Below, in pieces: positions 1-64,000 of a stretch of DNA of 64,000 nt. The position numbers and the translations under genes were made by a program. The notes beneath the pieces were generated by a model. That model made no database searches. It saw only the letters and a list, made by a program, of their open reading frames with translations, and was not told the origin of the DNA. This stretch comes from Macrostomum lignano (Eukaryota): NCBI GenBank assembly GCA_002269645.1, contig NIVC01000238.1, positions 103,118-167,117 of the forward strand. Direction: 5' to 3'. The first letter of the stretch is position 1, and every line of letters starts with the position of its first letter.

Positions 1-84
1 GGTCAAATAACAACAGTTTCTTAAATGGTAAATTAAAAGAATCCACGACCGTTTCAATCAGCAGTTTGATTGATGTCAATGTAG

Positions 85-575
85 GACAACAAGGAGAGGC
101 CGGCAGAAACGGTTCCGACAGCAAGGGCGCCAAAAGCGCACACGCGGGATTCGGCGGCACCAACGGTCAGCCGGGCTCCAACAGCCCCGCTAACACCCCA
201 AGCAAAAGCAACCACGGCGGCTGCGGCGCCGGCTGGCTCGGCAGGGCCGTCAGCCCCAGACGGAGCTCCTCGGACGGAGAGAGAGGAGGCAGTCTGGCCG
301 ACGGCTTGGTCGGCGGCAGCGCCGGAGACGGCAGCGTCTGCCATGGAGGCTTCGGCGGAGGCGGTGGAGGCGGCAGCAGGACCAGCTCACTGAAAGGCGC
401 CCCTGGAGCTGGCGGAGGCTTCAGCGGTGGCGGAGCCGGACTGAGCTTCGGCCACATCGGCGGCGGCGGTGGCTCCTTCTGCAGGGGCGGCTGCGTGTTC
501 GGCGGCACCTGGACCGTCGACCAGGGCTTCGTGTCCGTGCTTCTGGAGTCGGCCGCCTGCGACTCGCGCACCTGA
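85..575 (+). CDS. Last exon of secreted PAN-like/ALK-LTK glycine-rich-domain gene, copy A (upstream exons outside window)
   Basis: Acceptor gtcaatgtag|GA at 84/85; translates GQQGEAGRNGS...GGCGAGWLG...GGFGGGGGGG...GAGGGFSGGG...GGGGGSF...GFVSV; near-identical to 60689-61179. Confidence 0.85.
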
Positions 576-1714
576 TGCCACTGCAACCGCTTGTTGAAGT
601 GGGGATTGGCCAGTAATACTTTAACTCTGACGGTCACTGTTTAGGATATTCACAACCCTTAATCTGACTTTTTCACTCTTCTATATGTAATCAATATATA
701 ACATTATGCTGTTGAACCAATCAATCAGTTTCAATACCTCAATTCGCAGAACTTTGAATTCAAACATATTCGCAAAATACTACTGCTTGGGATGAGAACA
801 TTGTGACTAGTGCTGCACTTCACAGTTGAGTTACATGTAAATTTAACTACTCACCAACTTCTCATCACTAGTAGCGTATGCGCATTTTAAAGTGCATAGC
901 TTGAAACCCAAGCGATTTCAAGGCGAATCGTTGTGACTTTCACTCAAGATTTGTTAGATTTCTAATCAGCTTCGCTTTCATGCTTAGAAACCATTTTGCT
1001 GTTTTCTTCCTGAAATCACGTCAAACTGAACTGTTATTTAACTGATTCTTGAATCTTTAACTGCTTCTGACTTTGCACTCAGACAACTCAAAAGGTTTTC
1101 AATTCCGGCTAATTACGAACTAATAAATACTGAAAGCACTCGGACGTCCCATGCAAGCCGCTCGTCTTTTTTTCCTACCAGAGGATTTCTGGAGGTTTTT
1201 TTGGACGAGCGGAATACATTTGTGTGCTCAGCTGTCTTTCAGTGCCTGCTTTTGGCTTCTTAACGGAAAGCTCTATAAGTATCAATCTTCTCTCACTATA
1301 AAAATAAAAACTGTGTGTACAATCTTGCTCGCTAGGTTAGAGGAATTCTAACCCAGGCAGCAAACTCTGCAGCAGTTAACCAGTGGATGGCAAATCAAGG
1401 CAATGCAGCATGGTTTTGTAAAAGTAAAAAATTTATAAAAAAGCGATTACAATACAAACCTACATGTTTTTGACGCCATGGAAATTTTAACACAAAGTCT
1501 CACTTAAAGATACTTTAAAATTTAAATGCCTTCAAAGAAATGTGCATTTCCTTGATTGTAAGACTGCTGCAGACTGCAGTGGAGCTGGTGATACACAAAT
1601 TCCTTTCAGGGCTGCAAATTGGCCAGAAAGATGACGTGATCGAAGCAGTCAGCAAGAGGCTAACGGAATGAAGCAACCATGAGAGTAATCCGTTCCAAAA
1701 ACTGGCTTTCGAAG

Positions 1715-1896
1715 CAGGGGTCGGCGAAAGAGAAAAGAGAAATGAGAGAGGAAAGAGAAGAGAGAGATGAGAAGAGATAAGAAAGCAAAGATAAAAGAGA
1801 AGAAAGGAGAGATGAGATGAGAGGATAGAGAAGTTTCAAAGGACTAAAGGGATGTAGAGAGAGTCAGGGGCCAGAGACCGGGTTTGCCAATGCCTG
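1715..1896. mobile_element. Possible old hAT-type MITE with AG-rich interior
   Basis: Imperfect inverted ends CAGGGGTCGGCGAAA / TTTGCCAATGCCTG; no clean 8-bp TSD (tttcgaag vs ctttagac). Confidence 0.3.
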
Positions 1897-2689
1897 CTTT
1901 AGACAGACGTTGCCTGACATTCTGCGCTGTACCCCAGCCGACGAGATCAATGCTTCACTCAAATCTTCATGCAACACGAATTTACTCCATTTTATGTCTA
2001 CCTCTATCCTAAGTATTAGCGAGTTTTTTAGGTATGACTTCAGATTTAAGAATGTAGGTCGAAATAGTTCCGGGGATTGGAATTCAGCGGGTTCAGAATC
2101 CGCGGGTTTCAACAGCTTGTAGAGCCATAAGAAATGCAGGACATCTCAAAAGATGAAAACTGGGTATGCCTCCTATCAAAAGCAATTTAACTTTTTGTGC
2201 TGAAACAGTGAAACCTCCTATAAATAAAAGCAAAACAATACGCATTGATCTAATCTAGCCATGACTGTGACAAAATATTGGCATGATACTTCCTGAGTTG
2301 CATTTTCGCATAATGTATATCGATGCCACTTTCCTGACTAGATTCAAGTTTTAGCCGGTCATGTTGCTAAATGGCAGTTGTCAGATAAGTGTAGTGTTTG
2401 GGAGGCTATATGGCAGGATAGGACACAACGGTCGCAGTTCAGACACACAGGTGGACCAGCTGCAACCGTTTTGCGCCGGCTACCATTGGCTCTAAGAATT
2501 TTGAGGCAATGCAATGTTCAGATTGGCATCTCAGAGGCTAAGAAGATGATTGGCTCAGAAACGTATTATGAGTGTATAATTCTTGTAGCACGGACACGAA
2601 ACTACACCAAACCAACACCTCTGAACTGTAAAAAGCAAGTCTAAGTAGTAATAAAAACTATTTTCTTAGGAGAGCAAACCATATTAGCC

Positions 2690-3261
2690 ATGTTCACACT
2701 CCTAGAAGTTCCATGCTGCCTGTTCAGCCTGCTGTCTGTCGCGTCCGGTGTCTGCGTCCACTTCCGCGTCATCTCCGGTGTCCCGGAAACGTGACCGACC
2801 TGTCGCAGGTCAGCGGAGTTCGAGACCCTCGCAGCTGCTCGGTGGAGTGCGCAGTGCGACCCAACTGCACCGCCGTGTTCAAGCGAGACGGCACTTGCTA
2901 TCTGGCCACTGCCGCTCAGTATGAGGCGCTGTGGAGACCGCTGGACTGCGTCAGCGAGGTCAGTTGGCTCTCTGTCATTTCGTTCTGTCTTGTTTTTATA
3001 TTGCCTATTGTGAATTGCATTGAGCCAGCCTCAACCACTGCTCCAGCCTTAACTACTGCTCACGCCTCAAGCACCGCCACTGCTTCCCAAACAGCGCCCT
3101 CAAGTATTTCCTGTTCCAATCGAAAGTCGAGATGCAGCAAACTCAATTCGGTTGCGAGAGACTGCGACAGCAACAATCACTATTTGTACTGCTACTTATG
3201 GTTCTACATCCGATGGAATTGCGCTAGTGGCACGAGTCGCGATGCTGGCACTTGCCCCTAG
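2690..3261 (+). pseudogene. PAN/apple-mucin-ChtBD2-like gene copy 1, frameshifted, with exon-2 acceptor deleted
   Basis: ATG 2690 gives MFTLLEVPCCLFSLLSVASGVCVHF, then 1-nt-short ggtgtcccgga leads to TGA 2792-2794; PAN core continues in the frame of ORF 2713-3261, which ends in CSNRKSRC...YLYC...CASGTSRDAGTCP*. Confidence 0.7.
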
Positions 3262-3297
3262 TTTGTGGCAGGGTGTCTCACATGAAAATTTAACTGC

Positions 3298-4693
3298 TGC
3301 AGCCTCAAGCACCGCCACTGCTCCAGCCTCAAGCACCGCCACTGCTCCAGCCTCAAGCACCGCCACTGCTCCAGCCTCAAACACCGCCACTGCTCCAGCC
3401 TCAAGCACCGCCACTGCTCAAGCCTCAAGCACCGCCACTGCTCCAGCCTCAAACACCGCCACTGCTCCAGCCTCAAGCACCGCCACTGGTCTCGCCTCAA
3501 GCACCGCCACTGCTCACGCCTCAAGCACCGCCACTGCTCCAGCCTCAAGCACCGCCACTGCTCCAGCCTCACACCGCCACTGCTCCAGCCTCAAGCACCG
3601 CCACTGCTCCAGCCTCAAGCACCGCCACTGGTCTCGCCTCAAGCACCGCCACTGCTCACGCCTCAAGCACCGCCACTGCTCCAGCCTCAAGCACCGCCAC
3701 TGCTCCAGCCTCACACCGCCACTGCTCCAGCCTCAAGCACCGCCACTGCTCCAGCCTCAAGCACCGCCACTGCTCCAGCCTCAAGCACCGCCACTGCTCC
3801 AGCCTCAAGCACCGCCACTGCTCACGCCTCAAGCACCGCCACTGCTCAAGCCTCAAGCACCGCCACTGCTCCAGCCTCAAGCACCGCCACTGCTCCAGCC
3901 TCAAGCACCGCCACTGCTCCAGCCTCAAGCACCGCCACTGGTCTCGCCTCAAGCACCGCCACTGCTCACGCCTCAAGCACCGCCACTGCTCAAGCCTCAA
4001 GCACCGCCACTGCTCCAGCCTCAAGCACCGCCACTGGTCTCGCCTCAAGCACCGCCACTGCTCACGCCTCAAGCACCGCCACTGCTCCAGCCTCAAGCAC
4101 CGCCACTGCTCCAGCCTCACACCGCCACTGCTCCAGCCTCAAGCACCGCCACTGCTCCAGCCTCAAGCACCGCCACTGGTCTCGCCTCAAGCACCGCCAC
4201 TGCTCACGCCTCAAGCACCGCCACTGCTCCAGCCTCAAGCACCGCCACTGCTCCAGCCTCACACCGCCACTGCTCCAGCCTCAAGCACCGCCACTGCTCC
4301 AGCCTCAAGCACCGCCACTGCTCCAGCCTCAAGCACCGCCACTGCTCCAGCCTCAAGCACCGCCACTGCTCACGCCTCAAGCACCGCCACTGCTCAAGCC
4401 TCAAGCACCGCCACTGCTCCAGCCTCAAGCACCGCCACTGCTCCAGCCTCAAGCACCGCCACTGCTCCAGCCTCAAGCACCGCCACTGGTCTCGCCTCAA
4501 GCACCGCCACTGCTCACGCCTCAAGCACCGCCACTGCTCAAGCCTCAAGCACCGCCACTGCTCCAGCCTCAAACACCGCCACTGCTCCAGCCTCAAGCAC
4601 CGCCACTGGTCTCGCCTCAAGCACCGCCACTGCTCACGCCTCAAGCACCGCCACTGCTCCAGCCTCAAGCACCGCCACTGCTCCAGCCTCAAG
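3298..4693 (+). repeat. 24-bp minisatellite (CCAGCCTCAAGCACCGCCACTGCT, mucin-type TATAPASS) with an internal 548-bp block duplication
   Basis: About 58 units; 2-nt deletions (gcctcacaccgcc) recur with a 548-nt offset (paired ORFs 3514/4062 and ending 3572/4120). Confidence 0.95.
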
Positions 4694-6514
4694 CGGGACG
4701 GGAAACTACAAAATTTGGAAGCCGATTTATAAATGACTCAGTCCTCGAAAAACATTACTTGGATAGTTTACAGCACAGTCACAAAAGTATCCAAGTAATG
4801 TTTTTTGAGAATCAAGTTATAAATATGTCGGGCTTCAACTTTCGTCGTCTCCCATCCCTAGTATTGAATAGTCCCGGCATGTGACCGCTGGACAGCTTTA
4901 ATTAAGATCGTTGCGTTGCCCTAAGAACTTCTGCTACTCTTTGAATGCAAACAGCTGGCTAAAAACTAATCCAAATAAAGTTTAGACTGTTTTGGAATAG
5001 TTAGAATTCCTTTCAACAACTATTTATTTCGTGAAACTTCATATTAATTACAAAATAAACAAATGAATTCTTAGTTTGACTGTTAAATATTTTTACTCGG
5101 TGATATAATGGCAGTCTTTTAAAATATTTTTGCCCTTATTTTTTTAATCTATTTTCGAAAGTCAAACTAAGAGTCCTGTCTTCATAGAGCAAATAATCAT
5201 TGCATTGCTAATTAGCTTGCTAGATATGAATAAGAGAAGACAAAAATGTTTACCGTAGGTGGCTTCTTATCTTCTTATCTTCCTATCTTATCTTCTAGAT
5301 TTAGCCGTTTCTTGGACATTTTGAATGATAATATTTTTCACTCAAAGAAACAATACGACCGTATTTTGATAATACAGTACGAATATTGTGTGAATTTACT
5401 GAAATTCAAATGAATTTTCTTTGGTTGATTCAATTTCTCTATATAAGGAAAAATCCAGACTTCGTATAAAAAGCGCATATATTTAATATACTATTTTTAA
5501 CCTTGAAGGTAAAGTCATGATGCAGAGTAAATAGCGAGATCGGCGATAAACGCTTCTCTTTTTAATCACATTAATTTGAGGCTTGGCGTCCACGAAAAAC
5601 TGGCCTGTGGGTGGTTTAAACAATTAGAATGTCATGTACACCCATTGTGAGCAAGTGCATGGATGTGTGCCTGCATACAGTATTGGTGCCTTTTAAGTTG
5701 CGTTACCCCAAATTCCTCTGACGGCTCGGGAGTCAGAGGAATGCACAGAATTGCCATCGCCAGGATGCCCATGTACAGACTCCTGCGAGTATGGTCAAAG
5801 TAAAATTCTACTTCAATATGAAAATGAAATGTCCATAACGGATACTTTCTATGCATTTAGCTGCTCATAATATGAATAAAAAGGGCTCAATAATGCCTGC
5901 ATTAAACTAACTTGTGTAGCATACTACTTCGAGTAATATATCTACTACATGTACGCTCACCCGCGGTATTCTTAGTGAGTACATTACTTTTTCCAGTTCC
6001 ACTGCCGACTGCTTGCACTAATAAAACCAGAATAAAACTGCAGCTAACATCTCTCGTTATAAAGCAAATTGACAAGTCTGTCAAAAAAATAGCGTTTTAA
6101 AAGCTTGCGTGCAAAATACGGGGACTTTAAGTGGCTCTCTCAGGAAGAGGCAGTCAAGTAACAACCATCAGTAGCATACTTCTTGTATCTAGAAAGGAAA
6201 CTCTAAGATATCGAAAAAAATTTGACAACAATTTTTAACAGCAGCAGCTTATTCCTTCGGCTGTTTACCAAAGAGGCAACTGTAACTAATGTACATAACA
6301 CTAGAACCTCCCAGGAGCAGATGTATTGACTTTTTATACAGGAATGGCACTAGAGTGTAAACACTTGTCTACTTAAGCATCTGCCAATCTTTAAAAATAC
6401 CTCTTAACGCCTTGAGTATTGTATCATCCTCTCAAGCACAGTGGCATGTGCATAAAATGCGTGGTTAGACTCTGAAAGCGTCTTTTCAAAAAGCAGAGTA
6501 AAAATTTAAACACC

Positions 6515-7062
6515 ATGAAGCCACCTAAAATGGTCATCTGCTTACTCAGCCTGCTGTCCGTCGCGTCCGGAGTCTGCGTCCGCTTCCGCGTCGTCCCCGG
6601 TTGCCCCAAGAACGTGAGCGACCTGTCGCAGGTCAACGGAGTTCGAGACCCTCGTGTCTGCTCTGTGGAGTGCGCAGTGCGACCCAACTGCACCGCCGTG
6701 TTCAAGCGAGACGGCACTTGCTATCTGGCCACTGCCGCTCAGTATGAGGCGCTGTGGAGACCCCTGGACTGCGTCAGCGAGGTCAGTCGGTATCTGTTGT
6801 CCTGTATCTGAAACAGGTCGTACTTTTGTGCGGTTTACCTTAGCAAATGTGACTGAATGTTTTAGGTCGTTGACGATCGGCTTTCCAATTCTGCTGAGGC
6901 AACAAGTTTTAAGACTGAGCTTGCCACCACAAGAGCCACAACTACTGCCACCGCTGCAGCCTCCACTGCTGCTCCAGCCTTAACTGCTACTGCAGCCCAA
7001 CTGCTGCAGCCTCAACCACTACTCCAGCCTCTACCACTGCCACTGCTTCTAAAATCATCAAG
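6515..7062 (+). CDS. PAN/apple-mucin gene copy 2 (exons 6515-6781, 6866-7062; probable further exon)
   Basis: Signal peptide MKPPKMVICLLSLLSVASG; GAG|GTCAGT donor; tttag|GTCGTTGAC acceptor; one missing C at about 6996 (gcagcccaact); AAG|GTATGC donor at 7063. Confidence 0.75.
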
Positions 7063-7601
7063 GTATGCTGCGGAATTAATTTTCAATGTTTGTGAAAATC
7101 TTTTTTTGAAAATAGGCTTTTTAGCTAAACGCATTTGGCATATACTTTTAACTACAGATGTTTTACGACCAAATCGACGATGTGACATTGCCGTCTGTGT
7201 CGGAAAAGCGGTTTTCTAATAATCGAAACCCTGGAAAAAGAAAATAACACTTCTTATGCAGCATGATCGATTTAAGCAGGAAGTTTAGATAGACAAAGTT
7301 TATTTGACATTTTGTATCAAAACTACTGCCATAAAAGTTTGCAACTGTTGCTGCGCAATCACTTTCTAAGCCCAGCGTACATATTTGTCAATAGTTAAGC
7401 AGAGTGCTGTATCGGTTTTTACCTAAGAACTCCGGCCATCTGTGAAAAGTATACGAGCTAAAGCAGCATGAGTGCTTGCTGAAACGTTTGTTTACGTTAA
7501 AAAGCCATTGTAATTTAGAGAAATATTAATAAGCTAGTTTATTTATTCAATCAAAAAGACATTTCTGAATTAAATCCAAAGGGGTCCAGCACTGAGCCCA
7601 G

Positions 7602-7722
7602 CACTATATTATCTGCCAATGCCCGGCCTTTACCAAAGATCGTCCTCTGATGAGGTCTGTGTACCCGAGAACTGCACTGAAGACCAAACCGAAGGAAGGC
7701 TCACCAAACCTCCCTGACTGGC
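7602..7722 (+). mobile_element. Degenerate 3' fragment of a non-LTR retrotransposon
   Basis: Translates HYIICQCPAFTKDR, like KYFVCYCPVFNRDR at 52.77 kb, and shares cctccctgac with that element's stop region. Confidence 0.5.
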
Positions 7723-8869
7723 TACACGCCTTTGTTGCAAGCTGGTTTTTCATGGATTATTAAAATGTGGCGCTCCCGTCTCCCCGTTGTTTTCTCTTCT
7801 GGTCACCCTGAAGCAAATTCAAGTAAGTCTTAATGAATAGGAAGAGAATGAACTGCATAGGTGTAGCTTAGGTCATTTTTTCATAAATACATTGTTTACC
7901 GAACGATATGAGCTCTCTTCGTGCACTCTACGTTTTCTTGGTTGCTTTCTGGCTGCCCAAGCATTGGGGCTGTCTTTGTCTCAGCACCCATTGATGCCAT
8001 CTTTTCGTGCTTTTCTTACCGCCGATATTCAGTGTATTTGACGATACCGAATCATATTAATTTATAGGTCTCTTTCAAAAGCGCTTCAAGCAGTTCAAGG
8101 AGCTTACTTCTCAATTATAAAGAATTTTATTACGATCGACAAGCGTTTTGAGGATGTTCTACTTAAAGAAACTTGTAACTCCAAAGAAAATACTTGGTAC
8201 ATGTACCACGAACAAAGCACTTAGGTAGATTATCGTAAGCACTTCTCGGAGCTACATTTAGATTAGGTCGAAGCGAAGGATCTTCCTCTAAGGATTATAT
8301 TTTGTATAGACTTATTCTGTTGTTGCAGAATTTGTCTAGTGCATTCTGGGCTGCTGTCTAGGTAGGGTAGGGTAGAATAATCTAAGCATAATGCATTTAT
8401 GATGGTAATGACGATTTGTTATGCAAACTTATTGAGCGGTTTTTTAAATACATTTCAAACTTTTATCATGCTATAGGAAACCGATAATGGTTTCCGTACG
8501 CTTGTACTTGAAGCTTCCATCGGATATAGTATAGGCTAACTTGCAGCAAAACAGTACTTATCTGATACTATTAGAGAAATTGTACAACGCAATTCTGTCA
8601 AAGAATGCAGAAACGATGCAACTAAACGCTTTTAAAGTGGCTCCTCTCTGACAGCAAATGAGTGATACCCTACTTTGCTATCCAGCAATGAAAAACCTAA
8701 TGAACCAGTGGGTCTACAAACTTCTTGACGAAGTTTTTTCCTAAAAATACGAGCTTAAGATGCAAATTCTGTCAGAGTCAGAACTGCTGGCCTGCTGCCT
8801 GCTTTGGCTGAGTTCCAACTTCATGCTACTTCGATTTTCACAACAATTACTCTGGCTGACACCATTCTA

Positions 8870-10330
8870 ACCGACACCTCTCTGACTGACAAATCTCCGA
8901 CTGACATAATTCAAACAGACACAACTTGGGCTGACACATCTCACACATCTCCGACTGATAAATCTCCGCCTGACACATCTCCGCCTGACACATCTCCGCC
9001 TGACACATCTCCGACTGACAAATATCCGACTGACACATCTCCGACTGACATATCTCCGCCTGACACATCTCCGACTGACACATCTCCGCCTGACACATCT
9101 CCGCCTGACACATCTCCGACTGACAAATCTCCGACTGACACATCTCCGACTGACACATCTCCGACTGACACATCTCCGACTGACACATCTCCGACTGACA
9201 CATCTCCGACTGACACATCTCCGACTGACAAATCTCCGACTGACACATCTCCGACTGACAAATCTCCGACTGACACATCTCCGACTGACACATCTCCGAC
9301 TGACACATCTCCGACTGACACATCTCCGACTGACACATCTCCGACTGACACATCTCTGACTGATAAATCTCTGACTGATAAAATCTCCGCCTGACACATC
9401 TCCGACTGACACATCTCCGACTGACACATCTCCGACTGACACATCTCCGACTGACACATCTCCGACTGACACATCTCCGACTGACACATCTCCGACTGAT
9501 AAATCTCTGACAGATAAAATCTCCGCCTGACACATCTTCGACTGACACATCTCCAAATGGTAAATCTCCGACTGACACATCTCCGACTGACACATCTCCG
9601 ACTGACACATCTTCGATTAATAGATCTCCGACTGATAAATCTCCGCCTGACATATCTCCCACTGACGCATCTCCGACTGACACATCTCCGACTGACAAAT
9701 CTCCGACTGACACATCTCCGACTGACGCATCTCTGACTGATAAATCTCCGCCTGACACATCTCCGACTGACACATCTCCGAATGGTAAATCTCCGACTGA
9801 CACAACTCCGACTGACACATCTCCGACTGATACATCTCCGACTGACACATCTCCGCCTGACGCATCTCCGACTGACGCATCTCCTACTGACACATCTCCG
9901 ACTGACACATCTCCGACTGATAAATCTCTGACTGATAAAATCTCCGACTGACACATCTTCGACTGACGCATCTCCTACTGACGCATCTCCGACTGACACA
10001 TCTCCGACTGACACATCTCCGACTGACGCATCTCCGACTGACACATCTCCGACTGACACATCTCCGACTGACACATCTCTGACTGACACATCTCCGACTG
10101 ACAAATCTCCGACTGACACATCTCTGACTGACACATCTCTGACTGACACATCTCTGACTGACACATCTCCGACTGACACATCTCCGACTGACACATCTCC
10201 GACTGACACATCTCCGACTGACACATCTCCGACTGACACATCTCCGACTGACACATCTCCGACTGACACATATCCGACTGACACATCTCCGACTGACACA
10301 TCTCCGACTGATACAACCCTGACTGACATG
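8870..10330 (+). repeat. 15-bp minisatellite (GACACATCTCCGACT, reading DTSPT)
   Basis: About 97 units; + frame is stop-free except for shifts at extra-A units (gataaaatctcc near 9380, 9517, 9937); possible donor CCAG|GTAACA at about 10339. Confidence 0.95.
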
Positions 10331-10955
10331 AACTCCAGGTAACAAAAATTCGACTGACACAAGTTTGTGTGTTTGAGTTTTTATGACCTAGTTCGTTATG
10401 AACTAAATTGTGTAAATCAAATAATTATTAATTAAATGAATATTAAAAATAACAAATACTTGGTTAACAAACACGTTAATCAGTGGTAATAATCAAAAAA
10501 GTGTCCACAATCCTATTTGTTAGGTAGGCTACAGAATTCTACTTAATAATAATTTTGAGCTTAACAAAATTTAATAATCTGTCTAATTACCAGACAGCTA
10601 AAAATTTTTATGTAGCGCTACTTTTTCAAATGTAAATTGAATTTTCTGTTACTTTCTTCGTTTGCATTCGAGAAATTCATGCTATATATAGAATATATTG
10701 TACTTAGTGTGACATATAGGGTAAATAAAAACTAGGCTATTAAGCTCACTTCAGACAAACAAAAATATTCTCATTCAAGTTTAAGGATCTAGCCTTATCT
10801 AGCCTACGTCCTTAATGGCAGTCAGCTGAATTTCTTATTCAAACATCTTCAGCCATTGGATATTGCCAATGCTATCCTATTCCTATAAATTTGCTATCAA
10901 ATGCTCGAGCCTAGGGTAAATTTCAGTTGAAAGCATTAGGCATTCAATTAGGAAA

Positions 10956-12032
10956 ATGTTTTTTAACAATAAAAATAAAATGCCTACGATTCAGACTTCA
11001 GCGCTCACTGTCTCCTGCCTGCTCAGCCTGCTGTCCGTTGCGTCCGGAGTCTGCGTCCGCTTCCGCGTCGTCTCTGGTTGCCCAGGAAACGTGATCGACC
11101 TGTCGCAGGTCAGCGGAGTTCAAGACCCTCGCACCTGCTCGGTGGAGTGCGCAGTGCGACCCAACTGCACCGCCGTGTTCAAGCGAGACGGCACTTGCTA
11201 TCTGGCCACTGCCGCTCAGTATGAGGCGCTGTGGAGACCCCTGGACTGCGTCAGCGAGGTCAGCCGGCTTTTCACCTTTGCTGTTGGACCAGTTTTGTGT
11301 AATTTGATCAAGCCAACCATCATTCAGGCATAACTGTGAACTGCGCTATTTTATGTCCGGATTTTTTAGGTCGTTGACGATCGGCTTCCTTTCACCTCTG
11401 CCGAGGGAACAACAAAAGGTTTGGAGCTTGCCAACACTTTGCCCGTAGCCTCAACCACTGCTCTAGCCTCAACCACTGCTCCAGCCTCAACAACTGCTCC
11501 AGCCTCAACCACTGCTCCAGCCTCAACCACTGCTCCAGCCTCAACCATTTCTACAGCCTCAACCACTGCTCCTGACTCAACCATTTCTACAGCCTCAACC
11601 ACTGCTCCTGACTCAACCACTGCTCCTGACTCAACCACTGCTCCTGACTCAACCACTGCTCCTGACTCAACCACTGCTCCTGACTCAACCACTGCTCCTG
11701 ACTCAACCACTGCTCCTGACTCAACCACTGCTTCAGCCTCAACCACCACCACTGCTCCAGCCTCAACCACAGCTTCAAAACCGGAAGTCAAAATTGATGG
11801 CGGAACTCTAGCTGCAACAGCGGTTGAAAATGCCGACGATAAGACAGTTTCCGAAGTTTCGACACCGACTGAATCGAGTACTGTGTTCATTGCCTACAAA
11901 GAAGCAACAACAAAACCTGCTGAAGTCGCCAAGCCAACAACTGCCGTTCGGGAAGCTGCTTTTCGTAGAACAACGATGAAAAGTGATGAAAAGGGAATTT
12001 TGGAGAAAGTTGGAGATTTCTTGCTTGGATAG
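10956..12032 (+). CDS. PAN/apple-mucin gene copy 3, intact (exons 10956-11258, 11370-12032)
   Basis: Signal-like LSLLSVASG + PAN core; 111-nt phase-0 intron; exon 2 in frame with ORF 11421-12032: (TTAPAS/TTAPDS)n then a charged tail without Cys domain. Confidence 0.85.
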
Positions 12033-14181
12033 TCAAAGGAAAACTACAAATTAACTACGACAGGATTCAAGTGATCAGCAAAAATGAATAATTCCGAACT
12101 TGTTTTCGAAATTTTATTCAAGGAAAAATACCATGCACCTTCGATGATAGCATCTGCTGTAGAGATGTCTGGTTTCCATCTTTTTATTTGCTTTAGTTCT
12201 CACAAGTTTGAAAGAGGTGGGCAATGATGATGTCATGAATGCTTCTCTCAATTCAAATAAGAAGCTACTCAAGATTTCAAATTGCCGTCAATAAAAAATG
12301 GCTGAGTTGAATTCCTTAAGCTGTTTTCTCCTATTCACTGCATTCCTGTCTCTTTTTTGCTAAAATAGAAGAAAATCGATTTATTCACTGATTGATGGAC
12401 ACTCAAATGTCACAAGTTTAGTACATTTAAACTCTTCCGCTTCAGTTGTTGACACACGCTTCAAGCAAAATGCACTGGTACAGCATTCCCCTTGCGCATG
12501 AGGTTGATTCCTTTTGTGTATAAAAAAGCCAATGCTTTATGAAGTAGCTATTTATGCTACTTTTAAATATTTCTAAACTCTGCAAGTTCAATCGCCTGTG
12601 CATCAGCGCCTAGCGCAAAACTGCAACCTCAATTTCGATTGGCACGCACATCACTACAGACTTTTGCTCTGAGATGACCAGACGGAGACTTGTCACATCA
12701 GGAATTTATGCTTATCCAGCTGTCGTTGGATGCCCTCGACGTTTGGTGCCGACTCACGGGTCGCTTGGTGTTTCGAGGCTTTCCAAATCGACCAGGAAAG
12801 TGTTTTGTCTCTGCGAAGACTTGATTCTACATGTAATTGCATGCTACAAGTATGGAAACAATGATAAAAATTACAGTCTTGGTGTAGGGTCGTGTTTGCC
12901 TGTTGGATATTTCACAGTTTTAGCTATAAAATTCCAAAAATAGATCTGTCTTCAAGGACTACGACCAGCATTACTCTGGTTGTTGTTCCGTGATTAACGT
13001 CTGCAGGAAATTAACATCCATAAACTAAAACATGATACCAGTCAACAGGAGAGTGACTAAAGCAATATTAAAGACACAGTCAATAGTTTCTACTCTTCAG
13101 TAGACGATTTCTATTCATCTTGCCTGAAAAGTTTAATATACTTAAATGGAATTTACACTACATATACAAATCTAGCCCACGAAATGGACAAATATATTTC
13201 TACATGGATAAGAAATAAAAAAATTACGAGAATTCTCATTCACAAACGCTCTCATACGAGTTATAAAGTCAGCTGGTCATTGATTCTAGCCAATACACTA
13301 CTGGACAAATCAAATTAAAGGGAGGCTACACTGCATTCAAACCGCTTTTCGCTGTCTTTTTTCTGACCGCTTTTTAGCAACATATTGATATCTCAACTTC
13401 GACATGACTCAACTAAACATAGAACAAATATTTCATTGTATTAAATCGAGAGCAGTTTTCAGACGAAATTCTGAAATAAAGACAGAATTTGAGAATTTGA
13501 AGTGGTCCGAGCTACAAGCGAGCCAGTACTGTGCCTTGGGGGTTGGTCCTGATTGATTTGAAACGCACGACAAACCACCGCCCGGCCAAGTTTCGTGCGC
13601 ACTTGCTCTGATTTGCTTCCTTTCCAGGAAATTTCCCTGCAGTAGTTTGCATAGTTCACATAACTTCACATAAAAACATTAGCTTGATAAAAATGTGAAT
13701 CGATCTACTGATTCGACAGCCGGCCTAACTATCAGATTTTAAAAAATTAACCACGCAATACTTTGCCTTCCCAATTACTAATATTCCATCTCTACCAGAA
13801 GTACCAATGCGTGGCATCGTTTGAGCCCGTTTACCATCCTGCCATAAAAATATCAAGAAAAGCAGGCATTAAGAACTGCCGATTAAATACAAGAAATTGA
13901 TTCAAATAGAACATACAAGAGATTTTGGTACTCTAACGGAAAGTCCGCAAACCTTAGCCAATCGTAGAACTTTTGCTCGGTAAAACGCCAATCAAAAAGC
14001 TAAAATGGTACTGAGGTTTTTCGCTTAAAGCATAATGTGGACATATTTTTCTTCAATTCCATCGACACACAAGAAGCAGCCGACACATTAAACAAACGTT
14101 AATTAAATTAAAAATCTAATTAGCTATTCTAAAAACTCCGCCTCCATTCATACCGAAAGTTCAATCCTTACATCTCAGAAG

Positions 14182-15504
14182 ATGCACCTGCCACATCACA
14201 GAATGCTGTCTGTGGCCTCTTGCCTGCTCAGCCTGCTGTCCGTCGCGTCCGGAGTCTGCGTCCGCTTCCGCGTCGTCTCGGGTTGCCCCGGAAACCTGAC
14301 CGACCTGTTTCGGGTTAACGGAGTTCGAGACCCTCGCGTCTGCTCTGTGGAGTGCGCAGTGCGACCCAACTGCACCGCCGTGTTCAAGCGAGACGGCACT
14401 TGCTATCTGGCCACTGCCGCTCAGTATGAGGCGCTGTGGAGACCACTGGACTGCGTCAGCGAGGTCAGTCGGTCTATCTTGCTTTGTGATTAAAAATTGT
14501 TTTTGGGTGATTTGAGGCAAATGGGGCAACATAAAAATCAAAACTGCAGACTGAGCGAATGCAAAAATTATTGGATTAAAATTTCCTAGAACAACTTGTA
14601 TAAAGCAATGTCTATTAAACAAAGATAAAACTCGATACGCTTCAAGCCAATGCCGCTCTTTTTTTAGGTCGTTGAGGGTCGGCTTCTATCCACCACTACT
14701 GAGGGAAAAAGTGCTGAGACTGACTCTGTCTCCACCACTGCTCCAGCCTCAAGCACCGCCACTGCTCCAGCCTCAACCACCGCCACTGCTCCAGCCTCAA
14801 CCACTGCCACTGCTCCAGCCTCAACCACTGCCACTGCTCCAGCCTCAACCACTGCCACTGCTCCAGCCTCAACCACTGCCACTGCTCCAGCCTCAAGCAC
14901 CGCCACTGCTCCAGCCTCAACCACCGCCACTGCTCCAGCCTCAACCACCGCCACTGCTCCAGCCTCAACCACTGCCACTGCTCCAGCCTCAACCACTGCC
15001 ACTGCTCCAGCCTCAACCACTGCCACTGCTCCAGCCTCAACCACTGCCACTGCTCCAGCCTCAACAACTGCTCCAGCCTCAACCACCGCCACTGCTCCAG
15101 CCTCAACCACTGCTCCCGTCTCATCCACTGCGCCAGCCTCAACCACTGCTCCAGCCTCAACCACTGCTCCAGCCTTAATCACCGCCACTGCTTCAGCCCC
15201 AACCACTGCTCCAGCCTCAAGCACTGCTTCAGCCTCAACAACGGATCCAGCCCCAACCACTGCTCCAGCCTCAACCACTGCTCCAGCCTCAACCACTGCT
15301 CCAGTCTCATACACTGCTCCAGTCTCAACCACTGCTTCAGCAAGCAGCACTGCGTGCGCATCAGCAGATCAATACTGCGGGATCGAAGGCGAATACCAGC
15401 AGCATTGCAGCAGTGATGTTCATTATATGCAATGCTCCAACTTTAAGTACATTCAGAGGCAGTGCTCTCCCGGTACAAGCTGGTCCGCTGGCACATGCCC
15501 TTGA
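14182..15504 (+). CDS. PAN/apple-mucin-ChtBD2-like gene copy 4, intact (exons 14182-14463, 14668-15504; about 372 aa)
   Basis: 204-nt phase-0 intron; exon 2 VVEGRLLS...(TATAPAST)n...CASADQYCGIEGEYQQHCSSDVHYMQCSNFKYIQRQCSPGTSWSAGTCP*. Confidence 0.85.
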
Positions 15505-17358
15505 CTTTCGTCGCAGACAATAAGGTTCTATGTTCGGTTGATTAGACTTTTGTTATCCGTTTTCCATTGGGTCAGTTGCATTGGGAGAATTTAATATACA
15601 GTCACCGTCGACTCAATTTCATGACTGCATAGATTGTTTAAAACGGTCAGAAATATTAAATATATGCTCGACGTAGTAGCCATGGGAAGTCGAGTTGGTG
15701 TCGTTATATCGCATTGTTCAAAAATATGGCAACCCAATTCAATGTTGGCGAATTCGAACAACTTTTTTGACGGCTAAACAAAGTTGCTGGTAAATGAGAA
15801 CTTCTGCATTTCGCTGAACCTTGAGCCGCTGTATAACGTCGTTATCTGTCGGCATTTGTAAAAATACCCATTTGCCAGCGACGAGCCGGCGGACGTCAAT
15901 TACGTCAAAATGTTGCTCGAAGGAGTGAAAAATGAAAAATTACCGACCAACCTGACACAGCTTTTATGCGGAACAGAATTCTTTGGGAATTTTTGTTGGA
16001 AAATTAAAAAACTCTTATGGAGGCCATCAAAATATTTTCGCGTGAACTGGGAAATTCATTGATGCAGGAAGCTTTCAGTGAAAAAAGTGGTAAAAATGTT
16101 TCAACACTTGCCATGGCAGCAGCTTTGCTTCACTAGCTGTTGTAGTTCCCGATTGCCAAATTTCAGCTGAGGCTTCAGGCGTTCTGATTTTTCAGCCTAT
16201 TGTTTCAGTTCGCTGCAGTTTGAAGGATTTCAGTGGGAGTTTTCAGCAGCATCCACGCAAACTGTCAAGTTGAATGTGTTTTCTACAATAGCATAGAACA
16301 ATACAATAAATCAATCGGATGTCAATATGGTGACAACCCAATCGTGACAAGCAGCGATAATTCTACTTCTGCACACTTGTGTGTGTGTCTGTCCATATGA
16401 CTAGGTACAATTCCACGCGCTTGTCTGCCTGCGCAGGGGAGTCGGCGGAATGGGAAAATGCAAGCACCCTGCTTCTAATAAAAAGCGGCCATCGATCAGA
16501 GAGATTTTTTCGTTGGCAAAGCGATTTACTTCATAGAGCACTTCATAGCTTGTTTGATTACTACCAAGAAGATATATAGTTCGTCTTTTCTGCATTGGTA
16601 AACATTTCTGCAGAGCGTCGCTTTTGTGAAATGAAATCACACTACTGCCATAAGCATGCAGACTTTGCAGCGCTTAACTCGAACCTGACACGCAGCCTAT
16701 TCAAGAAATTTTATTCTTTTCTTTGTTGCCTCCCAAGCAGATTGCTAGTTTAAAACTAAAAACTGAAAACTTTCTATCTTACTAATGCAAGGTCGGCCAA
16801 CTCCGAGCTGCAAAGCTTCTCTATATCCGGCCACGACTCTTTGAAATTTCACAATAGCAATCCGGCCCGGTTCTCTGTCTTCTTTTCTTTGTTTTCCTAT
16901 TTCCTCTTCTGCTTCTTCTGTTTCTGTTGTCGGGGATCCACAGTGAGAAATATGAGCTAAATGCTATTCACCATGCTGTTTGAAGATGTCCCAGGCTACA
17001 TCGAGAGTTTTACTTGGATCTTAGTGACAGAACGGGGCGATATTTGGTTGAAAGTACATTCACGGATCTAAGGACGCTCTAGCTGGGACCAATTTGACCC
17101 TATCTGATATCAGATGCATGTACTTTTGAAGCTGACTTGTGTATGCATTTCTGCTGAAATGAAATCTACAGAGCACGACTCTCCGAAACTGAAATCTCCG
17201 GAACTGAAAGCATAAAGCCAAAAATCATACATCCATGCTACCAGGGAGGCACGGCTTTCAGAGCACGGAAGATAAGCATTGCTTGTTCGGATTAAACTCA
17301 CTTATTAGATGATGCTCGAGTAGTGGCCGTTTCTGACGTTTTTGTTATCCACAAAGTA

Positions 17359-17559
17359 CTCATACTGAGCGGCCGTGGCCAGATAGCAAGTGCCGTCTCG
17401 CTTGAACACGGCGGTGCAGTTGGGTCACACTGCGCACTCCACCGAGCAGGCGCGAGGGTCTCGAACCCCGTTGACCTGCGACAGGCCGGTCACGTTTCCG
17501 GGGCAACCGGAGCCGACGCAGAGTCGGTAGGAGACGCTGGCCTGCGACGATGGCTTCAT
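17359..17559 (-). pseudogene. PAN exon pseudogene copy 5 (inverted)
   Basis: MKPSSQASVSYRLCVGSGCPGNVTGLSQVNGVRDPRACSVECAV*PNC...; hydrophobic signal core lost, CGA>TGA stop, 3' truncated after AAQYE. Confidence 0.8.
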
Positions 17560-17645
17560 GCCAGTACAAGTAGTTAAGCAATTTTTTGATACTTAACGTT
17601 ATTGAACGGAAAAACGTATTATGAATTATTTTCTTCCGAAAGGTA

Positions 17646-18844
17646 TGTGATAAATAGGCAATTAGATAATAGCATGCACGGTGAGCAATTATTTAGGCCC
17701 TAGACAAACCTATTGGAGCGTTCGGAGATTTTAAAGCTATTAATCCTAATCGCCTATCGCCGGTCGGCGAGTCCTACCAGTCTTTCTCCAATAGCCGCAG
17801 GTACAGTACAAGAAAATAAAGAACACGAGGAAACACAAAACGAAAGATTTAGAGAGTGATAATCCTATTTCAGAATAACTAACTTGATTGACGGTTTAAT
17901 TTGATTAGCTGAGTTACAAGATTCAACAAGATTCAATTACAAGATGCAATTCGCGGCGCAGATAAATTGACACAGATGATAATAACGATTAATAACTAAT
18001 AAATTAATTACGCAACTGGCAAGCGGATCTCAGCTGAAGAAGAAGGAGGCACCGAACACAGGACCACGGAGAAAGACTCCTAACCCCTGGCCTAAGCCAG
18101 AACCTACTCTCAAACGAGAGCCCTGCCGAACCGACCGTTCAACGGAGTACCGACTAAATTCTATCGGCACTGCCCTTCAGTGTAACACTGAGGCCCTCGG
18201 GGTCGAGGCCGCGTACTTGATCAGATCCGACAGTCTCTATCTAACCGCGCTTGATAGCGACGACTTCAGACAGAAATTTGCCGTAGACGTTACGCCACAA
18301 GACTACTGCGGTTGGGCGGGAACAAAGATATGGACCGGGGGTGATGAAATCAAAACGCCTCAAAGCGCGAACCAACAAGGGGAGGAAAAGTCGGGCCACC
18401 GGCCGGGAACTGGACAAGACAAAACCGGGGAAAAGGAGAGAGACGAGATCCGATTGCCAAAACACACCTTCATATATAGTCAGAGTCACAACCCCTCAAA
18501 ACCCCCTCAAGCCGGGTGGTGGTCGTCTGGCCGGCCGCTCGCTTAAGCCGAATTGCACTGTGCCCGCGGCGCCGGGTAGAATTGAACTTGCCGCGTGCCA
18601 GGGTCCAGGCCGGTTCTGATTGGCTGACCGCGCAAAGCTAGGGTTCGCATACAAACTCAACCCTCCGCTGAGTCACAGATGGCGTCTAACTCTAACCTGT
18701 TTACGCAAAATTGATTCCAACTAACAAGGAAAAAGTACACCAAAAACGTATGACTAAACTAAAGCAAAATAACAATTCAATAACAATATAGAAACTAATG
18801 CAGTCAATTTACAACAAAATACACGCAAAGATGCTCACACTACA
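17646..18844 (-). repeat. 3' LTR (1199 bp)
   Basis: TGTGATAAATAGG...ATGCTCACACTACA; about 4 differences seen versus the other LTR (3 single-base indels, 1 substitution). Confidence 0.97.
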
Positions 18845-18860
18845 CTCCCCCCTCCTAAAA
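18845..18860 (-). promoter_or_regulatory. Polypurine tract
   Basis: TTTTAGGAGGGGGGAG abutting the 3' LTR on the element sense strand. Confidence 0.9.
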
Positions 18861-19525
18861 GAAATAGAGTACAAAGGAAGAAAAATTTGAAAATTCGAAA
18901 TACGCGTAACATACTACTTCCAGTAAGCAAATGAGTACTATATAATGAATTTCGCGTTTACGGGAACCAAAATTCGCAAAACAAGCAATGTTACAACGAG
19001 AATAACTATAGCAATCAGGGGAATAACGCAATGAACACAATACAATTCTTTGACACGGCAAAACGCAATCAAATACATAAGCAAAGTTACTATGCAATAC
19101 GCGGCACGACAAAACACAACACAAGCAAATCAATAAATAAATCGAAACAAATCGCGACAGAACGCAACGTTTACGCAAACTATGGCACGACTTTCTACAA
19201 TCGAAAACTTAAAGCAAAACGCATGCTACCCATCACCAAGAACAAATAACGCGTTGACGCATTTTACAAAAATTAATTAAATTACTCCTTCTCGACGTGC
19301 TACGATGAACCTTATCGGCTGGCAAAATTTTATTACTCGCTGATTTAACTATCCGCACCTCCCCCCTCCTAAAAAAGGTAGGGTGGACGCTCCGACCCTC
19401 ACTGTCTCCACAGCGGAATTCTTATCGCAATATACCACGACGCTTATCTCTATCGGGTGCCTCGACGATAATTAACTCACGCCCACGCTCCCGTGGCGGA
19501 CTAACACTCAGCGCGCGAAGACTAT

Positions 19526-19914
19526 CGCCCATTGGCTGCATTTTACGGTCTTGCCCAGGACCAATCCCCGTGGCGAAATTCACCGCCCAATGGCTGCAGT
19601 TTTCTGTCGTGCCCAGGACAAAACTATAAATTCACCCGACCGGGCTCCTTTCTTTCGCACTTCAGTCGTCTTGTGGTTGCTTCTTTTGGTAATTGAACTC
19701 TTCCAACGGCTGCAGTTTAACGTCATGCCCATGACGTCGCTTTTCTATCTTTCTCTGACTTCTTTCGTCTCGTGGTTGCAGTTTAACGTCGTGCCAGGAC
19801 GTCTTTTTTGTCGATTTCTGTCCTAGCGGTTGCAGTTTAACGTCTTGCCCAGGACGCTTGCTTAGTTAGTTTCTCTCCTAGCGGTTGCAGTTTAACGTCT
19901 TACCCAGGACGCTT
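19526..19914. repeat. Six dispersed copies of a ~30-nt motif GGYTGCAGTTTAA-NGTCKT-GCCC-AGGACN in the element 3' non-coding region
   Basis: Hairpin cores at 19547-19562, 19605-19620, 19721-19736, 19787-19801, 19841-19856, 19896-19911. Confidence 0.85.
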
Positions 19915-20494
19915 CAGACATTTCTAGCTGCAACATGTGACATGTCGATCAGCTGTAAGTTAGACTTATTTTTGCGTCAAGCAGTTTCTGACTCAAGCAA
20001 TTTAAATAATATTTTTGTGTTGTTTTTATGATGCTTTTACAATTTTTATGTTTTTATCGAATATTCACGCATGTCAGTTCTACTGCAAGACTGTTTTTGA
20101 ATAATTTTAATAATAATATTTATTCCTTAATAATTTTATCGCATAATAATATTACCGATGGAACCGCAGACGACTTCAATCTGGGCCCTTTTCGATTTCA
20201 ATTTCTGCTAGCAACTTCAATTGTTTATCTCTTCTATGGTCGTCTATGGTATTTCTCTTTCGTTAGCGTCCTGGAATCTACCAGGTGTGGCAGCTCGAGC
20301 AGTTAGTCTTCAACTCCTGCAACTGCAGTGTCAACATCAGCACTTGCAAGTCTTTATTATTTTTTTCTATTGACTATTTTTCTCCGGTTCCATTTTCGTT
20401 CAACAAATTTCTCGCGTATGTCTCGACAAGTTACTATTAGTAATACAATTGAAATTTTCGTCCCGACAGTGCCTTTCGTTTCTATAGACTCCAT

Positions 20495-23400
20495 TCAATG
20501 ATAACCGTATCGTTCCGGGGGTCTAATCGCCGCGCGGTTCCGCAGCCGCGGTATCCAGCTAACATTATTCATGCCTGCCCGCTGCGGGGGCGTACTGTGC
20601 ACTGGGCTCAGATGCATTAAATTCGGTGGAGTGCGCACAGGAATCTGCCTGGCCTGAGACCCCGCAGGACTCGCCTGCGCCTGCTGGTTTGCATTGGCCG
20701 CTGTCTGAGTATTTTCGACTGCTCTATTCATATTACTTTCAGTAGCTTCGTGAGCTCTCTCACGTTGCAAAAATCTAATTCTCTCTGGCCTCTGAATCTC
20801 CACTTGGACTCGTTCTGACTCCTCCGAGCCGTCATCACTAGCACTTCCAGCTTCCTCTTCTCGATATTGACGCAACTTTTCTTCTGACAAGTAGCAGGGC
20901 TTTGTTCTGTCTACTGTCACTACGTCATGAATTCTGACGGGTTGCTCTATTCGGTCAACCTTTGGACCGGGTTCAATTTTTAAATTTTTTCCATTATTTC
21001 TTACTTCAAGCACTCGATACGGACCTACCCATTTCCTATTCGTATCATAACAATTCTGCGTATTCGCTATCCAGACCAGGTCACCTGGCTGATAATACTG
21101 CTGGAATACTTTCGTGTCATAATTCGATTTCTGCCGCCTGACTGATATTTGCTGCTTTTCTCTGGCGATTCTATACGATTCCATGCACTTCTTATACAGA
21201 TCATGTAAATGTTTATCACGGGTCTTGCGCTCCGGTGCAGGCAATCCGAGCTCAGCATCAACCGGTAGCCGCATCTTTCGACCATAGACTAATTCGAACG
21301 GGCTAAACTTATTGCTTTCACTGACCGTGCTTCGCTGAACCATCAAAGCGTGCGGAAGCACCTCATCCCATGCCAAACTGAGTTCACTCTGAGCTAATCT
21401 GATTCCATCTTTCACTACTCTGACCATGCGCTCGCAGCGACCGTTTGCCTGCGGATGGTAGCTAGTAGTATGGCGCAAATCTATTCGGAAATTTTCGGTT
21501 AACGATTTCACTAATTCTGCAGTAAACGATGTACCTCTGTCTGATATGAATGCTTCAGGGGCACCATGCCGAGTGATCCACTCTGTGTACAGGGCCCAAG
21601 CTGTACTTTCAGCTGTACAATCTCTCAGCGCTTTTACCTCTAGCCAGCCCGTAAAGTGATCAACCATCAGCAGGAGGTACTTGTTCCCCCGTGCTGTGGC
21701 GTTGAACGGACCGGCGAAATCTATATGTACTTTCTCGCCCATGTAACTGCTGACTTTGGTTCTAAGGGCGCTCGTGGCTTCGGCCCGTATTTCTTTCTTG
21801 TCTGGCACTCAGTACAAGTCTTAATATATCTATCTAAGTTCGTTGAATAGTTTGGCCACCAAAATCTCTGTCGAATCAAATCTTTTGTCTTTGAAATACC
21901 GCCGTGGGCCATTTGATCGTGGTAAGCTCGAAACAACTGCTGCTCCAGGGCTTGGTTTTCCGGCAGTACAGTCTGCTCAAATTTTCGGCCTTCGGAATCT
22001 ATCCAATTCCTGTAAATTATGTCATTTTTCACTAATAGCTGCTCATAATCGCTAAATAAAGACTTATAACTGCGGCTCATTCCAACCCATTCATTCTTGG
22101 GCGGACAGGGCTCTCCCTGTCTGAGCTTTTGCTTGAGCAGCAGCAACTCTGGCTGGCTCTCCTGCAGTTCTACAATTCCCGCTGGCGTATCGATATTAAT
22201 TGCACCGCAGTGGACTGTTGCTGTCTTCGTCGCACTGCAAGTGGGGCATTCCTCATGGTAGCGTTTCGGGGGACCATCCCGCTGAGGTCTGCGACTCAGG
22301 GCGTCTGCGTTACCATGGGCGATCCCTTGGCGGTACTGAATTGCAAAGTCATATTCTTCCATTCTCGAAATAACTTCAAATTGATCAAACTGCTCAAGAA
22401 TCATGTTCCATCTTCCTAACATGCCTTTTGCACCGTGGCACTTGCGTAGCCATTGGAGGGCCGCGTGGTCTGTCCTGACCTTGAAACGACGGCCGACCAG
22501 ATAAGGCCGGTAATGTTCTAAGAAATATATCAGCGCAAACATTTCCTTCATCGTAGTGCAGTAATTCAACTGATGCTCATTTAACGGATGCGAAGCATAG
22601 GCTATTACTTTTTCTTCCCCATCTTGCTCTTGTAATAAATTTCCACCTATAGCTACGTCACAGGCGTCGACATCGAGGATGAACGGTCCCGCGTCGCTAT
22701 CGAACCTGGGGTAGCTCAGTACAGGTGCGCTTACTAACTTCTGCTTTAAAAGATCGAATGCCTTCTGGCAACTGTCATCCCACTTATACTTGACATCTTT
22801 TCTAGTTAAATTATTCAAGGGCTCACTTATTCGCGCAAAGTCTTTAATAAATCTGCGATAGTAGCCGGCTAAGCCTAAGAATCCGCGCAGCTCAGAGATA
22901 TTCTCTGGCCGGGGCCATGTTTGGACTTTTTCTATCTTATCTTTGCTGGTATAGATACCGTGCTGGCAGACGGTGTGCCCTAGGAAGGTGACTTCTTTCC
23001 GAAACAGAAAGGTCTTCTCTGGCTTGATTTTCATTCCAGCATCTGCTAATCGAGAGAAAATTAATTCTAAATTTACTAGCATTTCTTCGAAATTCTTGCC
23101 TGTGCAAATTACATCATCTAGGTAGAGTAAGGCAAACTTATAAGCGTAATCGCCTAAGATCTTCTGCATTATGCGCTGAAAGCAAGCGGGTCCATTCGTG
23201 ACTCCGAAAGGCAAAACTTTCCACTGGAACAGGCCATCATGGGTTCGAAACGCTAATTTCTCGCGGTCAGTCTCTCTGACCTTCACTGACCAATAAGCGC
23301 CGACCATGTCTAGGGTGCTAAAGTACATGTTGCCTGCCAGGGATTCCAGCGATTCTTGAATTAGCGGTAACGGAAAACTGTCCTTCTTAGTCTTATTATT

Positions 23401-25271
23401 TAACTGTCTGAATCACAGCAAAATCTGAATTCTCCGGACTTCTTCCGGGCGAGAACAATAGGGCAACTCCACTCAGATTCTGAGGGCTCAATCAAATCGT
23501 GCTCTAATAGCTGCTGCACATGCCCGCTAACAAATTCTCGTTGCTCAGGGCTTTGCTTGCGCAGGGGAATTCTGACTGGAATTTCATCGGTAGTCTCAAT
23601 CTTGAATTCGCCCATCTGGGTCTTGCCGATATCCCACTGATCCTTCGAAACTATATTTTGATAACGATGTAATAATTCAATTACTTTTCTCTTCTGAGCC
23701 TCACTTAAATCGGTCTCGTTTAAGCGGAATTGCTCCCTAAGTCTATCAGCTTCTTGCACCGTAATTGCTGCCTTCGATTGCTTCTGCGCACCTACTTCTA
23801 AATCAGTTTCTGACATTGCGAAAAGTTCTACATCTTCCTTCAGCGTTTGATACTGCGCAACTACCTCATCCTTATGAATTGTCTGTGCCTCTTCTGTCAG
23901 GTTCATTAATCTAACGTAAGTTTCGCCGAATTCGTCCAATCTAGTAATAGCTTTAGCTACTAATGGCTCATCTTTCTCGCTAATTTGACTCCGGCCTGAA
24001 ATAAAGCCGAGTTCTGCAGTTTCCGGAGTATCTTTACATTTAGCCTTGACATAAATTTCGCTCATTGGTGCTATAGATACTTTCTTGACTACTTGCAGTA
24101 GGACGCAACGCGTTTCATCACTCGTTGTTACAAGCGGAATTCTGCGATCACTAAATTCTAAGGATTTTCCTGCTATATCTAATTTAATTTTATGCCTAGT
24201 TAACAAGTCGATGCCTATTATTGATGATGTTAGTAAGCCTTCAGCAACATAGAATGGGTGCGTAATCTCGCAGTCCCCAAATCTGACGCGCAATGCTACT
24301 TGGCCTAATAAATTTGAAGTCTGGCCATTGGCGGATCGCATATTCACTGAGCATGGCTTCAGACTATGATTGCTGGATAGAGGCGTTGATATAATTTATT
24401 ATCAATTAGGCAATTTGAGGCGCCGGTATCAACTAATATTTTTTCGCTTATCCGTTAATCTGGCTATCGAGGAATAATCCTGAATTCACTAATTGGCTAG
24501 ATATGTCTGCTTCTACGGTCTTCTCTCGCTTCTCTGTTGCTTTCTTTTCAGCTGCCACATCTCGCTGGATGGCTGTCTCTAACTTCCTTAATTCTTGCTT
24601 CATTTCCCTAAGTTCAGCTCTAAGTTCTGCTGTCGTGGCACTCTTGTCAGGTTCTTCTTTCGTTGATTCTTCTTGGACTTTCTCTACCAAGCATTGGCGC
24701 AAGTCCTTCAATTCGGTTCTTAGATCTGATAATTCTTTTACTACCTTAGATTCGTCTGCTGAAGCTTTCTTTCCTTCTACTTCACTAAGTCGCAAGTCTA
24801 TGCTGTTTAATGCACTTCTCTGAGCTGCTGCAGCTTCGCTTCGTTTCTCTAATTCTTCTGTCAACGCCTCTGACTGTCTAGCTAAGCTCGCTGACTTCTG
24901 TTTGTCAATTTCTGCTAATCTGCGTTCCTCGTTTGAGCAAATTTTAACATTGACCGCTCTCTGTTTCCTACTATGAGTAGTATCGTTAGTGCGAATAAAT
25001 TTTACTGTCGCCCTCTGGCGCAGAAAATGCATAATTTCGTAATCAGTTGCTATATTAGTATTAGTCACATGAAAGAATATATCTCTATTATCGCTATCTC
25101 GCAGAAATCCGTAGCCTCTGTAATAATTGTACCAAACTAATTGCCATATTCTACATTGACTGAGCTGTCTTGCTGGTCCTCTACTGCTGCAGCTCTTCTA
25201 TTGGGAGTGAATCGGTTTAATGGCTGGGGGCGGTTGGCCCTCCCTTGGTGCCGCCCCGTCGGTAGTTTAAA
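20495..25271 (-). CDS. pol: Pol polyprotein: CSD - coiled coil - protease - RT - RNase H - integrase (five 1-nt breaks in this sequence)
   Basis: ILVDTGAS and IIGIDLL (PR); LYLDDVI (RT); ILDVDAC...TDHAALQWL (RH); HDQMAH...CTEC, HIDFAGP, ISDRGTSF, ANGRCERM, WVGPY (IN). Confidence 0.93.
24946..25152 (-). CDS. Cold-shock domain embedded in the retroelement polyprotein
   Basis: EYG/LVWYNYYRGYGFLRDSDNRDIFFHVTNTNIATDYEIMHFLRQRATVKFIRTNDTTHSRKQRAVNV; RNP1 (RGYGFL) and RNP2 (DIFFH) match the CspA/Y-box KGFGFI and DVFVH motifs. Confidence 0.85.
25203..25271 (-). promoter_or_regulatory. -1 ribosomal frameshift signal
   Basis: T TTA AAC in gag phase (25271-25265), 7-nt spacer, stem GGGGCGG/CCGCCCC, loop GGGAG able to pair with downstream CTCCC. 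Confidence 0.8.
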
Positions 25272-26452
25272 GAATTTCGTCTAACTGGGCAGTCTCTGGC
25301 CAGGTGAGTTTCTTCGCCGCACTCATAACAGGCCTTTCTCGCATTTGGCGCGTTCGCCCCCGAAGGTTTGAACCTGTCATTGGCCCCTCCGGCCTCGTGA
25401 CCAAAGCGTGGCGGGCGTGTCATGGCGGGCCTGACAAATGGCGAAGACTGCCTATTATAGGGTCTCGAGTAACTGCTCATGTGATGCTGTGGCCGAAAGC
25501 TATTCGGAGGCTGCACTGGTGCCTGTGGCCTATAGCTTGGGTTCATTTGTCTATGGGCGAACCTGGGTTGCCATTGCCTGTAGTCGAACTGAGGCTGATG
25601 ATTCTGGTACGATTGGTACTGCGAAGGATAGTTGCTCGGGGAAGCAAACTGAGGTCCAAATGACTGGTGGCCTTGCCCCGTGCTGGGTGCTGCTACAGGC
25701 GTCTGTTCCTTCCCTACTTGAGCCGTTAACGTATTCGAGCCCTCTTGCTTCCTTCTACTCTTTTGGCTACCTGGGTTTGCGAGTTCTTCGAGGATCTCCT
25801 CGTTCTTAGCTGCAGTCAATAAATCTTGAGTCTGATACTTCGATTCATGGGTTCTACGATAGGCAATAACTGCGCGCCTGACTTTATAATTTGCTATGCC
25901 GGCTTCAAATCGTTCAGAAACTCGCTCTCGAGCCTGATTCTCTAGTCCTGCTTTCCTAACTAATTCAACTAGTGCGTCGTAAAATTCTTCTAATGATTCG
26001 TCTTCCTTCTGCTTGCGGTTCATCAGCTCTAGCTTCGCTTCTTCCTTCTGTCCTACGGGCTTAAATTTGTCCTTTAAAGTCTTTTCGATGCTTTCGAAAG
26101 ATTCGGTGCTCGCTAGGCCTAAGTTAATGTAAACCTTGTAGGCGTCTTCGTCTAGGAGCGACAATAGCTGATACACTTTGGCCGATTCATCTATACCGTT
26201 GCCTTGACAGTAGTTGTTGAAGATTCTTAGAAACAGTTCGAAATCTGAGCCAAGTCGGTATGGCTTGGGCTTTGCTACGCTGTTATGCGACTTCAAAATC
26301 ACTCTAGGTTCGGGATTTTCGGTTTCCATTCTTCTTATGCGGTCCTGCAGTTCTCTCACTACTGTTCTCAAATGTTCGGCCTCATCTATTTCGCCTTCGT
26401 TCCTAATCTCAACTGACTTCGATTCCTGACTATTTTCTCCGTCCTGCGCCAT
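25217..26452 (-). CDS. gag: Gag (capsid-like region + CCHC zinc knuckle), 411 aa
   Basis: Retrotransposon gag motif RKQKEDESLEEFYDAL; CYECGEETHLARDC; uninterrupted ORF. Confidence 0.93.
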   Translation of the reverse strand: MAQDGENSQESKSVEIRNEGEIDEAEHLRTVVRELQDRIRRMETENPEPRVILKSHNSVAKPKPYRLGSDFELFLRIFNNYCQGNGIDESAKVYQLLSLLDEDAYKVYINLGLASTESFESIEKTLKDKFKPVGQKEEAKLELMNRKQKEDESLEEFYDALVELVRKAGLENQARERVSERFEAGIANYKVRRAVIAYRRTHESKYQTQDLLTAAKNEEILEELANPGSQKSRRKQEGSNTLTAQVGKEQTPVAAPSTGQGHQSFGPQFASPSNYPSQYQSYQNHQPQFDYRQWQPRFAHRQMNPSYRPQAPVQPPNSFRPQHHMSSYSRPYNRQSSPFVRPAMTRPPRFGHEAGGANDRFKPSGANAPNARKACYECGEETHLARDCPVRRNSLNYRRGGTKGGPTAPSH

Positions 26453-26958
26453 TGCTAAGTTTCAACCAATTGGAATTTCTATTACTGCAACTTCAGAAAG
26501 TACAACTTGTAAAGCTATAACAATTTCAATAATCTAGCTTTCTATTTTATCTAATGAGCGGAATCGGTCGCCTCGCTCGCACTGGCAATAACTGATAAGA
26601 AAAACTGAATGTACACTGAGACAAATTCAACCAATGTACTCTCTAGTGCGCGCACTCGCAGACTATGCTGATAAACACTAATAAAATTTTCAACTGTAAA
26701 CAAAATCTACTTTCACACGCAAGTTTCTATTAAAGTGCTAATTTGAGTTTAGAAAGTCAATTTTATTTTTCCCACTCCTAAATCCTATTCAGTATTTTGG
26801 GGTAACTGGCCAACCGCAAAACCACACCTAATGCGGAATTGCTGCACACTGCGTGGTTGACGAAATAGCCGCTACGAGCCTGGAACAGACTCGTTGAATT
26901 TTAGTCTAAGCTTGCTCACTTAGAGCGCCTACCAATAAACTGCCGCCTGCTAACTATT

Positions 26959-26978
26959 GGATTCCCAGGGGCTCCACT
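26959..26978 (-). promoter_or_regulatory. Primer-binding site
   Basis: AG-TGGAGCCCCTGGGAATCC directly after the 5' LTR (TGG is complementary to tRNA CCA); cognate tRNA not assigned. Confidence 0.7.
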
Positions 26979-28178
26979 TGTGATAAATAGGCAATTAGAT
27001 AATAGCATGCACGGTGAGCAATTATTTAGGCCCTAGACAAACCTACTTGGAGCGTTCGGAGATTTTAAAGCTATTAATCCTAATCGCCTATCGCCGGTCG
27101 GCGAGTCCTACCAGTCTTCTCCAATAGCCGCAGGTACAGTACAAGAAAATAAAGAACACGAGGAAACACAAACCGAAAGATTTAGAGAGTGATAATCCTA
27201 TTTCAGAATAACTAACTTGATTGACGGTTTAATTTGATTAGCTGAGTTACAAGATTCAACAAGATTCAATTACAAGATGCAATTCGCGGCGCAGATAAAT
27301 TGACACAGATGATAATAACGATTAATAACTAATAAATTAATTACGCAACTGGCAAGCGGATCTCAGCTGAAGAAGAAGGAGGCACCGAACACAGGACCAC
27401 GGAGAAAGACTCCTAACCCCTGGCCTAAGCCAGAACCTACTCTCAAACGAGAGCCCTGCCGAACCGACCGTTCAACGGAGTACCGACTAAATTCTATCGG
27501 CACTGCCCTTCAGTGTAACACTGAGGCCCTCGGGGTCGAGGCCGCGTACTTGATCAGATCCGACAGTCTCTATCTAACCGCGCTTGATAGCGACGACTTC
27601 AGACAGAAATTTGCCGTAGACGTTACGCCACAAGACTACTGCGGTTGGGCGGGAACAAAGATATGGACCGGGGGTGATGAAATCAAAACGCCTCAAAGCG
27701 CGAACCAACAAGGGGAGGAAAAGTCGGGCCACCGGCCGGGAACTGGACAAGACAAAACCGGGGAAAAGGAGAGAGACGAGATCCGATTGCCAAAACACAC
27801 CTTCATATATAGTCAGAGTCACAACCCCTCAAAACCCCCCTCAAGCCGGGTGGTGGTCGTCTGGCCGGCCGCTCGCTTAAGCCGAATTGCACTGTGCCCG
27901 CGGCGCCGGGTAGAATTGAACTTGCCGCGTGCCAGGGTCCAGGCCGGTTCTGATTGGCTGACCGCGCAAAGCTAGGGTTCGCATACAAACTCAACCCTCC
28001 GCTGAGTCACAGATGGCGTCTAACTCTAACCTGTTTACGCAAAATTGATTCCAACTAACAAGGAAAAAGTACACCAAAAACGTATGACTAAACTAAAGCA
28101 AAATAACAATTCAATAACAATATAGAAACTAATGCAGTCAATTTACAACAAAATACACGCAAAGATGCTCACACTACA
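26979..28178 (-). repeat. 5' LTR (1200 bp)
   Basis: Near-identical to 17646-18844; followed on the + strand by TSD GGTA. Confidence 0.97.
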
Positions 28179-29065
28179 GGTAATTCAGACTCTGCCTTTA
28201 AAACAAGCTTACTAAAGCGAGTTGTATCAAATATTCGACAGGTCGAAATGTCATGTTAGTTTTTTGAGCTCCCCAAATGTAGCCCATTCTTGGTAAAACA
28301 AAATCATGTCATCCACTTTTCCGTACAGCAACCTGACGACATTGACGTCGATGAAAAATATGTACTCTTACATTACATCGACGGATAGCAACATCACACG
28401 TAATACGATAGAAATTTTCTTCTAGCAGCTTTTTGCCAATGGTTTGGCAAAGCAAATGAGGAATCATCACAAAAAGAAAGTTTATGCAATTCTGAGATTT
28501 CGCCAAAAATGAAATTTCTACTAGCTTGTATTTTTCTTTGCAAACAATCTATGTCGATTTCTGCTTCTGTTGCTGTACTTGCTTACACATTGAAATTATA
28601 TCAGGGGCACGAAATTCTTGCAAAAAAGTTGTTTGTTAGTTTCAAGAGCAAGTCTCCAAATTTCCAAGTTTTTGTTGCTAGGGTATTGGCTTTGTTTTAA
28701 TGCTTTTATCTGTAAGCAAGTGGAAACAATGGAAACCCAATGTATGTTTGCAGGATTGACATGCGCCACTGGTCACGCCTCTCTAAGCAAGCAGAAAATG
28801 ATGCGCTCCAATCCTACAGTGTGACAGTTGTGACAAAGCTGCACAGGCACATAGCAGCATCCGTGAACAAAAATACATTTCGAAGCTTAGAGAGGAATGC
28901 CTGACAACGCTGCAAACAAGTTTCGCTCAACCTGAACGTTGCAGCAAGCTTTAAATTCTCGCTATTACCATCGGCCGAAAGTCGCTCATTCAATCTTCGA
29001 CATGCAGTTTATCCTGATTAATAAATGCACTAGATCTAGTTAAAGAAAAATAATCTTACACATAC

Positions 29066-29939
29066 ATGAATCGTTACGGTATGCTTGGTCGGGCCTACTG
29101 CCTGCTCAGCCTGCTGTCCGTCGTGTCCGGCGTCTGCGTCCGCTTCCGCTTCGTCTGCGGTTGCCCCGGAAACGTGACCGACCTGTTTCGGGTTAACGGA
29201 GTTCGAGACCCTCGCGTCTGCTCGGTGGAGTGCGCAGTGCGACCCAACTGCACCGCCGTGTTCAAGCGAGACGGCACTTGCTATCTGGCCACTGCCGCTC
29301 AGTATGAGGCGCTGTGGAGACCCCTGGACTGCATCAGCGAGGTCAGTCGGTATCTCTTGCCTTGTGATTCAATTGTTTTTGGATAATTTTTGCAGCAAAA
29401 AAGCAAAAGTGCGTGCTGGGGTAATGCAAAAGTATTCTCCCTGCAAATAAAACAATCTCTATAAAACAAGTTGAGATGTCGGAAATGTTTCAGCCAATTT
29501 CACTCATTTATAGGTCGTTGAGGATCGGCTTCTATCCAACATTACTGAGGAAAAAAGTTTCGAGACTGACACTGCTCCAGCTTCAACCACTGCTCCAGCC
29601 TCAACCACTGCTCCAGCCTTAACCACTGCTCCAGCCTCATCCACTGCTCCAGCCTCATCCACTGCTCCAGCCTCAGCCACTGCTCCAGCCTCAACCACTG
29701 CTCCAGCCTCAACCACTGCTCCAGCCTCAACCACTGCTCTAACAACAGCTGACACTGCTCCAACAACAGCTGACACTGCTCCAACAACAGCTGACACTGC
29801 TCCAACAACAGCTGACACTGCTCCAACAACAGCTGACACTGCTCCAACAACAGCTGACACTGCTCCAACAACAGCTGACACTGCTCCAACAACAGCTGAC
29901 ACTGCTCCAACAACAGCTGACACTTCTCGAACGCTTTGA
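29066..29939 (+). CDS. PAN/apple-mucin gene copy 6, intact (exons 29066-29341, 29514-29939)
   Basis: MNRYGMLGRAYCLLSLLSVVSG + PAN core; tatag|GTCGTTGAG acceptor; (TTAPAS)n then (TADTAPT)n; TGA 29937-29939. Confidence 0.85.
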
Positions 29940-31400
29940 GAATAAAGTCTCAGTAGAATTTGATGCATGGAAATGACTGAAGTCTCGGTAACCTTATATT
30001 TATTATACCTTTTAAACGCTTTTTAACAGAATATGCATGCGCAGTTTTACATGCACAGGCCTACGAGGAAGATTAGCAATGTCTATTGACCATAATGAAA
30101 GGGACCTGTGTAAAGTTGAGTTTGCAATAATAAAATTGAAATTGATTTTTAAGGAATTTGTTAACAAAACAGGTTACGATCCAAACCGTATCAAAATACC
30201 GATAGTGTCGCTGGATGTTTCTGGGACTTCTAGTCATTGCTTTTTCCCCCAAGATTTCAGGCAATCAGCGTGGGGCAGAGCAGTTAAACCTGACTCTTGA
30301 ACCGCGACCCCTGGTTCGATTCCGTGTGCGGCGGTATCGAGGTCGCCGAGGACGTTGCTCCAGAATGCCAGCAACCCACTTGCAAGTACTATCATTGCTA
30401 TTTCCACCAAGGCGCACGTTCAGCAAAAGTGAAAAAACTCGGTCAGTTTCCAAGTCTTTATTTTAATTGGGTTTTAAGCAAACAAAGTTGCAGAAATCGG
30501 TTTCAAAGACTGGAATCACAGTAAATCAAAGCGTCATGGCTTGTGAATTGACTGGCTTTGAATTGACTCGCTCGATGATGGCCCTTGATGCATTTCTGGG
30601 TGTACCTAAAGCTCATGATTCAGAAGAAAAAGCCTCCAGAAAATCTTCGCTATGTTGTTTCTGTTGCCTGACAACAAGAATTTTCACTGTTTTTCTTTCT
30701 CAAGATTCCTCTTTGTATGAGGTCGGTCGAACAACTTGAGTAGAAAGATGCAACACTCGACTTTCTTAGACACAAGCTGGGGGCCGATTAGTATCGTGTA
30801 TTTGTCGTATCGCTAATGCATTCAAGGTGCCTCCGACTGGCTTAAAATGGTAAATGGTACTTAGTGAAACGAAACAAACTGCTTTATATTTGAGATACGT
30901 GGGAAATAAGAACTAATAATGCTGATAACTTGATTTGACCAAGTGGACTTCATTATACACGTGAAATTTTTATTTGGTATGCTTAGAATGAGAATTCGTC
31001 CTAAAAGATTAATACTTGTCGAAACATGTCACTGAAGCATAACTAATAATTAGCGGTCTCAAATATTAGAAAACCGATTTAGACGGACGATTTACTAGCT
31101 CATTATAACTTTCCTTAACGGTCTACAGCTCATTTCTAAGAAAGTCGAGTGTCCTTCGACTCAGGAGCTTTGCATTGGATTTTATGATGAGCAGGACAAA
31201 GCCAAGAATTCTACGTGGGTAATTTTCAAGATTTTTTTGGGAATCGGTGTGTTAGCCCACATTTATACTCCTCAGGCAGGCACTCATTCGGGGGGGGGGG
31301 GCAGATCTTGGCGCCCAGAAACCAAGTTATTGATTCTCATAACGGGTCACAAGGTGAGGTGGTCACAAGCCGTTGTCCACTCGTTGCTGAGGGTACGTCT

Positions 31401-32436
31401 TCATTGTCCTTGATGATAAAAGCCTACAGCATGTGAGTGAACAATTAATAAATTCATGCAGCCACCCTCTTCAAAATCACGCTACAAGTCACAGGGCAGG
31501 TTCCAGCCGACCAGCTTGTACCCGTGGGACATCGCATTTGCACATGTGCTCCCTTATGGCACTCCAGATTTGATTCGTCACTGCTGCGATCCCCCACGAC
31601 GCCAGTGGTGCACAAACAGAGCAAAGAAGCTGACTAGTGGTGGCGTACTCGGCTACACTCGCTTTTGTCGTAGCAGTAGTCAGTTGCTGTGACAGTAGTC
31701 AGTTGTTGTGACAGTAGTCAGTTGTTGTGGCAGTGTCAGGTGTTGTGGCAGTAGTCAGTTGTTGTGGCAGTGTCAGGTGTTGTGGCAGTAGTCAGTTGTT
31801 GTGGCAGTGTCAGGTGTTGTGGCAGTAGTCAGTTGTTGTGGCAGTGTCAGGTGTTGTGGCAGTGTCAGTTTTTGTGGCAGTTTTAGGTGTTGTGGCAGTG
31901 TCAGGCATTGTGGCAGTGTCAGGTGTTGTGGCAGTGTCAGGTGTTGTGGCAGTGTCAGATGTTGTGGCAGTGTCAGATGTTGTGGCAGTGTCAGGTGTTG
32001 TGGCAGTGTCAGGTGTTGTGGCAGTGTCAGATGTTGTGGCAGTGTCAGGTGTTGTGGCAGTGTCAGGTACCTGATCCACTATCCACTACCAACAGACAAT
32101 CGGATGAACTGATATTAGTTGCGTTTCTTTATGAAAAAAGTTTACCATTAAGCAGAAAAAATTGAGCACCGACCTTCCTCGCTGACGCAGTCCAGGGGTC
32201 TCCACAGCGCCTCATACTGAGCGGCAGTGGCCAGATAGCAAGTGCCGTCTCGCTTGAACACGGCGGTGCAGTTGGGTCGCACTGCGCACTCCACCGAACA
32301 GGCGCGAGAATCTCGAACTCGGAGACATGTCGGTCACGTTTCCGGGGCAACCGCAGACGACGCGGAAGCGGACGCAGACGCCGGACACGACGGACAGCAG
32401 GCTGAGCAGGCAGCAGATTCGCAACGATGGCTTCAT
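31401..32436 (-). pseudogene. PAN-mucin-ChtBD2-like copy 7 (inverted, frameshifted)
   Basis: MKPSLRICCLLSLLSVVSG; deletion/frameshift after GNVTD; exon 2 from atcag|GTACCT (32070) with 18-bp PDTATT repeats; remnant ECHKGAHVQMRCPTGTSWSAGTCP. Confidence 0.75.
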
Positions 32437-33267
32437 CGCCAAGAGTTTCAGTCCACTATTTTCCCACTTGCTCGAAACTTGGTTTCAAATTCTTCGATTG
32501 CGAATGTAAAACGTGGCAAGAACTGATTTGAAAATGTGCAGTCGTGCGAGATTACAAGATTAGCATACCAGTTTTTATGCTAACAGTGAAGTCAAATGTG
32601 TAACTTTGTTCTACTAATCCTGTTTGTGTGTCGTACGGAGGCATTTTGTTTTTCACTACACATACTACTCGTCAGTAGGCAAGCTGTAGTTATCGTGAAT
32701 GAAAATTAAAACAAAAGTATTCATGAAATATTTTGGTTGTGACAGGCCGTCTGAGCAAACTAAAGGAGCTCCCCAACGGCGAGCGCGGGTTCGCTTCAAT
32801 CCGCTGGCCGGACTGAGCTTCGATCCTGAGCGGAGGTCGCGTCAAGAAGCGTCGACAGTCCGTCCCTAAACGTCCTAAGTACTGCTCCCAAGCCCAGTAT
32901 AGTTCCGAAAGTAGTAACTCAAACACGCGAACTTCTGGCGATGATCAATTCAGTGTATTCACGACTCAGCAAAGAGCAGGTGGCGTGATTAACTAGTGGA
33001 TAGTTTCGGCAGAAAGTATTCTGTTGATGGCCTAGTTTAAGTTGCAGGACCTGCTCCCCGCCAGCGATTCTCATTGTATTTAGGCTGCCTGGCGTAAGCC
33101 CTAGGGTCCCACGCCAGACAGCATTAGCGCAAACAATCCACCCCAAGCCAATCGCGACACGCCAGAGGGTCAAAAATACAATATGTAACAACCTCAGCCA
33201 ATCAAAAGAAAGCGGGGGGGGTTTCAACGACAACGCGGGGCAGGGGGGTGATGTACACATTATCAAT

Positions 33268-33620
33268 TCATTACTATTGTCATCATTATCAATATAACAC
33301 GAGTAATAATTAATAATAATTTACTACACCTGCCCCGATTGGGCCAGATGTGCAACCGACAGCTCAGCCGCAGCTATTGCGCGGCGCATCTGAAGGCTGC
33401 GTACGGCTGTTCAGTCCAAGGTCTGGGGGGTCGCCCCATATAGCCTCAATTACGAGCGTACCCCAGCTACTGCTGGCACCCATTTTACACCTAGGTGAAC
33501 TGAAGCAATGCAGCGTTAAGTGTCTTTCTCAAGGACACAAATTGTCCCAGTGAAATCAGGAATCGAACCCGCGACCTTAAAGTCGTGATTCCGACGCTCT
33601 AACCGCTAAGCTATAACCCC
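33268..33620 (-). mobile_element. tRNA-derived CORE-like SINE
   Basis: Minus strand has A box, B box GGTTCGATTCC, a central segment resembling the MIR/CORE motif (cccattttaca...gaactga...ttaagtg...caaggacac) and an (ATT)-rich tail. Confidence 0.75.
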
Positions 33621-33750
33621 TAGGCTAGGCAACAGCACAGTATCAAACATTAATCTAGAGAGGTTAACAATATACCAGCATTAGGCTGAAACGTTAGGAC
33701 ATGAGATTGCAAAAACAAATTCACTGAATCATAATGCCTGATTTGCTCTA

Positions 33751-33828
33751 AAGCCAGACGGCACCTGCTATCTGGCTACTGCCGCTCAGTATTTGGCGCT
33801 GTGCATGGAGACCCCTGGACTGCGTCAG
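33751..33828 (+). pseudogene. PAN exon remnant (copy 8)
   Basis: aagccagacggcacctgctatctggctactgccgctcagtat...cccctggactgcgtcag matches the family core. Confidence 0.75.
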
Positions 33829-34653
33829 TATGTTCTCCGCGATGCTTTAAAAGGAAAAATCTTTGATATTAGGTTCATCGATTTGATGTTTGATTTAATA
33901 TTGGCAGGTTATCTGCTTATATTTACGGTGTCACATTTCTAGGTACAAGTAATGCAGAGGAGGCGTATATTCCGTACCTACAAAAAAGTAGGTACATTTA
34001 AATAAACTTCATAAAAGTAGGCACTATCTATGTATGTGCTTTTTTGAAATCCATTTTTTATTCTTTAATCATCGAACGGACTAGTAGAAAAAGTAGCAAA
34101 ATAGCCAACATAATAAGCTCATAAATACGCTCGTAACTCATTTCAAGTTCGACATATTCAATTCAAGTGGCGACCAGCCAAATCAGGGTTACCCAAAGAC
34201 CAAGTCAAGTGCATCATATAGTCAGTTTAAGTAGCAGACTCTGGGTTTCCGGGTATTTTCCTCTGTCTATTTATTCTGGCAGATAAGCTGAATTTTCTGC
34301 ATTATGGTTTGACTGCTATCAGGAAGATATAATCAGTGAAATCACACTGCTGTCATAAGCCTGCGAATCTTCCAGAGCTCTCTCAAATTTCGACAAGCCA
34401 TTTTACTTCCTAGAAAAAGCATATCTAGTATTAATTTTTCTATTCTCCACCTGCAGCCCTACGTTTGTCAATTTCCACACTCTAAATTTACTTTGTGGAA
34501 CCTGATCGGTGCACTGCAGTTGGCACCCACGCAGTTTTATCCAGTTTTGCTGCCTGAAAACCTAGGTTTGGTTTCATTATTTGACATAAATTCAGATCTG
34601 GTTCTAAAACTGAAAATATCAAATCTACATGCAGCTGCAACTTTAATTGTGGG

Positions 34654-34983
<330 letters not shown>

Positions 34984-35517
34984 AGTATGCTTAGGTCCAT
35001 ATTAAATCTTTACTGAAAATGTTCGAATTTAAATTAATGCGAAAAAAATTTACGTTTTTGACTAAAAAATTAGACGAATTGAAAATTGGTAGATTTTTCT
35101 TTTTTTCTTTTTTAAACCCCTTAAAGCCGATTTTTAATATCTTAATATCAATTGATATTATAAAACCAGGTAATTATGCAGCCAGGACGTTCCGTCTCAA
35201 GGCAGAATGTCCGAACAAATTTTCTGTTGCTACCGAAGTTGAATTTTATCATCTGAAGCGAAAATCTTAAATAATTCTGTTTGGATTCCCAAGAATTATA
35301 GTTATGGCTCTAGGGAAGAGCTTTAGTTAGGGTTAGGGAGATGCCAGGGCTCGTGGGGCAGTTGCTGAGATGCTAATGCCAATAAATAGATCGATTCGAT
35401 GAGAGCTAGCCTAGATGTGGCAAGGCTGAACTGCTAATGCAGTGACAAAGGTTCGAATTTTGAGTGCAATGTTTCTATTTAAAGCTTTTATAATGTGACG
35501 AAAACTCAAGGAAAGAA

Positions 35518-36722
35518 AAAACATAAAAGAAGCATCACATCGAACATAAAAGATGCGTAGAAACGTCACGTCGGAACATAAAAGAATCGTCATGTCAAAC
35601 ATAAAAGAAACGTAGAAGCGTCACGTCCAACATAAAAGAAGCGTCATATCAAACATAAAAGAAGCGTCACGTCCAACATAAAAGAAGCGTCACGTCCAAC
35701 ATAAAAGAAGCGTCATGACCAACATAAAAGAAGCGTCATGACCAACATAAAAGAAACGTCACGTCCAACATAAAAGAAACGTCACGTCCAACATAAAAGA
35801 AACGTCACGTCCAACATAAAAGAAACGTCACGTCCAACATAAAAGAAGCGTCACGTCCAACATAAAAGAAGCGTCACGTCGAACATAAAAGAAACGTCAC
35901 GTCGAACATAAAAGAAACGTCACGTCCAACATAAAAGAAACGTCATGTCGAACATAAAAGAAACGTCATGTCAAACATAAAAGAAACGTAGAAGCGTCAC
36001 GTCGAACATAAAAGAAGCGTCACGTCGAACATAAAAGAAACGTCATGTCAAACATAAAAGAAACGTAGAAGCGTCACGTCCAACATAAAAGAAGCGTCAC
36101 GTCGAACATGAAAGAAGCGTCATGACCAACATAAAAGAAACGTAGAAGCGTCACGTCCAACATAAAAGAAGCGTCACGTCGAACATAAAAGAAGCGTCAC
36201 GTCGAACATAAAAGAAGCGTCATATCAAACATAAAAGAAGCGTCACGTCGAACATAAAAGAAGCGTCACGTCCAACATAAAAGAAACGTCACGTCGAACA
36301 TAAAAGAAGCGTCACGTCCAACATAAAAGAAGCGTCACGTCGAACATAAAAGAAGCGTCACGTCGAACATAAAAGAAGCGCCACGTCGAACATAAAAGAA
36401 GCGCCACGTCGAACATAAAAGAAGCGCCACGTCGAACATAAAAGAAGCGTCACGTCGAACATAAAAGAAGCGTCACGTCGAACATAAAAGAAGCGCCACG
36501 TCGAACATAAAAGAAGTGCCACGTCGAACATAAAAGAAACGTCACGTCCAACATAAAAGAAGCGTCACGTCCAACATAAAAGAAGCGTCACGTCGAACAT
36601 AAAAGAAGCGTCACGTCGAACATAAAAGAAGTGCCACGTCGAACATAAAAGACGCGTCACGTCGAACATAAAAGAAGCGTCACGTCAAATCTAAAAGAAG
36701 CGTCACCTCAAACATCAAAGAA
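35518..36722. repeat. 23-bp minisatellite (AACATAAAAGAAGCGTCACGTCG)
   Basis: About 50 units with point variants and GTAGAA insertions. Confidence 0.95.
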
Positions 36723-37287
36723 ACGCCATACCAATGCTCACTCGGGAGATGCTGAGATGCTAGTGAGTGACTTAACGATGCGAAGCTTTTAGCAGGTAAA
36801 ACTTTTTCACCCAACACATTTCTTCCTTCTTTGCAGTTAAATCCCAGAACGGAGACCAAGAAAGCTATGATAGTAAACTAAATGGATGTGTGAACAATGT
36901 TTGAAGTTTTAAAGCATTTTTGTCAAAGATGAAGTAAAAATCTTTTAAATATAAACTCTGAGTAAATAGAGGCAGCAATGTCTTTGATCTCAGGAGAAAG
37001 CTCCGAAACAAAGGAACTCAAGCAAAGAAGCCCGCCCCCAGACTTATCGACTACAATGAAGCGCATGAGAGCCAAGAAGACTTGCTCTCTACGATTGGCT
37101 GCGATCCCGCCTTTAACAGACTTTCTCCCCGTGGCCCAACGGAATTGCCATCCGACAGCAGCTCATAAAAAACCCGGTCGCAACCCGGTTGCCAAATCAC
37201 TGCTGAAGAACTTCTAAAGTGTATCGTCCTACAATTAGAATCACAAGAAATTGAAAGCTAAAATAACCTTACTAGCTCTGCAGTGCC

Positions 37288-40200
37288 ATGGCTGAGCAAT
37301 GCTTGTCATTAAAACTTGCTTTTCTATTCGGTAAGTGACTAAAATGCAGCTCCCAAATTACTCGTATTTAAGACTGCCTAGATTAATCTTTTTGATTGTT
37401 TTATACTGACTTCATTGCCCCAACGCAGTTTTCTGCTCTCTCGTGCTTCGAGTACAAGGCGACAGTTCGCGGACCTATTCTGTGTGCTCAGAGCAGCAGC
37501 TTCACATGCTGGAAGCCGTTCTGAACGCCTACAACAACGTCACGACAACAACCAAGGCCACTGATGTAATCGACTGTCTAGCAAAGTGCCAGAGGGTGAG
37601 CTGCAGCGCTGCCGTCTCTGTGGAGAGCAATGCCATGTGCGAGATGGTCGGCATAACAACCGCCAAGCTGTCAATCTCAGCAAATCAGGTGCAGCGAGTC
37701 ATCGGATCTCAGGTCGGTGCAAAGGTGTGGAAGGCGGACGACAGCGACTGGCCTTCGCCTGCAGTGCAGCTTCGGAGTGAGTCATCAATGCATTGTTGTG
37801 GATTGGCTAGCAAAGACCGAAATTGCACTCACTCCAGTTTTGTAACTCGCTGACGCTGCTCCATTGCAGACAGCAGCACAGGTAAAAACGGCTCAATCCA
37901 AAGCGTCCTCATCAACACGACCGGCTGCTACCTGATCAAAGCTGCCGGTGCCAGAGGTGGCGACAACTTACTGAACAACACATCCGGAGGCCAGGGAGCC
38001 CAGGTGAGCGCCAGAGTCAACCTGACGGCCGGCACCCAGCTGAGCATCATTGTGGGCCAGATGGGTGGCTCGACGTCTTTGGATTACGAAGGAGGCGGCG
38101 GAGGCGGCGGCAGCTTCGTGTACCGGACGGGCGACCGGCTGCTGCTGCTGGCAGCCGGCGGAGGCGGCGGAGCTTCCAGCATTAAAAATGGTGAGCTCAG
38201 TAGCTGCAGTTGCTAGAAATCGTAGAGAGCAAGTCTTCTTGGCTCTCATGCGCTTCATTGTAAAGTGTCTTGCTCAAGGACATATTGTTCCAGTGGAATC
38301 GGAAATCGAACCCCCGACCTTCAAGTCGCGATCTTCCGACGCTCTAACCTCTAGGCTACATCCCCTCTATTGTAGGAGTCTACTTAATCTGCTGTCTACA
38401 GAGAGTTCACTTGTTGCTATTGCTATATTTAGGAATTGGCTCGTCAATCTATCCTTCTCTAACCCGGCCGGAGCCAGGCTACAATCTGGACAGGAAAATT
38501 ATAGCGCAGTCTTCGTGTATTCTTTGGTAAATTGCTGCTTATATAATATCCTATATCGTTATGATAAATGGTGTTTTTAGCAAAGAATGTATGGCTTAAT
38601 TGCGACCCTGTCGGGGAAACTAAATGCAGCGGTTTCTTCTAATTAATTGTTCCCAGAGGGCATACAGTAGAATCAAAAAAGCCTAATGATTTGATTGCTG
38701 ACCGCGTTGTTCTGCCTGGTCATCTTTTAAAGAAAACCCCCGCGGTTCCAAGCGCCTGCAGTCTTTCAGCCAAGGCTTCCAGAGTTGAAACCATTAAGTA
38801 AATCATCTAGCAGATGCTTCATTTGATATGTTTTGGTGACTGGTAGGGTTTTCATGGAGCCCCGGGGCATTTAGATAAATAAAATGCCGATTCCAGGGGC
38901 TTGCTGTCTATTGCATTTCTCGCCTAAAGATATCACATTTAATGGGTGAGCAACACACTGGAGTCCTACGACAAGCAAACTGCATACATAATACCAGCGG
39001 AGATTCAGACGAATCTGTCCGTAAAAAATGAATGGTTGCGGCCCATAAGTATTACCATGATCATTATCATTATCTATCAGTTCAGCTGCACATTATCTAG
39101 TGCATGACTCGAATGTGTTGCGCTAAAGTCTTCAAAATCGGCGATTATAGCGAGTCATCAATGGCCACTCATTCAGCGTTTTGTCGACTGCCTACTGACT
39201 GACGCTGGCGGCGACTCGTGGCTTCTTTTAAGAAATCTTTCGAATACACAGCACCCATCAAGATGCTAATTTCGAATGCTGACATATTTTAACTGCAAAC
39301 AAAATATTCATATATTTAGACATCCTTAAACATCGGCTAATCAGTTTCATCTTTCATGCATAGACCAAGCCATTGCTGTTTGAGTTTAGTCAAGCAGGGC
39401 CCGACAATAGCCTATTGTCTTTGAAATTAATGGGTAACAGGTGGTAAACATTCCCCAAAAGGGCTATACTTGCTTTCCGTGTGCAGCTCAGAAAAGAATG
39501 CTTCACTGCGGCGCTGCCTATATTTTGCTGAAGTGAAGGGCGTAAGTATGCCAGACTATGGCTGCTGTGAGCATGCAGGCAGTCATTCGTTGACATCTGC
39601 AGGACCTCTTATGACTAACGTCGCTTCCCTGTCTCTGCAATAGTCTAACCTAGCTCGAATCCCGTGCAAGGCAACAGCAGAAATGATTGAAGAGTGTGGA
39701 TCCCTGCTTTTCTACCTCAGCGGACGGGTATTAGGACTGTGACTTCTCCTTTTCAGAGTTGCTTCAAAAGGAATAAAAGTTATACTGTTACAGCTGCAGA
39801 AAGTTCAGCCTTAGGGGTGTTCGGGTCGGCCATTTTTTCGGGGTTCGGGGTTTACCCCGAACCCGGTACCCCTACCCCGAACCCCGAACCCGACCCGGAA
39901 CACCTACCCCGAACCCGGTACCAAAACCCGACCCGAAACCCGACCCGACCCCGAACCCCGAACACCCCTATTCAGCCTACAGCTGTAGGTCTGAAACAAA
40001 GCCTCCATCCTCCATTTGACTCCACTTTGAGTTCGTTGTTATATTTTAATTCACCGTCCCATTTCTGTACAAGTTTCACTTAGCTAGTAGAAAAAGTAAT
40101 CTTAGCAAATAAAATAATGGGGGCAAAGTTTATCCAGGAGCGTCCCCGATGGAGGACGCGTGTTCAATGATGACTTTTGTTCCTTTTTTACAGGGTCATA

Positions 40201-43200
40201 CAGATTTTAGCATCGGATTTAATGCCTAGCTTTTGGCTTCTGAAATGCGCCTAAAGTTCTTAACTTCTTTGGGCCAATGGAAAAACGTTTGTATCATGAT
40301 CATATGTTAGGAAAGTTAAAAAGTTGCTGTTGTCCGTCAAACCCATCTTCTTACCTGTATATGCGATATTACGTTCGATAGTCTTTTTCAAACTTCGCCT
40401 GAGGTCTACGGACAAGATTTCTTCACGGGGTCAGTGGTCGCGCTGACCCTTTTTAGCATAGCGTCACAAGCAGAGTTTTTTAGCTCCAATCTGGCGCTGC
40501 AGGCAACAACACTGAATATTGTATATTTATGAACACGCAATGTGCATTGCAGAAAGCAATGAATTCCTTAAACTGGTTCTGGCTGAGGACTTGACTTAGA
40601 ATCAAGGATATTAATACAGCCTCCCCCAGGCATTCATTTTGTGTACAGAGCCTAGCCATTAATGACCATTGGGGTGGCGAGTATTTTGGGCTTAAAAGTG
40701 CGCGCTGCAGGAAATACAATTTTACTTATTAAGGTTGCAGTTAAATCCCTCTGACGGCTTATCTGCCTCCGCCACCTAATAGCAAGCAGTCGTTGCCATC
40801 CTGAAAAACGACTCAAGAAGTTCAACAAGCATCTCTCTTCCATGCTATTATGCAAATTCCTAATTTAGGCATGCAAGGCCTGATTTTCGTCATAGAAGAT
40901 GATAGGGAAGAGACGGAGTTGAACAGGGAGGCTGCAGAGAGACTGCATCTTTATCATTGGCTATCGAGAAGATGGCCTCAGTGCTTTCTGCAGCACCTGC
41001 TGCGACTTTTTGCGCGGGCCACTAGTTTCGATGCGGCAATGCAGACTCCGAGGCTACAGCGGCACAGAAACAAACGAAAATAGAACTGTTACATGCAGCT
41101 CAGCACTGTCATTGGCTGGCTCTGCGAGAGAGCAAAATGATGGACAGAGATGGTAAATAAATGCGCTTGCTTTTAGTTCTCCCCGTGGTTCACTCTCACT
41201 TTCACTCCCTCTTAGCTACCTGAAAATCTGAGCTGATTACGGAAGGTCACCGCCGCGGTCAAGCCAAGAAATGAGCAACGAAAACAGTCTCGACACTGGC
41301 AACGAGGCTGGAAGGTGAACCTAAAAAATTCAATACATTTCATTTTCAAACAACCGTTCTAATTGATTTTCAATGATGCTAATTATGTCAAACCTTTTGC
41401 AGCGAGGCGTCAACTTCCACATCGGCAACTGGGCAGGATGTTGATCAGCCGCCGCTCCAGCTGCCGCAACAGCGTATACAGCAACAGCAGCAGATTCAAC
41501 AACAAGAACAACAGCAAGAACAGCAGCACCGGCCAAGCCTGGTCCTGCTTGAACCAGACGAAGACTCGGAATGTTTTTACTCGTTTAACGATGAAACCGA
41601 CAGGGAGAGTCTGCGCGAACGAGAGGACGTTCTAACATCGCCAGCCGTGTCCCCGGTGCCCTGGGCGCGGGAGATGTCGCCTGCGGCTGGGGGCAGGCGG
41701 ACTGGTGCGTTCTGGCGCGGATGGGCACCTTGCATCGCTGTTTAGCATTTTCAATTGCCAAGCATGTTTACTTCTAGCTCAGTATTGACTTTTGAGTGAC
41801 GCAACTTGCGCCACGCGACGCAGAGTTGGGCCGGGTGAGGAGGGATTGGGAAGAGCGGCGGGCGAATATTGGATGGATTGAAGCTTCCGCCCGGTTTTCA
41901 TTGTTTTCTAAAGCATTTTTTGACAGTGACACTGCTCACTGGGAAGCTACTCGACCCTCGCAAATTGTGTGATTTTCATTGGAGGCCGGGTTTCGTTGCT
42001 ATGAATCAGTGAGCTTCCGAAATGCTGTTAATGCTATTAGGCTTGGTTTAAGAGCTTCATAAACAAAAAAACGTTCATTAATTACAAAGCAAGTATCAGC
42101 TGTTCCATAGTGCGCATAACTGGCAGTGCCAAATTATTTATATCTTTGCATTTGCATTCTAATAATAAGGAAAAGGTGTTTAGCGTCGAGTGAGTTATAT
42201 GCTAGAGTGGTGTTGGCCTTGCTCAATACATTATGCAGAATACTTAGTGAGCTTTTAATATGCTTCAATTGCAGCACTGAACCAAGCGGAGTCAACAGTG
42301 CCGCTTCAGGTCAACTCCGGCCGCCAGTTTGTCACCCTTCAGGTGCCCAGCCTGCGGATTCCAGTGAGTGACTACATTACTTTCCAGGTATGGTTTTTGA
42401 TTTAAAACAACTCAAACTACGACAGGCTTAAGGAAATTTTCAGTTTGAATTTCACATCTTCAATCAATTCTACTTACCATAAGTAGGTCGTCGAGCGCAT
42501 TGAAACCTACAGAACTCTGAAAGAGGCACGTATGTGCAGTTCGATGGCACTGTTGCGTTGGTCTATCGTATTTTCCTACCTTAATAATACCAATAGTAAT
42601 AACTTTTTGTACATGGGATGACTATAATTATCATTCTTATTATTAATTAATAACACCTGCACCAAATGGGCCAGACGTGCAACCGACAGCTCAGCCGCAG
42701 CTATTGCGTGGCGCCTTTGAAGGCTGCGTACGGCTGCTCAGTCCAAGGACTGGAGCATCACCACATATGCCCTGAATACCCCAACTAATGCTGGCACCCA
42801 TTTTACAGCTGGGTGAACTGAGGCAACGCAGAGTTAAGTGTAATACAAATTTTTCCAATGGGATCGGGAATCGAACCCCCGACCCTCAAGTCGTGATTCC
42901 GACTTTCTAACCACTAGACTACAACCCCTCCACTAGGCTGCAACCCCTTCCATCAGGCTACAACCCTCTCCACTAGGCTACAACCCCCTCCACTAGGCTA
43001 CAACCCCCACCATCAGGCTACAACCCCCTCCACAAGGCTACAACCCCCACCATCAAGCTACAACCCTCTCCACTAGGCTACAACCCCTCCACTAGGCTAC
43101 AACCCCCTCCATCAGGCTAGCTCGTACAACCCCCTCCATCAGGCTAGCTCGTACAACCCCCTCCATCAGGCTAGCTCGTACAACCCCCTCCATCAGGCTA

Positions 43201-46200
43201 GCTCGTACAACCCCTCCAGGCTACAACCCCCACCATCAGGCTACAACCCCCTCCACTAGGCTGCAACCCCTTCCATCAGGCTACAACCCTCTCCACTAGG
43301 CTACAACTCCCACCATCAGGCTACAACCCTCTCCACTAGGCTGCAACCCCTTCCATCAGGCTACAACCCTCTCCACTAGGCTACAACTCCCACCATCAGG
43401 CTACAACCCCCTCCACTAGGCTGCAACCCCTTCCATCAGGCTACAACCCTCTCCACTAGGCTACAACCCCCTCCACTAGACTACAACCCCCACCATCAGG
43501 CTACAACCCCCTCCACAAGACTACAACCCCCACCATCAAGCTACAACCCTCTCCACTAGGCTACAACCCCTCCACTAGGCTACAACCCCTCCATCAGGCT
43601 AGCTCGTACAACCCCCTCCATCAGGCTAGCTCGTACAACCCCCTCCATCAGGCTACAACCCCCTCCACTAGGCTACAACTCCCACCATCAGGCTACAACC
43701 CTCTCCACTAGGCTACAACCCCCACCATCAGGCTACAACCCTCTCCACTAGGCTACAACCCCCTCCACTAGGCTACAACCCCCACCATCAGGCTACAACC
43801 CTCTCCACTAGGTTACAACCCTCTCCACTGGCTCCAACCCCCTCCATCAGGCTAGCTCGTACAACCCCCTCCATCAGTTTACAACCCCCACCATCAGGCT
43901 ACAACCCCCTCCACTAGGCTACAACTCCCACCATCAGGCTACAACCCTCTCCACTAGGCTACAACCCCCTCCACTAGGCTACAACCCCCACCATCAGGCT
44001 ACAACCCTCTCCACTGAGCTACAACCCCCTCCATAAGGCTAGCTCGTACAACCCCCTCCATAAGGCTAGCTCGTACAACCCCCTCCATCAGGTTACAACC
44101 CCCACCATCAGGCTACAACCCCCTCCACTAGGCTACAACTCCCACCATCAGGCTACAACCCTCTCCACTAGGCTACAACCCCCTCCACTAGGCTACAACC
44201 CCCACCATCAGGCTACAACCCTCTCCACTGAGCTACAACCCTTTCCACTGAGCTACAACCCCCTCCATAAGGCTAGCTCGTACAAACCCCTCCATCAGGT
44301 TACAACCCCCACCATCAGGCTACTTACCCCCTCCATCAGGCTAGCTCGTACAACCCCCTCCATCAGGTAACAACCCCACCATCAGGCTACTACCCCCTCC
44401 ACCAGGCTAGCTCGTACAACTCCTTCATCAGGTTAAAACCCCCACCATCAGTCTACAACCCCCTCCACTAGGCTACAACCCCCACCATCAGGCTACAACC
44501 CCTTTCCACTAGGCTACAACCCCTCCACTAGGCTACAACCCCCACCATCAGGCTACAACCCCTTTCCACTAGGCTACAACCCCTCCACTAGGCAGTACCC
44601 AATATAAATTATCCTATCTTAAAATCTAATAAGTTTTAGCAGGCTTCATAATGTTTTACGTAATAGCGACTGCATGTGTGTGACCTTGGACAGGCGTAAT
44701 GGCGTGCGAGTAAGCAACTAATGACATAAATGCATAACATGTATGCAAGCAGGTAAATCAATTAGACCTTCAGGAAAAGTATGCAATTAACCGCAATTTG
44801 GTGACTTTTTAATAAATTTTGTATCAAAATGCCTTCCAATTTCAAGTCTGAGCAAGATTAAGCTGAGCGAACCTGAGCTGGAATGTTTGGAGTATAGCTA
44901 TAGGCTTGGCAAATGACTGCACTGCAGGTGGCCAATAGCCAATCATGATTTATGCGGTCTCGCCAGCCTCAAATTTTTAACAAACGAGTTACCGAGTTTA
45001 ACGAGTTTACTCATATACTGGGAAACCTTTTAGCACCAGTGCGATCGACAAGTGCAAGCCAATTTAATTGAAGCGCGCACGGTGTCCCTACGTAGGTTCT
45101 AAATTGCATTCATTTAAAATTCATGTAAAATTATAAGGATTGAAATAGATAAGAGCGACAATGCTTCGCACAGCCTGAAATTGAAAATTGTGGGCACTCA
45201 ACGAAATTTAAATTCAGAGGCAGACAGAGTGACAAACTTTTAACTCGCATTCTCTATTGCATTAAAAATGAACGAAAGTCGAAAAGGACACATGGCATAG
45301 TTCGATTAAATGGCTGAGTGATCTTAGAAGAAACTTTTAGAGGAGAGTGGATAGTGGATCGAGAGAAGGGAAAGTTAAAAAGAAGAGAGGAAAGAAGGAG
45401 ACAAGAGGCCTAACACACAACACCATTGTAAAGAACTTTTATCCAGACAAAATGACAAGTCAAAACGGCCATTATTACACCATTCAGCGACTCCAGAGGC
45501 AGATTTTTCCAATTGATAAGAGCAGGCATACTAGGATTTTATTACACTAATTAAAATTTATAACGTATTATCTTATCTGATTGTCAATTTAACTGTCCAT
45601 CGCCACAGTTCACCCACCGTGGCCAATCAGTTCACCCACCCTAATCTAATCTCTCGTCCAATCAAATCAAATTTACAAGTGTGAAATTATGGCCGATCAA
45701 AAGTGTGTTTAGTCTAGGCAGTCAGTTTTGTCTACTCAATTCACGATTTTGACGATGTGAAACTTAGAGCTGAAGTGGTTCAGTGATTTCTGGGTCTGAG
45801 TTCTATGCTGAAACTCCAGCATTCATCTCACCTGAAATGCCATTGATTCCTATTGGACTCTGAGCAACAGATCGAATTCGACTTTCCCGATGTATATCTA
45901 GCTAGTGTAAACTAACTTCAGACCCTACATAATACCTTTGACTGAGTTAATAATGCACCATATCATAGAGGTAAATCTCTGAGTTAACCATATCATTGTC
46001 ATGTTTTTATCCCCGAATCTTGTAATACATGGACAACTAGAATAAACGGACGCTACACTCGAAAAAATCGTTTAGATTTCACTGCAAGGACCACTAGAAG
46101 TTACCGTTATATCCGGACGCAGCACGCTTAGATACTGCAAAATTATTTGAAGATCCGCTTGTTTGCACTGCAGCTAAACTTTAAATGATCAGAACAATTA

Positions 46201-48594
46201 CACTGCGGTAGCTGTCCTTGTTTCACCACAGGCACTATAGAGAGGCAGGAATTCGCCCTAAACTTTTTAGCAAAAAATTGACGATATCTCCCTGGATGCT
46301 TTGACTTTCGAAATGTAAATGCAAAGAGTCAACCGAGGTTTTTTTGCGATTTTTACTGTTAAATCTAGGAAAACAATCTAGGAAATTGTCAGTCTCCATT
46401 GAGAATTTGGACTGTGAAGCCATGATTTTGAAGCCATGATCTCGTAGTAAACCATGTTTTTGCGAAATCTCACCTTTGAGTTGTAGATCGCAGCCCGTCG
46501 GCCCCGCCGCTTCAGATTCTCCTCGCCGGGGCCGCTGGACTCCGCCTCGTCTTCGTTGTCGCTGGTGAGGCTGTTGGCGCTGCCGCGTCGCTTGATCTGC
46601 GCGCGCGTGCGGCACGAGAAATTGTGCGAATCGTTATAACAAATACAATGATGACGAAATCAAATAATAATAGAAATAACTTTGAGCTTGGCTGGATCCA
46701 AGAGCTAGAATTTCACAATACGCATGAAAATGCTCTAAATCGGCTGGGATATATCCAATAAGGAAAAAGCATTATTATATTGCTTCAGTATAGTTTACTC
46801 TCAGTATGTTTTGATGATTGCTCCAAATCAAGGAGGTGGAAGGCAGGACTGCACATTCCCCTGAGACACATATGTAGTGACCTTCAATTACTCCATCGTC
46901 AGGCATTTACACACTCTGTACACCTCGGGGTTGGCCCAGATAGGCGACAACTGCACAACAAGCCCCCTCCGGGCCAAATTAATGTACGGATTTGTACAAT
47001 ATTTCTTACAGGTAACTGGCGAGAGAGCCGCTCTGCCCGGTCTAAAGAGGTACTACGCATTATAATATAGAATTTTGCCCTGCTGCTCTGTTTTCTGAGA
47101 CGTACCCCTCTGGTTTGAAACCCAAACAGGAAGTTGGTCAAAGCCTATGGAGTTTCTCGATATTTCGCCAATAAAAATGCTGACTGTGAAATGCGATTTA
47201 TAATATAATAGGCACTCAGTTTAAGACATGGGTTGGCAAACTCCGGCCCGGCAAACTCCTTTCCTCTCTCCTCTTCTGTCTTCTCTTCTCTATCATCTCC
47301 TCTCTCCTCTCCTCTCTCCCCTCCTCCGGCCCGCATTCTCTAGGTTCTCTATTTGGCCCTTGAGGTAAAAAAGTTTGCGAAACCCTGGTTTAAGGCCTAA
47401 TATTTTCCATATACTTAGTAGAACGAACAGGCATTTAATATTGAATTCACTTTATATAATGTCGTGAAAGACAGAAATAGGGTACACAATAAAGACAACT
47501 ATTTAAAAAAACACAATTCCGACTTTTTAAGCGCAAATTAGCCATGATTGGCAATAATATTTAAGCTCGCTCGTTCTAGACGCGAAATGCTTAAATGCTT
47601 TGCACTTTACACGGGCCAGTATTTGCCCACTATTCATTGACTACCCTTATTGACAATTCTGCAGCAAAATAGTTCTGGAAAAGTACATTTCCAGTCGCTG
47701 ATGACTGACTCCTGTTCCGCTAATTTATGTGGTCTATTACGCCACGACTCACCCAAGCTCGACCCCAGTGGTGAATCTGAAAGTATTATCACCTCTTAAT
47801 CTTCATCCCAATTTAAGTTGAGCGAAGCATTTCGCCTCACCTCTCTCCTCCTCTCTTTCTGGCTAGTTGAGCCTGATCAATTTTCCTCTTTTTCTCCTCA
47901 TAATTCAATTGGAATGCAGAGTACGAAACAGGAAGTCATCAAGTTGCAGGCTCGGGTGCATGTTGCCACTTTCTGATTAAGTTCCTATACGCTCGTAATT
48001 GTTGATGCCATCGAATGGGCGTGAAATTTCTATTCTGACTTACAGTTTTAGCCCTGATAAGCAAAAACCACTCGGATAAGCAGTTTGGCTGATTTCACTG
48101 CAGGAAAACCAGGAGAGACTGGGATAAACGGTTCCGACAGCCTGGGTGGCTACGCCTCCTTCACGGGATTCGGCGGCACCAACGGTCAGCCGGGCTACAA
48201 CAATCCCGCTGACACCCCAAGCAATAGCAACCACGGCGGCTGCGGCGCCGGCTGGCTCGGCAGGGCCGTCAGCCCAAGGCGGAGCTCTTCGGACGGAGAG
48301 AGAGGCGGCAGTCTGTCCGACGGCTGGGTCGGCGGCAGCGCCGGAAACGGCAGCGTCTGCGACGGAGGCTTCGGGGGAGGCGGCGGAGGCGGCAGCAGGA
48401 CCAGCTCACTGAAAGGCGCCCCTGGAGCTGGCGGTGGCTTCAGCGGCGGCGGTGCCGGACTGGGCTACGGCCACAGCGGCGGCGGCGGTGGCTCCTTCTG
48501 CAGGGGCGGCTGCGTGTTCGGCGGCACCTGGACCGGCGACCAGGGCTTCGTGTCCGTGCTTCTGGAGTCGGCCGCCTGCGACTCGCGCACCTGA
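37288..48594 (+). CDS. Secreted PAN-like + ALK/LTK glycine-rich-domain gene, copy B (exons 37288-37330, 37429-37776, 37870-38190, 48104-48594)
   Basis: Spliced signal MAEQCLSLKLAFLFVFCSLVLRVQG; DCLAKCQRVSC...C; GSIQSVLINTTGCYLIKAAGARGG; all introns GT-AG phase 1; exon 3 is 321 nt as in copy C. Joining exon 4 across 9.9 kb is inferred. Confidence 0.75.
38261..38365 (-). mobile_element. Partial tRNA-SINE (head + part of core)
   Basis: gaaatcgaacccccgaccttcaagtcg...cgacgctctaacc matches the 33.5 and 42.9 kb copies. Confidence 0.7.
39812..39970. mobile_element. hAT-type MITE (159 bp)
   Basis: TIRs TAGGGGTGTTCGGG...CCCGAACACCCCTA; perfect 8-bp TSD TTCAGCCT (39804-39811, 39971-39978); internal CCCGAA/CCCGAC repeats. 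Confidence 0.9.
41271..42363 (+). CDS. Nested gene fragment, Gln-rich/acidic low-complexity protein (exons 41271-41314, 41403-41704, 42275-42363)
   Basis: Phases compatible (2/2, 1/1) and GT-AG sites; MSNENSLDTGNEAGSEASTSTSATGQDVDQPPLQLPQQRIQQQQQ...EPDEDSECFYSFNDETDRE...; no terminal exon found. Confidence 0.6.
42622..42930 (-). mobile_element. tRNA-derived CORE-like SINE
   Basis: Homologous to 33268-33620 over body and head. Confidence 0.75.
42911..44593 (-). repeat. 20-27-bp minisatellite derived from the SINE 5' end (GGGGTTGTAGCCTAGTGG)
   Basis: About 80 units of ccactaggctacaacccc / ccatcaggctacaacccc, contiguous with the SINE head. Confidence 0.9.
46474..46596 (-). CDS. Isolated symmetric exon, 41 codons, with a kinase pseudosubstrate-like motif
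   Basis: gcag|ATC...AAG|GTGAGA; IKRRGSANSLTSDNEDEAESSGPGEENLKRRGRRAAIYNSK; GC-rich amid AT-rich DNA. Confidence 0.65.
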
Positions 48595-51580
48595 TGCCAC
48601 TGCAACCGCTTGTTGAAGTGGGGCTTGGCCAGTAATATTTTAACTCTGACGGTCACTGTTTAGGATATTCACAACCCTTAATCTGATTAGAGCGCTCTTC
48701 TATATGTAATCAATTTATACATTATGCTGTTAAACCAATTAATCAGTTTCAATACCTTAATTCGCAGAACTTTGAATTCAAACATATTCGCACAATACTA
48801 CTGCTTGGAATGAGAACATTGTCACTAGTGCTGGACTTCAGAGTTGAGTTACATGTAAGTGTAACTACTCACCAAACTTCTCAACTTTTTAAAGTGCATA
48901 GCTTGAAACCCAAGCGATGTCAAGGCGAATCGTTGTGACTTTCACTCAAGATTTGTTAGATTTCTAATCTGCTTCGCTTGCATGCTTAGAAACCATTTTG
49001 CTGTTTTCTTCCTGAAATCACGTCAAACTGAACTGTTATTTAACTGATTCTTGAATCTTTAACTGCTACTGACTTTGCACTCAGACAACTCAAAAGGTTT
49101 TCAATTCCGGCTAATTACGAACTAATAAATACTGAAAGCACTCGGACGTCCCATGCAAGCCGCTCGTCTTTTTTTCCTACCAGAGGATTTCTGGAGGTTT
49201 TTTTGGACGAGCGGAATAAATCTGTGTGCTCAGCTGTCTTCCAGTGCCTGCTTCTGGCTTCTAGACGGAAAGCTCTATGAATATGAATCTTCTCTCAATA
49301 TAAAAATGAACTGCGTGTCTGTGTTTCTGTGTGTCCGTGTGTCTGTCAGCTGTGTTTCTGTGTGTCTGTGTTTCTGCGTGTCTGTGTCTGTGTGCCTGTG
49401 TTTCTGTGTGTCTGTGTCTGTGTGCCTGTGTTTCTGCGTGTCTGTGTCTGTGTGCCTGTGTTTCTGTGTGTCTGTGTCTGTGTGCCTGTGTTTCTGTGTG
49501 TCTGTGTTTCTGTGTGTCTGTGTGTCTGTGTGTCTGTGTGTCTGTGTGTCTGTATGTCTGTGTGTCTGTGTGTCTGTGTTTCTGTGTGTCTGTGTTTTTG
49601 TGTGTCTGTGTGTCTGTGTGTCTGTGTGTCTGTGTGTCTGTGTTTTTGTGTGCCTGTGTGTCTGTGTGTCTGTGTTTCTGTGTGTCTGTGTTTCTGTGTG
49701 TCTGTGTGTCTGTGTGTCTGTGTGTCTGTGTTTCTGTGTGTCTGTGTTTCTGTGTGTCTGTGTGCCTGTGTGTCTGTGTGTCTGTGTGTCTGTGTGTCTG
49801 TGTGTCTGTGTGTCTGTGTGTCTGTGTGTCTGTGTGTCTGTGTGTCTGTGTTTCTGTGTGTCTGTGTTTCTGTGTGTCTGTGTGCCTGTGTGTCTGTGTG
49901 TCTGTGTGTCTGTGTGTCTGTGTGTCTGTGTGTCTGTGTGTCTGTGTGTCTGTGTGTCTGTGTGTCTGTGTGTCTGTGTTTCTGTGTGTCTGTGTGTGAA
50001 AGGAGAGATGAGATGAGAGGATAGAGAAGTTTCAAAGGACTCAAGGGACGTAGAGAGAGGCAGGGGCCAGAGACAGGGTTTGCCAATGCCTGCTTTAGAC
50101 AGACGTTGCCCGACATTCTGCGCGGTACCCCAGCCGACGAGATCAATGCTTCACTCAAATCTTCATGTAACACGAATTTACTCCATTTTATGTTTCCTCT
50201 ATCTTAATTATTAGCAAGTTTTTGTTTGAGTATGACCAGATTTAAGAATGCATTTAAAATAGTTCTGGGTATTTGAATTCTGCGGGTTCAAAATCCATGT
50301 TTTAGAACATGGCCGGTTCAAAATAGCTTATTTTATAGCTATTTATTAGTTTGTAAATTTATTACAGAACGTTCGCTTTTGTGAAATATGAAATCATACT
50401 ACTGTCATAAGCATGAAAACTTCGCAGCGCTTATCTCGAATTCATACAAGCCATGTTTCTTCCAATAGAATAAAGTAAATCCAATATAAATTTTTGTATT
50501 CATAAATTTTTGGATGTTTGTCAATATCCTCATTTCAAATTTACTTTGGAGAACCTGGTCTGGATATGTCAGTTGACTGCACCGATGAAGCGCTATTTGA
50601 AAAAGTTGTGCAAATTTCGTTTAGAGCCATTTGATCCCAGTCCAAAACCTAGGATAGGCTCCATTATTTGAGCGAATTTCAGATCCGGTTGTGAAACTCC
50701 AACAAAGAATCTACATTCAGCAGCTGCTCTGTTTGTAAAACCTGAGAGTTTGCACAGCGCTTTGAGCTTTTAGTGATCGCTGCAAAATGGAGTATTATTC
50801 TTTTTACTGGCATTGATCCATCTCAGCTTTCTGACATTTTGCATTTTTCCTGTTTTTTGACTAAGTTGATGTCTTCATTAGCTACACTGCAGATTCGTTA
50901 CGCCCCTCTAGTTCAATTCCTGTTGCTAAATGGCAGTTGTCAGTTAGGTGCGGTGTGTCTACACGTAGGAGAATATGGCAGGCTAGGAACAACGGTTAAA
51001 AGTCGCAGTTCACACACACAGGTAGACCAGCTGCAACCGTTTTGCACCGGCAGGCATTGGCTCCAATAATTTTAAGGCAATGCAATCTTCTGATTGGCAT
51101 CTCAGAGGCTGAGAAGCTAATTGGCTCAGAAACGTATTATGAGTATATAATTCGTGCAGCACAGAAATGAAACTACACCAACACGTCCCAGCTCTAAAAA
51201 GCAAGTCTGAGTACTAAAAAATTATTTTCTTAGGAAAGCAAGCCATAATAGCCATGTTTTCACGCCTAGAAGTTGCAGGCTGCCTGCTCAGCCTGCTGTC
51301 CGTTGCGTCCGGTGTCTGCGTCCGCTTCCGCGTCGTCTCCGGTTGCCCCGGAAACGTGACCGGCCTGTCGCAGGTCAGCGGAGTCCGAGACCCTCGCGCC
51401 TGCTCGGTGGAGTGCGCAGTACGACCCAACTGCACCGCCGTGTTCAAGCGAGACGGCACTTGCTATCTGGCCACTGCCGCTCAGCATGAGGCGCTGTGGA
51501 GACCCCTGGACTGCAGCAGCGAGGTCAGTTGGCTCTCTGTCATTTCTTTTTGTCTTGTGTTAATATTTCTTATTATGAAT
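48066..51580 (+). repeat. Segmental duplication unit B (diverged)
   Basis: Colinear with about 50-3020 apart from a microsatellite replacement and an insertion near 50.3-50.9 kb. Confidence 0.85.
49311..49997. repeat. (CTGTGTGT)n compound microsatellite
   Basis: 687 bp of 8-nt units with CTGTGTTT/CTGTGC variants. Confidence 0.97.
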
Positions 51581-51918
51581 TGTATTAGCCAAACATTGTA
51601 ACAGAAATTGACGTATGCAATCGTTTCCTTTAGGTTGTAGATGAGAGGAGATTGGTCACTGATACAACCGACAGTATTGAGTCTGTTGCAGCCTCCAACA
51701 GTGTCACAGCTCCAACTAGCCATGAAATTGCAGTTTCCACTACCAGCCAGCTTCCCTGCTCTCTAGCCAACCAGCCTTGCACATTCGATAACTCCTATCT
51801 GGCCGATTGCACCAGTGAAACAAAATTTCTGCAATGCGACGGTAGTAAATATGTGCAAAAGACTTGTGGGTCTGGAACAAAGTGGTCAGCAGCTCTGAAA
51901 ACGTGCGTTAACATTTAA
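51254..51918 (+). CDS. PAN/apple + short stalk + ChtBD2-like gene copy 9, intact (exons 51254-51523, 51634-51918; 184 aa)
   Basis: MFSRLEVAGCLLSLLSVASG; tttag|GTTGTAGAT in frame with ORF 51652-51918; CSLANQPC...DCTSETKFLQCDGSKYVQKTCGSGTKWSAALKTC. Confidence 0.85.
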
Positions 51919-52756
51919 ATCCGAATCTAACGGTCAGCTGTGAAGTCAACTATTGCTATCACTTTGTGGTCATCGTAGCACTCAGTAATACTCGTATTTG
52001 GTTTTCTTACTATGAGGTACGAGCGTACTTCTGGCTAGCTTTTCTGAGAACTGCTAACACAAGCAGCAAAAATAAACTGCTGGGCAAAAATGTAAATGTG
52101 GGATTGACGTGGTTAGGTTGAAGATAATATCGGGATGAAGTATGCGAAAGTTAGAAAAGCTGCTGGCAACTGCTGATGGCTGTGAATTGTGAGCGGCACA
52201 AGGGGCTTTTTAAGGGCGGGCTTGAGTGCAGGAAAAGAAATACAAAAGGCGGGCACAGACAAGACGCGTGAGTGAGATCCCGATTGAATTTCATAGGCTT
52301 TTCTATCCTAAAAAAATACTGGGAAAGATGACAAGCCTGTCACCAAATCCACAGGCGGAACGATACAGCGAAAAGAATTCATGAGAATAGGAAAGCATTG
52401 AGGTGCATCAGACACACAGGAGCTGGTAATTCATGCAGCTACATCGTAGAAAATGTGTATCAAAGCGTTTCTTTTTGCTCTCAACTATTTTTTCCCGAAA
52501 TTTCACGTCTCAACTCTAGAATTCTATCTTTATCCAGAATTATGTGAAAAACTCGTCTTTACTTTTAAATTTGCTTTGTTATAAAGTCAAAGACCTCTTA
52601 TCTGCGTATGTTTTAAACGCATTGGTCTTAATTTACTATGATTTTTTATCTTCAAATCATTTTACTTCTACAATATCCTTGTTATAGTCGATAGTTTCTG
52701 TGCTTCTCTAGAGCACCCTATTTCTCCTTATCTTGTACTCCTACATCCCAGGATCG

Positions 52757-53072
52757 AGCGAAGACGCCAAGTACTTCGTCTGCTACTGCCCGGTCTTCAA
52801 CCGAGACCGGCTCAACCACCTCGGGCCCAACCCTTTCCTGGACGACGCTTGCTGGCCCGAGAACATCCCACGGCTCATCCGGTTCCTCCGGGCCACCAAA
52901 CGAGCCTCCGTCTTCCCCACAAAAGACAACGCTGCAGCCAGGACCGGCAGACCTCCCTGACCGGCCCCGCGCCCCTAGCCTACGCCGGCCTTTCAGGGAA
53001 TAGCGGAATGGGCGACGCTCGCCTCCCCGCTGCGTCTTGGGACGCCCTGTAGCTAAGTCAAGTAAGTCAAAG
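52757..53072 (+). mobile_element. 5'-truncated LINE insertion (ORF2 C-terminus + 3' UTR)
   Basis: 15-bp TSD TACATCCCAGGATCG (52742-52756, 53073-53087); EDAKYFVCYCPVFNRDRLNHLG...LIRFLRATKR; TAAGTCAAG-type tail. Confidence 0.85.
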
Positions 53073-53106
53073 TACATCCCAGGATCGTCCTGAGACAACT
53101 CCTACC

Positions 53107-54980
53107 TGTGACGATTAATGCGGAAGACTTTTGTGTAGCGGATAAATTTAATTAATTTGATTGAGTCAACGATCCAGATCAGCAGCCGCAATTTCACACT
53201 AGCGTAATGTAAATTGGTTCTTAATAAACTTAATTGCAATGGGCTCTGGTTGCGCCTGGCGAAGGCCGGTCGGGACCCTGCTGATTGGTGGGCCTAGGTA
53301 GGCGGCGGAAGGTTTAACTTGTGAGGGCGAGGAAAGCCAGACGGCTAAGGGCCCGCGAGCAGAGAAGAAGTGAACAAGCGGGCGCTGACTGCAACTCCTG
53401 CAAGTGTATATTTATAATGAACATGTAAATATGATAGCAATTGATAAACAAGCCTAATCCGAAAACAAGCCCTAGCTGATCAGACAAACCCCCAGGCGAA
53501 ATGTACAAACAAATCGATAAAATATCGTGCTAGAATACTGCAAAGTAAATACATGTACATAGATAGGTACTACTTTACGAGAAGTAAGACGATAGGCATG
53601 AAATTTTAATAATATAATAAATACATACGAGGCGACAAATAACTACAAATACAAAAGTAACATAAGCGCAACATTAATAAGTATAGAATATTGTTAAATG
53701 AATGAATGATTACAAGTACGGTATGCGTGCGACACAATGAAATACGATATGATACATGCCTCAGCGAATCACACTGTCACACCTTAATGCTTTAAACTCT
53801 TGCTCAATGTTTCTCTAAACTACGAGAGTATGCATGTACTGATGTGTTCCTTATTACCAGTCCTCAACTGTAATCAAGGAACAATCACTTCTAGCTCTGT
53901 AGCTAGGCAACCCAGTAAGTTAACTGCAGGTACTTAATTACCTTAAATCCGGATTAGTAGTCTCGATGCTTCTTGAGCAGACTTCGGTGTAGTCCTCAGT
54001 GCAGATCTGATAGTAGATCTCGCCGGCTTCTAGACGTCTAGTGTTCGTAGATCAGGTCCGAGTTCCCTTCTCTTCCGTAGAAGTAGTTCCGGCCGGAATC
54101 TATCGTTCGGACCAATGGGAAGCTTCCAATTACAATGGGTACCCTGCGCCAAACTGCGGTCTTAATTAAGCCTCCTTCTAGCAGTGCCTCTATGCTCTCT
54201 AGGAATAGCTCCGGAAACCACTGATAGTCTTCTAAGATCTATCAGGGGCAGTCCTTCTGGAGACTGCAACCAGTAGAGTCTAAACAGACTCAAGAGTCTC
54301 AACCGACTCAAACTAAACTCAAGTCACACTGGACTTGAGTGAGACATCTCTAACAACAACGGGCGCAAATAAGGAAGGCTTACCGCAACAACTCGACCGA
54401 GTCTTGGTCCAGGAAGTCCGACTGTGGCTTCCTCTTCGGAGCTCTTCTCTCGAGGAGAAATTGTTGGCTCCAGGTCCGTTCCGGACCACTTGTATTTATA
54501 GGCGTTCGGGCCTCTCTCGAGGTCGTACATCACTGTCTTCGCAAATGTCAAAGGGTCACGATTCAGTGGTTGTCAAGCATGACAGGGCAGAAAGTTATGC
54601 AACTAGTCTACTGTAAAACACACATGATTAGTTACCGTATCTGGTGTTTTTCTGTCGCGTTTGATTGGTTCATCCGGTGCAGACCGGGTGCAAGCCAAAT
54701 GACGAATCGTAGGTGGGGTTTGAACTGACAAACGTAGGTTGCACGTGGCCAATGATGAATCGCAAATGGGATTTAACTCGACAATTGTAGGTCACGCATG
54801 ATTGGTTGGTTGCCAAAAATAACATGTTCGACTTTTCTCTCTTTTGATTGGTTGAATAAAATATATGTCTGGTTCAGCGCATATCTTTATACATGCTATT
54901 TAGTATACTACTGAATAAAATGTGTGAGTAGTACAGTGACCATTTTTATGTCTTTTTTACGGGAGGTGGAACACTCTACA
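53107..54980 (-). mobile_element. LTR-like sequence, boundaries uncertain
   Basis: Begins TGTGACG; minus-strand TATAAATA near 54494-54501 with several CCAAT boxes at 54660-54850; no TSD found. Confidence 0.3.
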
Positions 54981-55189
54981 GTACATGTATTTCATAAGTT
55001 CACATGACTATTTTTATGAATGAACGATAAGACAAATATGCGTTCCTTAGCAGCCTCCCGTTCATTTCTAAAAAAATTGAGTATCGCGTCCTTCAATTTT
55101 AGTTGTTACTAGCAATCCAGCCCGTTCGGGAGTGCAAAAAAGAAAATGAAAACATTGCTAAAATATTAAAGAATAGAGCCATACTTCCA

Positions 55190-56400
55190 ATAAGCTTTGA
55201 TATCTCAGTAATTCCCCCAGCTAAGCCTTGAAGTCTAAAAAATTTCCCCACTAAGCCTGACATCTCAGCAATTCCCTTAGCTGCAAGCCTTGACATCTTA
55301 CCAATTCCCCTGTAAGCCTGGACATTTCAGCAATTCCCCCAGCTGTAAGCCTTGACATCTCAGCAATTCCCCCAACTGTAAGCCTTGACAACCCAGCAAT
55401 TCCCTAGTAAGCCTGGACATCTCAGCAATTTTCCAATAAGCCTTGACATCTCAACAATTCCCCCTGTAAGCCTGGACATCTCAGCAATTCCCCAAAAGCC
55501 TTGACATCTCAGCAATTCCATAATAGGCCTTGACATCTCAGCAATTCCATAATAGGCCTTGACATCTCAGCAATTCCATAATAGGCCTTGACATCTCAGC
55601 AATTCCATAATAGGCCTTGACATCTCAGCAATTCCATAATAGGCCTTGACATCTTATCAATTCCCCCAGTTGTAAGCCTTGACATCTCAGCAATCCCAAC
55701 AGCTGTAAGCCTTGACATCCCAGAAATCCCCCCAGCTGTAAGCCTTGACATCCCAGCAATTCCCTCAGCTGTAAGCCTTGACATTCCAGAAATTCCCCCA
55801 GTTGTAAGCCTGGACATCCCAGCAATTCCCCGTAAGCCTTGACATCTCAGCAATTCCCCCAGCTGTAAGCCTTGACATCTTATCAATTCCCCCAGTTGTA
55901 AGCCTTGACATCCCAGCAATTTCCCAATAAGCTTTGACATCTCAATAATTCCCCCTGTAAGCCTGGACATCTCAGCAATTCCCCATAAGCCTTGACATCT
56001 CAGCAATTCCATAATAGGCCTTGACATCTTATCAATTCCCCCCAGTTGTAAGCCTTGACATCTCAGCAATCCCAACAGCTGTAAGCCTTGACATCCCAGA
56101 AATTCCCCCAGCTGTAAGCCTTGACATCCCATCAATTCCCCCAGCTGTAAGCCTTGACATCCCATCAATTCCCTCAGCTGTAAGCCTTGATATCCCATCA
56201 ATTCCCTCAGCTGTAAGCCTTGACATCCCAGAAATTCCCCCAGCTGTAAGCCTTGACATCCCATCAATTCCCCCAGCTGTAAGCCTTGACATCCCATCAA
56301 TTCCCTCAGCTGTAAGCCTTGATATCCCATCAATTCCCTCAGCTGTAAGCCTTGACATCCCAGCAATTCCCTCAGCTGTAAGCTTTGACATCTCAGCAGG
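55190..56400. repeat. Variable-unit minisatellite (core TAAGCCTTGACATCTCAGCAATTCCC; 25-33 bp)
   Basis: Degenerate units at left, homogeneous 33-bp units from about 56040. Confidence 0.92.
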
Positions 56401-59400
56401 ATTCCAGGAAGGTTTGCTGAATAAGAAGTTGGTCCCACTCCCACACTTGGGCATTTTTTGCGATTTATCTATATGAGATCCAAAGAGTTTGTTCAGAGAG
56501 CAACGTGCACTAAAATACTGTGAATCTGCATGTACATTAGTTTGATGTACATTAGAAATAGAATAGACTACAACAATTTAGATTTCTGGACTTTCGATAA
56601 TTGAATACTTTAGCCTCTACGCGGTGTGACTGACTGATTGATTCGAATTGATTCGAATTGATTCGAATTGAGACTGAGACTGAGACTGAGAGTAAGATTG
56701 AGATTTGTTTTCAATTAAACTCTAGAGGTTAATTTCCTATGCGGCTCTGACGAAAGCTCGAGTTTATGAATTCTTTCCCCTCATGGTCTGAGCGAACTGT
56801 TCGCGGTGTACGCGCTCTGTGCTCTCCTCCAGGCTAACCTCACTTCTCCAGCTGATTTAGTCTTTAGTGGCTTGGCCCAAAAAAACTCTGATAGCACACA
56901 CGGTGAGCATGTGGTAGTGGGCCTACCACTATGACTTTTATTCTAGTTAAATTTTGCTTATTTAGTGCATGCTGAAATTTGTGTAACCACAGGAAGGACC
57001 TCAATGACGTCAAATTTCGTCATCCGGAGGGCCCACCGCCGGGATTTCTCTCCCTCCCCCGTCGGGACTTTTCGCCATCCCGCTGCTGGACTCCACTTGT
57101 CCTCAGTCTGGATTCCCTTTGGCTTCTCCTTTACGACATTTTGCGATTTTCACCTTTCGCCAAATTTTCTGGGCACTCTATGCCCCATCGAAAAGAAACT
57201 GTGAGTTCGACTCCCGGAACCCTTTTGCGTCATTTAAAACCCGCAGTAAACAGGTCAGTTTTCAACTTTTCCCTTTTCCTTGCTTTTTCTTGTAGCTTCT
57301 CCCGCGCCGTGGCACTGCCGTTTCTCTCTCAGAAAACCTAAGTAACCCAATAAACTCATATTTAATTATCGTTGACTTGATAGTTTTGTTTGTAAATTAT
57401 TTCCCCACGGGACCTAAAACTTAAAATTCTCAACTCGAAGAAGCTCTGAGAACGAACGGTCCCTATACTTTAATTACGGTGGCGGCAGCACTACGCTACT
57501 CTTAGTAAGCATACGAGAAAATCGACCGAGATCAAATCGGTGTCTGAAAGCCTGAACGGCAATGCTAGCGACCGCTCGACTACGATTCTACTATACCCTC
57601 CGCCCGGAATTGAGGACCCGGCAGACGGAGTAACCAGGTGGATTCAAAGAGTACATTTCGCCAAATTTTCCGATTTGAAACGCGTGAGTTCGAACGCAGA
57701 CGAGTTGCCATTACCTTCAAGTCCTATTTTGAAAACCGCACCCAACCTCACGTATTTACTTTAGTATACTTCTTAGAAGCAGAACAACTTGCTGCAGTGG
57801 CATGGGTGCATGAGTTTCATAAACTCCTCACAGTTCATCAACTTTTATACCCTCATGACGGAGTGGGGAAGGCGGTTGATAAGAACATTGGCGCAACGGG
57901 ACGTCTCACTCCAAATGCACAGCACCTCACCCTCTGCAGGTATAATGCCAGGCTGCCTTTTCAGTTTAAATGAGCATATTTATACAAGCATACAGCAGCT
58001 TAGTAGCTGCTAAGGCTCCCATGTGACTTCTTTAAGAATTGCATACTCCCTTCACGCCTTTTCAAGTACTCAGTGAAGGCCAGGCTTATCCGGTAGGCAA
58101 TTATCGGTATTATGGTTGGCGACTGTGCACCCGGCCTACCCGTCTGCTCCTCCGCAAATTACCTGCCTACCCTCTTATCTCTCCAATTAGACCTATAGAC
58201 TGCAGTGGTGCTGCTTTATCCTTTAACATTGACGCCAATCTCCTCATCTGAAAGTCTGTGGGAGCAGGTATCTCATCTTTCTCGTTATGTATCTACTCAT
58301 CTTCATGCCGGTTGGAGCAGGTGTCTCATCTATCTTACTGTGCATTATCTCATTTTCAAGTCGGACGCCAATTATCTCAGCCCTAGTGCAAAATTTGCCG
58401 ATAACAATGGAACTCATTTCTGAGTAGCAGCACACAGAATCATCTATTGATGGAGCTGGCTGAGAGTTAGGTTGTTCTGCGACTTCGGTGCTCCTGACTG
58501 CAGCTGCTGCAAGTCCCCACTCATTACTGGCGGCACTTCACTGAAGCAGGGCACCTCACACAACTCAGGATGTCTGTCGCATGTCTATACAAAGTTGTTA
58601 ATTTTGTTCAGCTGCCGTCGTAACGATGTGTAAAAAAATCCAGTATGAAAAGATATTGACTCTTCTAGATTTTCAGCATGATGTTTTTTATTTCATGCCT
58701 ACGAATTCTCTTGCATGTGCTTTTAGTTGAGGCTAATCCCGAAAATAACTGCGGACAGCGATGACATCCTGCATGCATGCTAATGTACCTGCTGCGAGCT
58801 GTGCAACTGCAAGTTGTTCTGTGGTGAAGTGCAATCCTCCAACACCGTTGCTGCTCAACTGAGATGCAAATCATTGGACGTATCAGCCAACCTATGTCTG
58901 AAGGTTCATTCACACAGACACCTTGAATCAAGTCATCGAATCTCACAACTAATTAAAAAAATCAGGTTTTGCATTGCATGGAACTATTCGAACAGACGTT
59001 ATCTAATTCGAAGTTTCTAGAAAACTTTTAGCAAATTTGAAGCTTTTTCAGCAAGTTGAAGAAAAAGTTCTTACAAAACAGCTCCACATTGTAAGGCCAG
59101 CTTCTCTTTGGTCTAAGAAAGTTCTAAAACTAGTAAACAAGTGTAGCTCTCGCGCAACGAAGCCGCCACGAACCCTGGTTCGATTCAGTTCGAGGCGGGT
59201 CTACGACACTGTGCGATGCAGTCGAGGACTACATGTCTAGAGTGTACATGTCTGACGATTAGAAAGTCAGGGCCGCTGTACACCATGTGAGAGCGTGTGT
59301 ACAGTATTGGCGTCTGCCCAATTTAATGGTCGGACGACAATCCTCCTGCAATTATTATTTTAGAAACTGTCGCAGAGCAGCGCTCAAGAATCATCGGTAG

Positions 59401-59711
59401 ATAAAGCTCCTGAGCCATGAGCTAGGACAGCCGTCTGGGATTGGCTGCGAACCCGACACTGCTCAAACTTTCTTCCACATCTATTTGATATAGTCTCTAG
59501 CAAGCCTCTTCTCAGAAGCGAGCAAGCAAGAAACAATTAGCAGCAAACGAAATCTGCTTCCCTCCTGCAAGTGTAAACTCTATACGTCGTATGAGTAATT
59601 GATTTGGGATTTCAACAGTCAAAAGCCAGGTAAAATAGTTATCTCTTAAGTCTTTGTTCACGAAGAATCGCAACAAATTGAAGACTGACAATCAACCTAT
59701 CAACTGCAATC

Positions 59712-61179
59712 ATGACTGAAAAAGTTTTGTCTTCACAATTACTTGCCCTATTCGGTAAGTAACTGCCACCTGAACTTAAAAACCGTTTTTCAGTTATTCA
59801 GTGCATGCTGTTTATTATTTACATAGTTTGCTGCTCTCTCGTGCTTCGAGTACAAGGCACCACCAGTGTGCGGACCTATTCTGTGTGCTCAGAGCAGCAG
59901 CTTCACATGCTCAAAGCCGTTCTGAACGACTACAACAACGTCACGACTACAACCAAGGCCACTACTGTAATCGACTGTCTAGCAAAGTGCCAGAGGGTGA
60001 GCTGCAGCGCTGCCGTCTCGGTGGAGAGCAATGCCACGTGCGAGATGGTCACCATAGCAACCGCCAAGCTGTCAATCTCAGCAAATCAGGTGCAGCGAGT
60101 CATCGGATCTCAGGTCGGTGCGAAGGTGTGGAAGGCGGACGACAGCGACTGGCCTTCGCCTGCAGTGCAGCTTCGGAGTGAGTCATCAATGCATTGTTGT
60201 GGATGGCTACATGATGTCGGCAGAGACCGAAATTGCATTCAATCCAATTTTGTAACTCGCTGACGCTGTTCCATTGCAGACAGCAGCACAGGCCGCAACG
60301 GCTCAATCCAAAGCGTCCTCATCAACACGACCGGCTGCTACCTGATCAGAGCTGCCGGCGCCAGAGGTGGCGACAACTTACTGACGAACACATCCGGAGG
60401 CCAGGGAGCCCAGGTGAGCGCCAGAGTCAACCTGACGGCCGGCACCCAGCTGAGCATCGTTGTGGGCCAGATGGGCGGCTCGACGTCGTTGGATTACGAA
60501 GGAGGCGGCGGAGGCGGCGGCAGCTTCGTGTACCGGACGGTCGACCAGCTGCTGCTGCTGGCTGCCGGCGGAGGCGGCGGAGCTTCCTGGAATAGAAATG
60601 GTTAGGTCAAATAACAACAGTTTCTTAAATGGTAAATTAAAAGAATCCACAACCGTTTCAATCAGCAGTTTGATTGATGTCAATGTAGGACAACAAGGAG
60701 AGGCCGGCAGAAACGGTTCCGACAGCAAGGGCGCCAAAAGCGCACACGCGGGATTCGGCGGCACCAACGGTCAGCCGGGCTCCAACAGCCCCGCTAGCAC
60801 CCCAAGCAAAAGCAACCACGGCGGCTGCGGCGCCGGCTGGCTCGGCAGGGCCGTCAGCCCCAGACGGAGCTCCTCGGACGGAGAGAGAGGCGGCAGTCTG
60901 GCCGACGGCTTGGTCGGCGGCAGCGCTGGAGACGGCAGCGTCTGCCATGGAGGCTTCGGAGGAGGCGGTGGAGGCGGCAGCAGGACCAGCTCACTGAAAG
61001 GCGCCCCTGGAGCTGGCGGAGGCTTCAGCGGTGGCGGAGCCGGACTGAGCTTCGGCCACAGCGGCGGCGGCGGTGGCTCCTTCTGCAGGGGCGGCTGCGT
61101 GTTCGGCAGCACCTGGACCGTCGACCAGGGCTTCGTGTCCGTGCTTCTGGAGTCGGCCGCCTGCGACTCGCGCACCTGA
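59712..61179 (+). CDS. Secreted PAN-like + ALK/LTK glycine-rich-domain gene, copy C, intact (exons 59712-59754, 59827-60177, 60280-60600, 60689-61179)
   Basis: Spliced signal MTEKVLSSQLLALFVCCSLVLRVQG; YLIRAAGARGG, LSIVVGQMG, GGGGGGSFVY, LLLAAGGGGGA, GGFGGGGG, GAGGGFSGG, GGGGGSF, GFVSV motifs typical of the ALK/LTK Gly-rich region; no TM or kinase. Confidence 0.87.
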
Positions 61180-64000
61180 TGCCACTGCAACCGCTTGTTG
61201 AAGTGGGGATTGGCCAGTAATATTTTTACTCTGACGGTCACTGTTTAGGATATTCACAACCCTTAATTTGATTAGAGCGCTCTTCTATATGTAATCAATT
61301 TTTACATTATGCTGTTAAACCAATTAATCAGTTTCAATACTACTCACCAACTTCGAATCACTAGTAGTGTATGCGCATTTTAAAGTGCATAGCTTGAAAC
61401 CCAAGCGATGTCAAGGCGAATCGTTGTGACTTTCACTCAAGATTTGTTAGATTTCTGATCAGCTTCGCTTTCATGCTTAAAAACCATTTTGCTGTTTTCT
61501 TCCTGAAATCACGTCAAACTGAACTGTTATTTAACTGATTATTGAATCTTTAACTGCTTCTGACTTTGCAGTCAGACAACTCAAAAGGTTTTCAATTCCG
61601 GCTAATTACGAACTAATAAATACTGAAAGCACTCGGACGTCCCATGCAAGCCGCTCGTCTTTTTTTCCTACCAGAGGATTTCTGGAGGTTTTTTTGGACG
61701 AGCGGAATAAATTTGTGTGCTCAGCTGTCTTTAAGTGCCTGCTTTTGGCTTCTAGACGGAAAGCTCTATGAATATCAATCTTCTCTAACTATAAAAATAA
61801 AAACTGTGTGTACAATCTTGCTCGCTAGGTTAAAGGAATTCTAACACAGGCAGCAAACTCTGCAGCAGTTTACCAGTGGATGGCAAATCAAGGCAATGCA
61901 GCATGGTTTTGTAAAAGCGAAAAATTTATAAAAAAGCGATTACAATACAAACCTACCAAATTTTGACGCCATGGAAATTTTAACACAAAGTCTCACTTAA
62001 AGATACTTTAAAATTTAAATGCCTTCAAAGAAATGTGCATTTCCTTGATTGTAAGACTGCTGCAGACTGCAGTGGAGCTGGTGATACACAAATTCCTTTC
62101 AGGGCTGCAAATTGACCAGAAAGATGACGTGATCGAAGCAGTCAGCAAGAGGCTAACGGAATGAAGCAACCATGAGAGTAATCCGTTCCAAAAACCGGCT
62201 TTCGAAGCAGGGGTCGGCGAAAGAGAAAAGAGAAATGAGAGAGAAAAGAGAAGAGAGAGATGAGAAGAGATAAGAAAGCAAAGATAAAAGAGAAGAAAGG
62301 AGAGATGAGATGAGAAGATAGAGAAGTTTCAAAGGACTAAAGGGACGTAGAGAGAGGCAGGGGCCAGAGACCGGGTTTGCCAATGCCTGCTTTAGACAGA
62401 CGTTGCCTGACATTCTGCGCTGTACCCCAGCCGACGAGATCAATGCTTCACTCAAATCTTCATGCAACACGAATTTACTTCATTTTATGTCTACCTCTAT
62501 CCTAAGTATTAGCGAGTTTTTTAGGTATGACTTCAGATTTAAGAATGCAGGTCGAAATAGTTCCGGGATTGGAATTCAGCGGGTTCAGAATCGCGGGTTT
62601 CAACAGCTTGTAGAGCCATAAGAAATGCAGGACATCTCAAAAGATGAAAACTGGGTATGCCTCCTATCAAAAGCAATTTAACTTTTTGTGCTGAAACAGT
62701 GAAACCTCCTATAAATAAAAGCAAAACAATACGCATTGATGTAATCTAGCCATGACTGTGACAAAATATTGGCATGATACTTCCTGAGTTGCATTTTCGC
62801 ATAATGTATATCGATGCCACTTTCCTGACTAGATTCAAGTTTTAGCCGGTCATGTTGCTAAATGGCAGTTGTCAGATAAGTGTAGTGTTTGGGAGGCTAT
62901 ATGGCAGGATAGGAACAACGGTCGCAGTTCAGACACACAGGTGGACCAGCTGCAACCGTTTTGCTCCGGCTACCATTGGCTCTAAGAATTTTGAGGCAAT
63001 GCAATGTTCGGATTGGCATCTCAGAGGCCTAAGAAGCTGATTGGCTCAGAAACGTATTGAGTGTATAATTCTTGTAGCACGGACACGAAACTACACCAAA
63101 CCAACACCTCTGAACTGTAAAAAGCAAGTCTAAGTAGTAATAAAAACTATTTTCTTAGGAGAGCAAACCATATTAGCCATGTTCACACTCCTAGAAGTTC
63201 CATGCTGCCTTTTCAGCCTGCTGTCTGTCGCGTCCGGTGTCTGCGTCCGCTTCCGCGTCATCTCCGGTGTCCCGGAAACGTGACCGACCTGTCGCAGGTC
63301 AGCGGAGTTCGAGACCCTCGCACCTGCTCGGTGGAGTGCGCAGTGCGACCCAACTGCCACCGCCGTGTTCAAGCGAGACGCACTTGCTATCTGGCCACTG
63401 CCGCTCAGTATGAGCGCTGTGGAGACCGCTGGACTGCGTCAGCGAGTAAGTTGGCTCTCTGTCATTTCGTTCTGTCTTGTTTTTATATTGCCTATTGTGA
63501 ATTGCATTGACCAGACAGCCTCAACAACTGCTCCAGCGTCAAGCACCGCCACTGCCTCCAGCCTCAACCACTGCTCCAGCCTCAACCACTGCTCCAGCCT
63601 CAACCACTGCTCCAGCCTCAACCACTGCTCCAGCCTCAACCACTGCCTCCAGCCCTCAACCACTGCTCCAGCCTCAACCACTGCTCCAGCCTCAACCACT
63701 GCTTCAGCCTCAACCACTGCTCCAGCCTCAACCACTGCCTCCAGCCTCAACCACTGCTTACCTCCAGCCTCAACCACTGCTCCAGCCTCAACACTGCTCC
63801 AGCCCCAACCACTGCTCCAGCCTCAACCACTGCTCCAGCCTCAACCACTGCTCCAGCCTCAACCACTGCTCCAGCCTCAACACTGCTCCAGCCTCAACCA
63901 CTGCTCCAGCCTCAACCACTGCTTTCAGCCTTAACTACTGCTCAGATGCCCAGCAAACTCAATTCGGTTGCGAGAGACTGCCGACAGCAACAATCACTAT
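60605..64000 (+). repeat. Segmental duplication unit C
   Basis: Near-identical to 1-3184; lacks about 110 bp present near 740-848 in unit A. Confidence 0.95.
63179..64000 (+). pseudogene. PAN-mucin copy 10, multiply frameshifted
   Basis: Same ggtgtcccgga lesion as copy 1 plus several extra 1-nt indels; acceptor of exon 2 missing. Confidence 0.7.

Follow-up and report, generated by a model that had tools for sequence, protein, structure and literature searches.

A Ty3/Gypsy retrotransposon lineage of the flatworm Macrostomum lignano carries a cold-shock domain (CSD) in its polyprotein, at the junction of nucleocapsid and protease. The domain has a predicted cold-shock fold, RNA-binding motifs and a fixed position, it is retained in six families and in a second organism, and it is subject to purifying selection. 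It is a real, selected and lineage-wide domain addition, i.e., the capture of a host domain by an LTR retroelement. The copy described first lies in a stretch of 64,000 nucleotides of contig NIVC01000238.1, called the window hereafter. As to its role, we give a probability of about one half to the reading that the CSD is a second binder of single-stranded nucleic acid beside the lone zinc knuckle, acting as an accessory nucleocapsid and RNA chaperone.

The Window Copy of the Element

The element spans positions 17646–28178 of the window and is read, with all its parts, from the minus strand. It is young and all parts are present, with a broken pol in this copy. The 5′ LTR (26979–28178; 1200 nt with TG…CA ends) and the 3′ LTR (17646–18844, delimited by LTR comparison) are 99.67% identical, with one mismatch and three gaps, and the same four bases flank the element on both sides as a target site duplication (28179–28182 and 17642–17645). 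A primer-binding-site-like stretch (26959–26976) starts with TGG, 2 nt inside of the 5′ LTR, and the polypurine tract was recognized by its sequence at 18845–18864. The gag ORF (25217–26452; approximately 411 aa) has an open frame and encodes a capsid-type domain (Pfam Retrotrans_gag, E 2.2e-5), a Q/P/R-rich stretch and a single CCHC zinc knuckle (zf-CCHC, E 4e-5). This knuckle, the nucleocapsid, lies at 25286–25333; some 45 codons of the pol frame separate it from the CSD downstream.

The CSD itself forms the start of pol (24943–25154), as indicated by Pfam, a profile control and the predicted fold. It is followed by a helical, probably coiled-coil spacer of approximately 150 aa (24487–24942), which gives weak coiled-coil Pfam matches only, and by an aspartic protease (24174–24486) that is broken twice here and matches Pfam gag-asp_proteas in a sister frame (E 3e-10). 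A first-pass annotation had placed the CSD between Gag and protease. This position is correct, but the two domains are not adjacent, as the predicted coiled coil intervenes. Further downstream are a reverse transcriptase (RT; 22969–23447; Pfam RVT_1), an RNase H (22350–22782) whose C-terminal end holds an insert of 12–15 aa (22350–22392), a mark of the lineage, and an integrase with zinc finger, core and low-complexity tail (20495–21954). Sister pol frames have the same order of protease, RT, RNase H and integrase, with Gypsy-type RT and RNase H, and the 120 pol homologs listed carry Gypsy-type Pfam sets. Judging by general features, the lineage most likely belongs to the Gmr1/Osvaldo clade, of which the trees described below contain no reference elements.

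The pol of the window copy has five frame breaks, near 25140, 24450, 24372, 23412 and 21760. The first of them falls inside the first strand of the CSD, the fourth in the RT and the last in the integrase. As they occur despite near-identical LTRs, they may be assembly errors. No chromodomain or env was matched by Pfam in the element, and there is no ORF of more than 117 aa between the end of pol and the 3′ LTR that could be env. Six repeats in the 3′ untranslated region (19515–19915) have diverged but share a core of about 30 nt; they are possible RNA or DNA binding sites. A canonical heat-shock element is absent from the window LTR and from the fetched stretches of seven other families.

Some further observations concern the surrounding sequence. 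A second polypurine tract at 19359–19384 is 85% like the true one and lies 514 nt upstream of it; it may serve as an additional plus-strand primer or be the remnant of an older LTR. The spacer that separates protease and RT gives a weak dUTPase-like match at 23853–24095 (E 0.046). Elsewhere in the window, a repeat of about 300 nt occurs in six copies (2693–2989, 6516–6812, 10993–11289, 14198–14494, 29076–29372 and 51258–51554) plus inverted ones, a repeat of about 1 kb occurs in three copies (1–1145, 48020–49147 and 60605–61638), and minisatellites are numerous.

The pol frame overlaps the end of gag at a slippery heptamer of the X XXY YYZ type (25265–25271), which is kept in all 24 loci in which a script located the region, out of 30 examined. 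The heptamer is likely a −1 frameshift site. A G/C hairpin lies just downstream (25227–25257; −16.6 kcal/mol), although it is no stronger than those of shuffled sequences (z 0.12). It had been claimed that the CSD is made at Pol stoichiometry only. The layout of the window family agrees with this, but in five related families, described below, gag and pol share a single frame. Production solely at Pol level would hence apply to the window family at most, and the single-frame families would make the CSD together with Gag, unless splicing or decay shifts the ratio.

Detection of the Domain and Its Predicted Fold

The CSD is encoded by positions 25154–24943 of the minus strand, and the match to the Pfam CSD family (PF00313) covers residues 22–85 of the reading frame 25197–24448. 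The peptides from which a CSD with aromatic RNP residues had first been proposed are present in this frame, with the EYG piece in a neighboring frame just upstream. Two of the checks suggested together with that proposal, a PF00313 search and a prediction of the five-strand OB fold, support it. The window frame reaches 29 bits in Pfam, where the cut-off is 27 (E 9.8e-7), while three sister pol frames of 1596 aa score 25.6–26 bits (E ~1e-5), slightly below the whole-protein cut-off. As a control, a profile made of host Y-box and Unr-like CSDs only was run on the 1178 stop-free segments of the window. Its sole match was the CSD frame (E 6.5e-6, the runner-up having an E of 1.4), with 24.5 bits versus at most 9.6 bits in 1000 shuffles. 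A search of solved structures with the single sequence of the window CSD gave weak matches (best E 0.004).

From five element CSD sequences alone, AlphaFold2 predicted a compact five-strand barrel (pLDDT 85). All the Foldseek matches listed from the PDB are of the CSD type (Csp, YB-1/YBX2, Unr, CRHSP-24 and Lin28), 16 of them at E ≤ 0.001. The AlphaFold model of family B likewise contains a compact five-strand CSD, from which a disordered linker leads to the protease; a fold search with this model gave protease matches only within the top 50.

In CSDs, RNP1 has the pattern [YF]-G-F-I and RNP2 the pattern [YF]-[YF]-H (PMC7825780). The window CSD has YGFL and FFH at these places. Across seven element CSDs, with identities to that of the window family of only 21–35%, G-F and F-x-H are invariant, and E-x-G, V-x-F-x-R-x-x-D and A positions are common to all seven as well. 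The element CSDs also have in common a C-terminal signature and a connection between strands 3 and 4 that is longer and helical. The conserved tryptophan in strand 1 of Csp and Y-box proteins is shifted or lost in families B–H. Pfam CSD scores range from 15.6 to 28.8 bits across the related families and P0156, a metagenome element.

Retention and Selection in the Window Family

A genome search with the window frame gave 56 matches, the best 30 of which were examined. The CSD region is present in all 30 copies and unbroken in 25; the broken ones are the window copy, two copies with a stop and two with a frame break. As the first-pass annotation implied, the domain is thus fixed throughout the family rather than inserted once into a single copy. 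A pol frame of 1596 aa is found at six of the 30 loci, three of which are identical over the compared part and are perhaps redundant in the assembly. In three of these frames, the order is leader, CSD (residues 46–113), about 150 helical residues, protease, RT, RNase H and integrase. The near-identical LTRs and the similarity of the copies (90–99%) reflect a recent spread of the family.

To quantify selection, variants shared by two or more copies were counted among the 26 distinct of the 30 loci, in a way that ignores the tree and transition bias. The CSD has 12 synonymous and six non-synonymous shared variants, which corresponds to an N/S ratio of 0.13 (p 2.6e-5 versus site counts). The ratio is 0.05 in the protease (26 synonymous, four non-synonymous), 0.22 in the coil (40 and 33) and 0.52 in the leader (eight and 13). 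The constraint on the CSD does not differ significantly from that on the protease or the coil (0.13 versus 0.22 for the coil, Fisher p 0.43). Variants found in one copy only give a ratio of 0.46 in the CSD, so that the neutral baseline is not 1 and selection is weaker than the p-value of 2.6e-5 suggests. The CSD of the window family is nevertheless under purifying selection.

Related Families and a Second Organism

Searching the genome with PF00313 gave at least 139 matches (150 of the 192 candidates were scored). They comprise host Y-box genes as well as many matches in frames of 1300–2200 aa. One copy each was read from five further families, called B, C, D, E and H. In all of these, Gag, zinc knuckle, CSD, protease and RT are in one frame without a coil, and the CSD directly follows the knuckle of Gag; in family E the knuckle is not listed by Pfam and was found by motif search. 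A search with one CSD of the B–H type gave 110 matches, among which at least two further CSD-bearing families were seen. The CSD families are 44–45% identical in RT–RNase H. Two other families, F and G, which are equally close to the window family in this region (47% identity), have neither a CSD nor the RNase H insert; both are multi-copy and have one knuckle match each.

A profile of CSD plus protease was compared with 1.84 billion representative proteins. Among the best 150 matches, 149 were new, 85 of them with the CSD only, 60 with the protease only and four with both, namely two from the same host, P0156 and P0188; since multi-CSD proteins crowd this best-150 list, other two-domain relatives may rank lower. 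P0156 consists of a CSD, a coil much shorter than that of the window family and a protease. Its gene is the neighbor of that of P0007 on a 6521-nt contig labeled as a bacterial metagenome-assembled genome. P0007 belongs to a eukaryote-type retrotransposon that is 77% identical to the window family in RT–RNase H, and the contig is probably a mis-binned eukaryotic one. The presence of P0156 beside P0007 implies that a second organism carries the window type of CSD. Sister elements with the order CSD, protease and RT, for which a search had been recommended, therefore exist in five further families of the same genome and in the metagenome element P0156.

P0188 is a single record of 1405 aa, a distant Gypsy-like pol in which a Y-box-like CSD (Pfam 49 bits) lies between two protease-like domains and is followed by RT, RNase H and integrase. 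Another metagenome element, L076 (104–6606), combines a long coiled-coil Gag and two knuckles recognized by eye with the RNase H insert, and has no CSD; about 210 residues before its protease are unexplained. The RNase H insert was found by script in five of 88 measurable proteins (out of 127), all from CSD families, and by eye in family C, P0007 and L076.

Other searches returned few relatives. A word-indexed protein search with the window CSD gave no related protein among 17 candidates, and one with P0188 gave only itself among 21, both being weak evidence. PF00313 is on record for none of the 120 pol homologs listed, which says little about the upstream part, as many start at the protease. 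The same holds for 127 proteins searched with the element-CSD profile, many of which also start there and of which only the six CSD families matched. In the ESM Atlas there was no usable match for the window family, and P0188 gave only protease clusters under 0.8. P0156 has no locus in the metagenome collection and no phage record. An alignment search with RNase H gave seven metagenome loci, in which no frame encodes a CSD, and no locus among viral contigs. Standard annotation misses the domain, whose Pfam scores are at or under the cut-off; likewise, the gene model of the M. lignano protein P0006, which is 99% identical to that of the window element, starts downstream of the CSD.

Donor and Number of Captures

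Unr/CSDE1 chains rank first when the element CSD profile is compared with solved structures. Single Unr domains score 31.6 bits; no non-Unr chain exceeds 26.7, and YB-1 reaches about 21. In hhalign, families B–H match Unr-like domains with 98.8% and Y-box domains with 82.8%. The window type is level between all candidates (B–H 95.6, Unr 95.6, Y-box 93.6, P0188 96.4). The Unr-like rows came from other organisms and were picked among matches of the element profile, which favors Unr in these alignments; the ranking among solved structures is independent of that choice. In a CSD tree of 76 columns, neither element group nests in the Unr-like or the Y-box rows. The CSDs of B–H thus appear to resemble Unr/CSDE1 more than Csp or Y-box proteins, and that of the window family is ambiguous. 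The initial comparison with Csp, Y-box and Lin28 proteins missed Unr/CSDE1, the best profile match. The profile comparisons do not support a bacterial donor. Genome rows on C3273, C3334, C3368 and L051–L062 contain tandem CSD exons about 1 kb apart and Lin28-like half-domain exons; the tandem exons are perhaps the host Unr gene.

The number of captures was approached with trees of RT–RNase H, in which long branches are involved. In an 18-row tree, one group (97/94) unites the window family and P0007 with families B–H and the CSD-less L076; the grouped rows carry the RNase H insert, the columns of which are under half filled. Within this group, a sister relationship of the CSD families is weakly supported (78/66). 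A quick tree of 40 rows without L076 joined the window family and B–H at 95, a FastTree of 121 rows did not join them, and a quick tree of 26 rows left the joining open. The two element groups are not joined in the 76-column CSD tree either, where joining is not rejected (p-AU 0.34). The simplest, though not the only, reading of these trees would be one CSD capture after the split from the line of L076; the other is a second, independent capture at this junction. The CSD of P0188 is, by its position in the trees, a separate capture: the protein is far off in the RT tree and its CSD groups with Y-box proteins (98/93).

Proposed Role

The following course of events is proposed. A Ty3/Gypsy ancestor would have captured a eukaryotic CSD at the nucleocapsid–protease junction, where the domain would have been retained next to the single zinc knuckle as another module for nucleic-acid binding. 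The domain would be made within Gag-Pol, for which the window family would use a −1 frameshift and the others the Gag frame itself, and would enter the particle with the polyprotein. It may bind single-stranded genome RNA or nascent DNA, help to select or coat the RNA and, by melting local structure, assist primer annealing and strand transfer.

In LTR retroelements, a domain at the nucleocapsid–protease junction travels into the particle and can be released by cleavage. For a CSD that has kept its binding aromatics at this place, the best reading is a second binder of single strands. In line with a role as accessory nucleocapsid, the domain stands directly behind the knuckle in B–E and H, some 45 codons downstream of it in the window family and before the protease in P0156. 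Moreover, the CSD-less sister L076 has two knuckles, which is one case only. Retroviruses also recruit proteins of this kind, as Unr binds HIV-1 Gag through NC (PMC9413769) and YB-1 supports retroviral virion production and early steps (PMC6040738). On the other hand, the CSD-less families F and G are multi-copy with one knuckle, which implies that a one-knuckle element needs no CSD, and the strand 1 tryptophan is shifted or lost in B–H. Frameshifting is usually infrequent; if this applies to the putative site of the window family, the CSD would be a minor component there.

More speculatively, recurring CSD capture could be a fourth way of building a nucleocapsid. An old marine-invertebrate Ty3/Gypsy lineage might have swapped a second knuckle for an Unr domain and would now carry an RNA chaperone of its own. 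Families that make the CSD together with Gag and those that make it with Pol would then form a natural dose series, and the captures in P0188 and the bird endogenous retroviruses (ERVs) discussed below would be convergent on the same need. We put this extension forward tentatively and consider it doubtful.

Alternatively, the CSD could regulate the translation of the element RNA outside the particle in the manner of Unr, by opening the leader, tuning the frameshift or binding the 3′ UTR repeats. This would set the Gag/Pol ratio or the switch from translation to packaging. The preference of the element profile for Unr/CSDE1 among solved structures and the hhalign values of B–H (98.8% for Unr-like versus 82.8% for Y-box domains) agree with this, as do the six repeats in the 3′ UTR and the action of Unr on the HIV-1 IRES (PMC9413769). 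However, neither element group nests in the Unr-like or Y-box rows of the CSD tree, Unr uses several CSDs in a row where the elements have one, and fusion to the polyprotein fits a role in the particle more simply. Such a translational function is the main alternative, conceivable but not probable.

A protective function is improbable, but would account for other features. Here, the CSD would shield the element RNA from silencing or decay (piRNA/siRNA slicing, surveillance), or compete with host Y-box and Unr proteins. Repeated independent capture, in 46 bird ERVs (PMC12287698) and in P0188, suggests a general advantage, and the CSD families are numerous, with 110 matches for the B–H type and 56 for the window frame. 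Yet the CSD-less families are multi-copy too, and no sequence feature specifically indicates silencing.

It is quite unlikely that the CSD is only a folded spacer or protein-interaction module which, together with the coil, times protease dimerization and in which nucleic-acid binding is dispensable. The similar constraint on the neighboring coil (0.22 versus 0.13, Fisher p 0.43) and the low Pfam scores (15.6–29 bits) would fit such a function, but the surface aromatics and the histidine of RNP1 and RNP2 are invariant, which is needless for a mere spacer, and B–H have no coil at all. Lastly, chance likeness or a one-off piece of a host gene, to which the break within the CSD of the window copy and the weak single-sequence structure matches (best E 0.004) might point, is ruled out by the shuffle and window controls, the predicted fold, the 25 of 30 unbroken copies, the five further families and the second organism.

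Comparison with Known Systems

With Unr/CSDE1, Y-box proteins, Lin28 and Csp, the element CSD shares the fold, as predicted here, and the RNP1 and RNP2 motifs. It differs from them in being a single CSD inside a retroelement polyprotein and in the longer, helical connection between strands 3 and 4. The combination of a CSD and a CCHC knuckle in one chain also occurs in Lin28 and in plant CSD proteins. In Lin28 the CSD precedes the knuckle, whereas the elements have the reverse order with the knuckle first.

Like chromodomains, an extra RNase H, AlkB and DNA methyltransferases in other elements, the CSD is an extra host-derived domain that has become fixed in the polyprotein of one lineage. To our knowledge, none of these other domains is a single-strand binder at the nucleocapsid–protease junction. 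AlkB has been described in orchid Ty3/Gypsy elements (PMC9289625) and DNA methyltransferases in LTR retrotransposons (PMC5890265). LTR retrotransposons seldom carry additional fixed domains, and every such domain has revealed a step that limits the element. Where retroviruses borrow YB-1 and Unr from the host, the flatworm Gypsy lineage appears to have built a CSD in. The domain is small and soluble, and one laboratory animal provides natural controls, as some of its related families have the CSD at Gag level, others have it at Pol level and others lack it. The contribution of a host RNA chaperone to the RNA of a retroelement can in this way be put to the test.

No report of a CSD in Ty3/Gypsy elements was found in the accessible literature; a prior annotation may exist in Repbase, Dfam or GyDB. 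The elements share their host and the basic order Gag-PR-RT-RH-IN with the M. lignano Ty3/Gypsy (Ty3/Mdg4) elements of a recent survey, in which 40 Gmr1/Osvaldo families were counted (PMC12801592). As far as the available text of that survey goes, "cold," "CSD" and "Y-box" do not occur in it, nor do "CSD," "cold" and "CSP" in five supplementary files (PMC12801592). The heat-induced Gmr1/Osvaldo family that it describes differs from the window family (PMC12801592). The suggestion of the first-pass annotation that the lineage is undescribed agrees with the literature searched, which holds no description of a CSD-bearing Ty3/Gypsy lineage. CSD capture as such is not new among LTR retroelements, for which it has been published (PMC12287698).

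This closest precedent consists of 46 bird ERVs that carry a CSD (PF00313), captured more than once and at varying positions, for which the authors suggest adaptation (PMC12287698). In both cases, an LTR retroelement has acquired a host-derived PF00313 domain. The bird elements are retroviruses, however, and in two rows of the published data their CSDs are near host copies (E 1e-24 to 1e-26) and lie outside the gag–protease junction or far from the knuckle (PMC12287698). The flatworm element CSD, in contrast, is deeply diverged, in frame, located at one junction across families and under selection.
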